The notes beneath the pieces are model-generated. The model was not told the origin of the DNA. It did not search any database and saw only the letters and a program-made list of their open reading frames with translations. The position numbers and the translations under genes were made by a program. DNA of 54,251 nucleotides, counting the filler, from Jimgerdemannia flammicorona (Eukaryota): the NCBI GenBank assembly GCA_003990765.1. It is 3 parts of 3 records of this genome, joined end to end, with 100 filler letters (N's around TTAATTAATTAA, not from the genome) between each part and the next. Parts side by side here need not be neighbours in the genome. Positions count along the whole stretch, not along the records: positions 36,237 to 54,251 come from RBNJ01002328.1; 2 more parts are not named here. One strand, 5' to 3'. This document shows positions 1 to 54,251 of this stretch, one piece after another. Positions within the stretch are counted from its first letter, which is position 1. Every line of letters starts with the position of its first letter.

Positions 1-1439
1 TTCCTTAGACTTTACCATTTATTACTAGTCTATCAATATAAATACAGTACCCTATTCTACTACCCAATCTCTCTAGGGGAACCTCTCTCTACACTCTCAT
101 ACTTAAAGGATACCTTACTCACCACTACTATAACTCTCCCCCTACTCTGCTTACAAATTTTCTCCACCAAATGATACTGATGTTCTCTCTGCAGGCCCCA
201 TCCCAGACACCAACCCATTAAGATATCTACCATCAACCCTTCTCACCTTATCAGCTACTCTCCTAAACCCAATTGTCTCTCTTTCTCAAAAACAAACAGC
301 TAATGTTCTGCCAACCCCACCTATATAGCTAAAACCCAACCAACAGTGAGCCACTCATTTCCAACTCCCCCCCCACCAATCTATCTCTCAAATCCTCCCA
401 TTGACCCCTCTTACCATCCTCTCTTCTCACAATATCTTATTTATCTCCAACTACTATCCAAAAATCTCTAAGTACTTTATACTCTCCCAGCCAATATTCT
501 GGCATCTACATACACCCCACTTTCTGTCATGTATTGTAACACTCCTCACAATCAAAGTGGCCACCCTCCATAAGATGATCTGAATGAAAGTTGGGCATAA
601 CATTTCGCCTCAGCAAGTACCACCAAACTACCCAGAACTTAGGTGGCAGCCATCACCATATCTCAGTACTCCAGTCCCAAACTCCATTCCAGTCCTACCC
701 CTCTTCAATACCTGCCATCTGCCAGCCACTAGATCATACATCCTGTCCTAACTCTCTCTGGTACTCTACTCCATCACCAATATTGAAGTCAATCAGTAAA
801 GTACCACCCAACAATACTCAATCTCATCCAGACCCCATAGTATCTCTCCCTCAGCCCCCTGCCAGTGAAGATTAATATGGTGTGCCCCGTCAACTACTCC
901 TCACTAGAAGCCCTTATACCACATCTGCCCACTGTTCTGAAGCCCAACCAGAGATAGGAGATCCCCTGTAGAGCCCCTTGGTGAGAACCTCAACTTTCAG
1001 ACCTTTTTTATCAGAGGAACCCAGCTACCACCCCTTAGTTCCACATCTCTCTTCAGTCACCAAGCTCTCAGACAATGTAGTCTCTTCAGAAAGTCAACCC
1101 GCCCAAGGCCTCCTCTATTCACTGGTAATAAAAGAATTTCCCAGCTAATCTGACTCCATCTCTCAGTCCAGATCCAACCTTTGGCTAGCTTTAATAGTCT
1201 TTTCACCACTAAGGCTAGAAAGTCCAGATATTATGCTAAATACTACAGCTTTAGCAGTCAGTAGACATTCAAGATTGAAACATAACCTACCAAAGAGATG
1301 TGACCTCCCCTGCTCTGCAGAGCCTCCCTGCAAATAGCCACTCAGTGCTCCCACCAAGTTCTAGATAGGATTGATCTATAGACTGAAAGATAGATGCCCA
1401 AGTGCTATATAGCATCTCCAGCAGAGACAATTGTTCCAA
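1..1439 (-). mobile_element. L1/Tx1-like LINE, 5'-truncated 3' fragment (ORF2 C-terminus and 3' UTR), degenerate
   Basis: Collinear by eye with 6361-7810 and with the reverse complement of ~34680-36130. Shared 3' end cttagact(t/c)(t/c)accatttatta. Homology stops at gacaattgttccaa (~1439). Confidence 0.9.
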
Positions 1440-2350
1440 GTTCTGAGAGGATTATTGAGAGTGGCAGACATTGGAGCATTGATTGCTCTGAGATCCATTT
1501 CTTCAGTCCTGGCTCCTGGAGATGAATTTGCCATAGACAGAGGAGGAGTTGTTCCAAGAAGTGGAGGGCTTACTGGAGGCTACTTAAACTGTAAGTCAGT
1601 TGCTTCTGGTGTTTGACATTGTCATGAAAACAGCAGACAAAATTGATACCAAAGAGGTCACTATCATACTCAGAACTAGAAACAACCATGTGGTATATAG
1701 AGATAAGGGCAGGGGACCATCTGGTAGCCTTGGTGAAGTTGACATGTTGGCAGATATAGATGCTTTCAGCTATATAGAATTCAATCTGGAGAGAATCTTG
1801 GAGTTTTTCCACCATTGGAGCAACAATAGCTTCATGGACCAAGCTTTGGTGAATATTAGCTCTATCACTCTGTAGCTTGAGAGCATAGAGGAGGATGGTG
1901 ATGGGGTGGAGCATATTGTAGATTGCACATTGTGAGTTAGTAAGGATGCAGTCAGCATCTTGAGTGGCTTTGGGGAAATTGTCAAAAAATGCCTCATCAA
2001 TGGAGAGAGTTCAAAAGACACCACCCTTGGGCTCCCAGTTGCAGTGGATGAGCTTCCTGAGGCTGGGGGGAGTGAAGTATACATGGATACATTTAGTAGG
2101 AATGATATTGGTAAAGGTGGGTGAGATAGTAAAATGACTGATAACTCTTGTTCTCATGGTAGTGAGGAATTCCTCATCACTGCTATTATTATTGATGGGG
2201 ATATTGTTATCCATACTATCAGATTGTCTATCAGGTCCAGGAGCTGGGCCCCTGGTACATCCAGTCTGTTAGAGAGAGAGAGAATTGATGACCTACTGTT
2301 GTTTGCATTTAATCACAATAGCTAGATCCAGCAGAGTAGGATAGAAGTAG
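1440..2350 (-). pseudogene. Degenerate ORF resembling the gag-like ORF1 of a DIRS/Ngaro (tyrosine-recombinase) retrotransposon
   Basis: ORFs 2011-2214 and 1570-1914 are one frame broken by a single TGA. It reads ...LSIDEAFFDNFPKATQDADCILTNSQCAIYNMLHPI...QHVNFTKA...DSDLFGINFV..., followed by an S/N/R-rich tail in a shifted frame. This resembles the xRxNxxxA...LFG pattern I associate with DIRS gag. Pattern recognition only. Confidence 0.4.
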
Positions 2351-2686
2351 ACTATGACTACTTCTGTAACATGACAAATAAACTCAGACTATTCAGCCAA
2401 GGTGGTCTATTGCTATTGCTGTTGAAGTTATTTATAGTTCATAGTCAGAAAAAAATATTTTGAGGGTCAAAAGGAAGAAGGCAAACTGCCAAGCTTTCAA
2501 AATAGCTAAGAGAACTCCATGGGAGCCAGGACACTCTTTTATTACTATATTTTACTTCTAGTTTATACAATGTCTCATATATAAGTCTTAGATAGATAAA
2601 TTCACAGTTGCAGATAAAACCAATATATCTAAGACAAAATAAAGTATGCCAATGCTTTCAGGATAGCATAAACAAAACTCTAAAAT

Positions 2687-4173
2687 TGTAAGCATACAAC
2701 CTCCAAGCCACCAAAATTGCATGGCATCCTCAGAACTAATTTGGAAACCACATGCGAGACTACAAAACAAGAGATCATCTGGTTACACGAAATATGCCAG
2801 CAAGCACGAGAACCCACTGCCAAGATACAAGAATACTAGAAGAAGTACTACAACTATAAGACTGACTCTGAACAGCTATAACTAGTTTGGTATACTGTAC
2901 TATTACAAAAAGAAACTGAAAGTACCAAACTCAAATCAAGACAAGAAGAACCCTATTTCACCCATCAAAAGGTTCACAAACTGTACTTATCAACTCAAGA
3001 CCAAGATACACCGTGACTATATAAGACCTCATTACTTAGCAGAAGCAAAACGCATTTGAACAACTCTGTTCGCTCTATCTGTGTCACCTCTGTTGGAGAG
3101 TGACGGACGTTTCATCTGAACTCAAGAAAGCCGACATCATCAAAACCAATCTCAAGCCATCCATGTGACAGATATTACTACTAGAAATTGCCTCAGATTA
3201 CAGAAAATATCATTTCCAAGAGATTCGAACCCCCAGCCATGACATTGGGAGCCCTCGCTCTAGACAAGAATGGCCAGTCCTCGCAAATGCGCCAGCAGAC
3301 CAAAAAAAAAAGAGAACCAAGACCTGTTATCCTTGTACAACCACCGCCACCAAGGATAGCCTTAATCTTGCAAGAGATAGAAGTGATGACACCTTGAAAC
3401 TGATGATGTCAGAAGTCAGAAAACTGTTCAGACTTTGCCAGCGATGATGTCATCAATAGTGATGTCATCAAAGACTAACCAGACAGCGTCTAAACCTATA
3501 AATAGCTTAGCAGTCATAGTATAGTTAGATTAGCCTTGTACGACGTGACTGTGAACTGACTCAGCAGTCAGACGATCTCTTGATATGTCAGATCACACTT
3601 GTACTACGTGACTGCATTCCGACTCAGCAAGGCACTTAGTACTACATCCATATCTAGCATAGCCCAGATAGCCCCTCACTAGTATAAATACCCCCTCCCC
3701 CAGACCTCAGAATCTCAGACTTGAACAATCCGAACATAACTCCTGAGCACTTCCCCACAATATCCCTTTACACAACTACTCCTAGTCTAGCAATATCACG
3801 AATAGCGAATAAACCTATTTAATAACCCACAAACCACTCTTAAGTAAATCTGCTCCCCATTAGGTCCCACTCCTAACCCCATCATGAAATTTCCTAATTG
3901 GGTATTGTCTGCAGCGATATGCCAATTCAACTAAGCTGGTCTTAGTTTCTTGAACTTCCTGAAATACAGAAAATCCTGAACATCCAGAACTAGTCCAAAA
4001 AAAAGGACTTTGGTTGAGATGTCAACCCAATCTTGAAATCAATAAGCATAGAGGACATACTCCATATGAAATTGATCTTGACCATAAGAAAACAGTCTTC
4101 TAGAATATCCAGAACTTCCAGAAAACCCTTCTAGAACTACATAACGGTTACCCTAAAAAGCAACCCTCTTACA
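2687..4173 (+). mobile_element. Solo LTR, family A (1487 bp), with 5-bp TSD AAAAT
   Basis: Starts TGTAAG and ends CTTACA. AAAAT lies at 2682-2686 and 4174-4178. Full-length match to 50964-52500; the 3' ~700 bp match the reverse complement of 28267-28950. TATAAATACCCC at ~3683. Confidence 0.92.
2730..3048 (+). pseudogene. Gypsy integrase C-terminal (GPY/F) fragment embedded in U3 of LTR family A
   Basis: Translates as IWLHEICQQARE..AKIQEY*KKYY...LVWY...TKLKSRQEEPYF. The copy at ~51055-51365 gives KTQEY*KKYYDYK..LIG*LVLVY..KLKLK*KGPYLIHQK..TKIYCNYIRPYYSVEAK. Confidence 0.7.
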
Positions 4174-4178
4174 AAAAT

Positions 4179-6340
4179 GGTCCAAAACCAAGCTAAGCTT
4201 AGTTATTCACTAGTGTACCCCCCAACAGAAGGCAGTTCCACCTCAATATCCTGGGACTCTAGTAATCCTATCCCTCATTGCTCTGTCATCTGATGCTAAT
4301 TCTTCATGCTCCCTCAACTACTCTCTACCAGAATCTCATCTTCTGTCTCTTGTAGATATGTACTAATATGTCTTTTGACAGCCTGGATAGTAGTTGATAT
4401 TGGTTTTTATTGAGAGATTGAGACTCAATCAGTACTAGATCTGGTGGTTCTCAATGTTAGTTATAAGAACTATAGAAGAGAGTCTTCTATCTGGGCTTCT
4501 TGAATTATTTGCTAAGCTTTATTATAGATATCTCAGAGCATGATCTTTGAAGTATATTTATTTTTAGATTTCAGAACTATTGGCTCTAGTTCTTTCTACT
4601 CTATCTCTTTATCTTCAGATAGAAGATTTTCTCTATGAGTTATAGTTTTAAAGATAAAAGGTAATAGAGATAGAGAGGTATTTCAACCTACTCTTTTTCA
4701 TCTTCTCTATCTTATTCTTCTGCCTACTCTTCTAGATGGCCTTTCTACTAGAATATTTCTTTTTTCAGCTAGATAAATTATCTTCTTAGAGATGATTAGT
4801 TGGATATAGATCTAAATCACTTTAGTCTTCACTATTGCTCTTCTCAAAGTCTTCAATGGAGTGGGCTTCAGTCTTCTTGTACTATGTTGCATTCTTCTAA
4901 TTTAGTAGTTCTGAGTCTCTTTAGTCACTTCTTATTTTATCACATTCTATAGCATAGTGTCCAAACTATCTACAGTGGAAGCATTGAATGTGAGCTCTGT
5001 CTTAGGGTGGGTATCTTCTCTCTTCTTATAGCTGGTAGCTTTTATTGTCTCTGGGTGAATAGTCTTAGTTCCTTTATAATATATAAGCTCTGTTGTCTTA
5101 TAAATAGTTCTGATTTTCACTATGTGGTAAGTTTTTCAGTTTTTCTAACCAATTGGTCCAGTTGAGAGATAAGATCTTAAATTTTATTTTTGTTCTTCTT
5201 CTATTCTTTTGTAGGCTCCTTTTCTCTTAAGTTTTTTTTAAAAGATTCCTTGAAGGGTCTTCACCAAGAGATCTTCTTTGTCTTTTTCTTATAATTATTT
5301 CAAGTGGTTCCTTACTTGACATCAAAGTATTCTTGAGCTATATCTATTTGTTTATTAGATTCTTAATATCAAGAATATAGATATACTGAGTATTATTGAG
5401 AGATATTTCATTTATAAAGATTATTAGACCAATGAAGTTTTAATTTGTAGTATTGAAATTTATAGTATTTATTCTCTTCTGAATTCTTATGAAGAATACT
5501 CATAAAGATTCTCTAAGGTTCATTTTCATATCTGTGATGGATTTTTAAATATGCTTCTTAAAAGTTAATGAGAGATAGCTTCATACTGATCGATATAGTA
5601 GTTTGTATTAGCTATGATTTATCCAAGATCAGAGTTTGGATTGTTTAGAGTTCTGATGAAGATTCCTTTAGTTAGTTCTCTTAGTTATATTTTGATATAG
5701 TTCTTCAGAGCTGTGATTTCATTAAGATATCTAGAAATTCCCTTAGGTCTTCTTCAAGATATCCTATAAATATGTAAATTAATACTATTACTTCATTATT
5801 ACTATCTTCTTGTTCTTCTTTGGTTTCTGATTCTATTTCACTTATTATAAGTATACTAGATCTGATTGAGCTATAGTAAGTTGAGAGGATTGAAGGATAT
5901 ATACTTAGTCTTTAGAATACTGGTACTTCTTTTATATTCTTAGAGATATTGAACATAGATAATATACTAGTTCAGATAGGAGTGAGATGAGAGGAACTTC
6001 TAAAGAGAATAAAAATCAGTTGATATAATCTTTAAGTTCTTATATAAGTTTATCAAAAGTTTTAGCAGAGTTTTCTCTATTGTCTGGCTAAATCAGATCT
6101 CTTAGTGGTAAGTCTACTGATACTTCAGGAGTATTGACAAGCTAGACTCTCAGAGATTGAGCTAGTACTGATTGAAAATTTTATACTATACTGGTCTCTG
6201 GTTGAGATCTTTCTAATACTAGATAGTTGGTAAGTCTTGAGGGAATTACTTCTCTTCCTGTCCAAATATTTTTAATAATTTGTTCTCCTATAGTAGCAGA
6301 GATTAGTATTATATCAATGTATTCAGTTTGGCTATAGAGT
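4179..6340. repeat. Highly decayed AT-rich, CpG-poor relic, probably transposon-derived; family not resolved
   Basis: No ORF of 60 aa or more, almost no CpG, and composition like the decayed elements at 39383-52500. No diagnostic motif recovered. Confidence 0.35.
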
Positions 6341-6439
6341 TCTTTTTTATATATATATATAGTTACTTAGACTTCACCATTTATTACCAGTCTATTGATA
6401 TAGTTATAGGATCATCTCCCACTACCCAATTCCCATAAG

Positions 6440-9400
6440 GGAGCCCCCCCCTCACATCTTTATATTTGAAGACCACTTTACCACCCACTATCCCCATCCT
6501 CTCCCCACTCTGCCTATAGATTTTCTCTACTAGTAATACCTCTGACCACTCTGCAGACCCCAATTAAGCCACCAGTCTGTTATAATGTCCTCCATTAGCC
6601 CTTGTCATTGCAACAGCTGCACCCCCAAACCTAGATTCCTCCTTTCCTCAAAAACAAACAACCAGTGACCTGCCAATCCCACCCAAACTGCCAATATTCA
6701 ATCTAAAGTAAGCCATTCCTTTCCCACCCCCCCTCCACCAATCTATCCCTCAAATCCTCACACTGATCCCACTCTCCATCCCCCCTATGCATGACCCAAT
6801 CATTTCCCAACTGCAAACCAAAAGTCACCAAGTACTTTGCACTCTCTTAGCTAATGTTCTGGCATCTGCACAAATCTCCCTTTCTGTCCCACATTGTGAT
6901 ACTCCTCACAGTCAAAGCTTCTTCCCTTGACAAGGTGTCCTAAGTTGAAGTTGAGCATAACATTCCTCTACAGCATATATCACCAGACCATTCAGTACTT
7001 CAGTGGTATCTACTGTTATATCTCAGCACTTTAGGCCCAAACCCCATTCCAGTCTCACTCCTCTCTGATACCCACCAACTGCCATCTGCTGGGCCATAGA
7101 TCCTGTCCCAGCCCCCTCTAGCACTTGACCCCATCACTAATATCAAAATCAACTAGGTGAATACCCCTTAACAGCACTCAGTCCCATCTCTACATCACTG
7201 GGTCCCAAGGTACCTCTCCTTTATTTCCTTACCAGCAAATTCCAATATAGTGTGCCCCATCTACTACCCCCCACCAGAAGCCCTTATATCACATATGGCC
7301 ATTGTTCTGAAGCCTAACCAAGGACAGTAGATCTCCTATAGAGCCTCTTAGTAAGGACCTCATCTCCCAGACCTTCTGTATCAGGGGAACCCAGCTACCT
7401 CCTCTCAACTCCAGCACTCTCTTCAGCTGCCATACTCTCAGACAGTATAGCCTCTTCAGGAAATCAACTAGCCCAAGGTCCCCTCTAGCCACTGGTAAAG
7501 ACAAGACCTCCCAGCTGATTTGACTCCTTCTCTCAGCCCAGATCCACCTCTTGGCCAGTTTCATCAGTCTCTTCACTACCCAGGCTGGGAAGTTCAGGTG
7601 ATAAGCCAAATACCATAGCTTTGGCAACCAGTAGATGTTCAAAATCGAAACATGCTCTATCAGAGACAAGTGGTATCCTCCCCAACTCCACAGGGCCTTT
7701 CCCCAGATTGCAACCCTCTGCTCCCACCAAGGTCTCAATAGGACTGATCCATATACTGACAGATAGATACCCAAGTACCACACTGCTTCCCCAGTAGGGA
7801 CAATTGTTCCAATGACATCTCCTCCCACCAGACCATTGCCTAAAACCATCATTTCATACTTGTATCAATTGAGTTTAGCCCCAGAGTACACCTCATACCA
7901 CTCCACTATCTTCTTGAGCTCCTCAATATCAGTGATTGATTCTAAGCCAACCACTATATCATCTGCAAAGGCTCCAACTTTCCACCCAATTCTATAAACT
8001 GAGAGCTCAACTATCTTCTGCCTAATCCTATCCATCAAAGGCTCTAGGGAAAGAGCATATAGAATAGAGGACAGTGGATCCCCTGGAGCACACTTCTACC
8101 CAAGGGAAATGCCACCCCTCTGTATCCATTGCATATAATCACAGTCCTACTCCCTTCCAGTAGGCTGACCATTGCTGACTGGAACTGGTAAGGAACACCA
8201 ATTCTATCTAATATCTTTGCCAACCAGACCCACTGAACCCAGTCATATGTCTTCTCCTGATCCAGGAAGAGCAGTTGCCCATCCAGTCCACAAGCTGGTG
8301 CCCCTTCAATACATCCATGTACCCAAGCTGTGTTATCTCCAATGAGTCAGCCTCCTACAAAGCCCCACTGTTCGACACCCAAGACTTACTGGGCCACCTT
8401 CTGGAACCACCACCTTAGTAACCAACTTTCTGTTCATATCCAGTAGCATAATTGGTCGCCAGTTCTTCCAGTCCTCCCTCCTTCCCTTGTTCTTATATAG
8501 CAGCATCACCAGCCCCAGATCCTGCTCCTCCACCCATCTCTCTGACTGTAATATTATGTCACACAGCACCAACAGCTCTCCCAGCACCCCAGGGACTCCC
8601 ACCATCCTCTTCCAGAAGTCTTAGGGCAGACCATCCTCCCCTGGCACTGTGCCCAGTGTAGTTGTAACAAGAACCTGGCAGATCTCCTCCTCCTGTACTA
8701 GCATTGCCAAGCTACCCAGCCCTTCTGCTTGTAGTGGGTACCAATCCTCCAAAGTATGGTCAATAGTGGTAGCATCAGCCCCACCCTTCTCCTTACTCCA
8801 TAGATCACTCCACCTCTTCTTTAACAATTCGAGAATATTTTATATGCCATGTACCAGCAAACTATCAGAATCTAATACCCCCTCCCACATCTGCTTTACT
8901 CTCCTCACCTGAAGGGCCCTCATGAGATACTTAGAAGGCCTCTCCCCTTCCTCCAGTCTCTGCTAATATAACTGTGTCATCAAACTCTGCACCCATGCCT
9001 CCTTCTCTTTCTGTAGCACCTATTGTAGTTCCCCAACCTCCATTTTTGCCTATATTAATCTCCACTCCTCCTCACTCTCCAGTGCCACTAGATCTGCCCA
9101 ATCTTCCAGGAGCCTAGCCAGTCTAGCAGAAGCCCATCTCACCCTTCTCCTAGCCTCACTCCAGTAGGCCCTAGCAGCTTCTTTCATCCTTACCCACTGG
9201 GTACCAACTGGGGCACCTTTCTATATCCAGCTCTCGACCTTCTGCTGAATGTCCTCAGCCCACTTGTCTTACAGCACTTATCATCTAACAAAGTGGAATT
9301 GAGGTGCTAATGTCCAGGCCTATCCCCACTCTCCCCAAACTGACCCTACCCTAGCAGCTCTCAATGATCTGACCATAGATACCACTCTGCCTCCAAAGAC

Positions 9401-10044
9401 TTCCAAACATCTAAACACCAGCAGCTCCCCATCAAAATCCAGTCAATCCTCATCTCCAGGCCACCTGCCCAATGCATGTATACCTTTCTATTACTCCAGA
9501 ACTCCCTGCCAGCATCCACCAGAGTACTTAGTCTTTCTACTTCCTCTCATACCTCCAGCTCTCCACTCCTACCCTCAGCCTCCTGCCCTCTGTTAGTTCT
9601 ATCTACTGGTACATCTCTGACCATATTGAAGTCCCCAATAAGCATATCCACTCCAGCCTCTGTAAGAGCCCCACTCTCTCAGAGACCCTTCACCCAATCT
9701 ACACACTCACTCCATACAGCAAGGCAGTAGCAAGAACCCACTATAACTGGCTCCCAATTTGTTTGTATCCACTCTCTCTAAACCAGCCTGTCTCCCCAGC
9801 TCCTCACATTGTATATCTCCCCTCTGCCTCTCCAAACCAGAATCCCACCCTTGCTCTTCTAATCTGCTGCACCTCTCCATTCCTTCATCCATTCCAGCCT
9901 ATCCAAATCATCCTCACATCTGACATTCTGCAAAAGAAAGAGATCAGGCTCCAATCCCTTTAGCTAAGTAAAAATGTTCTGATGCCAAAAAGAACTCTAT
10001 AACTAATTCACATTTATAGAAAAAATATTGGTTGTACTATTCAT
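6440..10044 (-). pseudogene. LINE ORF2 (APE endonuclease, reverse transcriptase, C-terminal Cys motif), disrupted
   Basis: Starts MNSTTNIFSINVN. Contains GDFNMV, KNWRPIMLLDMNRKLVTKV, FLDQEKTYDWV, GDPLSSILYAL, FADD, GAKLN and ILNIYWLPKLWY. Many stops and frameshifts. Confidence 0.88.
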
Positions 10045-10109
10045 AGGGAAAATTGTGAAAATTGTGTAATATATATCAATTGCATCCACTACTGCTCCAT
10101 ATTCACCAT

Positions 10110-11684
10110 CTCCTGTGCTATGTCCAGATTGTATTCAGCAGACACTTCCTCCTCTCCAGCCCTCTTAGCCTCCAATCCAACCAGTAACTCAGTCATCTCC
10201 CCATCCTCCTTTTTCTTGAAATATTCACAATACTCCAGGCAGACCTCCTGTCAGAGCTGCAATCCATGACACTTAGTCCAACAGTAGGTGGCCTGCTCAC
10301 CTGCAACAACTGCCAGCTCAGCCTCCCTCTTCTTATCTACCTCATACCCTTCCTCCTCCAAGTATACTATAAGTATTTCTACCTTCAATGCTACCACCAC
10401 TCCATCACTCTGCAGGATCTATACCCAATGCTCATCACTTATCACTCTAAGATCCACTTCCCCCAACTCTTCAGCTACTAAGTTATTCATCATCCAGCAT
10501 ACCCATAGTAGGTTCCCCACCTCCTTCCCCCCTGGAGTTGCTGGCCTTCCTCTATCCAGTATTATGATATTGGCCTCTGCACTTGCAGACTCATCCCACT
10601 CCTCCTCCAGGACATCCACCAATCTCTCTTCACTAGCTGCCACCACCTGTCCCCCCTTCACTACATCAGAAACTCCAAAGTGCACTTGCTGGACATCATA
10701 CATTAGTACATTCTCTGCCACCCAGCCTCTTGCAGCTAGTCCCCACCTGATAAGAGGAGGAGAAGTATCCTCCCAGACTTCAAATATACTGTCCTCATAT
10801 AAGTTCTTGCTTGGCATCTTCCTTGCCTCCTCCAGACCCACCTCCTCAATCCCTCCACTTCTGCTGGCCCAGACACTTACCTTGGCACCTCCAGTATCTT
10901 CAGTACTACTAGCACTCCTCTTTACCTCTTCCTCAATTTTTGCCAGCAACTCCCTCTGTCTCCTGTATCTCTGGGACCTCTCCCACAGACCCTTATTGAC
11001 ATGGACCCTCTTCCCATCAATAATCTCCAGGTGTGTTAACTCCACAAATACCTTCCAAGCCTTTGCCCTCTGCTCCACCACACTGCTTAGCTCCTCCAGT
11101 GTCTTCAACAAGTCCTCTTCCTCCTCCTCACTCTCCTTTACCCTCATTATCTTATATATAAAGGCTCCCCACACTATTACTGAAGGCCAGTCCCAAGCCT
11201 TTCCAGTAGCCTCTCTTCCTGCCAACTGAATCCAGACATCAACATCTTCTATCTAGAAGGAGGTTCCTTCCCATACTCTGAACCCTATATCAACTACCTC
11301 TCCATACTCTGCTATGACTTCCTCTACTCTCCTCCTTGTCTGTACTGCAGTCACTATAGGAACTCCTTTCACCAGGAGCTACACCACTCTGGGATCCTAC
11401 CTCAGGCAGTGCATTATCAGTAAATATACCTCCCCAATCATCAACCCAGTCTTCAATACATCCTCCAATAGCCCAGCCTTCTCAAATCCCACCTCTACCC
11501 CTTTTAGACCCCTCAGGAACTTAATAGATACTGTGCCCCCCATCTGCTTTGTGATTAGCCCTAGGACCATTTTTGCCATCACTGCTAAGCCTCAAAAGTA
11601 CAAAGTGATGGTAAGCTCTGAGATCAACTTCTTGAGTAATGGGGCCACTGCCAGTCTCATTACACTATCAGCCAGGTCACTAGG
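10110..11684 (-). pseudogene. LINE ORF1, 3' part (RRM-like region plus acidic C-terminal region)
   Basis: ORFs 11397-11582 and 10419-11225 align with 30670-31287, 31315-31716 and 31746-32354. Confidence 0.8.
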
Positions 11685-12077
11685 TGTAATGGTTCGAGTT
11701 TCTAAATGAGGAAGCAACTGGTTCTGGTGGTTCTAAGTAGCTCGAAGAGATACTTAAGGATTCAAGTATTCTCAAAGGATTTCTGGGAGAAAATATTCTG
11801 AGGCTTTATTTATAAGAATAAAGGGGATATTTATATAAGATCTGAAAGAAGGATCTAGAAGGATCTGAGAAATCAAAGGAAAATGCCAAGAGAGAAGTTC
11901 TTGGTAAAGATGACAAATAAAGTTCTACAAGTTCCAGGATATTCAGTGACTAGCTAAATAAGTACTAGTGGATGCTCGGTGCCAAGAATGGATTTCTACA
12001 TATTTGGAAAGTACTGGAAGGTTGTAGAATATTGAGAAAAGACAAAGAAAAGAAATAAACTACACTAAAATATTACA
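11685..12077 (-). repeat. E2 3' LTR (393 bp)
   Basis: TGTAA...TTACA ends; direct repeat of 17284-17644; adjacent minus-strand PPT TAAGGAGGGGGAGA. Confidence 0.95.
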
Positions 12078-12409
12078 TCTCCCCCTCCTTAAGAATCAAT
12101 GTCCTTGTTGAATTCTCAAAGTTATACACAATAAACAATAAGACTAAAAGAAACTTCAAATAAAATATGTTGGCTCATTGGCAAGGACCAGCCATCCTTA
12201 TATAAGGTGAGGGCCAAAGTATCATCTTGATCAGATGAGAACTGGTTTGAACCTCATTGGTTACAAGATTTATAGAGTTCTCCTATATCTCTTATTTCTG
12301 ATGCTATATCCTTTAGAGTGCCCTGATGCTTAATGTGCCTGATCAGCACAGTATGTCATCTACTATCTAAGGAGAGAACCTTATGGGCAGTCAATGAGTT
12401 CCTTTTTGC

Positions 12410-12575
12410 TCGAACTCTTAGATGAGGTCTTGAGAGTTCTTGAGATTGACAGCAGGTTCCCAGGTGGCATCATATTCAGAGTAACCCATCCACTTGACTA
12501 GGTATTCTGTGTGATAGTACTGGACTCATTTGTCTAAGATTTTCTCAACTTCATACTCAATGTGGTCTTCAACTA
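12410..12575 (-). pseudogene. E2 chromodomain
   Basis: EYEVEKILDK*VQYYHTEYLVKWMGYSEYDATWEPAVNLKNSQDLI. Confidence 0.9.
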
Positions 12576-12629
12576 TCACTGGTACTGATGGTGTCAGAAT
12601 TTGGCCAGGGTATAGAGGTGACTGGTTCC

Positions 12630-15200
12630 AGGCCTTGAGTTGTGACACATCTAATACTGGGTGTATACACATGGTTGTTGGCAAGTTGAGGCAGTAAGAC
12701 TAGGTGGAGACTTGCTTGGTGATCTCAAAGAGTCCAAGGTACTTGGGCTGGAATTTGGCTGACTAGCAGTTGACTTGAGATGGAGCCTTGATGTTGTTGG
12801 CTTTGAGTAGAACTATATCACTAATGTTGTATATGACATCTTGCCACTTCTTATCTGCATACTTAGCTTGATGTTGCTGAGCCTTTTGCAGGTTCATAGT
12901 GGTGATCTTGAGAAGGGAATCCATTTTGTTAATAAGGTTCTGAGCTGTGGTGACTTGTGTGTGACTGGATTGCTGAAATGAGACTAGGCTTGCAGGGGTC
13001 TCAGGGTTTTGACTGTAAAGTAGCTGAAATGGGGAAAGACCAGTTGATGATTGGGTGGTATTATTGTAGGTGAACTCAGCATAGGTTAGATAGTGGTCCC
13101 AATCATCTTGCTCATAAGACACATAGTTTCTGAGCATTTTTTCAAGTGTTCTGTTCATTCGCTCAGTCTGTCTATTAGTTTGAGGGTGGAAGGCAGTGGA
13201 CATAGCAATTTGGATTCCAAGGGTCTTGAAGAGTGCTTGCCAGAAGTGGCTTGTAAACTTGGGGTTGTGGTCACTGATAATTACTCAGGGAAGTCCATAA
13301 TGGCAGAAGACAGTCTTGAAGAAGATTCTTGCAATTTCTGGGGCAGTAGCATTGGTTGTAGTTGGCTCAGTGATTGTAATCTTGGTGAGATGGTCCACAA
13401 ACACAACAATAGCATCATAGCCTGTTTTGGTTCATGGGAGTTGCACAATGAAGTCCATTGTGACTTGTTTGATCTTCTTGGTTGGAATTGGCAAGAGTTG
13501 TAGAAGACCAGCAGGTGCTTGGTTGCTTGACTTGTTTCTTTGGCAAAGATTGCAGCTTTAGATATACTCCTTGATTTCCTTGAGCATGTTTTGCCAGGAA
13601 TAGTCTTGTTGAATATTCTTGACAGTCTTCTCAGTTCCAAGGTGACCAGCTAGTGGGGAGTTATGATTTTCATGAAGAATCTTATACCATAGTTCAGGGT
13701 TGGCAGGAATATATACTTTGTCTTGATAGTACACAAGGTTGTCCTTAATGGTGTACTTTTCCTTGAATTCCTTAGTGTTCCTTTGTGGAACCAGAGAGTC
13801 TTGTTCATATGCCTTCTTGCTCTGATTGAGGAATTCAGATGCCACAGTAACTTGTAAAATTGTGGCAAGGTCAGGTCTTCTTGAAAGTACATCTGGTACA
13901 ACTAGAGTTTGGCCAGACTTGTAGATGATATTTGGGGTAAAGGTCTGAAGTAGTTGACTCCACTTGGCTTGTTGGTGAGAAAGGGTTGGTTGAGTGTTGA
14001 TATACTGAAGGGACCTGTGATCAGTGATCACATCAAACTCAACTTCTTTTAGATAGCGTTACCAAGTCTTGAGGGCATGGATGATTGCCAGGAGTTCCTT
14101 TTCATGAGTAGCCAGCTTTTGTTCTGCTGGGGACAATTTTCTTGACTCAAAGGCAATAGGTCAGTGTCCTTGACCATCATCTTGAGAAATGACTGCACTA
14201 ATGGCAAAGTTAGATGTATCTATAGTGACTATAAACTTCAAGTTTGGGTCCATATTTCTAAGGACAGGTGCATGGGTCAGGCAGTTCTTGAGTACTTGAA
14301 AGGCTTGTTGACAGAAAGCATCCCAGATATAGGGGACATAAAGGTCAGAGTTGGGTTCCTTTCACAGGAGATTTGTTAAAGATTCTGCAATGCTAGAGAA
14401 GTTCTTGACAAATCGATGGTAGTATCCAGCCAGACCAAGGAAGGACCAGAGTTCAGTGAGGTTTGCTGGTACAGGCCACTGTTCAATGGCTTGTATTTTC
14501 CTTGGGTCTACTTGGATTCCTTTGGCTGATATAATGTGTCCAAGATATTTGACTTGATCTTTGAAAAATTCACATTTCTTGAGCTTTGCATAGAGCTTAT
14601 TCTCACAGAGGATCTTGAAGACTTGTTCAATATGCTTAAGGTGTTCTTCTTCAGTGCTACTGAAGATCAGGATGTCATCAATGTATACAAGTACAAAGAT
14701 ATAGAGCTGATCCTTGAAGACAGTTTGCATGACATCTTAAAAGGTTGCTGGTGCATTGGTGAGACCAAAGGCCATGACTAGGAATTTGTAGAGTCTGAAG
14801 GGTGTCATGAAGGCAGTCTTGGGTATGTCTTCTGGCTTGATTCGAATTTGGTGATACCCAGAGGTGAGATCAATCTTGGTGAAGTACTTTGCATTTTTGA
14901 GAGCATTAAAGATTTGATCTATGAGTGGTAGTAGATAATGGTTCTTGACTGTAATCTTGTTGAGTGCTGCACATTCACAGAGTATCATCCTTTTTCTTGA
15001 CAAATAGGACTGGGGAGCCAAAGGGTGGCTTGCTTGGCTGAATGGCTCCTTGCTCAATGAGTTTATTGAGTTTCTTCTTGACTACTTCAATTTCGAGTGG
15101 AGATATGTGGTATATTTTCTTCTTAGGTATAGCTGCATCAGATACCAACTTGATTTCATGGTCATGATCTCTTGAAGGTGGTAGACCAGGTAGTTTGTCC
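12630..15200 (-). pseudogene. E2 RT, RNase H and integrase
   Basis: [65 protein letters not shown] (zinc finger), STAFHPQTNRQTERMNRTLE. Confidence 0.95.
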
Positions 15201-15399
15201 AGGAAGACATCCTTGTATTTATTCAGTAGTAATTTGACACTTTCACTGATTGATAGCTTCTTGTCTTCTTTCTTTGATCAGATCAGTGCCACAAAGGCAC
15301 AGATAGCTTTCTTGAGGGCCTTCTTGAACTGAATTGCCAAAAGGGTAGCAATTGGGGTTCTTGTCTGAGTCTTGTCTGGCTTGATGGTAATGTTGGTTC

Positions 15400-15739
15400 C
15401 ATTCTGAATCAGGGTGACTTCATTCTTGGTCCAATCAATCTGAGGGTTGTGTCATGTAAGCCAGGGTTTGCCTAGGATCAGGTCATGGTCTCCTAGTGGT
15501 GCTACCTCAAAATCTAAATATTCCCAGTACTTCTGGATCTTGAGAGGGAGTTTAGTGGCAATTGAGTTAATTGGTAAGGTGGTGCCATCTGCAGTGACAA
15601 CTCTACCATTCTTGTCAGCTGGTTTGGTGAGAATCTTGAGCTTGTCAATGAGGTTCTTGTTGATGAAGTTTCCAACAGCTCCACTATCTATGAGAACATC
15701 TAGCTCTTGTCCTTTTACTAGACCTTTAAAAATGAGCAT
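15400..15739 (-). pseudogene. E2 aspartic protease
   Basis: VLIDSGAVGNFI ... DLILGKPWL. Confidence 0.92.
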
Positions 15740-15775
15740 TGAATTGGATCGGTTCTCAGCTATGCTTGCAACTTT

Positions 15776-16186
15776 ATCAGTGCTGCCAAAGCCTTTCTGA
15801 TCTCACTTGGTTGGAGACAGCTTGGTGACTTCTTTGATAACTGGTAGGGTGGCTTGCTCCAGAATGAGCTGCGCAATTCTGTCACCTTCATTGATGGTAT
15901 ATGGTTGGTTCTTGTGGTTGACTAGTAGGACTTGTATTTCACCTCAGAAGTCAGGGTCAATGACTTCAGCACCAACATCCAATGAGTGCTTGAAACTGAG
16001 GCCAGATCTTGGTACAATTCTTGCATAATGTTCCTTGGGGATTTTGACTGAAAGGCCAGTTGGAATGAGCCTTCTTTTATGTGCAGAAATAGTGACTTGT
16101 TGTACTGCTTGAAGGTCCAAACCAATGACTCCTTCTGACTGTGCTTGAGGGATCTGGGCCTTGGGGTTGACTCATATGAAATTGAG
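15776..16186 (-). pseudogene. E2 dUTPase, between the gag zinc knuckle and the protease
   Basis: Hand translation: LNFI*VNPKAQIPQAQSEGVIGLDL...IPTGLSVKIPKEHYARIVPRSGLS...VIDPDF*GEIQVLL...GDRIAQLIL...K*DQKGFGST. All five trimeric dUTPase motifs are present, in frame with gag and protease. Confidence 0.93.
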
Positions 16187-16239
16187 TACAACTTCTTGTT
16201 CAACAGATTGATCTTGAGTGTCTTTGGATAGGACCAGAA

Positions 16240-17092
16240 TCCTCTTTGATTTGGTAGTTTTCTTGGGACATTTGGTTGCAATGCGACCAGGCTGATGGCA
16301 AAAGAAGCAGGCTCCAGCCTTCTTGAGGTGCTCCTTTTCCTTGGGTATAAGCTTGCCTTTCTTGCTCTTATCAATGGTGTCTAGGTCCATGGGGGTAGGT
16401 TCAACAGTTCTGACTTTGGGTTCCTCCCTTTTATGGTTATTATTGAAAGGCAGTCTCTTCTGTTCAAAGTGGTGACCATAGGTGATGATAACAAACCTAT
16501 CAGCAATCTTCATTGCTGTATCTAGGTCCTTGGGTTCTTCTAGTTTGACATGAACTCAGGTTTGACGTTTCAGGCCTCAGATGTACTTGTCAACCTTCTT
16601 GTCTTCAGTGATATGTGGTAATTCTAGCAGGATTGACAGGAATTGTGCATTGTATGCTTGCACAGACTTGAGTTGTTTGACATTTGCCAGATGGTCTCAT
16701 GTAGCCTTGGTGCTGTTGACTGGTTTGAATTGGTCTTGAACAGCATCAGAGAATTCATTCCAAGTCCTGATCTGGCCAGCAAATCTGGTATTCTGAACGT
16801 GGTTTCACCACCAGATTGCAGCATTCCCTCAGAGGAGTGTGGCAGCAAATTGGACTAGTGTTGCTTCTTCCAAATTGGTCAGTTCTCCATATTGCTCCAA
16901 TTGGAAAAGCCAGGCATCGGTAGAAAGTCCTTCTCTTTGACCATTAAAAGTGTTGGGCTTCTGAGGCTTGATAGTAACTGCCATCAGATGTATTGATGTT
17001 GGTGGAGGTGTGGAGGTATGAGCAGGGGCCTTGCTTTCCTTTCTTTCTATACATTCTTGAAGTTGAGCAATCTGAGCTAATGCAGTCTGCAA
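16240..17092 (-). pseudogene. E2 gag (capsid region plus CCHC knuckle)
   Basis: KPQKPNTFNG...DAWLFQLEQY, EPTPMDLD, CFFCHQPGRIATKC. Confidence 0.88.
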
Positions 17093-17269
17093 CAGACTCT
17101 TGATGGCCCTGGTTGACTGAGTAGGGTTTTGCTGTTCCTCTTCTTCTTGCTGATTGTATGAGGTATTGCCTGGACTATAGATACTGTATGAAGGGTTCCA
17201 CTCATTGTCCTCTATAGTATTGTGACTGATATCTTGAGAGGTGTCTTGATAAGGCTAGGTGTAACTTAA

Positions 17270-17281
17270 CCACTGCTACCA
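17270..17281 (-). promoter_or_regulatory. E2 primer-binding site TGGTAGCAGTGG (initiator tRNA-Met type)
   Basis: Lies 2 nt inside the 5' LTR. Begins with TGG, the complement of CCA. Same motif in E3 and E4. Confidence 0.75.
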
Positions 17282-17283
17282 AG

Positions 17284-17644
17284 TATAACAGTTCTAGTTT
17301 CTAAATGAGGAAGCGACTAGTTCTGGTGGTTCTAAGTAGCTCAAAGAGATACTTAAGGATTCAAGTATTCTCAAATTATAAGAACAAAGGGGATATTTAT
17401 GCAAGATCTAAAAGAAGGATCTGGAAGGATCTGAGAAATCAAAGGAAAATGCCAAGACAGAAGTTCTCAGCAAAGATGACAAATAAAGTTCTACAAGTTT
17501 CCAGGATATTCAGTAACTAGCTAAATAAGTACTAGTGGATGCTCAGCACCAAGAAAGGATTTCTAAGTGTTCGGAAAGTACTGGAAGGTTGTAGAATATT
17601 GAGGAAAGACAAAGAAAAGAAATAAACTATGCTAAAATGTTATA
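17284..17644 (-). repeat. E2 5' LTR (361 bp; ~32-bp deletion relative to the 3' LTR)
   Basis: Direct repeat of 11685-12077, differing mostly by transitions. Termini decayed to TATA...TATA. Confidence 0.93.
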
Positions 17645-18018
17645 CTAGGTCTCATGCTCTCCCCACAACTCAGTCAACTATCAGCAGTTCTATCTAGATT
17701 TTTTTCCAGATTACCCATCATACTCCCATCAGCAGTCACTTCCTCAGCAACTATACCACCAGTCCCCCTACTCTGACCCCCCAGTGAGGCTCCCCCCTGC
17801 TGCTGCCCTATATTCTTTGCCATCTCCTTGCTCTTCCTCAGCCAGCCCTCTAGTCTAGTTGCTGGCTACCTCCCCTTCATCTTATCTGTGAAGCTCACTC
17901 TCCTGATCTCCTGCCCTCCAACACTGCTCCCTCTCCTTCCTCATCCACCCACCAGCAAGCCTCTCATACTTCTCCCCAAGCCTGGGCCCCTCCCCACATG
18001 CTGTCTTTTTTTTTTTTT

Positions 18019-18118
18019 NNNNNNNNNNNNNNNNNNNNNNNNNNNNNNNNNNNNNNNNNNNNTTAATTAATTAANNNNNNNNNNNNNNNNNNNNNNNNNN
18101 NNNNNNNNNNNNNNNNNN
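18019..18118. other. Artificial contig spacer N44-TTAATTAATTAA-N44
   Basis: Exactly 100 bp, with a 12-mer that puts stops in all six frames. Identical to 36137-36236. Confidence 0.97.
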
Positions 18119-18434
18119 ATTTCTGACTAAGTATGAGTGACTAATTTGGTAACTATAATGAGGTTTGTGATCATGACCTTTGTCAGGTGGTTTTTGGTAA
18201 AGAATATCTTTGTGATCAGGACCTCAATTACTAGGCAATGATCAGCAGCTGTGGCAACTATTGCTGTAGCGCCAGTTGTCAGAGATAAGCTGGATATTGT
18301 TTTCCATATTGTTTCGCATCGTTCATCTGTTTGTTATTCATATGCCGCGCTCAATCGTATGATGACGTCATTGCCAGGTCACATGATCGTTTGTCTCATT
18401 GCATCCCATCTGTTCACTTATTTGTTCTATTACA
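18119..18434 (-). repeat. E3 3' LTR (partial)
   Basis: Direct repeat of 26440-26755 ending TATTACA; adjacent minus-strand PPT TAAGGAGGGAAGGA. Confidence 0.92.
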
Positions 18435-18445
18435 TCCTTCCCTCC

Positions 18446-19354
18446 TTAGAAATCAATGTCCTTGTTAATTGAGAAATTGAGAACCAGGGGAGAGAAAGGT
18501 GGGGAATCCTCCTCAGGGTTGTTACCATCTTCTTCAGGGGCAGGGGGAGTGGTTACTGGTGGTTTGCTGTCCAGGATGGAGAAGTCAATGAGGTCTGCAA
18601 ATGGTTCTTACATTGGGATAGGTACTGGTATAGAGGTTCTCCATCTGATGTGGTTGGGGCCATCTAAGTAGGGCTCTTGATCTTCATGTCTGGGAATATC
18701 CATTCGAATAGGTGGTCCTTCAAAGAGGTCAGAGAGGCCTTGGAGCCATTGGTCAGGATTATCATTCAGGAGGGGGCTTCAGTAGGGTTCGCAGTCAGTA
18801 GACTTGGGGGTGATCCAGAAGTTGGCTTCTTGGGCTACCTTGATCTCTAGTTCATTAACCTTGAAGAAGGAGAGGTTCTGGAAATCCTTCAGTTGGACAT
18901 AGTTGAGGTTGGGGATTGCAAAGAGTGCATAGCACATGATTTGATGGACCTTCTTGGCAAGTCTTTGCTCATGCCTATCTAGGTGAGTCCAGTCAGAGAC
19001 CTGATCCATGGGTAGGCCACTTGTATGTTGGAGAAGCTGGTGACTGATTTCATATTCATGCCAGATTTCTAGGTAGCTGGTAGTAAGGTAGACCCTTTCA
19101 ATAATTTCACAGCGGTCAAGGACATAATTTCCTAGGTCTGGGCTAGAGAGGTTAAGAACCTCTGAGCAGCGGTTCCTTCCTTGGATAGCAACCTGGATGT
19201 GTCTAAAGATGTGGTCAACCTGGCTTGGGAGGGGCTGGCTATGGCGGGCAGTTTGGTGGCAGGTGGCAGGTATTCCTGTCTTGTCTTTTCTTTGTGAGAA
19301 GAGGGGGATGAGTGTTGCAAGGTATTCTTGCCTTGGGGAATTATACTTATTCAC
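18446..19354 (-). pseudogene. E3 accessory ORF of unknown function, between chromodomain and PPT
   Basis: ORF 18779-19354 reads on in frame past a TGA (W in the homolog) and one more stop to 18446. Clearly homologous to 53109-53933 (YEI..LL, AKK.HQI, IPNL.YV..DF..LS, DNPDQ.LQGL, DLI.FS, P.VLNF). Confidence 0.85.
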
Positions 19355-19920
19355 CCATCTGATGTGATCTTCCTTTGGTCACACTTTCTGATGAAATGCA
19401 TGACCTGTTGCTGTAAGTAGGACATATGCTGGTCATATGAGAAAATCCTGATTTCAAAGATATCATCACTTATAATTGTGGTTACACAGGGTTAACAGGT
19501 CTTGGTCTATTTTTTTTTTTGTCTGGTTGGTGCATTTGTGAGGACTGGCTATCCTTGTCTAGGGCGAGAGCTCCCATTGTCGTGGCTAGGGGTTCAAGTC
19601 TCTCGGAAATAGACATTCTTGTAATCCAAGGCAATTCTTAGTAACAATATCTGTCACATGGATGGACTTAGACTGGTTTCAACATTGTTGGCTTTCCTAA
19701 GTTTCACATGAAGCATCCATCATCATCCAGTGGAGATGACACAGATGGTGTGAAATGGAGTTGTTCAAATGCATTTTGCTGTACTATACTAGATTGTTCT
19801 TTTGCTTGGGTATCTTCTTGTTGGTTATCCATAGTGTTCCTTTTTCTCTGCAATATTTGGTATTATATGTTTCTAGTTAAAAATATGTGGTACCCTTCTG
19901 CTCGCTGTGTGCTCCTATAC

Positions 19921-20135
19921 TTAGAGCTGTAGTTCCTTTCTTTGCTGGGGGGTGAGTGTTTCCATGTAGTCCTGGAGGGCTTGGCATGTATTCTTCAGGG
20001 CTTCTTCTTTTTCCCAGGTGGCATCATGGGTGGGGTAACCCTTCCACTTGATCAGGAAAAAGCGTTTGACTGTTTTGGGATATTTGCGGACCTTGTGGTC
20101 AAGTACTTCCTCAATTTCGAATTCCTCATGATCAT
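19921..20135 (-). pseudogene. E3 chromodomain
   Basis: EEFEIEEVLDHK...FFLIKWKGYPTHDATWEKEEALKN. Confidence 0.92.
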
Positions 20136-20209
20136 TGATCCTAATTGGGGGTGGTGATGGAACTGTATGCTCAAGGAATGGGTTCTCATGGTAGTCCACC
20201 AATTGGCTG

Positions 20210-22740
20210 ATATGGAATACTGGGTGTACTCAGATATTGTGGGGAAGTTGCAACTTGTAGTTCACTTTGCTGATTTTTTCTATGATCTTGTATGGTCCAA
20301 TACTTCTAGCACAGAGTTTCTTAGTTGGTTGTTGTGCCAGGGTGTCTGGATGGAGGTGGTCTGTTCTAAGCATGACCTTGTCACCAATATTGTAGGAGGC
20401 TTCTCTTTGCTTCAAGTTTGCATACTTGGTCTGATAGTCTTGTGCTTCTATGAGAGCATCTCTTGTCATTTGGATAAGGTCAGAAATGGTCTCGGCCAGA
20501 TCTTGGGCTGCTGGGACTGCTGATTTCGCAGTAGTACTTGGGGTCCTTGGGTGTTGACCATGGTTCAGGAAGAATGGAGTCTTCTTTGTGGAGGTTTGCT
20601 GACTGTTGTTGTAGGCAAACTCAGCATGAGCTAGGTACTTGTCCCAATCATTTTGCTTGTAACAGCAGAAGATGCTAAGCATCTGTTTGAGAGTCCTGTT
20701 TGTTCGCTCGGTTTGACCATTAGTCTGAGGGTGGTAGGCAGTAGAGAACTTTAGATTAGTTCCATGGAGGGAGAAAAATGCCTTCCAGAAGTTGCTTGTG
20801 AACTTGGTGTCTCAGTCAGATACAATAGTGCTAGGCATGCCATGTAGCCTGAATACTTGATTGAGGAAAATCTTGGCAATCTCTGGTGCTGTAGTGGTAG
20901 TTTTGGTGGGTACAAAATAGGCTTGTTTACTTAGGCAGTCCACAAATACCATGATGGCATCCCATCCTGCCTTGGTCTTGGAGAGTTGGACAATGATGTC
21001 CATTGCAATCTGGTCCCAATTGTGACTTGGGATAGGCAAGGGTTGCAGGAGTCCTGCTGGTAGCTTGTTACCACTTTTGAACCTTTGACATATCTCGCAT
21101 GAGGCCACAAAGTCTTTGATATCCTTGGTCATCTTTGGTCAGTAGAACTCTCTTGAGAGGAGGTTGTAGGTCTTTTCAAAACCAAAGTGTCCTGCTGTAG
21201 GAGTTCCTGCATGATCTTGAGTTGCAGAGTATTATTGTTGGGTACAACCACTCTGTTATGGTCTCTGTAGATAAGTCCATCATGGTAGATGAATCTCTTG
21301 GCCATTTGCCTTATGGATTCTGGAACCTCAGCCTCTGGGTCTTGGCAGGATTGAAGGAAATTCATCAGAGGGCTGTCTTGCTGGTAGCCATCCTTGATCA
21401 TTTGGGTAAGGTCTCCAATTACTTTGACCATAAAGACAAGTTTGTCTTCTATGTATCTGGAGAAACCATCAGCCACACGGTTGGTTTTGCCTGAGATATA
21501 CTTGATTTCCATATCAAAGTTGGCAATGATTTCCATCCAGTGGGCTTGTCTGTGGGTCAGCATAGGCTGTGTATGAATATACCACAGTGCATGGTGATCA
21601 GTATAGGCTACAAATGACTGTCCTAGGAGGAAATAGCACCATTCCTGGAGTGCAGTGACAATAGCCAGGAGTTCCTTCTCATGGGTGGTATACTGGGTCT
21701 CAGCTGGCTTGAGCTTTTGGGAGAGGTAGGCCACTGGGCAGTCTTCTTGACTGAGTACTGCTCCAATAGCAATATCAGATGCATCTGTAGTCAGAGTGAA
21801 TGGTCTGGTAGGGTCAGGTGCAATTAGCACTGGGGCCTTGGTAAGGAGTCTCTTGAGGTAGTCTATAGCCAGGGTGCATTTGGGGGTCCATTTAGCTTTG
21901 ATGTTCACTCCTTTGTGGGCCAGACTGGTTAATGGAGCTGCAATAGCAGAGTATCCTTGGATAAACCTTCAGTAATAACCGGCAATACCCAGAAAGTGCT
22001 GAAGTAGCTTGAGGGTAGTAGGGATAGGGATATCCTTAAGGGCTGATACCTTTCAGGGGTCCACATTGATACCTTCAGCAGAGATGATGTGTCCTAGATA
22101 TTCAATCTGGTGTTGGTAGAACTTGCATTTGCTCATCTTGGCATAGAGCTGGTGTTCTCACAGGAGGGTCAGTACTTGTCTGAGATGGGTGTAGTATAGC
22201 TCTACTGTCTTGCTGTAGATTAGTATATCATCAATATACACAAGGACACAGATGTTGAGGAGTGGTCCAAAGATGTCATTCATCAGATACTGGAATGTTG
22301 CTGGTACATTGGTCAATCCAAAAGGTATGACTCGGAACTGGTAGTGTCCAAACTGTGTTTGGAAAGCTGCCTTCTCAATGTCCTTCTCATCAATGAGAAT
22401 CTGGTGGTAGCCATTTCACAAATCCAGTAGAGAAAAGGTCTTGGCCTTGAAGATTTGGTATAGCAACTCATCAATGCTGGACAAGGCATACCAGTTCTTG
22501 ATAGTGATCTTGTTGAGGGCTCTGTAGTCAATACACATTCGTGGAGAGCCATCCTTCTTGACAAATAGAATGGGGGCTCCAAATAGAGAGTGGCTGGATT
22601 CAATGTATCCTTGGGCCAGTAGTTTGGCCAATTCATCCTTAAGGGTCTTGAGCTCAGATTGAGCCAGTTGATAGATAATCTTGTATGGGGGTTCAGATCC
22701 TGGAATAAGATCAATTCCATGTTAGATTTGGCACTTGGGT
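20210..22740 (-). pseudogene. E3 RT, RNase H and integrase
   Basis: [71 protein letters not shown]. Confidence 0.95.
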
Positions 22741-22929
22741 AGAAGTCCTTGAGGATCTTGAAATACATCTTGGAATTCTTCAAACAGTTCTTGAGCTTCT
22801 GTTGGAATTGGGCTACTTGTAGCTTCAGTGACTTCTTGTACTGTACAGATGAAGTAGGTGTTTCCCTTTTTTTGAGAGAGTCTCTTCATTAGAATGGCAG
22901 AGATGATTTCGATTCCTTGGTGGTTGGTA

Positions 22930-23310
22930 CCTTCCTGGGGTGTCAGGGTAATCTTTCTGCCTTCATGGGTCAGGTTAACCTCGTTAGTTCTCCAGTTGAT
23001 ATCTGGGTTATGCTGGGTGAACCAGGCTTTTCCTAAGATAATGTCTTGTCCTGGAAGGTCTATAATGCTGAAGTCCAACTTCTCTTGATATTTGCCAATC
23101 TTGAGCAAAAGGTTTTCACAGATCTTGGTCAATGGTGCAGTCTTTCCATCACCAAAGGTAACACTTCTTTTCTCAGTAATTGGTCTGCTTTGGGCTCCAA
23201 TCCTCTTGGTAGTCTTGGTGCTGATGTAGTTTCCAGTAGCACCACTATCAAGCAAGACATTGACATTTTGTCTGTAGACTTGGCCTGTGAACTTGATGCA
23301 ACTATCCCCC
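22930..23310 (-). pseudogene. E3 aspartic protease
   Basis: VLLDSGATGNYIS ... DIILGKAWF. Confidence 0.92.
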
Positions 23311-23624
23311 TTCTTGATGATATTGAGCTCTTCATCCTCATTGTTGTCCCAATTGCTGTCAGTCTCCTCGAAGTCAGTTTCTCCCCATCCTTCACAAGGA
23401 GGGTTGTCTTGTTTGGGTTCCTCAGTCTGTTGAGCTTGGCACTTCTCAGATTGAATTTTGAAAACTTTGGAGAGGCATGCATGGTATTCACCAACATGTT
23501 TCATGCAGTATATTCGAATAGAATGAGGGCATCGTCCACATGGTGCATAACCATCTACAATTCTCTTGTACCAGTTTTCATCATCTTCCTTCATAGTAGT
23601 GACCTTTTGACTAGGAGGTTTGTT

Positions 23625-24038
23625 GGTAGATCCAAACCCTTTCTTGCCATGGTCTGTCTGGGAGAGTTCGGGGACTTCTTCAATGGTGAGGTCTTGACAG
23701 ATTTCTTCAATGATTGCTTGGGCAATTCTTTGGCCTGCTTTGACTTCAAATGATGTGTCTCCAAAATTTCACAAGATGACACGGATTTCACCAGTAAATC
23801 CTTGGTCAACTACTCCTCCTCCTAGCCCAATGTTGAACTCTTTGGCTAGGCTGCTTCGCTCAGCAAGGTGGATGTATGTACCTCTGGGGGCTTGCATTGC
23901 AATTCCTGTTCACACTGTAGCATTGGTACTTGGTGGGATGGTGAGGTCTTGGCTGCTGTAGAGGTCATATCCAGCATCAGTTGGGTGGGCCTTAGTGGGG
24001 ATGGTAGCCTTGTATCATATCTTCTGTACTTTGATGAC
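23625..24038 (-). pseudogene. E3 dUTPase, between gag and protease
   Basis: Hand translation: IKVQKI*YKATIPTKAHPTDAGYDLYS...TGIAMQAPRGTYIHLAERSSLA...GGVVDQGFTGEIRVIL...GQRIAQAII...HGKKGFGST. Confidence 0.93.
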
Positions 24039-24124
24039 ATTCTTGGGGTTCTTTTTTCCTGGACCTTCTCCAATAACAGTAATGTTCTGGTTACTGGGTT
24101 CACCTGTTCTATTCTTCTTCTCAG

Positions 24125-25874
24125 CATCTGAATGAGATGTATCCTGCCTTCTTGCAGATGAAACACAATCCCTTTTTATGGAGTTGCCTCTTTTCATCCT
24201 CAGTGGGAGGTCTGGGTCCTCTGTGGTTTTGCTAGTTCCTTTGATCATTCTGTTGATCATATCTTTGATCATTTCTCCTGGTGGGGTTTCTCCTATCTTG
24301 GTTATCCTTCTTGTGTTCTTGGTTCCATAGAGCTTATACAGCAAGAATTTCGTGGGCTCTTCTTTATACTTGGGCAAAGCACCATGAGTAGTAGGGACAT
24401 CCTTGGGGAAGACCTTGTTCCTTGATCTTCTGGGTGAGCCAGTCTGGTAGGGCTGTAAAGAGATGGTTGGCTCTGGTACCATTGATGGCCAAATTGTTTT
24501 CCTAATAGGTAAGTCCCACAGTTTTGAGATAGGAATCCATTCTGGTGGCAAAGATCTCTAGATTCTCTTCGCCATTCTTATGGAACTTCATCTGGGACAG
24601 TTTGTTCCATGTTTCTTGTATGTAGGCCATATTTCGGAATTTGGTCAGTGCAAGACCTTGAGTTCTGGGCCTGCTTCATAGTCATTCCAACCTGGTCTAT
24701 TATTGCCAGGTACTTGTCCATTGACTTGAGGGTAGGCTTCCCAGGTTACTGGGTGTTGTTCCAAGGTTCGCCAGAATTTGGCTGCAGTTCCAGTGAAGAA
24801 TGTGGCTACTGTTTCTACTTGTGCTACTGATATGGCAAACAGCTGTTGAAGGGTGCTGTTCTGATTATTGGTGAGCATTCCTATAGGTACTCGATTGTCA
24901 TTCCATTGGTTTGCTTGGTAGCCTGTATCAACTACATTGATGAAGTTTTCAATATCACTGTTTTTTCCACTAAATGTTGGGATTCGCAAAGTCTTGGTTG
25001 GTTTGTTCTGTTCAGCAATCTGTCCTACTATCCCTGCTAGTGCTGCTAGCTGGGTAGTCAGTGCTGCAATGTTGACATCTACTATTGTGCTGACTATTGG
25101 TGGTGGGCCTGTTGGGGTAGATTCTCCTGAAGATTATTCTGCTTGGTGGGGTTGTGGTGCTGTATAACTTGGAGTTACTTGGTTCCTAGATATTAAGTCA
25201 AAGAGTCCTGTGAGAGAGGGTAAATCAAACCTCTATATAGGTGGCTGGGTTGGTTCTGGGGTCTGATCTTCTTGACCTGTGGTTCCTTGGTAAATACCTA
25301 GGCCTGCTGTTCCTTGTTGGCTATCGTCAGACTGGTAACCTGTAGAGTCTTTGTCTGATTCTCTTCTCTGATGAGATAGTGCATTCTCATACTGACTAGG
25401 TCCTTCAAAGAGGATATAAGTCTCTGACTAGGTTGATGGGCCTGCTCCTTGTTCAGCAGTAGGGGATGGATAGCCTGTTTGCTCGTTCTTGTACCTAGTT
25501 ATGGCAGAGGCATAGTATATAACTAGCCTGTAGTAGAGGGAGGTCTTGGTTGGTATATGATGATACCTATCAGAGGCAATCCTCTCAGCAGCTGCTTCTC
25601 TTGCAGCAGGGGGTATAATATAATCTAAAAAATCCTAGGTGGCTGCAGCAGTAGATTCTGGGGTCCTAGTGGTTCCAATGTGTCCTCAGAGGAGTTCATA
25701 GAACCTATGGTGGCTAACAATATTCCTAACTCCTGAGTGATATGTCCTAAAGGCCTGGTATAGATCCTTGTAAGCCTGGTTAATTACAAGCTGGTGGGTT
25801 CTTGGGTCTGTGGTTTCCTGGTACCACCTGGTCCTAATGGCAAGGACTTCTCTGGCTCTGGTTTGAGGATCCAC
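24125..25874 (-). pseudogene. E3 gag with a long N-terminal extension
   Basis: RIPTFSGKNSDIENFINVVDTGYQANQW; knuckle CFICKKAGYISFRC at ~24125-24170; upstream coding-like sequence from ORF 25686-25874. Confidence 0.75.
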
Positions 25875-25960
25875 AGTTATTTCTGGGGCTTACTCCTGTC
25901 CAAGATTGGTCTTGTTCCAACTTCAGGAGTGTGTTCTTTGGTGCCTTCTTGGCTGGTAAT

Positions 25961-25972
25961 CTGCTGCTACCA
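25961..25972 (-). promoter_or_regulatory. E3 primer-binding site TGGTAGCAGCAG
   Basis: Lies 3 nt inside the 5' LTR end. Confidence 0.75.
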
Positions 25973-25975
25973 AGT

Positions 25976-26755
25976 TGTAATAACTCTCACTTCTACCCCT
26001 CTCTTATCCTTAGGATAATTAGGGAAGTGGACTATTACTTAGGGACTTAGTATACAATGTATACCAAGAAGCCTTCAGTTTGAGGAAGTGCTCACTTAAA
26101 GTAGTTGTAGCAGCAGTGCCTTATCTTTCAAAGGTCTTTCTCTTGTGCCCTATTTCGAGGGTCTTGTTCTTTGGTGTGCACAGACTGAATTTGTCTTAGA
26201 ATTCAGGTTCAACTGGTTTACTTAAGTCTTTGGGGATTTATATACTGGTCTCAGTTCTGGTAGAAGTTAGCTAGGCTTCTGGAGTTTAGTCAGAAACACT
26301 AGAGTCACTTAGATGTCATTACTAAGACTCATGGGAATGTGGGTGTGTGGGGGGGACTTGATTCTTATATGAAGGACTGAACTAAAACTGCTTTATTTCA
26401 GATGGAAAATTGGGGGGTATTTATACAAGTTGGTCCATGATTTTTGACTAAGTATGAGTAACTAATTTGGTACCTATAATGAGGTTTGTGATCACAACCT
26501 TTGTTAGGTGGTTTTTGGTAAAGAATATCTTTGTGATCAGGACCTCAATTACTAGGCAATGATCAGTAGCTATGGCAACTGTTGCTGCAGCACCGGTTGT
26601 CAGGGATAAGCTGGATATCATTTTCCACCTCATTTCGCATTATTCATCCATTCATTATTCATATGCTGCACTCAATCATATGATGACGTCATCACTGGGT
26701 CATGTGATCGTTCATCTCATTGCATCCCATCTGTTCGCTCATTTGTTCTATTACA
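25976..26755 (-). repeat. E3 5' LTR (780 bp)
   Basis: TGTAA...TTACA ends. Minus-strand TATAAATACCCC at ~26414-26425. Palindrome TGATGACGTCATCA at 26681-26694. Confidence 0.92.
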
Positions 26756-29700
26756 TCAGGAGTGACTTGAGTTTTGTACAGAAGGTTTCGAATTCTTCTT
26801 TACCATGTATATCAAATTTGAGGTTGTGGAGCTTTACTCGAGATTCAGCAATCATGGTTTCGCTGTAGTATTGGGCAATCATGAGTTGTTTGAGTCCAGG
26901 GGCTGCAGGATGGGCTCCATAACCTGGAGTATTGTTTGCTGCATTCTGTGCAACTACTGTAGGTCAGGTATCCCCTGTGAGTGGTTTTTCAGGAAGGGTT
27001 CACCACCATTCTTTGGCAGGTCCTTGGAAGAATGTAACAACTTGGCGGACATAGGCTCTAGTGATAGCAAAGAGTTGTTCCAGAGTGTGGTCTTGATTGT
27101 TGTCAAAACATGGTCAGCAACTTGCTCATTGGTCCATTGATTGGCTTTGAAGTTGGTGTCAACTACACTAATAAAGCTTTGGACTTCTTGTGTAGTACCA
27201 TTGAAGGTACGTAGGCTCAGACTTTTGGTAGGTCGGGTCTGTTCAGCTAAGGCAGTAATGGTTGCTACCATTATAGCTACCTGGGCTGTGAGGTCTAGAA
27301 TCTGTTGGTTCACTATGTTGTTCACTGGAGGCAGTTGGACTGCTGGTAGTGGTGTTACTGGTACTACTTGAAGAGTGTGATGGGGTTCTTTGGGTCTGTG
27401 TAAGTTGCTGGAGTAGTAGTTGTGGGTCTGGAGTGAGGGCTTGATAGATAACTGTTTGTTGCTATGTAGGTGTATTCTGTCCTGATGGAGGTACTTCTCC
27501 TTCGGTAGTATATCTGGGATCGAATTCACTGAGATACTCCTCCTCTTCTTCAGTTTGGTCCCTGTGTAATTGGGTTTGCTCAGCATCAAAGTAGACAGAA
27601 TCAGTTGTATATCTGATTTCAGACAGAATTAATTCAAAGTCAAGTTCAGGTTTGGTATTGGTTTCAGATTCAGGTAGGGCTGTAGCAGAACCTGCTTCAG
27701 GTTTGGGATCAGGTAGTTGATGAAGGGTTTCTCTAGCTTCTTCTTTAAGAATATGTGGGCCTTGCTGTTCTGGAATCAGTAATATAATGCAGTCTTGGTC
27801 CTGGTATAGTGAAAGTCAGTAGAGTTGAGCCACTTGGCTATAGAGGCTTAGGCTTCATAAGGGACTAGGGCTAGAAAGACTGCTGCTGGTTGTCCTAGGT
27901 CGCTCGGATTTGTAGAGCTAACAAAACTCTTATTGAGAATAGTAAAGAAGACTTCTATAGGACCTTCTTCATCTTGACTTGCTGGGTGTAGTGCAAGGAG
28001 CTTGGTGAATAGGGTTTCACCTATTTGCTGGTTTAACCAGAGTACTTCTTTCTTTGAATGAAGTTTGTCCCACTTGTTGTAGGTGTGGAGGTCAAATTGT
28101 CCTTATATGTCAGGTTCAATTCTCTCCAGATTGTGAGATGGTTCAGGATAAATTCCAGTTCAGAGGTTGGGCTTTATACCAACTTGTAGGAATTCTCAGA
28201 AGGGTTTGTAATGGGGTGAGAAAGCATCTTGAAGTAGAATTGGATTGTAAACTGCTACTACTAAGTTGTAAGAGGGTTGCTTTTTCGGATAATCATTATG
28301 TAGTTCTGGAAGGGTTTTCTTGAGGTTCTGGATATTCTGGAAGACTGTTTTCTTATGGTCAGGATCAATTTCTTATGGAGTATGTCCTCTATGCTTATTG
28401 ATTTCAAGATTGGGTTCACATCTTAACCAAAGTCCTTTTTTGGACTAGTTCTGGATGTTCAGGATTTTCTGTATTTCAGGAAGTTCAAGAAACTAAGACC
28501 AGCTTAGTTGAATCGGCATTTCACTGCAGACAATACCCAATTAGGAAATTTCGTAATAGAGTTTGGAGTGGGACCTAATGGGGAGCAGAATTACTTAAAT
28601 GTGGTTTGTGGATTATTAAATAGGTTTATTCACTATTCATGATATTGCTATACTAGGGGTAGTTATGTAAAGGGATATTGTAGGGAAGTGCTCAGGAGTT
28701 GTGTTTGGATTGTTCAAGTATTCAAGTCTGAGATTCTGAGGTCTGGGAGAGGGGGTATTTATACTATTGAGAGACTATCTGGACTATGCTAGATATGGAT
28801 ATAGAACAAAGTGTCTTGCTGAGTCAGAATGCAGTCATGTAGTACAAGACTAATCTAACTATACTATGACTGTTAGGCTATTTATAGGTTTAGGCACTAT
28901 CTGGGTAGTCCTTGATAATATCACCATCGATTGCATCATCTCTGATGAAGTAATTGTCTAGGAAGAGTGGTTTACGGATTACTTCTCCTTGTTCACTGAG
29001 GTAATAATACATTGGAACTTCATCTCCATTCTACAAGATGGCATCATCAGTCTCATATGCTGGGTAAGGTGTTAGTGGGCGAAGGAGGGGTGCATCATCT
29101 TCGCTTTCATTGGTTTTGCTATCTGCATACCTTCTATAGGTTATAGCACTATGAGTTGTGGGGTTGTAGTAAGCTGGTGGCTGTGGTTCATATCACACAT
29201 ACTCAGGTGGTGGAGTGGTTGATTCAATCTCAAGAGTTGTCTGGAGGTACAGATTGTGTTCTCCAGTCTCTTCATTGTAGTTGAAGTAATCGGGGGTAAA
29301 CATAGGTTGGTATTCATACCAGTGGTCATTGTCCCAATAAGTCTTGTATGCTGTTATGAATTGTTATAAGTTCATCAGCAAGATTGGTAGTGTGATCAGG
29401 GTTGGCAGAGATCCTTGGCTTGGGGTCATGTCAGTGTCAGAGAGGTCATTGTCTTCAACTTCATCTTCATTGAACCAGATTATATCATAGACATCCTTAA
29501 TGATATATCTAACTTTGGGCATTTGCAGGATGTGATCGTTGGGGTGGGGGAAGGTTCTGTCTGTGGTTTCGATGTACTTGAGGTACTTGTGGTTGAGTTC
29601 TTGTATCATGTCATCGATTTGGCTATAGGACAGGGTAGCAACCATTTCAGCTGTAGTAACTTGGAGGTGGGGAATAACAGTACTATACTCATAGAGAGTT

Positions 29701-30287
29701 CTCGATGTTTGTGGGAAATGAGCTTCTGGTGTTGAGACATCTGGGTAATATCTGTATTATGGTGGTGTTCGATCATGTCTTCCAGGAGCTGGCCAATCTG
29801 GTAGTAGCTTGAGATTTGTCCAATCTAGTGGGCCTCATTAAGCATATTCAGGGCATTCCATCAGGCTTCCATGAAGTAAAGGAGTGCTAGGCTATGGATA
29901 TTCATGAGGTGCAGAGGGGGTGTGGCTTGGTTGACAATAGCATTCCAAATGTCAGCATGGATATAGTTGTAGATCTTAGTGGTCATATTTGAGTATTGGA
30001 AGTTGTGGTTGTTGTTAGTTTTGGTTCTCTGTTTTGATGCATCTCAGTGGTTAGTATATATGCATTTGGTCCTAATTGGTAAGATTCTATTTGTATGAAT
30101 CTTATGTTCTGTGACTTCATATTGACTCAGCTTTGTGTACTGTGACTTTGGTTTGACTCAGCTTTGTGATCGAGCAGGTGATTTCCAGATTTGTTCAGAG
30201 GTCATGTGTGATTTCAGTGGTTTGTTCAGAGGGTGACATGTAATTTCAGTGGCCAAAAGAATAAAAATACACCTTTAACCAGTAACA
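26756..30287 (-). mobile_element. E4: 5' portion of a Gypsy element (long 5' LTR, PBS, leader, gag), interrupted by E3
   Basis: The LTR end at 28267 and ~680 bp match family A. Decayed PBS TAGTAGTAGCAG at 28252-28263. gag LRTFNGTTQEVQSFISVVDTNFKANQW is homologous to E3 gag. The outer LTR boundary is uncertain (candidate TG starts at 30238 or 30287). Confidence 0.8.
29364..29986 (-). pseudogene. Divergent homolog of the accessory ORF inside the putative U3 of E4
   Basis: MTTKIYNYIHADIWNAI...SYYQIGQLLED...HQKLISHK/SRTLYEYSTVIPHLQVTTAEMVATLSYSQIDDM..., with 2 stops and 1 frameshift near 29705. Motif spacing matches YEIGNLL...IPNL...LS...I. Confidence 0.65.
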
Positions 30288-30351
30288 TTCAGATGACACA
30301 AGACTCCGACAACACTTTCGACAATATTTTTGATGAAAGGCGACTAGCAAT

Positions 30352-32354
30352 ATGGAGAGCAATGACCATACAGATGCACGTACTAGGTTGGGTGGATCTA
30401 GGGCCTTCAACTGGCAGCAGGTAGGAAGGGGTTATGGCCTGGGGATGGGGGCTTTTGGAGGACTGAAGAATGGAGAAGGCTCTGGAGGGGGACCAGTGTC
30501 TGGTGGCAATAGGGGAAGATCTGGTCTCCCAAGCTTCACTGACAAGGTTAAGGAGAGTGGGTGACTGGCTGGTAATAGGGCTGGTGCTGCTGAGGGGAAA
30601 GACAAGGCGAGCCTTGGGAGAGAGGGCAGTGCTCCAGCTGGGAGTGCAGGTATAGGGGCTGGAGGTGCTGTGGCTGGGGGTGTGACTGTTGATGGGAGTG
30701 TGACAGAGAATCATGAAAAAAAAGAAGATGTAACAGCTGATGACCAGGGGGGGCAGGGGTTCCCAATGTGGAAGGGGGACCTGGTGGATGGTGTAATGGG
30801 GCTGGCAGTGACCCTATTGCTCAAGAAGTCAATCTCAGAGTTTGCAGTGATCTTGTACTTCTGGGGCTTAGCAGTGATGGCAAGGATAGTCCTGGGGTTT
30901 GTCTTGAAGCAGGTGGCTGGGGTGGCCTCGGTGAAGTTCTTAAAGGGTCTAGAGGGAGTCGAGGTGGGATTTGAGGAGGCTGGTCCACTGGATGAGGCAC
31001 TGAAGACTGGAGTCATGGTTGGAGAGGTGGTGGTCCCCATGGTGTGGTGCTTGCAATGGGACCCCAGAGTGGTGCAGCTTCTGGTGAAGGAGGTGCCCAT
31101 GGTGACCAAGGAGGAGACTATGAAGCAGGTGGAGGAGGTGATGATTGAGTATAGTGATGTGGTGGACATCGGCTTTCAAGTGTGGGAGGGGATGATGATC
31201 AGGATGAGTGACATTGATATCAGAATTCAGCTGGTGGGAAAGGAGGCCATGGGGAAGGCAAGTGACTGGCCTTCTGTGCTGATGTGAGGGGCATTCATCT
31301 GTAAGGTATCGAGGGTGAAGGGGAGTGAGGAGGAGGAGGAGGACTTGTTGGAGGTGCTGGAGGAGATGAGTGGAGCTGTGGAGAGGAGGGTGAGGGCCTG
31401 GAAGATGTATGAGAAGTTGACACATCTGGAGGTTGTGGAGGGGAAGCAAATCCACATGGACAAAGGGCAGTGGGAGCAGGCACAGGGGTGTAGGAGGCAG
31501 AGGGAGTTACTGGCGAGTATGACAGCTAAGGTGAAGAAGAAGGCAGTTGGGGCTGAGGTGTCTGGGGGCATCGAGGCCAGTGTCTGGACTAGTAATAGGG
31601 TAGGGGAGGTGGGGGTAGGCAAGGAAGGAGATGGGAAGGTGCTGAGCAAGGACCCTTTTGCGGATGGCACCCTTGAGGTCTGGGAGCTGGAATTGGACTC
31701 CACCCCCCCCCTCTGATCAGGAGGGGCCCAGCTGCAAAGAGAAGAGTGTCAGAGGATATGCTGATGATGGGGGCCCAGCGAGTGCATTTTGGGGTCCCTG
31801 ATGTGGTGAAAGGGGGACAAGTGGTGGCAGCTGGCAAGGATGAGCTGGTGGATGTCCCTGAGGAGGAGTGGGATGAGGCTGCCAGTGTGGGTGCTGATAC
31901 CACAATGTTGGATACAAGATGGCCAGGGACTCCTGGAGGGAAGGAGGTAGGAAACCTGTTATGGATGAGCAAGGTGATGGATAACCTTGCAGCTGATGCA
32001 TTGGAAGAGGTGGACCTGCAGGTTATACCTGAGGGGCCCTGGGAGAGGATTCTGCATGGTGAAGGAGTAGTGGAGGCACTGAATGGGGAGATTCTCACAA
32101 TCCTCTTAAAGGAGGAGGGATACGAGATTGATGAGGTTAGGAAGGTGGAGTTGGTGGTGGCTGCAGGTGAGCAGGCAATATACTGCTGGGCTGAGCAGCA
32201 TGGTTTGCAGCTCTGGAGGGAGGCCTGTCTGGAGTATCGAGAGGAATTTGAAGAGAGGGAAGATGAGGCGATGGTAGAACTCCTGGGAGGATTAGAGGCT
32301 TGGAAAGCTGGGGATAGGGAACTAGCTGCTGAATGTGATTTGGACTTGGTGTAG
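30352..32354 (+). pseudogene. LINE ORF1 (Gly-rich N-terminus, RRM-like core, acidic C-terminal region)
   Basis: ORFs at 30352, 30670 and 31315 share one frame. A frameshift at the C-run near 31705 leads into 31746-32354. Confidence 0.8.
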
Positions 32355-32409
32355 GAGGAGCTAAACATGGACTTGTAGAGGATGGGATCACTTTCTAACA
32401 TTATTCCTT

Positions 32410-35400
32410 ATGAACAGTACAACTAACATTTTCTCTTTGAATATGAATGGGCTGAGGGGGTCTGGATGACATAAGAACATTTTTACTTAGCTCAAGAGAT
32501 TGGAGGCTGATCTCTTTTTACAACAGGATGTGTGGTGTGAGGATGAGGAGGATCAGGTAAAGTGGACTATGGAATGGGGTGGGGCTTCTGCTTGGTTTGG
32601 AAAAGTGGCAATTCTGGTAAGGAAGGGTAGAGGTGACTTGGAGGGAATCAGGAGCTGGGGTGACCATCTGGTCTGGGGTGATTGGCAGTAGCCAGGGTGG
32701 AAGTCAGTGAGGGTTGGCTCTTGCTACTACCCTGTGGTTAGGGGTGAGAGGATTGCTTAGATTAAGGAGCTGCTGGAGGAGGGTGTTCCCTTGGCAGAAG
32801 GGGTTGATATGATTGGGGGGGACTTTAATATGGTTCGGGATCAGCATCGGGACCGCACTGATGGTGGGAGGAGTGCAGGAGGGAGAAGTGGAGGCCTGGA
32901 TGCATGGGAGGAGGTGGAGAGGTTGAGCTCCTTAGGGGATATGGGTAGAATGTGATAGGGTGACTCCAGGGTCTATACGCATTGGGGGAATGGCTTGGGT
33001 ACAAGAATTGACTGGATTCTGATGGCAGAATGCTAGGGGTCTGATGTCTGAAAGGTATTGGAGGTAGAATAGTGCCCATGGTCTGATTACTGGGGACTGT
33101 TGGGACAGGGGCAGTTTGGGGGGAGTGGAGATGGACCTGAACATTGGTGCCTCAACTCCTCCCTACTAGCTGAGAAGGGGTTGTGGGATTCTTGGGTAGA
33201 GGACATTCAGGCGAAAGTTTCACACTGGCAGTGTGAGGGTTTGTCAGTGGATATTCAGTGGATGAGATTGAAAGAGGCTGCAAGGGTCTATTGGGGAGAG
33301 GTTGGGAGTGAAGCTGGAAGAAGAAGGAGGAAGCACATGAGGTGTACTTCTAGCAGGCTGAGGAGATTGCAGATGGATTGGGCTGGCTTGCTTACTTCTG
33401 ATGGGGTGGAGGATTGGAGGTTGGCATGGATTAGATTGGAGGTTTTGGAACTGCAACAGGTGCTGAGAGAAGAGGAGGAGGTGCATATGCATGGTATGGT
33501 GGCTAGGCTACGGTGGCAGGGGCTTGAGAAGAGTGAGTGGCCTACTAGTATTTATCCCATTTGCTCCATGTAAGGAAGGTGTGACATTAGTGGGATGGAG
33601 TCCTCAATGCTGATGGGGACATGGTGCATGGCATGCAATAAATCCTAGGGGTTTTGAAAGAGAGATGTTGGGGTTTATGGAGTGAGGATGAAGAGGGTGC
33701 TGATGAGGTGGCTATTGAAGAGGCATTAGAAGAATAGAGGCTGCTGCAAGTGACTGGACTGGATGACTTGACCTTGCCGGTGCAAGATGAGGAAGTCCAT
33801 AGTATCCTTGTGGCAACTAAGACTGGAACAGCACCAGGAGAGATGGACTTCCATGGGACTTCTGGAAGAAGATGGTCAAGGTCTCTGGCATTCTGGGGGA
33901 GATGACTGCTCTCTGTGATCATGTTCTTCAGAGTGGTAAATAGGTTGGGGAGCAGGACCTTAGGCTAGTGGCTTTATTGTGCAAGGACAGGGGAGAAGAG
34001 AAGACTGAAAGAACTGGCAGCCAATCATGCTTTTGGACATAGACAGGAAGATGGTAACTAAGGTGGTTGTCGCAAGGCTGCAGAAGGTTGCCCAACAGGT
34101 ACTGGGGGAGGAGCGGCAGGGCTTTGTTGGAGGAAGGCTTATTAGAGATAGGACTGCTTGGGTGCATGGGGTCATTGAAGGGGCCCAGACTTGTGGCCTG
34201 GATGGGAGGTTGGTCTTTTTGGATCAGGAGAAGGCCTATGACTGGGTCCAGCGGGTTTGGCTGGGCAAGGTGTTGGGTTATATTGGTATTCCCCCTGGAT
34301 TTCGGGCTTCTATGGTGAATCTACTTGAGGGCAGTCAGGCAGCACTGTTGTGTAATGGTCACCATGGTCAGGCATTTACCTTGAGGAGAGGGGTTCCTCA
34401 GGGGGACCCGTTGTCCCCTATTCTTTATGCTCTCTCATTGGAACTGTTAATGGATAGGATTCACCAGAAGGTGGTCGGGCTCTCTATCTATGGCATAGTA
34501 TGGAAGGTGGGGGCCTTTGCAGATGATATGGTGGTTGGCCTTGGGTCAGTGGCAGATATCGAGGCACTTCAGGAGACAGTGGAATGGTATGAGGTTCACT
34601 CTGGGGCAAAGCTCAACTGGCATAAGTGTGAGACCATGGTGCTAGGGAATGGACTGGTGAGTGGGGACGTTATTGGAATAATTGTCCCTACTGGTGAGGT
34701 GGTATGTTATCTGGGCATCTTCCTCTCTGTATATGGTTCTGTCTTGCCATGAGTGTAGTGGGAGAGCAGGGTGGCTATTTGGGGGGAGGTCCTTCAAGGT
34801 TGGGGAGGCCACCATATCTCTCTAGCAGGGCGGGTTACAATTCTGAATACATACTGGTTTCCCAAGCTGTGGTATATGGTATATCATCTAGACTTCCCAG
34901 CTTGGGTGGTGAAGAGGCTGATAAAGGTGGCTAGAGATTGGATTTGGGCAGAGAGGAGGTCCCAGATCAGTTGGGATGCTCTTGTGATACCGGTGGATAG
35001 GGGAGGTCTTGGCCTTGTGGATTTCCCTAAGAGGTTGTACTGCTTGCAAGCCTGGTGGCTGAAGAGAGTGGCTGAACTGCAGGGAGGAGGTTGGGTACTT
35101 CTGATGCAGAAGGTGTGGGAGATGAGAACCTCCCCCCAAGGGTCCTCAGGAGATCTACTCTCTTTGGTAGGGCTCAATGGAATTTGGCAGCTGTGGTTTA
35201 AGGGCTTTTGGTGGGGAGTGGTCAATGGAGTACACTGAATTGGTCTCTGCTGGCAAAGCAATGAGGGGGAGGTAGTGTGGGGTTCTCATATGTGGCGATG
35301 GGATAGACTGCTTCTGGGAGGTGCTCCACTTGTTACTTTTGATATTGGGGATGGAGTAGAGTATCAGCAGGGTCTTGGCCAAGATCTTTGGCCAAGTGGT

Positions 35401-36066
35401 TGGCAGGTAGTCGGGATTGGTGAGGAGTGGGACTGGGCTGGTATCTGGTCTTGGAGCACTGAGGTACGGCGGTGGCTTCCCCCCAAGTTCTGGGTGGTGT
35501 AATAGCGAATGCTGTGGAGAAATGTCATACTGAATTTCCACACCAAGCATCTGGTGGATGGTGGCTGTTTTGATTGTGAGAAGTGTTACAATATAGGTCA
35601 AGTTGGGGGTTGGGTGCAGATGCTGGAACATTGGCTGGGGGAGTGTAAGGTTTTGGGGGACTTTTGGATTGAAATAGAGAATAGCCTGAGTGTGGAGCAC
35701 AGGCCAGCGGGTGAAGGGGATCACTGGGAGGACTTGAGATCTCAGCTGGTGGGGGGGGTGGGTGATAGTTGGTTTACTGTTGGGTGGGTATTAGCAGTTT
35801 GAGTGGATCTGGCAGAACATTGGCTATTTGTGTTTGAGGAGGGGTGGCAGATAAGTCTGCAGGAGAAGGTTGTAAGATGGGTGGAGCTGTTGGGGGATCT
35901 GTTGACTGGATGGTGGATAGGTTGGGGTCCCTCAGGGGGGTGGTGGCATGGTTTGATAGCAAGGATATGCGAACAGAGTGGTGGGAGGGTGGGAATTGTA
36001 TTTGATAGAGTGGTGTTTCATTGTGAAGAGGTAGTAAGGAGGGGCCTCCCTAGGGGGATTGGATAG
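32410..36066 (+). pseudogene. LINE ORF2 (APE endonuclease, RT, C-terminal CxxC...HxxxxC)
   Basis: FSLNMNGLRG, GGDFNMV, RIDWIL, WSDY, WQPIMLLDIDRKMVTKV, FLDQEKAYDWV, GVPQGDPLSPILY, FADD, SGAKLNWHKC, CFDC...LEHWLGEC. Confidence 0.92.
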
Positions 36067-36136
36067 GGGGTGGGTGTATTGTATTTATATAGGATAGATG
36101 GGTGTAATAAATGATGAGTCCAAGTGACTATAAAAA

Positions 36137-36236
36137 NNNNNNNNNNNNNNNNNNNNNNNNNNNNNNNNNNNNNNNNNNNNTTAATTAATTAANNNNNNNN
36201 NNNNNNNNNNNNNNNNNNNNNNNNNNNNNNNNNNNN
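36137..36236. other. Artificial contig spacer N44-TTAATTAATTAA-N44
   Basis: Same 100-bp structure as 18019-18118. Confidence 0.97.
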
Positions 36237-38890
36237 GGGGGGGGAAGGATAAAGGCAAGAATATCATAGGGCAACGATAGCATTGCTCGGATTTGAGTTC
36301 CGGGTGGAGATGGTGTACGGGACTTAGTGCGGGAGTTTTACCGATTCGAGTTTCACTGGCCGAGATAATATAGATTAGTCTCAACTTCTGAGGGTTTATG
36401 TTTATTGTACTCTGCGGCATGAAATTGCATTCAAATACTTATCAATAAATTAAACCTGGTCAATGCATTTATACAACTGTTGGCAGAGCGTAACGAAATG
36501 TTTACAACTCATCACATCATATCAAATCCACTTTTTTCTCGCAGGTCTTCAGCCTTCAACGCCTTGCCATCCCTTGTCCGCTCATCCCCGAATCCACCAA
36601 GCAATACAGGACAAGGCTAACTAGCCTTATCGGAAAAGGCTACTTTGAATCCTTCCGCTCTTTCTATTATGAGATTTATTACTTGCGTTGACTAGGTACG
36701 GGGGTCACGATTTAAGGTAAAATATATAAAATTATACTAGAAGGCTCCCATTGCGTTTTAGTTTATTGACTCACCTCTCTTTCTCATTCAAAGTACAGGG
36801 GGTGATGAGACACAAATATAAAAATCCAACGCATTCTAGAAAACTGCCAATCAGCAGAACGGCTGCAAAATGCGCGCTCCCTGCACAGTCTACAGAACAT
36901 GCCGTCTATTAGCGTGCTAACTTGTTTCACTATTTGGAATCAGTAAACTGTCCCCTCTTCCGAATAGAAGCGTCAATCTTTGTGGGCTGCATCATTAAAG
37001 AAGCCAATTGCGAACTCAGAACTTGGTGGAATGAAGACCCGCACCTTACCAGAATGAACTCCTTCGAGTAAGCAAACATGCAAAGCAGGCACACATTTTA
37101 AAGGTGCCGAAGAGCCGAAAATTTGAGTGGTTTGGTGTGGTGAAGTGAGGAACCTATGTATTTCACTATCTGCGGGAGAAAATCGCCCACATTCTATTTA
37201 TAGAGATGGGTGTTTGAAAAAATTAGGTAATGCCGCAGGCGAAAATCGGAAGATCGGATTTAACGTGCGGCTCAATAAAAGGTTTCGCAACCAATTGAAC
37301 CGTTCGCCATTCATTCAAAAGAACCCGAAGAGGATTGGGTCTGTCCTCATTATTATAAGTTGCGGACAATGAGCTAATTACGCCGATTGGGGGCTGCACT
37401 GAGCCCCAAGGATCATCGGAGCATATAGCGACCTTGCCAGTAATTGACTTTCAAACCCCAAACAACTGGTGGCTCTAAATCTTAGAAGCCCAACTCTGAG
37501 AACCGGAGATTTAGGCGGTATCAAGTTATCCGTGCACGTTTATTTGTCATGCGCTAATGACCAGGCACAATGCAATACGCGACAATTTCAAGAGTTTTAT
37601 TTAATGTTTGTCACGCCTGATCTACCGCACCAAGCCATATTGGTGTACTCAATTATTATTATTATTATTTCTGGTTTGGCGCTGGGCTCTTCTTAAGCGA
37701 GAAATCAGCATGAGTCGTTCCAAAAATCTCACGACTCCAAAATGTGTCGAACTGACAATCAGCGCAACACACCCTCCAAATCCACCACCACCAAGAATTA
37801 AGGACGCCAATATTCAAGACTTAGTAAAAGAAAAAATGAGAGTGTGCAAATGTAATAAAGATTCATACTGATCACAAAGACGCAACTCAAAGTATACATC
37901 TATATATATGTTCCGACAAAAGAGCTCGACCTCGAGCAATAATCACAAACCACATTCGCTCCAGATACCGCTGCTGCCGCCACTACCCATGTTCCAGCTA
38001 TCAATGAGATCCTTGCAATCATGACCGACGACCAATGCGAGCGGCTGGGCTCGCTCTTGGTCCCCTTTGGCGGCGACGTTGACACGCCTATCCAGCACAT
38101 ATGCACTCTCGAAATACGTCAACGTCAACCTCAAGGGCATTTTGGGACGTCATGCGCAGAAGTTGTCAGAGGTAAATCGAACAGCGCAAATGGCTCATTA
38201 TGTCCTATCCTCCAGAACATGCGGATAGGGGTGCAGCCATTGCGCGGAATGCCGGTGGTTAAATATATGGCATTATGAGTATATACTGGATGATGTTTGG
38301 CTGTGGTTAATCTTCGTTTAATAGAAAATCGCTATTGTTCTGTAGATAATAGTTCCTTTGCTGTTTTTCATTAACCATTACTCTACAGCCTGCAGATAAT
38401 CATCGAAGTTCTGCAGTGAGTCATCAATCTCTGGTTAATCATTCTGAATGTTTGATTTTAAAATGTCAATAAATTAATTCCCAGTTTCCAAATGTTACAG
38501 GTAAAGAATGGAAAGACGTTCGGGAAGATACTAGAAAAATAGAGGTGGATAGGCCGAAGCTGAGAGGGATGAAGGAGTTTCAGGATGTAAACAATTGCCT
38601 TTACGGTATGGGCCAGCAGTTAGTAGATATTTATCTTTTATTTTTTGCACGTTTTTCTCCGTGCCCATCTCTTTTTGAGTATTCAGCTACAAAATAATCG
38701 ATTCTACTTTCCCCCTCGACAGTTAACGAAGGTGTAAGGCACGTGTTTGGATGACGTATCCAGCTTAACATTGATGATGACGTTTCAGACCTGATGGTGA
38801 CATCACAGTTTCGATCTGCAGTAGCGCTTCAGGACTAAGTTTATGAATTTCATTGCCATTAGCAGCTGAAGATCTTTCAACTATGTGTAG
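36237..38890. other. Non-repetitive, CpG-retaining island, probably host genic or intergenic DNA
   Basis: CG dinucleotides are frequent here and nearly absent in the flanking elements. No TE motifs. Several GT..AG intron-like signals. Confidence 0.7.
38021..38753 (+). CDS. Possible small spliced host gene or pseudogene, product unknown
   Basis: Candidate exons 38021-38171, 38501-38605 and 38723-38753 join through phase-compatible GT-AG introns: MTDDQCERLGSLLVPFGGDVDTP...AEVVRGKEWKDVREDTRKIEVDRPKLRGMKEFQDVNNCLYVNEGVRHVFG*. No family recognised. Confidence 0.3.
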
Positions 38891-39382
38891 GTTAATGTTT
38901 TGACACTGGACAGGCTGTTCTGAGCTCCAAATAGGTCTGAATTTACAAAAAAGACAAAATCACCCAAGTAGTCTTCCTGGAGTTCAAAATACCTCAATTA
39001 TAAGATATTTCTAACTGACTCAAGGTGCAAGTCAAGCCTAAGGATTTGGAAGTTCAGATAAGAAGAAAGTACACCTCCTTCAAGTCAGTTACTTCAAGAA
39101 GAATTTATCTTAATAAGTTTATTATTAGTTAGTAAAACTCTATAAAAATTTTATTCTAAAATCAGAAGATCAGACTGTCTTTGAAATCTTTATACTACCA
39201 GATTCCAAGAACCTCTTTGAACTAAATAAAGATCTTAAAAATCTTGATGTAGAAAAATATATATTTTTTGATAAGATGGGTTCAATATATTCTCAAACCA
39301 CTAACTAAAGCTAGAACAATATTATCTTGCTAAAAGAAACTATTATAGTATATCTGATATATATCTTATCTTAACTTAATAT

Positions 39383-40472
39383 TATCATGTAGTGGGTACT
39401 AAGTTCTCCAAGTATGTCAGATTCTCTTCAAGATATATCTCTTAGACCAACTATAAGTTTCTTATAAGCAAGTTCTATTAGAGTGTCTTCCCAAGGTCTT
39501 ATAGTCCTCAAACTTCTTATCTTTAAACTATTTTGTTATCTCTTGAATTTACTTGTTTGGAATTAAGTAAAGGACTGAAACTTCTATACTTTTGAGTAGT
39601 TGGGTGCTCAAATGCTTGAGTGTTTTCAATGCTTAACTACTGACTTTATTTCAAAAGAAATGAGAGAGGTATTTATATAAAATATAATTCAATAGTTGCT
39701 AAGTTATAAAACTAAATATAAATTCTAATAACTAAATAAATGAGGTACTTGAATACAGAAAACTTCAGATTGTAAGTATAAATTTAAGTATCTATATAAT
39801 TAGTTATATAAGATCAGAATGCTGGAATAATTTCTAATAGTTATACAAGATCAGAATACCAGAAGAATTTCAATAGTTATATAAAGAACTCAGAGCAGAA
39901 TATTCAGAATCCTGGAGACTTTATCTTCATCACTATTATTAAGGCTAGAGGTTGGAGACAGGATATCTTTGAAAGAAATGAGGTCAGCAAATATTTTGTC
40001 TATTTTATATATATTATACATTTCAATTAGTAGTGAGATGACATTATTATTGATAATGTCATCATATTCAGTAGTGGTAGTAGCAGAGAAAGTAAAGAGA
40101 TCAGGGGCTCTCCAATCTATGAGATTCTCCTTTATAAAGTAGAGGACAAAGGTGGGATTTTGAGAGAATCTAACCTAGATACTGGGACATTAAAATACTA
40201 AGATTAATCCCTATAAAAATTGATCAGGATTGTTCTAGAGGATGGGATTCTAGAACTCTTCTACCTCATTACTTCTGAGAGTAATAATATATTAGGCTTC
40301 TGTGACTACTATGACCTCTAGTGTATCTATACAGCAGGCTGATAATTTTTTGAAGTCTGAGACTCTGGTATACTCTAAGTTGGAGATTAATCAAGATATA
40401 TACCTAAAGATCTGATGGATCTTTTTTGGCTACTCTCAATTCACATATATCTATAGAGATGGCATCTTATAT

Positions 40473-40503
<31 letters not shown>

Positions 40504-42219
40504 GTTTAATGGACTCAATATCCTGCGGATTTTTATTAGAAGGGAATCTAGACTATATAGGCCAAAACCCTCCCCCACCACCCATCAAGCACTGCCCTCC
40601 CATTAATCTAGGCTAGCTATTGTCTAGCAGCTTGACTATACTAGGCACAGTAGGGCCTATGGTGGCCTATACCTCATTCTGTGCACCATGCTCTCCCTAC
40701 TACCAGGGGAAACCCAGCCATATGCCAATGACTGAAAGCACATACCTGAGAACCCAATGTATGTACAAGGTCATGTCCAAGCTGAATAGAATAGCCCCTG
40801 CCACTCCAAAGAGAATGACAGGCAAAGAAAAACTCTCATCAAAGTACAATATAATAGGTAGGGCCTGGTTCTCCCAGTCAAGATGAGTAAAGGACTTACA
40901 TGTGAGATGGGAGGAGACCCCCAATACTCCACTACTCAAGCCTGCAGGCCTTGATCATATTGCTATGTCAGCTCCTAGTTCTAGTTAAGTATAGCCAAGA
41001 CACCTGAAATAGGTAGCCTTGGCCCCCTGACCCCCCCTGACGACCGGGGCCCAATCTGCCAAATCACCAAAAGAAGCTGAGAGTGATACCTACCACCTAA
41101 CTGTACCATACTAATCAAAAGGCCCCACCAGAGCAGCACCTGCCCCAGTCCTGATAACTGCTCCCAGCCTGGCACCCTACTGATTTACTGTTAATGCCCT
41201 TCCTCCTATCTGTGGCAGCCATCTCCCCTCCCATCCTGACAATACCCAAAAAGCAGTCACCTATACCAGAACCATGCTTGCTGGGAAGCTCGCCAAAGCC
41301 AGAGGGCCCCACTACAGGCACTAAGGACCTGTAGGTAATCTATAGTGAGCACTTGATGCCCAAGGTTGGCTGACTCCCTACATAGTCCGAGATACACTGA
41401 AACAGCACTTTGTTGGCAATAACAAAAGGAAGAAGGCACCTCACCAAAACGGATGCACTCCAGACACAGCTAAAGGCACCAGAAACTGCGAAAAAGAGGA
41501 GAAGACACCGATCTGACACTGATAAAGGGGCAACCCATCACCATTGCCTCCCTCTCACTGCCCTGCAACAGATACAGCAAACCAACCTGAGGTAGAGGGG
41601 GTAATAATTGTGAAAAGTGGACTCAGAAGGTTGCCTACCAAACCAACATGACCAGTAAGATAGCAGAGAAAGGGTGGTATCTTATATCTCTTAGAGACTA
41701 GTCTGAGAGAATTTCTGATAGAGAAGATTTCCTATTTCATATTTCTGCTATATCTAGAGGTATTTGATAGTGATGATAATCTTTGTTTCTATTTTATAGT
41801 TGTAGAGAATAAAGTGGTAAGAGTTATCAGTATCCAGATTAAGGCTAGGAGTTCTTCTGATATAGATCCTCATAGCTCTCCTGATATCTTGGAATATTCT
41901 TTTTTGAACTAAGAAGCCTTGGTGATTCCTGGACTTTGAGATTTGGTAGGTGGCAGGCATTTTGTTTATAGTGAGTCTTTGAACTATTTAAGAGTTTTGT
42001 AAGTCTTATTTGAGTTGCTGCTGCTATGGTTTCTTAGTCCTTCTTTTATATTTCTTAAGATATCTATCTTATAGTCATAATGACTTATGGTTAGTCATCA
42101 TTGCTCATCTTATAGCCTGAGTGAGTTATGCTGTATGATCTTCTTATGCTCTAATCTGATAGCTTAAAAGAAAAGACTATCTTCTGTGATGATATCACCA
42201 TTCTGAGATCACCATTATA
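39383..42219 (-). repeat. E6 3' LTR containing a decayed copy of the accessory ORF (41960 to ~39889)
   Basis: 39383-40110 repeats 47922-48626. From 42219 downward it matches the start of the LTR at 52867. ORF 41754-41960 (MPATYQISKSRNHQG...) matches 53109 onward. Confidence 0.88.
40478..41674 (-). mobile_element. 5'-truncated non-LTR (LINE-like) insertion with poly(A) tail and ~18-bp TSD; second LINE family
   Basis: Poly(T) at ~40476-40503 on the plus strand. TGGCATCTTATATCTCTT at 40460-40477 is repeated as TGGTATCTTATATCTCTT at 41675-41692. It interrupts the LTR ORF. Confidence 0.85.
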
Positions 42220-42579
42220 TTTCTTCTAAATAAGAACCTTTTCTTGAACATTCTTATTCATTGGTCTAGTCTGAAAAATTTGCTGATCTCATAACCTCTG
42301 GCAGGGGGTTGAAAAGTGGTATTTATAGGCTGATATCTTCCTTATATATTTTGGCATAATGGTGAAGAGTCACTCTCTTCATATAGAGCAAGGGCCTGAT
42401 TCTGATCTTGACCAATCAGTTGATGGTTCAAACTCCTCTGGCTTTGAAAGTCTTATGAATAAGTAGTTGCTGGTACTATATCCCTTAGAGAATGGTCCAG
42501 ACAGATTACCTATTAGTCATGAGATATGCTATTATGATTTGCAGACTAGAACCTCACAGGTGGTCATCACATTTTGCTT

Positions 42580-45200
42580 CTCTTATATAGGTTTGTAGTA
42601 CTTCTTAAGTCTATTTCTATGTACCATGGTAGGCAGTATGGTCTCTGAGAGTTTTCTAAGCCAGAAGGTAGTTTCCTTGACATCTTATACATAGAAGGGT
42701 CCTTCTTATTTGGGCTCCAGTTTTCATGACCATGAGGCTTCTACTATATTTTGATATAGTAGAACCTTTTCTCTGATTTGAATGGGTTCTAGAGTCTTGT
42801 GATTCTTTTCTATATTCTTTCTTATTAGTACTTGTAACTTAATAATATAATATTCTACCTTCTTTCTGATTTGATATAGTCTCCAGATTTCTGAGTCAAT
42901 CTGTTGCCAAGTTAGATCTAGATTTGTAGCTGAGGTTTCATCAGAATCTTCTTCTCTGAAGAGCAGTTCTCTTGGGGTAAAGTGTGTACTCTGTGACAGT
43001 ATATCTCATAAGACAGAGAGGGCAGTTGGGAGGTAGTTATCCCAATTCTTATATATGTCTGAGATCTTGGCCAAGATGTTCTTGAGAGTCTTATTGGTTC
43101 TTTCTATGTATCCATTTTCTTGAGAGTGATATGCAGTAGTCTTGATATGCTGAATTTTATATTTCTGATATATTTTCTCATGGAATCTATTGACAAATTC
43201 TGTATCACAGTCTGTGGTGATTTGTCTTAGTGTCTTGTAGTGACAGATAATTTCTTGGTACAGAAAGTCAGTAATAAAGAGAACATTGACTTCTTGTAAT
43301 GCTCCTGCTTCTATCTATTTGGTAAAGAGATCTACAATAACTATAATATAGTAGTTTTCTGATAGAGTTACAGTAGTGATCTAATGATATCTATTATGAT
43401 GTGGTAGAAGTGGATAGGTTTGATTCTTAATGACCTGGGTGTCTGGTCTTACTGATCTTGTTTCTGTTTTTGGTACTTATCACACCCTTTGACAAATTGG
43501 TGCAGGTCTTCTTCCATCTTAGGCTACTATATAGTTCTTCTTACCTTATTATATATATTGGTTCCTCCTAAGTATCCTTGTTTGTGTACTTTCTTCATTA
43601 CTTGATACTTCTTGTATTTGGGTATAATGAGCTTTTCTTTTTTTCTGAGTGTGGTGTTGTCTAGTTTGAATTGTTTCCAAGTCTGGTTGATAGTAGTGAT
43701 AGTTCAGAGTTTGAGGTGGTTGGGCATCTTCTGCTGCTCAAGATAGCTGATTAATCCATAGTATAGCTCTTTATTTATATTGAATAGTCTTGATGGGGGT
43801 ATTTTTAATTATCCTTGAAAGTGCATCAGCATTAGCATTAGTTCTTCCTGAGTAGTATTTAATAGTACAGTTATACTCTTGCAGTCTGTAGATCTATCTG
43901 GCATATATTCTTTTAGAGTTCAAAGTGTAGAATAGTTAGGTGAGAGCAGAATGATCTGTTTGAATAGTAAAGTATTTCCTGGCTAGGTAGTAGTAGAACT
44001 TGTCTACTGTCCAGACTACTGCTAAGCATTTAAGCTTATATAACTTATAGTTCTGTTCTGCTCCATAGATATCTCAGCTTGTATAGGAGATAATATATTC
44101 ATGTCTATTTTTCTTCTGAGCTAGCACTGCTCCAAGTTCTATAGTACTTGCATCTGTCTGTAGGATAAACTCTAGGTTCTAATCTGGTATTCTGAGGATG
44201 GGTGCTTGGGTCAATCTAGTCTTGAGTTTGTTGAAGATTTCTTAACATTCCTTAGTCTATTCAAATTTGATCTCCTTCTTCAGTAGCTCATAGATAGATA
44301 CTATAATATTGGAGTATCTTTTGATAAATCTTCTATAGTAGGAGGTTAGTCCAAGGAAGACATGGACTTCTGTAGTTGTTCTGGATCTTGGGTAGACTAC
44401 AACAGTCTCAATCTTCATGAGGTCTATATGAATTCTAGTCTGGTTGATAATGTATCCTAGGTAGGTGATTTCCTGAGTTACAAACTTATACTTCTTGGGC
44501 TTGATGTAGAGGCCATGCTCATTGAGCTTCTTGTGAGCTAGCTATATGTGGTTGACATATTTCTGTGTAGTGTTGCTAAAGATGATCACATCATCAATAT
44601 AGATAAAGAGCTATTTTCTGATTTCATTACTAAAGACTCTATTTATCATTTACTGAAAATGTGCTGGAGTATTGTATATTCCAAATGTTATTCATAGGTA
44701 GACATAAGTGGTATCAGGTATGATGAAGACTGATTTCTCACTGGCATCTTGAGAGAGACCAATCTGATAGAAGCCTGAGAACAGATCCAAGGTGGTGTAG
44801 TATTTGGCTTTACTTCTAAGAGTAGTAAAAATTTCTTGAATATTTGGCAAAGACTGCCTGTCCTTCTTAGTGATTGTATTGAGCTTTCTGTAATCAATAT
44901 AGAGTCTTGGGGAAAACTCTCCAGACTTGCTTTCTTTCTTTGGGACAAGGATAATGAGTGAAGCCTAGGGGCTGATAGTTTGCTTGATGATACCAGCTTC
45001 TTCCATTTCCTTAAGTTCTGCTCACAGCTATTCTCTGTAGGCAGGTGGTATGAGTCTGGCTTTCTGGTAGATAGGCTTGATATCTCTGATGTCAACTTTG
45101 TAGTAGTACTTGGGTTCTTTATTATAGATGTCCCTGAAGTCTGTAGCAAGTACTTCTTCATTCTGATATAGGATCTTGAGAAGTTGTTCTTCTAGAAGAA
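42580..45200 (-). pseudogene. E6 RT, RNase H and integrase
   Basis: RLYIDYRKLN, TTLDLFSGFYQI, IYIDDVIIFS, VFLGLTSYYRRFI, QTDASTIELGAVL, NADALSR, TTAYHSQENGYIERTN, KLEPK*EGPFYV. Confidence 0.9.
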
Positions 45201-45291
45201 AGTTTTCTCCAATGGTATATATATACTTATTCTGGTCCTTATCTTTCTTGTGCTTGAGTTTGGTAATCTTGATGATAGTATAGGCTCCTCT

Positions 45292-45708
45292 TCCAGTAGA
45301 TCCAAAGTCTTGTTCTTCTCTCTTAATCTTGTTAAGTTTGATGGCTTCAGTGATCTTAGGCTTCTTGACTTTATGGATCAGTATCTGGTCAATCCTGTCA
45401 TGCTTCTTGACTTCAAATAGAGTGGTGGGGTTGTAACTTCTAACTATAAGAAAGATCTCACCAGTGTAATCAGAGTTAATGACTCCTCCTTCAACTGAGA
45501 TTTTGCTCTTGACCAGACTGCTTCTAGTCTTGATAGTTCTGATATAGTTCTCTAGTAACTTAACTCCAATTCTAGTGCTAAGTAGAGTGGTAGTTTATGG
45601 TTCAAGAATAGCATCTTGGATGCTAATAAGGTCTATTTCTATGGCTTCTTCAGTCTTATATTCTGGGATCTTAACCTTAGAGTGAAACTTCTTAATCTTG
45701 AGAGTGAT
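45292..45708 (-). pseudogene. E6 dUTPase, between protease and RT
   Basis: Hand translation: LKIKKFHSKVKIPEYKTEEAIEIDL...IKTRSSLVKSKISVEGGVINSDYTGEIFLIV...HDRIDQILI...KREEQDFGSTG. Confidence 0.88.
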
Positions 45709-46049
45709 GTCTGGTTCTTATTCCTCCTCATCATTACTATCAGCTTGAAGCTCTAAGGGCTGATCATATTCTTTAGCTTTCTTTTTTACTTTAGCTGCTT
45801 CTTGCTCATATCTTTATTGATGGATTTTTCTAACTTTACTGATGTAGGACTAGCAGTTATTCAGATGTTCAGAGCAGTACATCCTAACACTATGGGGGCA
45901 TCTTTCTTGAGGAGCATAGCTATTGATGATCTTATTGTACTACTGCTCATCTGTGAGCTTAGTTATCTTGCTCTTGTTCTTGTACACTGAGTGTATGAAG
46001 ACTTCTGTGTCCTCTTCATCTCCTTTCTCTATATCTGATACATAGTACT

Positions 46050-46430
46050 CCTTTGTGGAAATTAATAGAGACTCATATCTTTCTTCCTCTATAGTTGATC
46101 TATATCTTCTAGACATTGAGGTCAATAATAGCCTTGGCCTTATGGAGCCATTGGTTATCAATGAGAATGTTATAGTTGGTAGTACTTGTAATAATTACAT
46201 TTACTGGGATAGTAGCTCCTCTAATCTTGATGGAGACTTCTCAGATCTTACCTAGGGGGGTAGCTCATATATCATCTGCTATGATATAGATCATTTTGGT
46301 AGATTCTTCAATGTTTCAGTCCTGGTGGTCAATTGTCTTCTTACTCATAAGGTATCCTCTAGCACTAGTATCAATGATAGCATCAAAGATACAATCTTCA
46401 ATCCAATACTGAGTATAGGCTGAGGTCTTG
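46050..46430 (-). pseudogene. E6 aspartic protease
   Basis: FDAIIDTSARGYLMS...TPLGKI...YNILIDNQWLHKAKAIIDL. Confidence 0.8.
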
Positions 46431-46989
46431 TGCTGATCTTCAGATTCTTTACCTGAGTCTTCTTATTCATCTTTCTGTGCATTGTGAGCTTCTATGATCT
46501 TGTACTCTTAGTTCTTGATAGTAGTTGCAAGTCCTACTCTCAACTACTATCTAAAGGTAGGGACTTCTACTAGTTGTCCAAAAGTAGCATTGATCTTCTG
46601 TTCCTTGAGGTCCTTATAAATATCATACTAGTGGATCTTGGTCTTATACAGCTTCTGTTCTTTCTTACTTTCAACTTTCTCTTGAGACTGGAGTAGTGCC
46701 TTCAATAATTTGATAGGTAGCTTTATCTAATTCTATGTCTTGATCAATCTCCTTAGGTTGGGTCTTACTTTGTATGGTAATGGTTGAGGTCTTTTTTGGT
46801 CTTCCAACTGGCTTGCTATTGCTCTTCTTATCCTAGAGCTTGGACCAGATTCTGGTACCTTTAGTAACAGAGTAGAATTTGGACTCCTTAGGGTATTCTT
46901 CATCATTAGTCTACTAATTTCCTTAATGATTACAGCATTGGTTTATTCTCTAGTTCTGGTAGCATCACTTGGTTGAGCTCTGTGCCTTG

Positions 46990-47880
46990 TTTCAGTTATG
47001 ATTCTTTACATAGTGGCCTTCTTCTCTATATTTGAAGCATGTAATGGTGTATTTCTCTATAGTAGCTGCAAACTTCTGCACTGGTCTCCTGTTAGTACTT
47101 CATACTTCTCTAACAATATCACTAAGGTGTACAGTCATCTTGGCAAACTACTGGACAAGTTCCTCTACTGGGTCAGCTTTGGCTATCTTGGGAGTAGATG
47201 GGAATAGTTGTCTATTGATAGCTATAGTAGGTATGATACTGGTTGGCTTTAATGACTCTATATTGATACCAGTTATTCTTTCTATTGAGTGTTTGGCAGA
47301 GTGTCTGACAGTCCAATATCTCTGTACAAAGACCACTTTCTAGTCAAGAGTTAGAGCAGCTAGGGTAGACTAGATTGCTAGAGTGATTTCATAATAGACT
47401 TCTTTTAGGAAGGTTGAATCAGCTATCTGTTCTTTGAGGGCATTATCATAGCCAGCCAAGACAATCTGGTGGCAGATTCAGATGTAGAATAAGTTGGAAT
47501 CTTTACTGAGTCTCTGGCAGATAGTATTGAGTTGATCTTTGAGAGCTTACTTGATCTGTTTGGTATAGTATATAGTTCTAAGGAAGTTCTTTATGTTGGT
47601 GAGTTTGGCTGCACTATTGTTAGCAATAGTGGCTGCATTGAACTTGTCTCTGGCAGGTCCTCTGAGGCTGACTGATAGAAGGGCCAATTGTGCTTCTACA
47701 GTGAGAGCTTATATAGTGGCAAAATATTCAAAGTCTTTAATAAAGGTCAGAATTGACTCTTCAGTAGTAAATTCATAGAATATAGGAGAATATATTTCTA
47801 TCTTATCTTGAATTCTTGAAGGAGTAACTCTTGTAGTCAGGGTAGTTATTGTGGTAGTTGTTCATTTTTTAGCTTGAAAG
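46990..47880 (-). pseudogene. E6 gag
   Basis: ILTFIKDFEY...LSVSLRGPARDKF..., with a decayed knuckle TCFKYREEGHYVKNH at ~47000-47045. Confidence 0.7.
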
Positions 47881-47921
47881 TGAAGGATCCTAATGATATC
47901 ATCAGCCAATAGGTACTAAGT

Positions 47922-48626
47922 TGTCATGTAGTGAGCACTAAGTTCTCCAAGTATATCAGATTCTCTTCAAGGTATATCTCTTAGATCAACTACAAGTTTC
48001 TTATAAGCAAGTTCTATTAGAGTGCCTTTCTAAGATCTTATAGTCCTCAAACTTCTTATCTTTAAACTATTCTGTTGTTTCATAGATTTACTTGCTTGAA
48101 ATTGAGTAGAGGACTGACTTCTGTGCTCTTGAGTAGTTGGGTGCTCAAATGCTTGAGTGTTTTCAATACTTGACTACTGACTTTATTTCAAAAGAAATGA
48201 GAGGAGTATTTATATAAAATATAATTCAATGGTTGCTAAGTTATAAAACTAAATATAAATTTCAATAATCAAATAAATGAGGTACTTGAATACAGAAAAC
48301 TTTAGGTTATAAGTACAAATTTGAATTTCTATACAATTGGTTATATAAGATCAGAATACTGGAATAATTTCTAACAGTTATACAAGATCAGAATGTCAGA
48401 AGAATTTCAACAGTTATATAAAGAACTTAGAGCAGAATGTTCAGAATCCTGGGGACTTCATCTTCATCACTATTATTAAGGCTAGAGATTAGAGACAGGA
48501 TGTCTTCAAAGGAAATGAGATTAGCAAATGTTTTGTCTGTTTTGTATATACCATATATTTCAATTAGTAGTAGGATGTTTGGTAGTAGTGACAGTGGAGA
48601 AAGTAAGGAGATTAGGGGACTTCAAT
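47922..48626 (-). repeat. E6 5' LTR, truncated
   Basis: Direct repeat of 39383-40110 with a small internal deletion. Ends abruptly against the E7 RNase H. Confidence 0.88.
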
Positions 48627-51600
48627 ACTTCAAGTGGCAAATTCTACCCTTCTATATAAAGTTACTACTGATGCCTCTGACCTAGCTCTTGGAGCAGTGC
48701 TTATGTAAAAAGGACACCCTGTGGTCTATCATTCTCATAAGTTCAATAAAGCTAAAATTAACTATATAACTCATAAGAAGAAAATGTTAGCCATTATAAA
48801 CACTCTAATCAAATAGTGATTATATCTCAAAAGAGCATACTTCACCATATTAATAGACCACAAATCATTAATCAACATCAAGACCTGGGCACTTTCCCAA
48901 AAGCAAGTCAGATGGATGAAAGTTCTCACTAATTTTGACTATGAAATCCAGTACTGCCCTAGCAAGAAAAACATTAATACTGATATAATTTCCAGACTAC
49001 TAATCAAAGAAGTTATACAAACCCTCACCTTAGTTACCAACTCTATTATGGAATAAATTATTGCAGCATATACTGATGATAAAGAAGCTCAAGCACTCCA
49101 AGAAATCCTAAGCAGTGATGATATTGACAAGTACTCCTGATATCATCAATACTAACTGAAAGATAATGCTATCTACTATAAGTGCAGATTGTATATCCCT
49201 AACAATCAAGACCTCTGAAGGACTATTCTATTCAAATATCAGAATGCCCCTATAGCCAGATATCTAGAATTTGACAAATACTATAAAGTTATTTTTCAAA
49301 ACTTCTATTGGCCCTATATAGCAGATCAACTAAAGATCTATATCACTTTCTGTAATACCTGCTAATATAACAAGTTCTCAATACTAGCAAAATCTGGCCT
49401 ACTCTAGCCTATCCTAGTATTATCTACTAATTAGAAACAAATCTCTATAGACTTTATTATGCAACTACTCTGAACCAAGAATGGAAAAGATACAATTATT
49501 GTCTTCATAGACTATCTTATCAAATAAGTCCACTTTGTATCTACTGCTACAACTGCAACAGCACCTGAAATTGCCATACTCTTATTTGATAATATCTTTT
49601 ACTATCATGGTCTTCTTAAGATCATTATTAGTAATCAAGATCTAAAATTTACCAGCTATTTTTGAAAAGCTCTATATGTATATCTTAGAATAAAACTTAC
49701 ACTATCTATAGCCTTTTACTCTAAAACTGATAGCTAAACTGAAAGGATGAACCAAACTCTAGAACAAATACTAAGAAACTATATTTACTATAAATAAGAT
49801 AATTAGTATGAACACCTTATTGTAGTCAAGTTTGCCTATAATAACAGTAAACAAGCATCTCTTGGAATGACTCTGTTCTTCACTAATATAGAACAAAACC
49901 TGAACACCTCTCTGATACTTATCAGAACTACTGATTAACTCTCTAATATTGAAGCTATTGAAGAATTCCTACTTCAAATGTGCAACTTAAGTCAGATTAC
50001 AATGAGAATTTATCTCAAGCTCAAGAATAACAATCTTAGTATATCAATCAGCACTGCTGAGAAGAAACTTTTGATATTAGAGAAAAAGTTCTACTAGATA
50101 TCCAAGAATACTGAGTTAATAATCTCAAGCACAGACTCTCTATAAAGCTAAATAGCAAATTCATTAGACTATTAGAAGTCATTATACAAGTCTCTCCAAC
50201 CTCCTACAAATTGATACTACTGGATACTATCAAGATTCACTCTGTCTTCAATGTCTAATATCTCAAGTGATATAATGAAAATGATGACAAACTATTTCTA
50301 AATTATACTATAAAACCACCAATACCTGTTATCATTAATGACCAAAAAGAATATAAAGTTGAACAAATTCTCAACAAATACAGCCACAAGAACTATCCAG
50401 AATACCTTGTCAAATAAAAAGGTTATCTGATCCATGATACAATATAGAAACTCAAAACTAACCTCCAGAATGTTACTGACTTAGTTCAAGAATATGATTC
50501 TTTAAACAACTAAATCTGAATAATCCAATATTTATCAGTCTTATACTATATATTACCCTCCTGAACATTGTTAAAAGTATTCTTATAATTATTATGAATA
50601 AAATCAAGAACTCTACAAGTCAAGATAAAAGAAATACCAACTTTCTAGAAAAATAACAAAACTGAAAACCAGTCTATTCTCCCCATACTACTAGTGAAAA
50701 ATGAGATATAGACATTTAAGAAGATTTCTTAGAGGAAATTCTCTAGTAGTAAATGACATCAGAATTACTTCTGATATATAGCATTGAATATATGACTCTT
50801 TAATATATGTATAAATCTAATATATTAGATAACTATACTATGAGTATACTACTTTCTGAGAAAAATGAATGTTACTAGACTTTTGACCATCTAAATGGTG
50901 TAACAACACTAGACCAAATTAGATGACCTTGATGAGAATATAAAAAACTAAGAAGGAGAGAGTTGTAAGTACACAATCTCTAAGTCACTAAAATTATATA
51001 ACTCTCTTAGAACAAATTTGGAAACCATATACAAGATCATGAAATGAGTCACTGAAGAGATCATCTGATTATACAAAGTATACCAGTAAGTACAAATATT
51101 TATTACCAAAACACAAGAATACTAGAAGAAGTACTATGACTATAAGGCTGATCTTAAATCTCTACTCATTGGATAACTAGTCTTAGTATACCATACTATC
51201 ATAAAAGGAAACTAGAGTATCAAACTCAAACTAAAATGAAAAGGACCCTATCTTATCCATCAAAAGTTCATGAACCATATATATTAACTCAAGACTCTGA
51301 ATAGAGTTATACTCAAGACTAAGATATACTGCAACTATATAAGACCTTATTACTCAGTAGAAGCAAAATACATTTGAATAACTTTATTTACTCCATCTGT
51401 ATTATCTTCATTGGAGAATGACAGATGCTTCATATAGAACTCAAGAAAGCCAACAATATTAAAACCAATCTTAAGCCCATCTATATGATAGATGTTATTA
51501 TTAGAAATTGCCTCAAATTATAGAAAATATTATTTCTAAGAAGTTTGAACCCCCAGCCATAATAATGAGAGCTCTGCTTTAGACAAGAATGGCCAGTTCT

Positions 51601-52500
51601 TGCAAATGTGCCAATAGTCCAAAAAAAAAGAGAACTAAGACCTGTTATTCCTGTGTAACTATCTCTGCCAAGGATAGCTCTAGTTTTGCAAGGGGTAGAT
51701 ATGACAATATTTTGAAACTAATGATATCAGAAGTCAGAAGACAGCTCAGACTTTATCAGAGATAATATTATCAATGGTGATCTCATCAAAGAATATCCAG
51801 ACAGTATCTAAACCTACAAATAGCTTAGTAGTCATTAGTATAGTTAGATTAGTCTTATACTATATATGTAACTGTATTCTGACTCAGCAATCAGTCAATC
51901 TCTTGATATATCAGTCCACACTTATACTATGTGACTATATTCTGACTCATCAAAGTACTAAGTACTATATCCATATTTAGCATAGTCCAGATAGCCTCCT
52001 ATTAGTATAAATATCTACTCTCTCAGACCTCAGAAACTCAGACTCAAATAGACAAGAACAGTCTAGAACTCCTGAATACTTTTCTACACAATATCCCTTT
52101 ACACACTACTCCTAGTATAGCAATATCATGAATAGTAAATAAATCTATTTAATAACCCACAAACTACTCTTAAGTAAATCTGTACTCTGTTAGATTCCAC
52201 TCCTAACTAGATCCTGAATTTCCTAATTAGGCATTGTCTGCAGTGATACATCAATTCAACTAAGCTGGTCTTAGTTTCTTGAACTTTCTGAAATATAAAA
52301 AATCCTGAACATCTAGAATAAGTCTAAAAAAGAACTTTAGTTGAGACATCAATCTAATCTTGAAATCAATAAGTATAAAGAATATACTCTATATGAAATT
52401 AATCTTGATCTTTAAGAAATAGTCTTCCAGAACATCTGGAACTTCCAGAAAACTCTTCTAGAACTATATAATAGTACTTTAATAAAGTAACTCTTTTATA
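48627..52500 (+). mobile_element. E7: 3' half of a decayed chromovirus-type Gypsy element (RH-INT-chromodomain-PPT-LTR family A)
   Basis: VTTDASDLALGAVL, IDHKSL, ISIDFIMQL, ERMNQTLEQILRNY. Chromodomain EYKVEQILNK..PEYLVK*KGY at ~50340-50510. PPT AAGAAGGAGAGAG at 50950-50962. Confidence 0.9.
50964..52500 (+). repeat. E7 3' LTR, family A
   Basis: Starts TGTAAG right after the PPT and is collinear with 2687-4173. Confidence 0.9.
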
Positions 52501-52820
52501 TTGAGAGTTCAGAGATATGTAATAGTAGCTGATATTGAATATCTTAAATGGCTGATGGAAGAGATAAAGACCTGATAGGGGATCATATAGGAAGCTTGTA
52601 GAGAAAATATACAGACAGAGTAAAGGGAGAATTGGGATAGCTGGGGAGATAATAACTTTTTAGAGAGATAGAGAGGAGGGGGGAGGAGACTTCTCATAGG
52701 ATTGGATGAGGGGTGTATTGTGTTTGTATTAGTTTAACATAGATTGGATGATAATAAAGTGGATTACAAATATATATATATATATATTATGCTGAAAAAA
52801 AAATAAAAAAAAATAAAATA
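52501..52820 (+). mobile_element. LINE 3'-end fragment with (TA)n and A-rich tail
   Basis: ggaggggggagg...ggattggatgaggggtgtattgt...aataaa resembles 36040-36115. Followed by (TA)n and A runs. Confidence 0.6.
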
Positions 52821-53108
52821 AGTTAGCAGAAAAATATATCAAATTATCATCCAAATTAGTTACCATTGTAACGGTGACCCCAGAATGATGACATCAGCAC
52901 AGGAGACAGCCTTTCCTTGTAAGCCACCAGATCAAAGCACAAGAAGATCATACGGCATACAAGATGAGCAATGATGACCAACTGTGAGTCATTGTGACCA
53001 CAGCACAAGCATCCTGAAGAATATAAAAGAAGGATCAAGGAACCGCAGTAGCAGCAACTAACAAGAACCACCAATCCCAAAATAGCTCAAAGACTTACCA
53101 CAAACGAA

Positions 53109-53933
53109 ATGCCTGCCGCCCGCCAAACCTCAAGGTCAAGGAACCACCAAGGCACCTCAGTTGAAGAAAGGATGTTCTAAGACATCAGAAGAGCCATGGA
53201 GACCCGCTCAAGAAGGACTCCTAGTGTCCACCTGGGTACTGCAGACCTCTATCACTTTATCCTCTACTGCCATGAAATAGAAACAAGGATCACCATCACC
53301 ACCGAATGCCTCCAAATGTGGCAGGAGTACGAAATAGGAAACCTCCTCTGCCGGGAGTTTCCACAGGCCAGCACCCAAGAGCTACAAGATGCCACTCCCA
53401 TAGATATACATGAAACGAGGACAGCTAAGAAGATCCATCAGATCTTCAGGCATGCACCATGGTCAATTCCCAACTTGGAGTATGTTAGAGTCTCAGATTT
53501 CAGAGACCTGTCATCTCACCACATCAATGCACTAGAAGCCAGGGTGGCTACAGAAGCCCAGTCCACTATCACCCTCAACAGTGAAGAAGTAGAAGACTTC
53601 TGGCACCCCATCCTTCAGGACAACCCAGACCAATTCCTGCAAGGATTGATCTCAGTATTCCAAGGCCCAAGCATCCAAGTTAGATCCCCCCAAGACCCCA
53701 CATTTGTCCTCTATTTTGTGGAAGAGAACCTCATAGATTGGAGAGCTCCAAATCTTGTCCCCGATTTCCCTGCCGAACGTGATGACGTCATCGGCGATGA
53801 CGTCATCCCGCGCGACATTGACATACCCGAAGCATGCGAGACACGTGACCTGCATGATGAATTCATGGATCTCATCTCCTTCAGTGATGATGATGATGAT
53901 GAAGCCCCCATGGTCCTGAACTTTCTGCTCTAA
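53109..53933 (+). CDS. LTR(U3)-encoded accessory protein of unknown function, 274 codons; one premature TAA at codon 24, with a 245-aa open frame from 53196
   Basis: MPAARQTSRSRNHQGTSVEERMF*DIRRAMETR...; the homolog at 41960 has Q at the stop. Conserved at protein level with 18446-19354 and 29364-29986. TATAAAA at 53022-53028. Confidence 0.8.
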
Positions 53934-53943
53934 GTTCTTTGTT

Positions 53944-54075
53944 ACACTGAATAATGCCAGCACCAGTATTTTCATGTAACACCAGATAATACCAGCACCG
54001 GTATTCTGAGGTGACGCGAAATTGTTCCAGCACCGGCATTTTGATGTGACACTGGATAATGCCAGCATCCTGAAC
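53944..54075 (+). repeat. Imperfect ~35-bp tandem repeat, about 4 units, in U3
   Basis: Unit approximately ACACTGGATAATGCCAGCACCGGTATTTTGATGTG. The equivalent position in E6 LTRs (~39800-39885, 48340-48425) holds a ~37-bp repeat. Confidence 0.8.
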
Positions 54076-54251
54076 CTGTACAACCAACAATACCAGCCCT
54101 GGAACTTAGTAGTTTTAGTTATTAGAATTTATATTTAGCTTTATATCTTAGCAACCATTGAATTATATTTTGTATAAATACCCCTCTTATTTCCTCTGAA
54201 ATAAAGTCAGTTCTTCTCAGTGCAATACACACACTTCCTTGCAAGCAATCT

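Follow-up and report, generated by a model that had tools for sequence, protein, structure and literature searches.

A candidate accessory gene inside the LTR of a Ty3/gypsy-type retrotransposon in Jimgerdemannia flammicorona

The segment at the end of the window (the whole stretch of 54,251 nucleotides of Jimgerdemannia flammicorona DNA that was analyzed) is probably the U3-dominated LTR of a young copy of an element family, family C, and its sequence points to an entire accessory gene, about 274 codons long, within this LTR, with a candidate transcription route of its own (Table 1). LTRs are usually treated as noncoding control regions, and solo LTRs are treated as promoter or enhancer debris. 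The preliminary description of this DNA had placed an ORF in U3 and the main TATA box downstream of it, and this placement was confirmed. The positions that it had given for the start of the LTR, the upstream TATAAAA, the ATG, the main TATA box, and the AATAAA signal all matched as well.

Table 1. Coordinates of the family C LTR, its putative accessory gene, and the related elements E6 and E3 in the window
Feature	Position	Strand	Remark
Family C LTR, 5' ~85% (U3 and start of R)	52867..54251	+	Young copy, runs off the window end
Upstream TATAAAA, candidate accessory-gene promoter	53022..53028	+	87 nt before the ATG; predicted activity
Accessory-gene frame, 274 codons and stop	53109..53933	+	In-frame TAA at 53178-53180 breaks the frame
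Uninterrupted 245-aa ORF, internal ATG start	53196..53933	+	Only open part in the plus copy
Two TGACGTCA palindromes (CRE/ACGT-core type)	53783..53805	+	Inside the ORF, encode DDVIGDDVI
35-bp tandem repeat, 3.3 copies	53951..54067	+	Past the ORF stop, ahead of the main TATA box
Main LTR TATA box TATAAATACC	54173..54182	+	Identical 10-mer in the E3, E6, and A/B/C LTRs
AATAAA poly(A) signal	54200..54205	+	27 nt past the main TATA box; GTCAGT next
Old family C 3' LTR of E6 (0 CpG)	39383..42217	-	ORF copy with 11 in-frame stops
1197-bp poly(A) retroposon inside the E6 3' LTR	40477-41673		Insertion in the ORF copy
E6 internal region with remnants of dUTPase, RT, RNase H, and integrase	42218..47921	-	Pfam matches
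E6 5' LTR remnant, truncated	47922..48668	-	Last ~75 ORF codons, TATA, AATAAA, R-U5; CTTAGTA next
E3 accessory-gene homologue	18446..19273	-	ATA at the start position, 2 in-frame stops, 37-38% identical to the plus copy
E3 LTR pair	18119-18436 = 26440-26757		88% identity

The family C LTR is about 1.6 kb long, and about the first 1.4 kb of it is present in the copy on the plus strand (the plus copy). The end of the window cuts this LTR, so that the R-U5 portion, which measures about 260 nt in the element E6, is not seen there. The LTR opens with TGTAAC, TGTAACGG beginning at 52867, and it contains 28 CpG dinucleotides (observed/expected ratio, 0.39). The LTR motifs exceed chance. With at most 1 mismatch, TATAAATACC was found 19 times in the window versus 4.1 times expected, and none of 100 shuffles got to 19; 7 of the 19 sites were main LTR promoters, representing five LTR families and including three A/B/C copies and both E6 LTRs. 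For TGACGTCA, there were 4 sites versus 0.15 expected, the two outside the plus copy being in the U3 of the LTRs of E3, a sister element (18363 and 26684). Based on this distribution, the TGACGTCA pair of the plus copy possibly acts as U3 enhancer sites overlapping the coding sequence. The block TATAAATAC..GAAATAAAGTCAGT was kept in both E6 LTRs. In the plus copy, the AATAAA signal would lie at or before the predicted main start site, so that it would be used only by transcription entering from upstream. No Rfam match was found across the window.

Another family C element in the window, E6, is of the Ty3/gypsy type, its direct repeats flanking a dUTPase/RT/RNase H/integrase region. The repeats (39382 to 40040 and 47921 to 48577) were 89.5% identical over 659 nt and could be extended to 48668, and the Pfam matches between them included RVT_1 and RT_RNaseH. 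A chromodomain was not detected in this decayed element. A short, degenerate, purine-rich stretch, AGAAGAAATA, adjoins the E6 LTR, before the decayed TATAATGG. The LTR ends with CATGACA, and CTTAGTA is found after the LTR end in both E6 and another LTR of the window, LTR B. The earlier claim that the 3' end of the ORF recurs in the 5' LTR remnant of E6 was borne out, as about the last 75 codons and the promoter/poly(A) region are present from 48668 to 47922. We also considered E6 as a clean insertion into the old element at 48625 to 52498 (see below); this idea was rejected because the region to the left of E6 is without pol similarity.

The plus copy was 72 to 73% identical to the E6 3' LTR from exactly 52869/42217 on. 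In short, high-depth contigs from two small sequencing runs, whose kind can only be guessed, the depth of repeat contigs started in the bin from 52824 to 52879 and was zero in the four bins from 52600 to 52823. Among the 12 listed of 32 loose ends, one contig per run diverged at 52866/52867, and their flanks differed. In the window, the sequence that precedes 52867 is part of a far older, unrelated element with its own LTR ending at 52498. The TGTAA terminus is common to the LTRs of the plus copy, E3, and A/C, the related LTRs A/C reading TGTAAG...CTTACA. Two other readings of the neighborhood were discarded. A 13-nt match to the U3 of E3 (CCAAATTAGTTAC) had suggested that the flank before 52867 is LTR-like, but its E value was 0.78 and there were many equal matches. 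The decayed element at 48625 to 52498 was also considered, with the plus copy as its 3' LTR; that element, however, has its own PPT and LTR (50963 to 52498), shows no nucleotide similarity to the E6 internal region, and contains 0 CpG, versus 28 in the plus copy.

The ATG at 53109 lies 242 nt from the LTR terminus. The ORF that had been described from this position stands with respect to its place and its start codon, but the frame meets a TAA at codon 24, which had been overlooked. The remaining 245-aa ORF was 89% identical to the protein P0001 according to BLASTP and 91% identical in a MAFFT alignment. P0002, an intact full-length relative of 271 aa, begins at the matching methionine (MPAARQ). 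A protein database search gave six matches at an E value of ≤1e-3, one of them full length (271 aa), and 5 of 1.84 billion representatives matched, including intact distant relatives of 214, 342, and 200 aa. The identity of the intact homologues ranged from 29 to 89%. When metagenomes were scanned with P0001 as the query, one locus was found, the contig L001. It carries a like cassette with an intact 323-aa ORF which, as in the plus copy, precedes the main promoter. When profile A3 was used to scan the metagenomes, no copies were found, and no copy of the gene was found among the viral contigs searched. Among the contigs of prokaryote genomes, a single match of 15 residues, located in a bacterial MAG, was taken as chance.

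The protein motifs WxEYEI, AKKIHQxFRH, NPxLxDNPDQ, and LNF were kept in all lineages. The dN/dS values were 0.24 for the plus copy versus L001, 0.33 versus E3, and 0.23 to 0.31 versus E6, which are rough figures since dS was near saturation. The identity of the ORF between the plus copy and E3 equals that of pol between E6 and E3 (39% over 455 aa). Judged from these comparisons, the ORF is a genuine, old gene with a divergence about that of pol, and it has been under purifying selection.

In E3, the order is pol, accessory ORF, PPT, and LTR. The stop of the E3 homologue overlaps the PPT (AAGGAGGGAAGGA), and the LTR then begins (TGTAATAG) at 18434. A chromodomain (PF00385; E value, 6e-13) is present at 19924 to 20229. 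This homologue of the accessory gene, the third in the window, had been overlooked in the preliminary description. In the genome, the element group encodes dUTPase, protease, RT, RNase H, and integrase; the gene is absent in E2. Since the gene is internal in E3, it would be an ancestral 3' gene that was not built by the LTR, and we regard it, on the basis of these arrangements, as an old 3' accessory gene of a dUTPase-encoding, chromovirus-like Ty3/gypsy group. In family C, unlike in E3, the PPT and the LTR start would precede the gene by about 240 nt, and this different LTR boundary would have placed the ancestral gene in U3. With the boundary upstream of the gene, reverse transcription would copy the gene, its leader, and the TATAAAA into both LTRs.

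The internal arrangement found in E3 favors an alternative in which the LTR boundary of family C has been misplaced. The gene would then be internal, with the true LTR after the ORF, the plus copy would be 5' truncated, and the E6 5' remnant would mark the 3' terminus of a preceding tandem element sharing the LTR. Tandem LTR-internal-LTR-internal-LTR arrays are known. In addition, no single element shows two full copies of the ORF because the 5' LTR of E6 is truncated, and for the same reason, together with the position of the partner LTR of the plus copy outside the window, no target-site duplication is seen. We nevertheless consider a misplaced boundary improbable. Neither a purine tract nor a TGTAA start follows the ORF stop in the plus copy, E6, or L001; a clear purine tract is present at LTR C of the window (AAGAAGGAGAGAG), as it is in E3. 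Four copies (the one in the window, E6, and one contig per run) break at one nucleotide, with a TGTAA start, and the distance from the stop to the main TATA box is only 177 to 239 nt, versus about 330 nt from the LTR start to the TATA box in E3. It could also be argued that the ORF is an open frame left in a long LTR by chance or as a relic, as both LTR copies in the window are broken, the AlphaFold confidence is low, and the protein has no Pfam, PDB, Atlas, or fold match (see below). This we hold to be very improbable, given the intact homologues at 29 to 89% identity, the dN/dS values of 0.23 to 0.33, and the motifs kept across lineages. Furthermore, tblastn against E3 gave an E value of 1e-39 where blastn found no match.

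If the gene is indeed located in U3, its expression could start within the LTR. The distance from the TATAAAA to the ATG was 87, 90, and 65 nt in the plus copy, E6, and L001, respectively, that is, the motif is present in all three family C sequences. The block GAATATAAAAG was identical in the plus copy and L001, E6 had AAATATAAAAG, and AATATAAAAG was common to the three. The TATAAAA had previously been said to be conserved in E6, and it was indeed found there on the minus strand (42050 to 42044, before the ATG at 41960), as well as in L001. Its conservation between the plus copy and E6, at 73% overall identity, is weak evidence on its own, and sequence upstream of the TATAAAA block has no L001 comparison because L001 begins there. 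In E3, a TATAA lies 72 nt ahead of the gene start position. No ATG is present between the TATA box and the start codon of the plus copy (53028 to 53109), five ATGs are found further upstream in the LTR, and the base at -3 of the start codon is A. The term "self-contained mini-gene" that had been applied to this LTR fits the sequence, with its conserved TATA box, ATG-free leader, and downstream poly(A) signal. Transcription would start about 30 nt past the upstream TATAAAA, the first AUG on this transcript would be that of the accessory gene itself, and the transcript would presumably end at the AATAAA of the LTR. Genomic RNA begun in the 5' LTR would skip the AATAAA, as the signal lies at or before the predicted main start site. 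The further idea that every copy could keep expressing the protein does not agree with the two LTR copies in the window, which are both defective, the plus copy by its premature stop and the E6 copy by its stops and insertion.

The gene may also lie in U3 without the upstream TATAAAA being a promoter, in which case only the 3' LTR copy would give rise to the protein, and its message would be a spliced subgenomic or read-through genomic RNA begun at the main promoter in the 5' LTR. Neither solo LTRs nor 5' LTR copies would then yield the protein. This is the usual route for most 3' accessory genes of retroviruses, which are made from RNA started in the 5' LTR, e.g., by splicing. An AG 24 nt before the ATG in the plus copy, with a matching AG in E6 and L001, is a possible splice acceptor, without a good pyrimidine tract, and MMTV sag is listed as coming from a singly spliced mRNA (PMC12789967). 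We regard such a route as possible but rather doubtful. The TATAAAA leader block is kept in three of three family C sequences and E3 has its TATAA at a like distance, so the gene retains a TATA-like element whether it is internal or in the LTR. Moreover, RNA entering the LTR from upstream meets the five ATGs first, unless they are spliced out.

The N terminus of the protein is basic, its conserved core is helical, and its acidic C-terminal tail ends with LNF(L)L; in P0002, the net charge is +8 for the N-terminal 45 residues and -14 for the C-terminal 60 residues. No membrane or hydrophobic segment was found, the maximum 19-residue hydropathy being ≤1.05 in all five proteins analyzed. Pfam searches with the ORF and all 10 family members (E value of ≤1) revealed no superantigen or other retroviral family; the only row was a chance-level ATG5_HBR in 2 of the 10 members (best E value, 0.088). 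A profile search of the PDB gave no matches at an E value of ≤10. In the ESM Atlas, the best feature score was 0.83 and the Atlas model had a pLDDT of 0.35, AlphaFold2 with a 10-row alignment gave a mean pLDDT of 48, and the highest Z score in a VIA-align comparison with 48,161 chains was 2.8. According to these searches, the accessory protein belongs to no known family or fold. As an orphan without a known fold, it is a candidate for a new retroelement regulator. It probably acts in trans for family C as a soluble regulatory factor, an assignment that we make with low certainty.

The arrangement resembles that of MMTV sag. Both are complete accessory ORFs in U3, and since the classical promoter, at the U3-R border, is located downstream of both, they are present in both LTRs. 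MMTV has two extra promoters further upstream in U3 and a third just before the 3' LTR, giving an unspliced sag-only mRNA (PMC12789967); the logic of these promoters is matched by the proposed upstream TATA box here. Sag, however, is a membrane protein of type II; the family C protein is without a hydrophobic segment, and the two have no sequence relation (no Pfam match at an E value of ≤1 and no solved relative). MMTV is a betaretrovirus, whereas the host of the family C gene is a Ty3/gypsy-type retrotransposon without env, whose dUTPase-before-protease order resembles that of betaretroviruses by position only. The family C gene is thus an analogue of sag and not a member of the sag family.

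Other elements also carry additional genes. Env-like ORF3 is found in errantiviruses and Athila, and HIV nef extends into U3. An additional ORF is drawn in fungal and Selaginella Tcn1-like chromoviruses (PMC2864245), bdelloid elements carry extra ORFs (PMC5408684), and tas/bet of foamy virus is served by a dedicated second promoter (PMC12789967). The family C gene is likewise lineage specific and downstream of integrase, like the extra 3' ORFs of Ty3/gypsy elements. Those ORFs lie between pol and the PPT, as in E3, whereas the family C ORF is inside the LTR. Env-like ORF3 has a signal or membrane segment, whereas the family C protein is acidic and soluble in character, with no such segment; the other extra Ty3/gypsy ORFs are set beside it by description and not by sequence. 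The foamy virus and HIV nef genes are partly in U3 or not in it, the foamy virus promoter being located in env. Family C, unlike these, has a candidate promoter, an ORF, and a poly(A) signal in one LTR. A full-text literature search that covered few subscription journals, so that an earlier description is possible, found no LTR retrotransposon described as having an accessory ORF in its LTR. The string "LTR ORF" in one article was part of "non-LTR ORF2" and provides no precedent (PMC4408412).

If a gene in U3 is confirmed, pipelines for LTR annotation would miss a coding family, maybe in very many copies, and a "sag-like" arrangement would have originated independently of betaretroviruses. The comparison of E3 and family C suggests that a shift of the PPT/LTR boundary can move a 3' accessory gene into or out of the repeat. 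A more far-reaching scenario, which we consider unlikely, is that the accessory gene moved into U3 with its own promoter, so that each LTR, solo LTRs included, is an autonomous protein-coding unit of a multicopy family supplying a trans-acting factor for all elements of the family, with the TGACGTCA pair doubling as a U3 enhancer. In that case, with its basic N terminus and acidic tail, the factor made from dispersed LTRs would perhaps be a transcriptional activator or a counter-silencing protein.

The 3' part of the plus copy showed two more features. An antisense ORF of 138 aa at 53652 to 54068 overlaps the conserved sense frame. Contigs of one run, X2, skip 156 to 167 nt within the region of the 35-bp repeat, which suggests that they are variants in repeat copy number.

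The evidence points to position 52867 as the end of the family-C LTR at the right end of the window (the + copy), and a location of the ORF within this LTR is well supported. Homology between the + copy and E6, the minus-strand element of family C, starts at 52869/42217; upstream of this point, E6 runs on into integrase remnants and the + copy does not. A separate and far older plus-strand element occupies the 4.2 kb preceding 52867 with its 3' half. This half has RNase H and integrase sequence and a chromodomain region, collinear with the pol of E3, a sister element. It also has a PPT (AAGAAGGAGAGAG) and an LTR of its own (50963-52498), whose termini TGTAAG...TTATA have decayed from the CTTACA seen in copies A and B of this older LTR family. 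These two further copies end at the same base. The + copy LTR retains 28 CpG, compared with 0 over the 11.9 kb of E6 and the neighboring old element (39382-52498), a contrast indicative of strong decay driven by methylation and of widely different ages among the copies of one family. It begins 370 nt past the LTR of the older element and has nothing in common with that element. The + copy is an independent, younger insertion.

High-depth short contigs from two small public runs, the kind of which was guessed, cover the LTR from the bin at 52824-52879 onward, with no coverage ahead of that bin. In each run, one contig departs from the window at 52866/52867, with differing flanks; at least these two loose ends, among the 12 listed of 32, lie at this junction. 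The + copy has its TGTAA start in common with three further LTR families in the window. The E6 LTR ends with ACA followed by CTTAGTA, which is also found after LTR B. The boundary has two weak points: the PPT of E6 is only AGAAGAAATA, and no element in the window carries the whole ORF in both of its LTRs.

On re-reading, the coordinates given in the preliminary description for the LTR start, the upstream TATAAAA, the ATG, the main TATA, and the AATAAA were all correct. The database relative P0002 has the N terminus MPAARQ, exactly as in the frame opened at 53109. The preliminary description did not mention that this frame is interrupted: codon 24 (53178-53180) is a TAA, at a position occupied by a sense codon in intact relatives, and the open frame of the + copy is 53196-53933 (245 aa). 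Both LTR-borne ORF copies in the window, in the + copy and E6, are defective. Two TGACGTCA palindromes were found within the ORF, at 53783 and 53798, and the other two of the window are in the U3 of the E3 LTRs. This number (4 observed versus 0.15 expected) suggests, judging from motif counts, that the coding sequence here may double as a U3 control sequence.

Features of the + copy LTR and of related elements in the window
Feature	Position	Strand	Basis or remark
LTR start TGTAACGG, + copy	52867	+	sequence reading
Upstream TATAAAA	53022	+	sequence reading
ORF ATG	53109	+	sequence reading
35-bp tandem repeat (x3.3), between ORF and main TATA	53951-54067	+	
Main TATA TATAAATACC	54173	+	sequence reading
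AATAAA	54200	+	sequence reading
E3, fairly well preserved	18119-26757	-	reference for internal arrangement; order: gag-like, dUTPase-protease (22725-23768), RT, RNase H, integrase, chromodomain (19924-20229), accessory ORF, PPT, LTR
E3 LTR pair	18119-18436 = 26440-26757	-	88% identity
E2, related element	11684-17642	-	dUTPase, PR, RT, RNase H, integrase
Older-family LTR, ~1.5 kb, three copies	2686-4174, 28951-28266, 50963-52498	+, -, +	

The ORF is a real gene, an ancient accessory gene of this element group. A word-index search gave six protein matches, including P0001 (89%) and P0002 (271 aa), and a profile search run exhaustively over 1.84 billion representatives gave five, including three intact, distant proteins, P0007 (214 aa), P0008 (342 aa), and P0009 (200 aa). 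The same cassette is present in L001, a metagenome contig of 1345 bp, with TATAAAA at 4, an ATG at 69, and an intact ORF of 323 codons, followed after 177 nt by TATAAATACC at 1218 and AATAAA at 1244. The dN/dS values of the + copy (Nei-Gojobori, with dS near saturation) were 0.24 against L001, 0.33 against E3, and 0.23-0.31 against two E6 blocks. The motifs W-x-EYEI, AKKIHQ-x-FRH, NP-x-L-x-DNPDQ, and LNF are retained in all lineages. Pfam, a PDB profile search, ESM Atlas, AlphaFold, and structure comparison returned no family, solved relative, or fold for the protein. It has no membrane segment; P0002 has a net charge of +8 in its first 45 residues and -14 in its last 60, and the N-terminal half is predicted by AlphaFold, with low confidence, to be helical. 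From these features, our guess is that the protein might be a soluble regulator.

The 3' LTR of E6 (42217-39383, -) is 72-73% identical to the + copy and, as had been proposed, keeps the upstream TATAAAA, 90 nt upstream of its ATG. Its ORF copy has 11 in-frame stops. The 5' LTR of E6 is truncated (48668-47922, -) and 89.5% identical to the 3' LTR; the 3' end of the ORF does recur in this remnant, as about the last 75 codons together with the TATA, AATAAA, and R-U5. A poly(A) retroposon of 1197 bp, flanked by a duplication of 13-17 bp, interrupts the 3' LTR. This insert (40477-41673, -), inside the E6 ORF, is GC-richer, with an AATAAA, a tail of ~30 A, and the direct duplication AGAGATATAAGAT(A/G)CCA around it; its structure resembles that of a retroposon mobilized by a LINE or of a LINE truncated at the 5' end.

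A third homologue of the ORF was found within E3, at 19273-18446 (-) (tblastn, E 1e-39), with 38% identity to the + copy ORF over 216 aa by tblastn and 37% over 261 aligned codons. It has two stops and ATA at the start position. The gene is internal in E3, because its stop overlaps a clear PPT (AAGGAGGGAAGGA) and the LTR pair starts after it at TGTAATAG; the 5' LTR also starts at TGTAATAG and is preceded by a fragment of gag from another element. In pol, E6 and E3 are 39% identical over 455 aa, which matches the identity of the ORF. The gene diverged together with the elements. About 208 nt upstream of the E3 ORF lies TGTAACC...TGATGATATC, which by direct reading seems to be collinear with TGTAACGG...TGATGACATC at the start of the family-C LTR. 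The simplest reading is that the PPT/LTR boundary position differs by lineage, so that one and the same cassette is internal to E3 and part of U3 in family C. In the older LTR family (TGTAAG...CTTACA, with TATAAATACC ~1 kb in), U3 holds a ~300-nt segment (3044-3344, 51362-51659) 76-80% identical to E3 19478-19780, just upstream of the E3 accessory ORF. Here again, homologous sequence belongs to the LTR in one lineage and to the internal region in another. In E2, whose LTRs are only ~390 bp (11684-12075 = 17283-17642, 84%), the accessory gene had no match and no room between 17642 and 11684; gene presence is thus patchy within the group.

The order of the signals and their conservation are observed directly, and from them we infer an expression route. 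All three family-C sequences share an identical block, AATATAAAAG, which extends to GAATATAAAAG in the + copy and L001; further conserved leader blocks are AGCAGCAAC, ~30 nt downstream, and AAGACTYACYAYAAAC, ahead of the ATG. There is no ATG between the upstream TATA and the start codon and there are five upstream of this TATA; the base at -3 of the ORF ATG is A. Since the AATAAA lies 27 nt past the main TATA, followed by GTCAGT, a main-promoter transcript would start at or after the hexamer. Polyadenylation at this AATAAA would then serve only RNA arriving from upstream, and transcription from the upstream TATA of any LTR would produce an unspliced ~1.15-kb mRNA. An autonomous mini-gene in the LTR is plausible on this arrangement of signals. 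Alternatively, the protein may be made from an mRNA that starts in the 5' LTR and is spliced into the 3' LTR, which is the retroviral norm. The closest analogue of the LTR-borne ORF, though not a homologue, is MMTV sag; one account (PMC12789967) describes its expression by both kinds of route, with two extra U3 promoters and one promoter just ahead of the 3' LTR. The largely open-access full texts searched contained no LTR retrotransposon with an accessory ORF inside the LTR. The motif common to the main promoters of all LTRs here, TATAAATACC, is also present without mismatch in the internal region of E6 (42318-42327, -), ~100 nt before the 3' LTR start, with several ATGs downstream. This site could be left over from a former LTR boundary, or it could act as an internal promoter; if a promoter, it would resemble that of MMTV ahead of the 3' LTR.

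The window is of eukaryotic origin and consists of nested LTR retrotransposons. Its three ~18-kb pieces are joined by two identical linkers, N44-TTAATTAATTAA-N44, at 18019-18118 and 36137-36236; repeats such as the 3' LTR of E3 end at the linker borders, and adjacency across them is therefore without meaning. According to Pfam, several elements have the order dUTPase, aspartic protease (RVP_2), RVT_1, RT_RNaseH, and integrase, and one, E3, additionally has a chromodomain. A 224-aa open frame just ahead of the 5' LTR of E3 (26957-27628, -) is 42% identical over 77 aa to the gag-like region of E3 itself (25100-24870). The insertion site of E3 thus appears to lie in the gag of a second related element, to which copy B belongs as the 5' LTR. 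Two RT-bearing elements from a different family, both GC-rich, match each other over 5.4 kb in inverted orientation (67%; 6358-11678 and 36132-30778), and a 1.4-kb repeat is common to 1-1439, 6363-7812, and 34673-35838.

Follow-up and report, generated by a model that had tools for sequence, protein, structure and literature searches.

The window analysed here is the whole 54,251-nucleotide stretch of Jimgerdemannia flammicorona DNA (assembly GCA_003990765.1), composed of three pieces of 18,018 bp each, connected through N44-TTAATTAATTAA-N44 linkers at 18019-18118 and 36137-36236; because the linkers are artificial, the neighbourhood across them is not genuine. The sequence is repeat-rich and holds Ty3/Gypsy elements that are nested and partly decayed. 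Three of them, designated E3, E6 and E8, carry next to their 3′ LTR an open reading frame of one and the same kind, here called ORF-X (Table 1). Scans of the whole window for tRNAs and Rfam families gave no matches.

According to a Pfam scan of the window ORFs, the minus-strand element E3 codes for gag (25133-24018), dUTPase and protease, reverse transcriptase, RNase H, integrase and a chromodomain, the best protein matches of its RNase H ORF being just 43% identical. The lack of a chromodomain that had been described for E6 has no firm basis, since the segment concerned is too decayed to judge; the domain is placed in at least the E3 type. E8 and E6 are about 73% identical at the DNA level, and their LTRs match at 53891-53940 with 39932-39883, and at 54114-54211 with 39736-39639, the latter at 92%. 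The window also contains E2 (11810-17642), with LTRs of 267 bp, a dUTPase and a chromodomain, as well as E7. A 1.5-kb repeat, R (50963-52498), was considered as a part of E8 and rejected, as it is the 3′ LTR of E7 (TGTAAG...CTTACA), which is inserted there. A comparison of two LTR copies revealed a heavy, RIP-like mutation bias, with 129 changes of C>T and 66 of G>A, compared with 28 of T>C and 23 of A>G.

Table 1. Coordinates of ORF-X copies and of the associated features within the window.
Feature	Position	Strand	Remarks
E3 3′ LTR	18119..18434	-	starts with TGTAATAG; 88% repeat with 26440-26757; truncated by the linker at 18118
E3 polypurine tract, AAGGAGGGAAGGA	18435..18447	-	read from the sequence
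ORF-X, E3	18446..19273	-	ATA replaces ATG at 19273-19271; HMM
E3 chromodomain, integrase-terminal	19924..20229	-	Pfam Chromo, E 6.4e-13; pol frame stops here
E3 5′ LTR, pairable part	26440..26755	-	inside gag of another element; LTR pair 88%
E4 ORF	29364..29986	-	orphan, frame-shifted
E6 3′ LTR	39382..40034	-	direct repeat of 47921-48571 at 89.7%
ORF-X, E6, C-terminal part	39893..40426	-	178 codons, 7 stops
Insertion splitting E6 ORF-X	40427..41672	-	GC 0.47, terminal run of ~29 A
ORF-X, E6, N-terminal part	41673..41960	-	96 codons, 4 stops, ATG retained
TATAAAAG in E6	42050-42043	-	90 nt before ATG
E6 5′ LTR	47921..48571	-	ORF-X C-terminus repeated in U3 (48543-48430)
E7 pol	48622-50495		
Conserved stretch 5′ of E8 ORF-X	52867..53108	+	alignment of E8, E6, L001 and E3
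TATAAAAG in E8	53022-53029	+	87 nt before ATG
ORF-X, E8	53109..53933	+	274 codons and stop; HMM, translation
E8 3′ LTR	53819..54251	+	start approximate, mapped from the E6 LTR start; passes beyond the window end

Copies of ORF-X and membership of the family

All three window copies of ORF-X are disrupted. In E8, the reading frame is interrupted by a sole premature stop, the TAA at 53178-53180 (codon 24), a position occupied by Q in the relatives. The E3 copy has internal stops at 18781-18779 and 18610-18608 ahead of its terminal TAA (18448-18446), and the E6 copy holds 11 stops in total together with an insertion of 1246 bp, which looks like a non-LTR retroposon.

A preliminary description of this DNA had proposed that homologous proteins are encoded in E8, E6, E3 and at a fourth locus, E4. 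For the first three, it is confirmed that their ORF-X sequences form one family. In a tblastn search of the window, the E8 ORF-X matched E3 over 216 aa (38% identity, E 1.2e-39) and E6 in two separate pieces, one at 52% identity (E 5e-45) and the other at 56% (E 8e-23). An HMM built from 11 family members (alignment A2) and run with --max against the six frames of the window matches only the copies in E8 (E 4e-124) and E3 (E 2e-105), the two E6 pieces (E 3e-55 and 2e-21) and the copy in the E6 5′ LTR (E 7e-5). The shared blocks on which the proposal was built, namely (MF*)DIRRAM / IFRHIQVAI, YEIGNLL / YEISHQLL, AKKIHQI / AKKVHQI, IPNLEYVRVSDFRDLS / IPNLNYVQLKDFQNLS and DNPDQ(F/W)LQGL, can all be seen in the translations.

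The assignment of E4 to the family was not borne out by tblastn, HMM or hhalign. Searches by tblastn in both directions gave nothing better than E 2, and the HMM found no match even at E 100. In hhalign comparisons, three open pieces of the E4 ORF reached probabilities of 0.9%, 0.3% and 0.3% (E 0.06-0.19), and the controls, three unrelated gag ORFs of the window, reached 0.8%, 0.1% and 0.1% (E 0.07-0.63). Because its scores are no better than those of the controls, E4 is not a demonstrable member. The same gag comparisons, along with the lack of any gag family among the Pfam results, led us to reject an origin of ORF-X as a gag duplicate.

Relatives outside the window are few. A search by word index across 5.8 billion proteins returned six of them, and when 1.84 billion representatives were searched exhaustively with the profile, there were seven matches, two of which, an ankyrin-repeat and a tandem-repeat protein, were spurious. 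The relatives total about ten, all on short metagenome contigs and annotated at most as 'hypothetical protein'. Intact ones are 200-342 aa long with identities of 29-91%, and the intact metagenomic protein P0001 is 89% identical to the E8 ORF-X. A single-protein scan of metagenome contigs yielded a single locus of 1345 bp, L001, with an intact ORF of 323 codons; a scan of viral contigs found no related loci. As the metagenome contigs are too short, genomic context was judged from this window.

Position of ORF-X within the elements

ORF-X lies between the integrase/chromodomain region and the 3′ LTR, inside the LTR-bounded element, and on the gag-pol strand, which is the minus strand in both E3 and E6. 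In E8 it is on the plus strand, and the downstream LTR of E8 is oriented in the same way as the E6 LTR. Between the stop of pol and ORF-X lie about 550-650 bp in which every frame contains stops. In E3 the chromodomain is followed by about 650 bp, ORF-X, the polypurine tract and the LTR. The junction at the 3′ end is tight: the last two bases of the E3 ORF-X TAA are the first two of the polypurine tract, which itself abuts the LTR start. In E6 and E8, the reading frame ends about 40 codons inside U3 of the 3′ LTR, with approximately 47 and 38 final codons within the LTR, respectively. The presence of the C-terminal coding stretch in both E6 LTRs is what would be expected of a sequence located in U3. 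From the anatomy of these three elements, ORF-X is therefore a 3′-terminal gene in sense orientation, occupying the position of env; the preliminary description had given it no place within the element.

Start codon and upstream region

The ATG context AAATGCCTGCC is common to E8, E6 and L001, with AATACCTGCC found in E3, and the ATG itself is kept in three of the four aligned copies. The proteins P0002, P0007 and P0008 and the L001 ORF all begin at the same methionine (MP...). Upstream of it, the motif TATAAAAG is located 65 nt before the ATG in L001 and at similar distances in E8 and E6 (Table 1), and E3 has no exact TATAAAAG. The leader between this motif and the start codon is free of ATG in E8, E6 and L001, and it is A/C-rich in E8. 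Such an arrangement hints at TATAAAAG as a putative internal promoter for a 3′-coterminal subgenomic mRNA; because the three sequences are related (~72% identity), the TATA box and the ATG-free leader may also be shared by descent alone.

The homology between E8 and E6 begins at 52869, and upstream of 52867 the window E8 diverges from the copies in public sequencing runs, where loose contig ends were observed at 52865-52867 in all four runs examined. The stretch is present in no public run recorded as RNA. Two runs guessed to be RNA consist of contigs over 52866-53660, a form of data that reveals neither transcription nor transcript ends nor splicing, and the joints seen in them are without GT..AG ends.

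Features of the predicted protein

The ORF-X protein is 270-340 aa long, strongly acidic, and predicted to be soluble and mostly helical. Judged from AlphaFold models and composition, its N-terminus would be short and basic, and would be followed by a mostly helical core spanning about 150 residues, by a small beta-hairpin and by an acidic tail that is disordered. The models of E8 and of the L001 core are alike in the order of helices and have low to middling confidence (mean pLDDT 56 and 63, pTM 0.47 and 0.60, respectively). In this predicted order, a long helix comes first; several short helices, a low-confidence linker, a further helix, the beta-hairpin and the disordered tail come after it. 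The linker carries the invariant motif W-x-P-[IL]-L-x-D-N-P-D-Q. In the last 70 residues, 12-21 D+E stand against 2-4 K+R, and the hydrophobic motifs DLIxF and P-x-VLNF are conserved there.

As stated in the preliminary description, the protein has no membrane segment, the maximal Kyte-Doolittle mean over 19 residues being 0.47-1.05 in the six members examined. The same six members are also net acidic, and the possibility of an env remnant was rejected. Pfam, PDB and fold searches came back empty. At E<=1, no Pfam family was found for the E8 ORF, L001 or P0008, and for the 11 members of A2, searched to E 10, only ATG5_HBR appeared, in two of them and with a best E of 0.088, which is at chance level. 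A PDB sequence profile search gave no matches at E<=10, Foldseek found no match in the PDB (best E 2.0), and no match was found among BFVD viral structures (best E 0.15, TM 0.30). A comparison of the two models with 48,161 chains by VIA-align reached at best Z 3.6 (rmsd 4.0, 78 aligned) and 4.2 (rmsd 2.3, 75 aligned), values well below chance level for helical models, and recognised no DNA-binding or RNA-binding fold. In the ESM Atlas, top scores were 0.85-0.86 with low recognition (1739, 1979); the nearest clusters, hypothetical proteins of Basidiomycota, can be taken as leads only. Full-text literature searches found no description of the ORF-X protein. As far as the searched libraries reach, ORF-X thus appears to be a new protein family.

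Selection on ORF-X

The E8 copy and the intact 323-codon ORF of L001, which share 72% DNA identity, were used as the test pair for selection. In the same nucleotide alignment, pN/pS is 0.43 in frame, and shifting the frame raises it to 1.04 and 1.17. The core (residues 1-215) has a pN/pS of 0.35, and the tail, with 0.74, is the least constrained part. By the NG86 method, 272 aligned codons of this pair give dN 0.35, dS 1.48 and dN/dS 0.24, and the E8-E3 pair gives dN/dS 0.33, both ratios being rough because dS is close to saturation (~1.5), although the contrast between the frames is clear. The existence of the intact relatives agrees with this result. Purifying selection clearly maintains ORF-X, in accordance with the earlier proposal that the elements carry a gene under selection which is neither gag nor pol nor env.

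Lineages of the host elements

The preliminary description had assigned the conserved protein to three different Gypsy families and regarded its gene as exchangeable. The first of these statements holds in part. There is no LTR similarity between E3 and E6/E8, and pol identity between E3 and E6 is 39%, so the protein does occur in different families; since E6 and E8 share about 73% DNA identity, there are two deep lineages, the E3 type and the E6/E8 type, and not three families. ORF-X is present in all three window copies of these two lineages. In E3-anchored columns, the remaining pol identities are 46% for E2-E3, 40% for E3-E7, 35% for E2-E6 and 34% for E6-E7. For ORF-X, the E3 and E8 types are 37-38% identical, which matches the value for pol, as in co-descent, and the exchangeable character of the gene could not be substantiated. 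Because its divergence is in step with that of pol, the presence of ORF-X in a common ancestor fits the data. E2 and E7, in which the gap from pol to the LTR measures only about 360 and 470 bp, respectively, are devoid of ORF-X, and the resulting pattern is patchy; loss would be the simplest explanation for these absences. Overall, the sequences bear no sign of recent exchange, and fit a probable co-descent with losses.

Discussion

LTR retrotransposons are usually viewed as gag-pol machines, and the conserved extra genes of some of them are their least understood part; to our knowledge, the described cases come almost entirely from plants and insects. In regard to this, the observations presented above make ORF-X in all likelihood a genuine, selected third gene of a dUTPase-bearing Ty3/Gypsy group, in sense orientation, 3′-terminal, with its own ATG, coding for a soluble acidic protein that diverged about as much as pol. 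It is a clean case, given its defined position, own start, measurable purifying selection, pol-like conservation and absence of a recognisable family or fold, and represents a concrete candidate for exploring what a third gene other than env contributes to a retrotransposon.

[quoted passage not shown] ORF-X resembles them in its place, strand, family-wide presence, a conservation comparable to that of other element proteins and a lack of database similarity, and it belongs to this class as a new family. However, the sense examples described there from plants and insects have an ENV-like character and membrane features, which ORF-X does not have, and the elements that carry ORF-X are probably fungal and bear a dUTPase, with a chromovirus among them as at least one type. 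Their fungal origin is suggested by the dUTPase-chromovirus type (PMC2864245), by the RIP-like bias of the mutations and, weakly, by the Atlas leads to Basidiomycota. The same work mentions an additional ORF at the same site in the fungal Gypsy element Boty, which is antisense, whereas ORF-X is sense (PMC7264820). An 'add. ORF' of unknown function in some fungal chromoviruses is named in the legend of Figure 3 of Novikova et al. (2010, PMC2864245). It occurs in fungal chromodomain Gypsy elements, some of them with dUTPase, which is similar to the probable setting of ORF-X, and it may be the same thing as ORF-X. In bdelloid rotifers, additional ORFs are shared among diverse retroelements (Rodriguez et al. 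2017, PMC5408684), which is comparable to ORF-X in that an accessory ORF family occurs in different LTR-retrotransposon families. Going by what is reported for these rotifers, the host kingdom and the proteins are different, and the sharing observed here is explained by co-descent, with no sign of capture.

In regard to function, a trans-acting regulator is the most likely mechanism that we can suggest by analogy, and it is put forward tentatively. ORF-X could be translated from a 3′-coterminal subgenomic mRNA, starting from a putative internal TATA-type promoter 65-90 nt before the ATG. Alternatively, it could be translated from a spliced mRNA, and in either case it would not be made within Pol. 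Binding to nucleic acid or to a host factor would fall to the helical core, and the acidic-hydrophobic tail would serve to recruit transcription machinery to the LTR or the internal promoter of the element. A model for such a layout can be found in the foamy viruses, where Tas (Bel1), a protein of about 300 aa with an acidic C-terminal region, is encoded by a 3′ gene near or overlapping the 3′ LTR, with an internal TATA promoter just upstream. This comparison concerns a likeness of layout alone, and no sequence or fold similarity between ORF-X and Tas was found (BFVD best E 0.15). In its most complete form, the analogy would make ORF-X a transactivator expressed from its own internal promoter, within a two-promoter, feedback-regulated programme that evolved independently and employs a fold not yet seen; we consider this complete form quite improbable.

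A rather unlikely alternative to the trans-acting regulator is a cofactor of the replication cycle, that is, a Rev-like helper of RNA export or packaging, or a chaperone, nuclear-import or targeting partner of the particle or the integrase. In the Rev-like variant, the protein would act through an arginine-rich N-terminus and the leucine-rich C-terminal motif VLNF(L)L. The N-terminus of the E8 type is indeed arginine-rich (RRAMRTRSRR; P0001 and P0002 have 9-10 K+R within their first 45 residues), the final conserved motif is hydrophobic and leucine-rich, and an element with a 3′ gene must balance the expression of unspliced and subgenomic RNA. However, since the basic patch is weak in the E3 type and in P0008 (4-6 K+R), it is not a family-wide feature, and no RNA-binding fold was recognised. 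Furthermore, the closely related E2 and E7 manage without ORF-X, and for this reason ORF-X is not essential to the basic cycle.

It is also conceivable, if unlikely, that ORF-X is a counter-defence factor, which would bind and block a component of host genome defence, such as RNA silencing, heterochromatin, cytosine methylation, a deaminase or a RIP-like system, and thus shield new copies. The copies lie in DNA heavily mutated from C to T and from G to A, and because this hypermutation is so heavy around them, the host defence is strong. Acidic disordered tails with short hydrophobic motifs, such as that of ORF-X, are typical of adaptor or decoy proteins, and the restriction of the family to certain lineages is what an arms-race gene would display. 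On the other hand, arms-race genes usually evolve fast, whereas ORF-X is conserved like pol (37-38% compared to 39%) and has a core pN/pS of 0.35. Moreover, the copies bearing ORF-X are mutated to the same degree as the elements without it, and neither Pfam nor BFVD revealed a likeness to known suppressors.

Two further explanations were weighed. A passenger, that is, a host gene transduced once or an env remnant of no use to the element, has a precedent in additional ORFs of LTR elements, which the survey cited above mentions as sometimes being transduced host genes (PMC7264820), but it is very improbable in view of the purifying selection across deep lineages, the failure to find any free-standing cellular homologue in 1.84 billion representative proteins, the lack of a membrane segment or any env-like feature, and the tight junction with the polypurine tract and U3. 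That ORF-X merely extends Pol, as a 3′ exon or by read-through, and is joined to integrase by splicing or frameshifting, is hardly credible. Such a reading could be suggested by the location directly 3′ of the integrase/chromodomain on the same strand and by the E3 frame, which stays open for 35 codons ahead of the start position, but it is opposed by the 550-650 bp in which stops occur in every frame, by the conserved ATG and its context, by the relatives P0002, P0007, P0008 and L001 starting at that methionine, and, as weak evidence, by the absence of any fused or longer ORF-X protein among 7434 candidates.

Should ORF-X regulate transcription or blunt host defence, it would bear on the expansion of repeat-rich fungal genomes, and a transactivator combined with an internal promoter would give these elements an expression programme like that of complex retroviruses. 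For practical purposes, alignments A2 and A4 constitute a profile with which annotators of transposable elements can find and label ORF-X. Related sequences are present in soil, where 1946 contigs of the best metagenome run match the stretch at a likeness of at least 85%.

The E4 ORF and the nested E3 element

The E4 ORF had been regarded in the preliminary description as a homolog of ORF-X, the additional gene located 3′ of pol in the Ty3/Gypsy elements E3, E6 and E8, a relationship that did not hold up; no relatives of this ORF were detectable within the window. Its C-terminal part is acidic and ends in ...LPILLMNL, and it is followed downstream by a truncated R-type LTR (28951-28266) and by a gag. 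The gag of E4 is broken at ~26757 by E3, and the gag proteins of the two elements share 42-48% identity. E3 is a nested insertion in a related host element. The pol nearest to that of E3 is found in E2 (46% identity), a Gypsy element devoid of ORF-X, which has 267-bp LTRs of 91% identity and encodes a dUTPase, an integrase and a chromodomain-like end. Both N runs are linkers, and the window consists of three pieces of 18,018 bp with artificial joins, so elements cut there, such as E3 at its 3′ LTR, do not truly adjoin the DNA that follows.

Features located in the window
Feature	Position	Strand	Description
E2	11810-17642	-	compact 5.8-kb Gypsy element
E4 ORF	29986-29364	-	frame-shifted orphan
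gag stretches, E4/E3 comparison	26957-27628 and 24648-25133	-	
PBS-like start, E4	28265-28250	-	directly after 5′ LTR
PBS-like start, E6	47920-47905	-	directly after 5′ LTR
Solo LTR R	2686-4166		~1.48 kb, TGTAAG...CTTACA termini
300-bp module, E3	19780-19478	-	between chromodomain and ORF-X
300-bp module, R copy 1	3044-3344	+	internal to LTR R
300-bp module, R copy 2	51362-51659	+	internal to LTR R
Insertion splitting E6 ORF-X	40427-41672	-	1246 bp, GC 0.47, ~29 terminal A
GC-rich element, two copies	7049-11678 and 30778-35436		mutually inverted
Linker 1	18019-18118		N44-TTAATTAATTAA-N44
Linker 2	36137-36236		N44-TTAATTAATTAA-N44

Sequences shared between elements

Solo LTR R is flanked on either side by AAAAT, a 5-bp duplication. 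The 300-bp module of E3 shows 77-80% identity to an inner part of the 1.5-kb LTR R, which belongs to another family (E4/E7), and may represent a regulatory module common to both. It contains GATTCGAACCCC, which is reminiscent of a tRNA T-arm; ARAGORN and Rfam scans of the window, this module included, gave no match. In E4 as well as in E6, the 5′ LTR terminates in ...ACA and ACTTAGTA... comes next, a primer-binding-site (PBS)-like start common to these otherwise dissimilar elements.

Mutation pattern and probable non-LTR sequences

C>T and G>A changes predominate between the two R copies (2686-4171 vs 50963-52498; C>T 129 and G>A 66 vs T>C 28 and A>G 23), between ORF-X of E8 (53109-53933) and its E6 copy, and within the E6 LTR pair, with the context order CpG (0.56) > CpA (0.46) > CpC (0.34) >> CpT (0.15). 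This excess looks like RIP or deamination-type hypermutation, and it explains why GC content has fallen to 0.28-0.32 in decayed copies.

The insertion within ORF-X of E6 is probably a non-LTR retroposon or a processed sequence. Likewise, the GC-rich element, whose copies share ~70% identity, a GC content of 0.47-0.56 and a very strong GC skew, and which holds an RVT_1 reverse transcriptase at 34009-34752, probably represents a non-LTR retrotransposon family.
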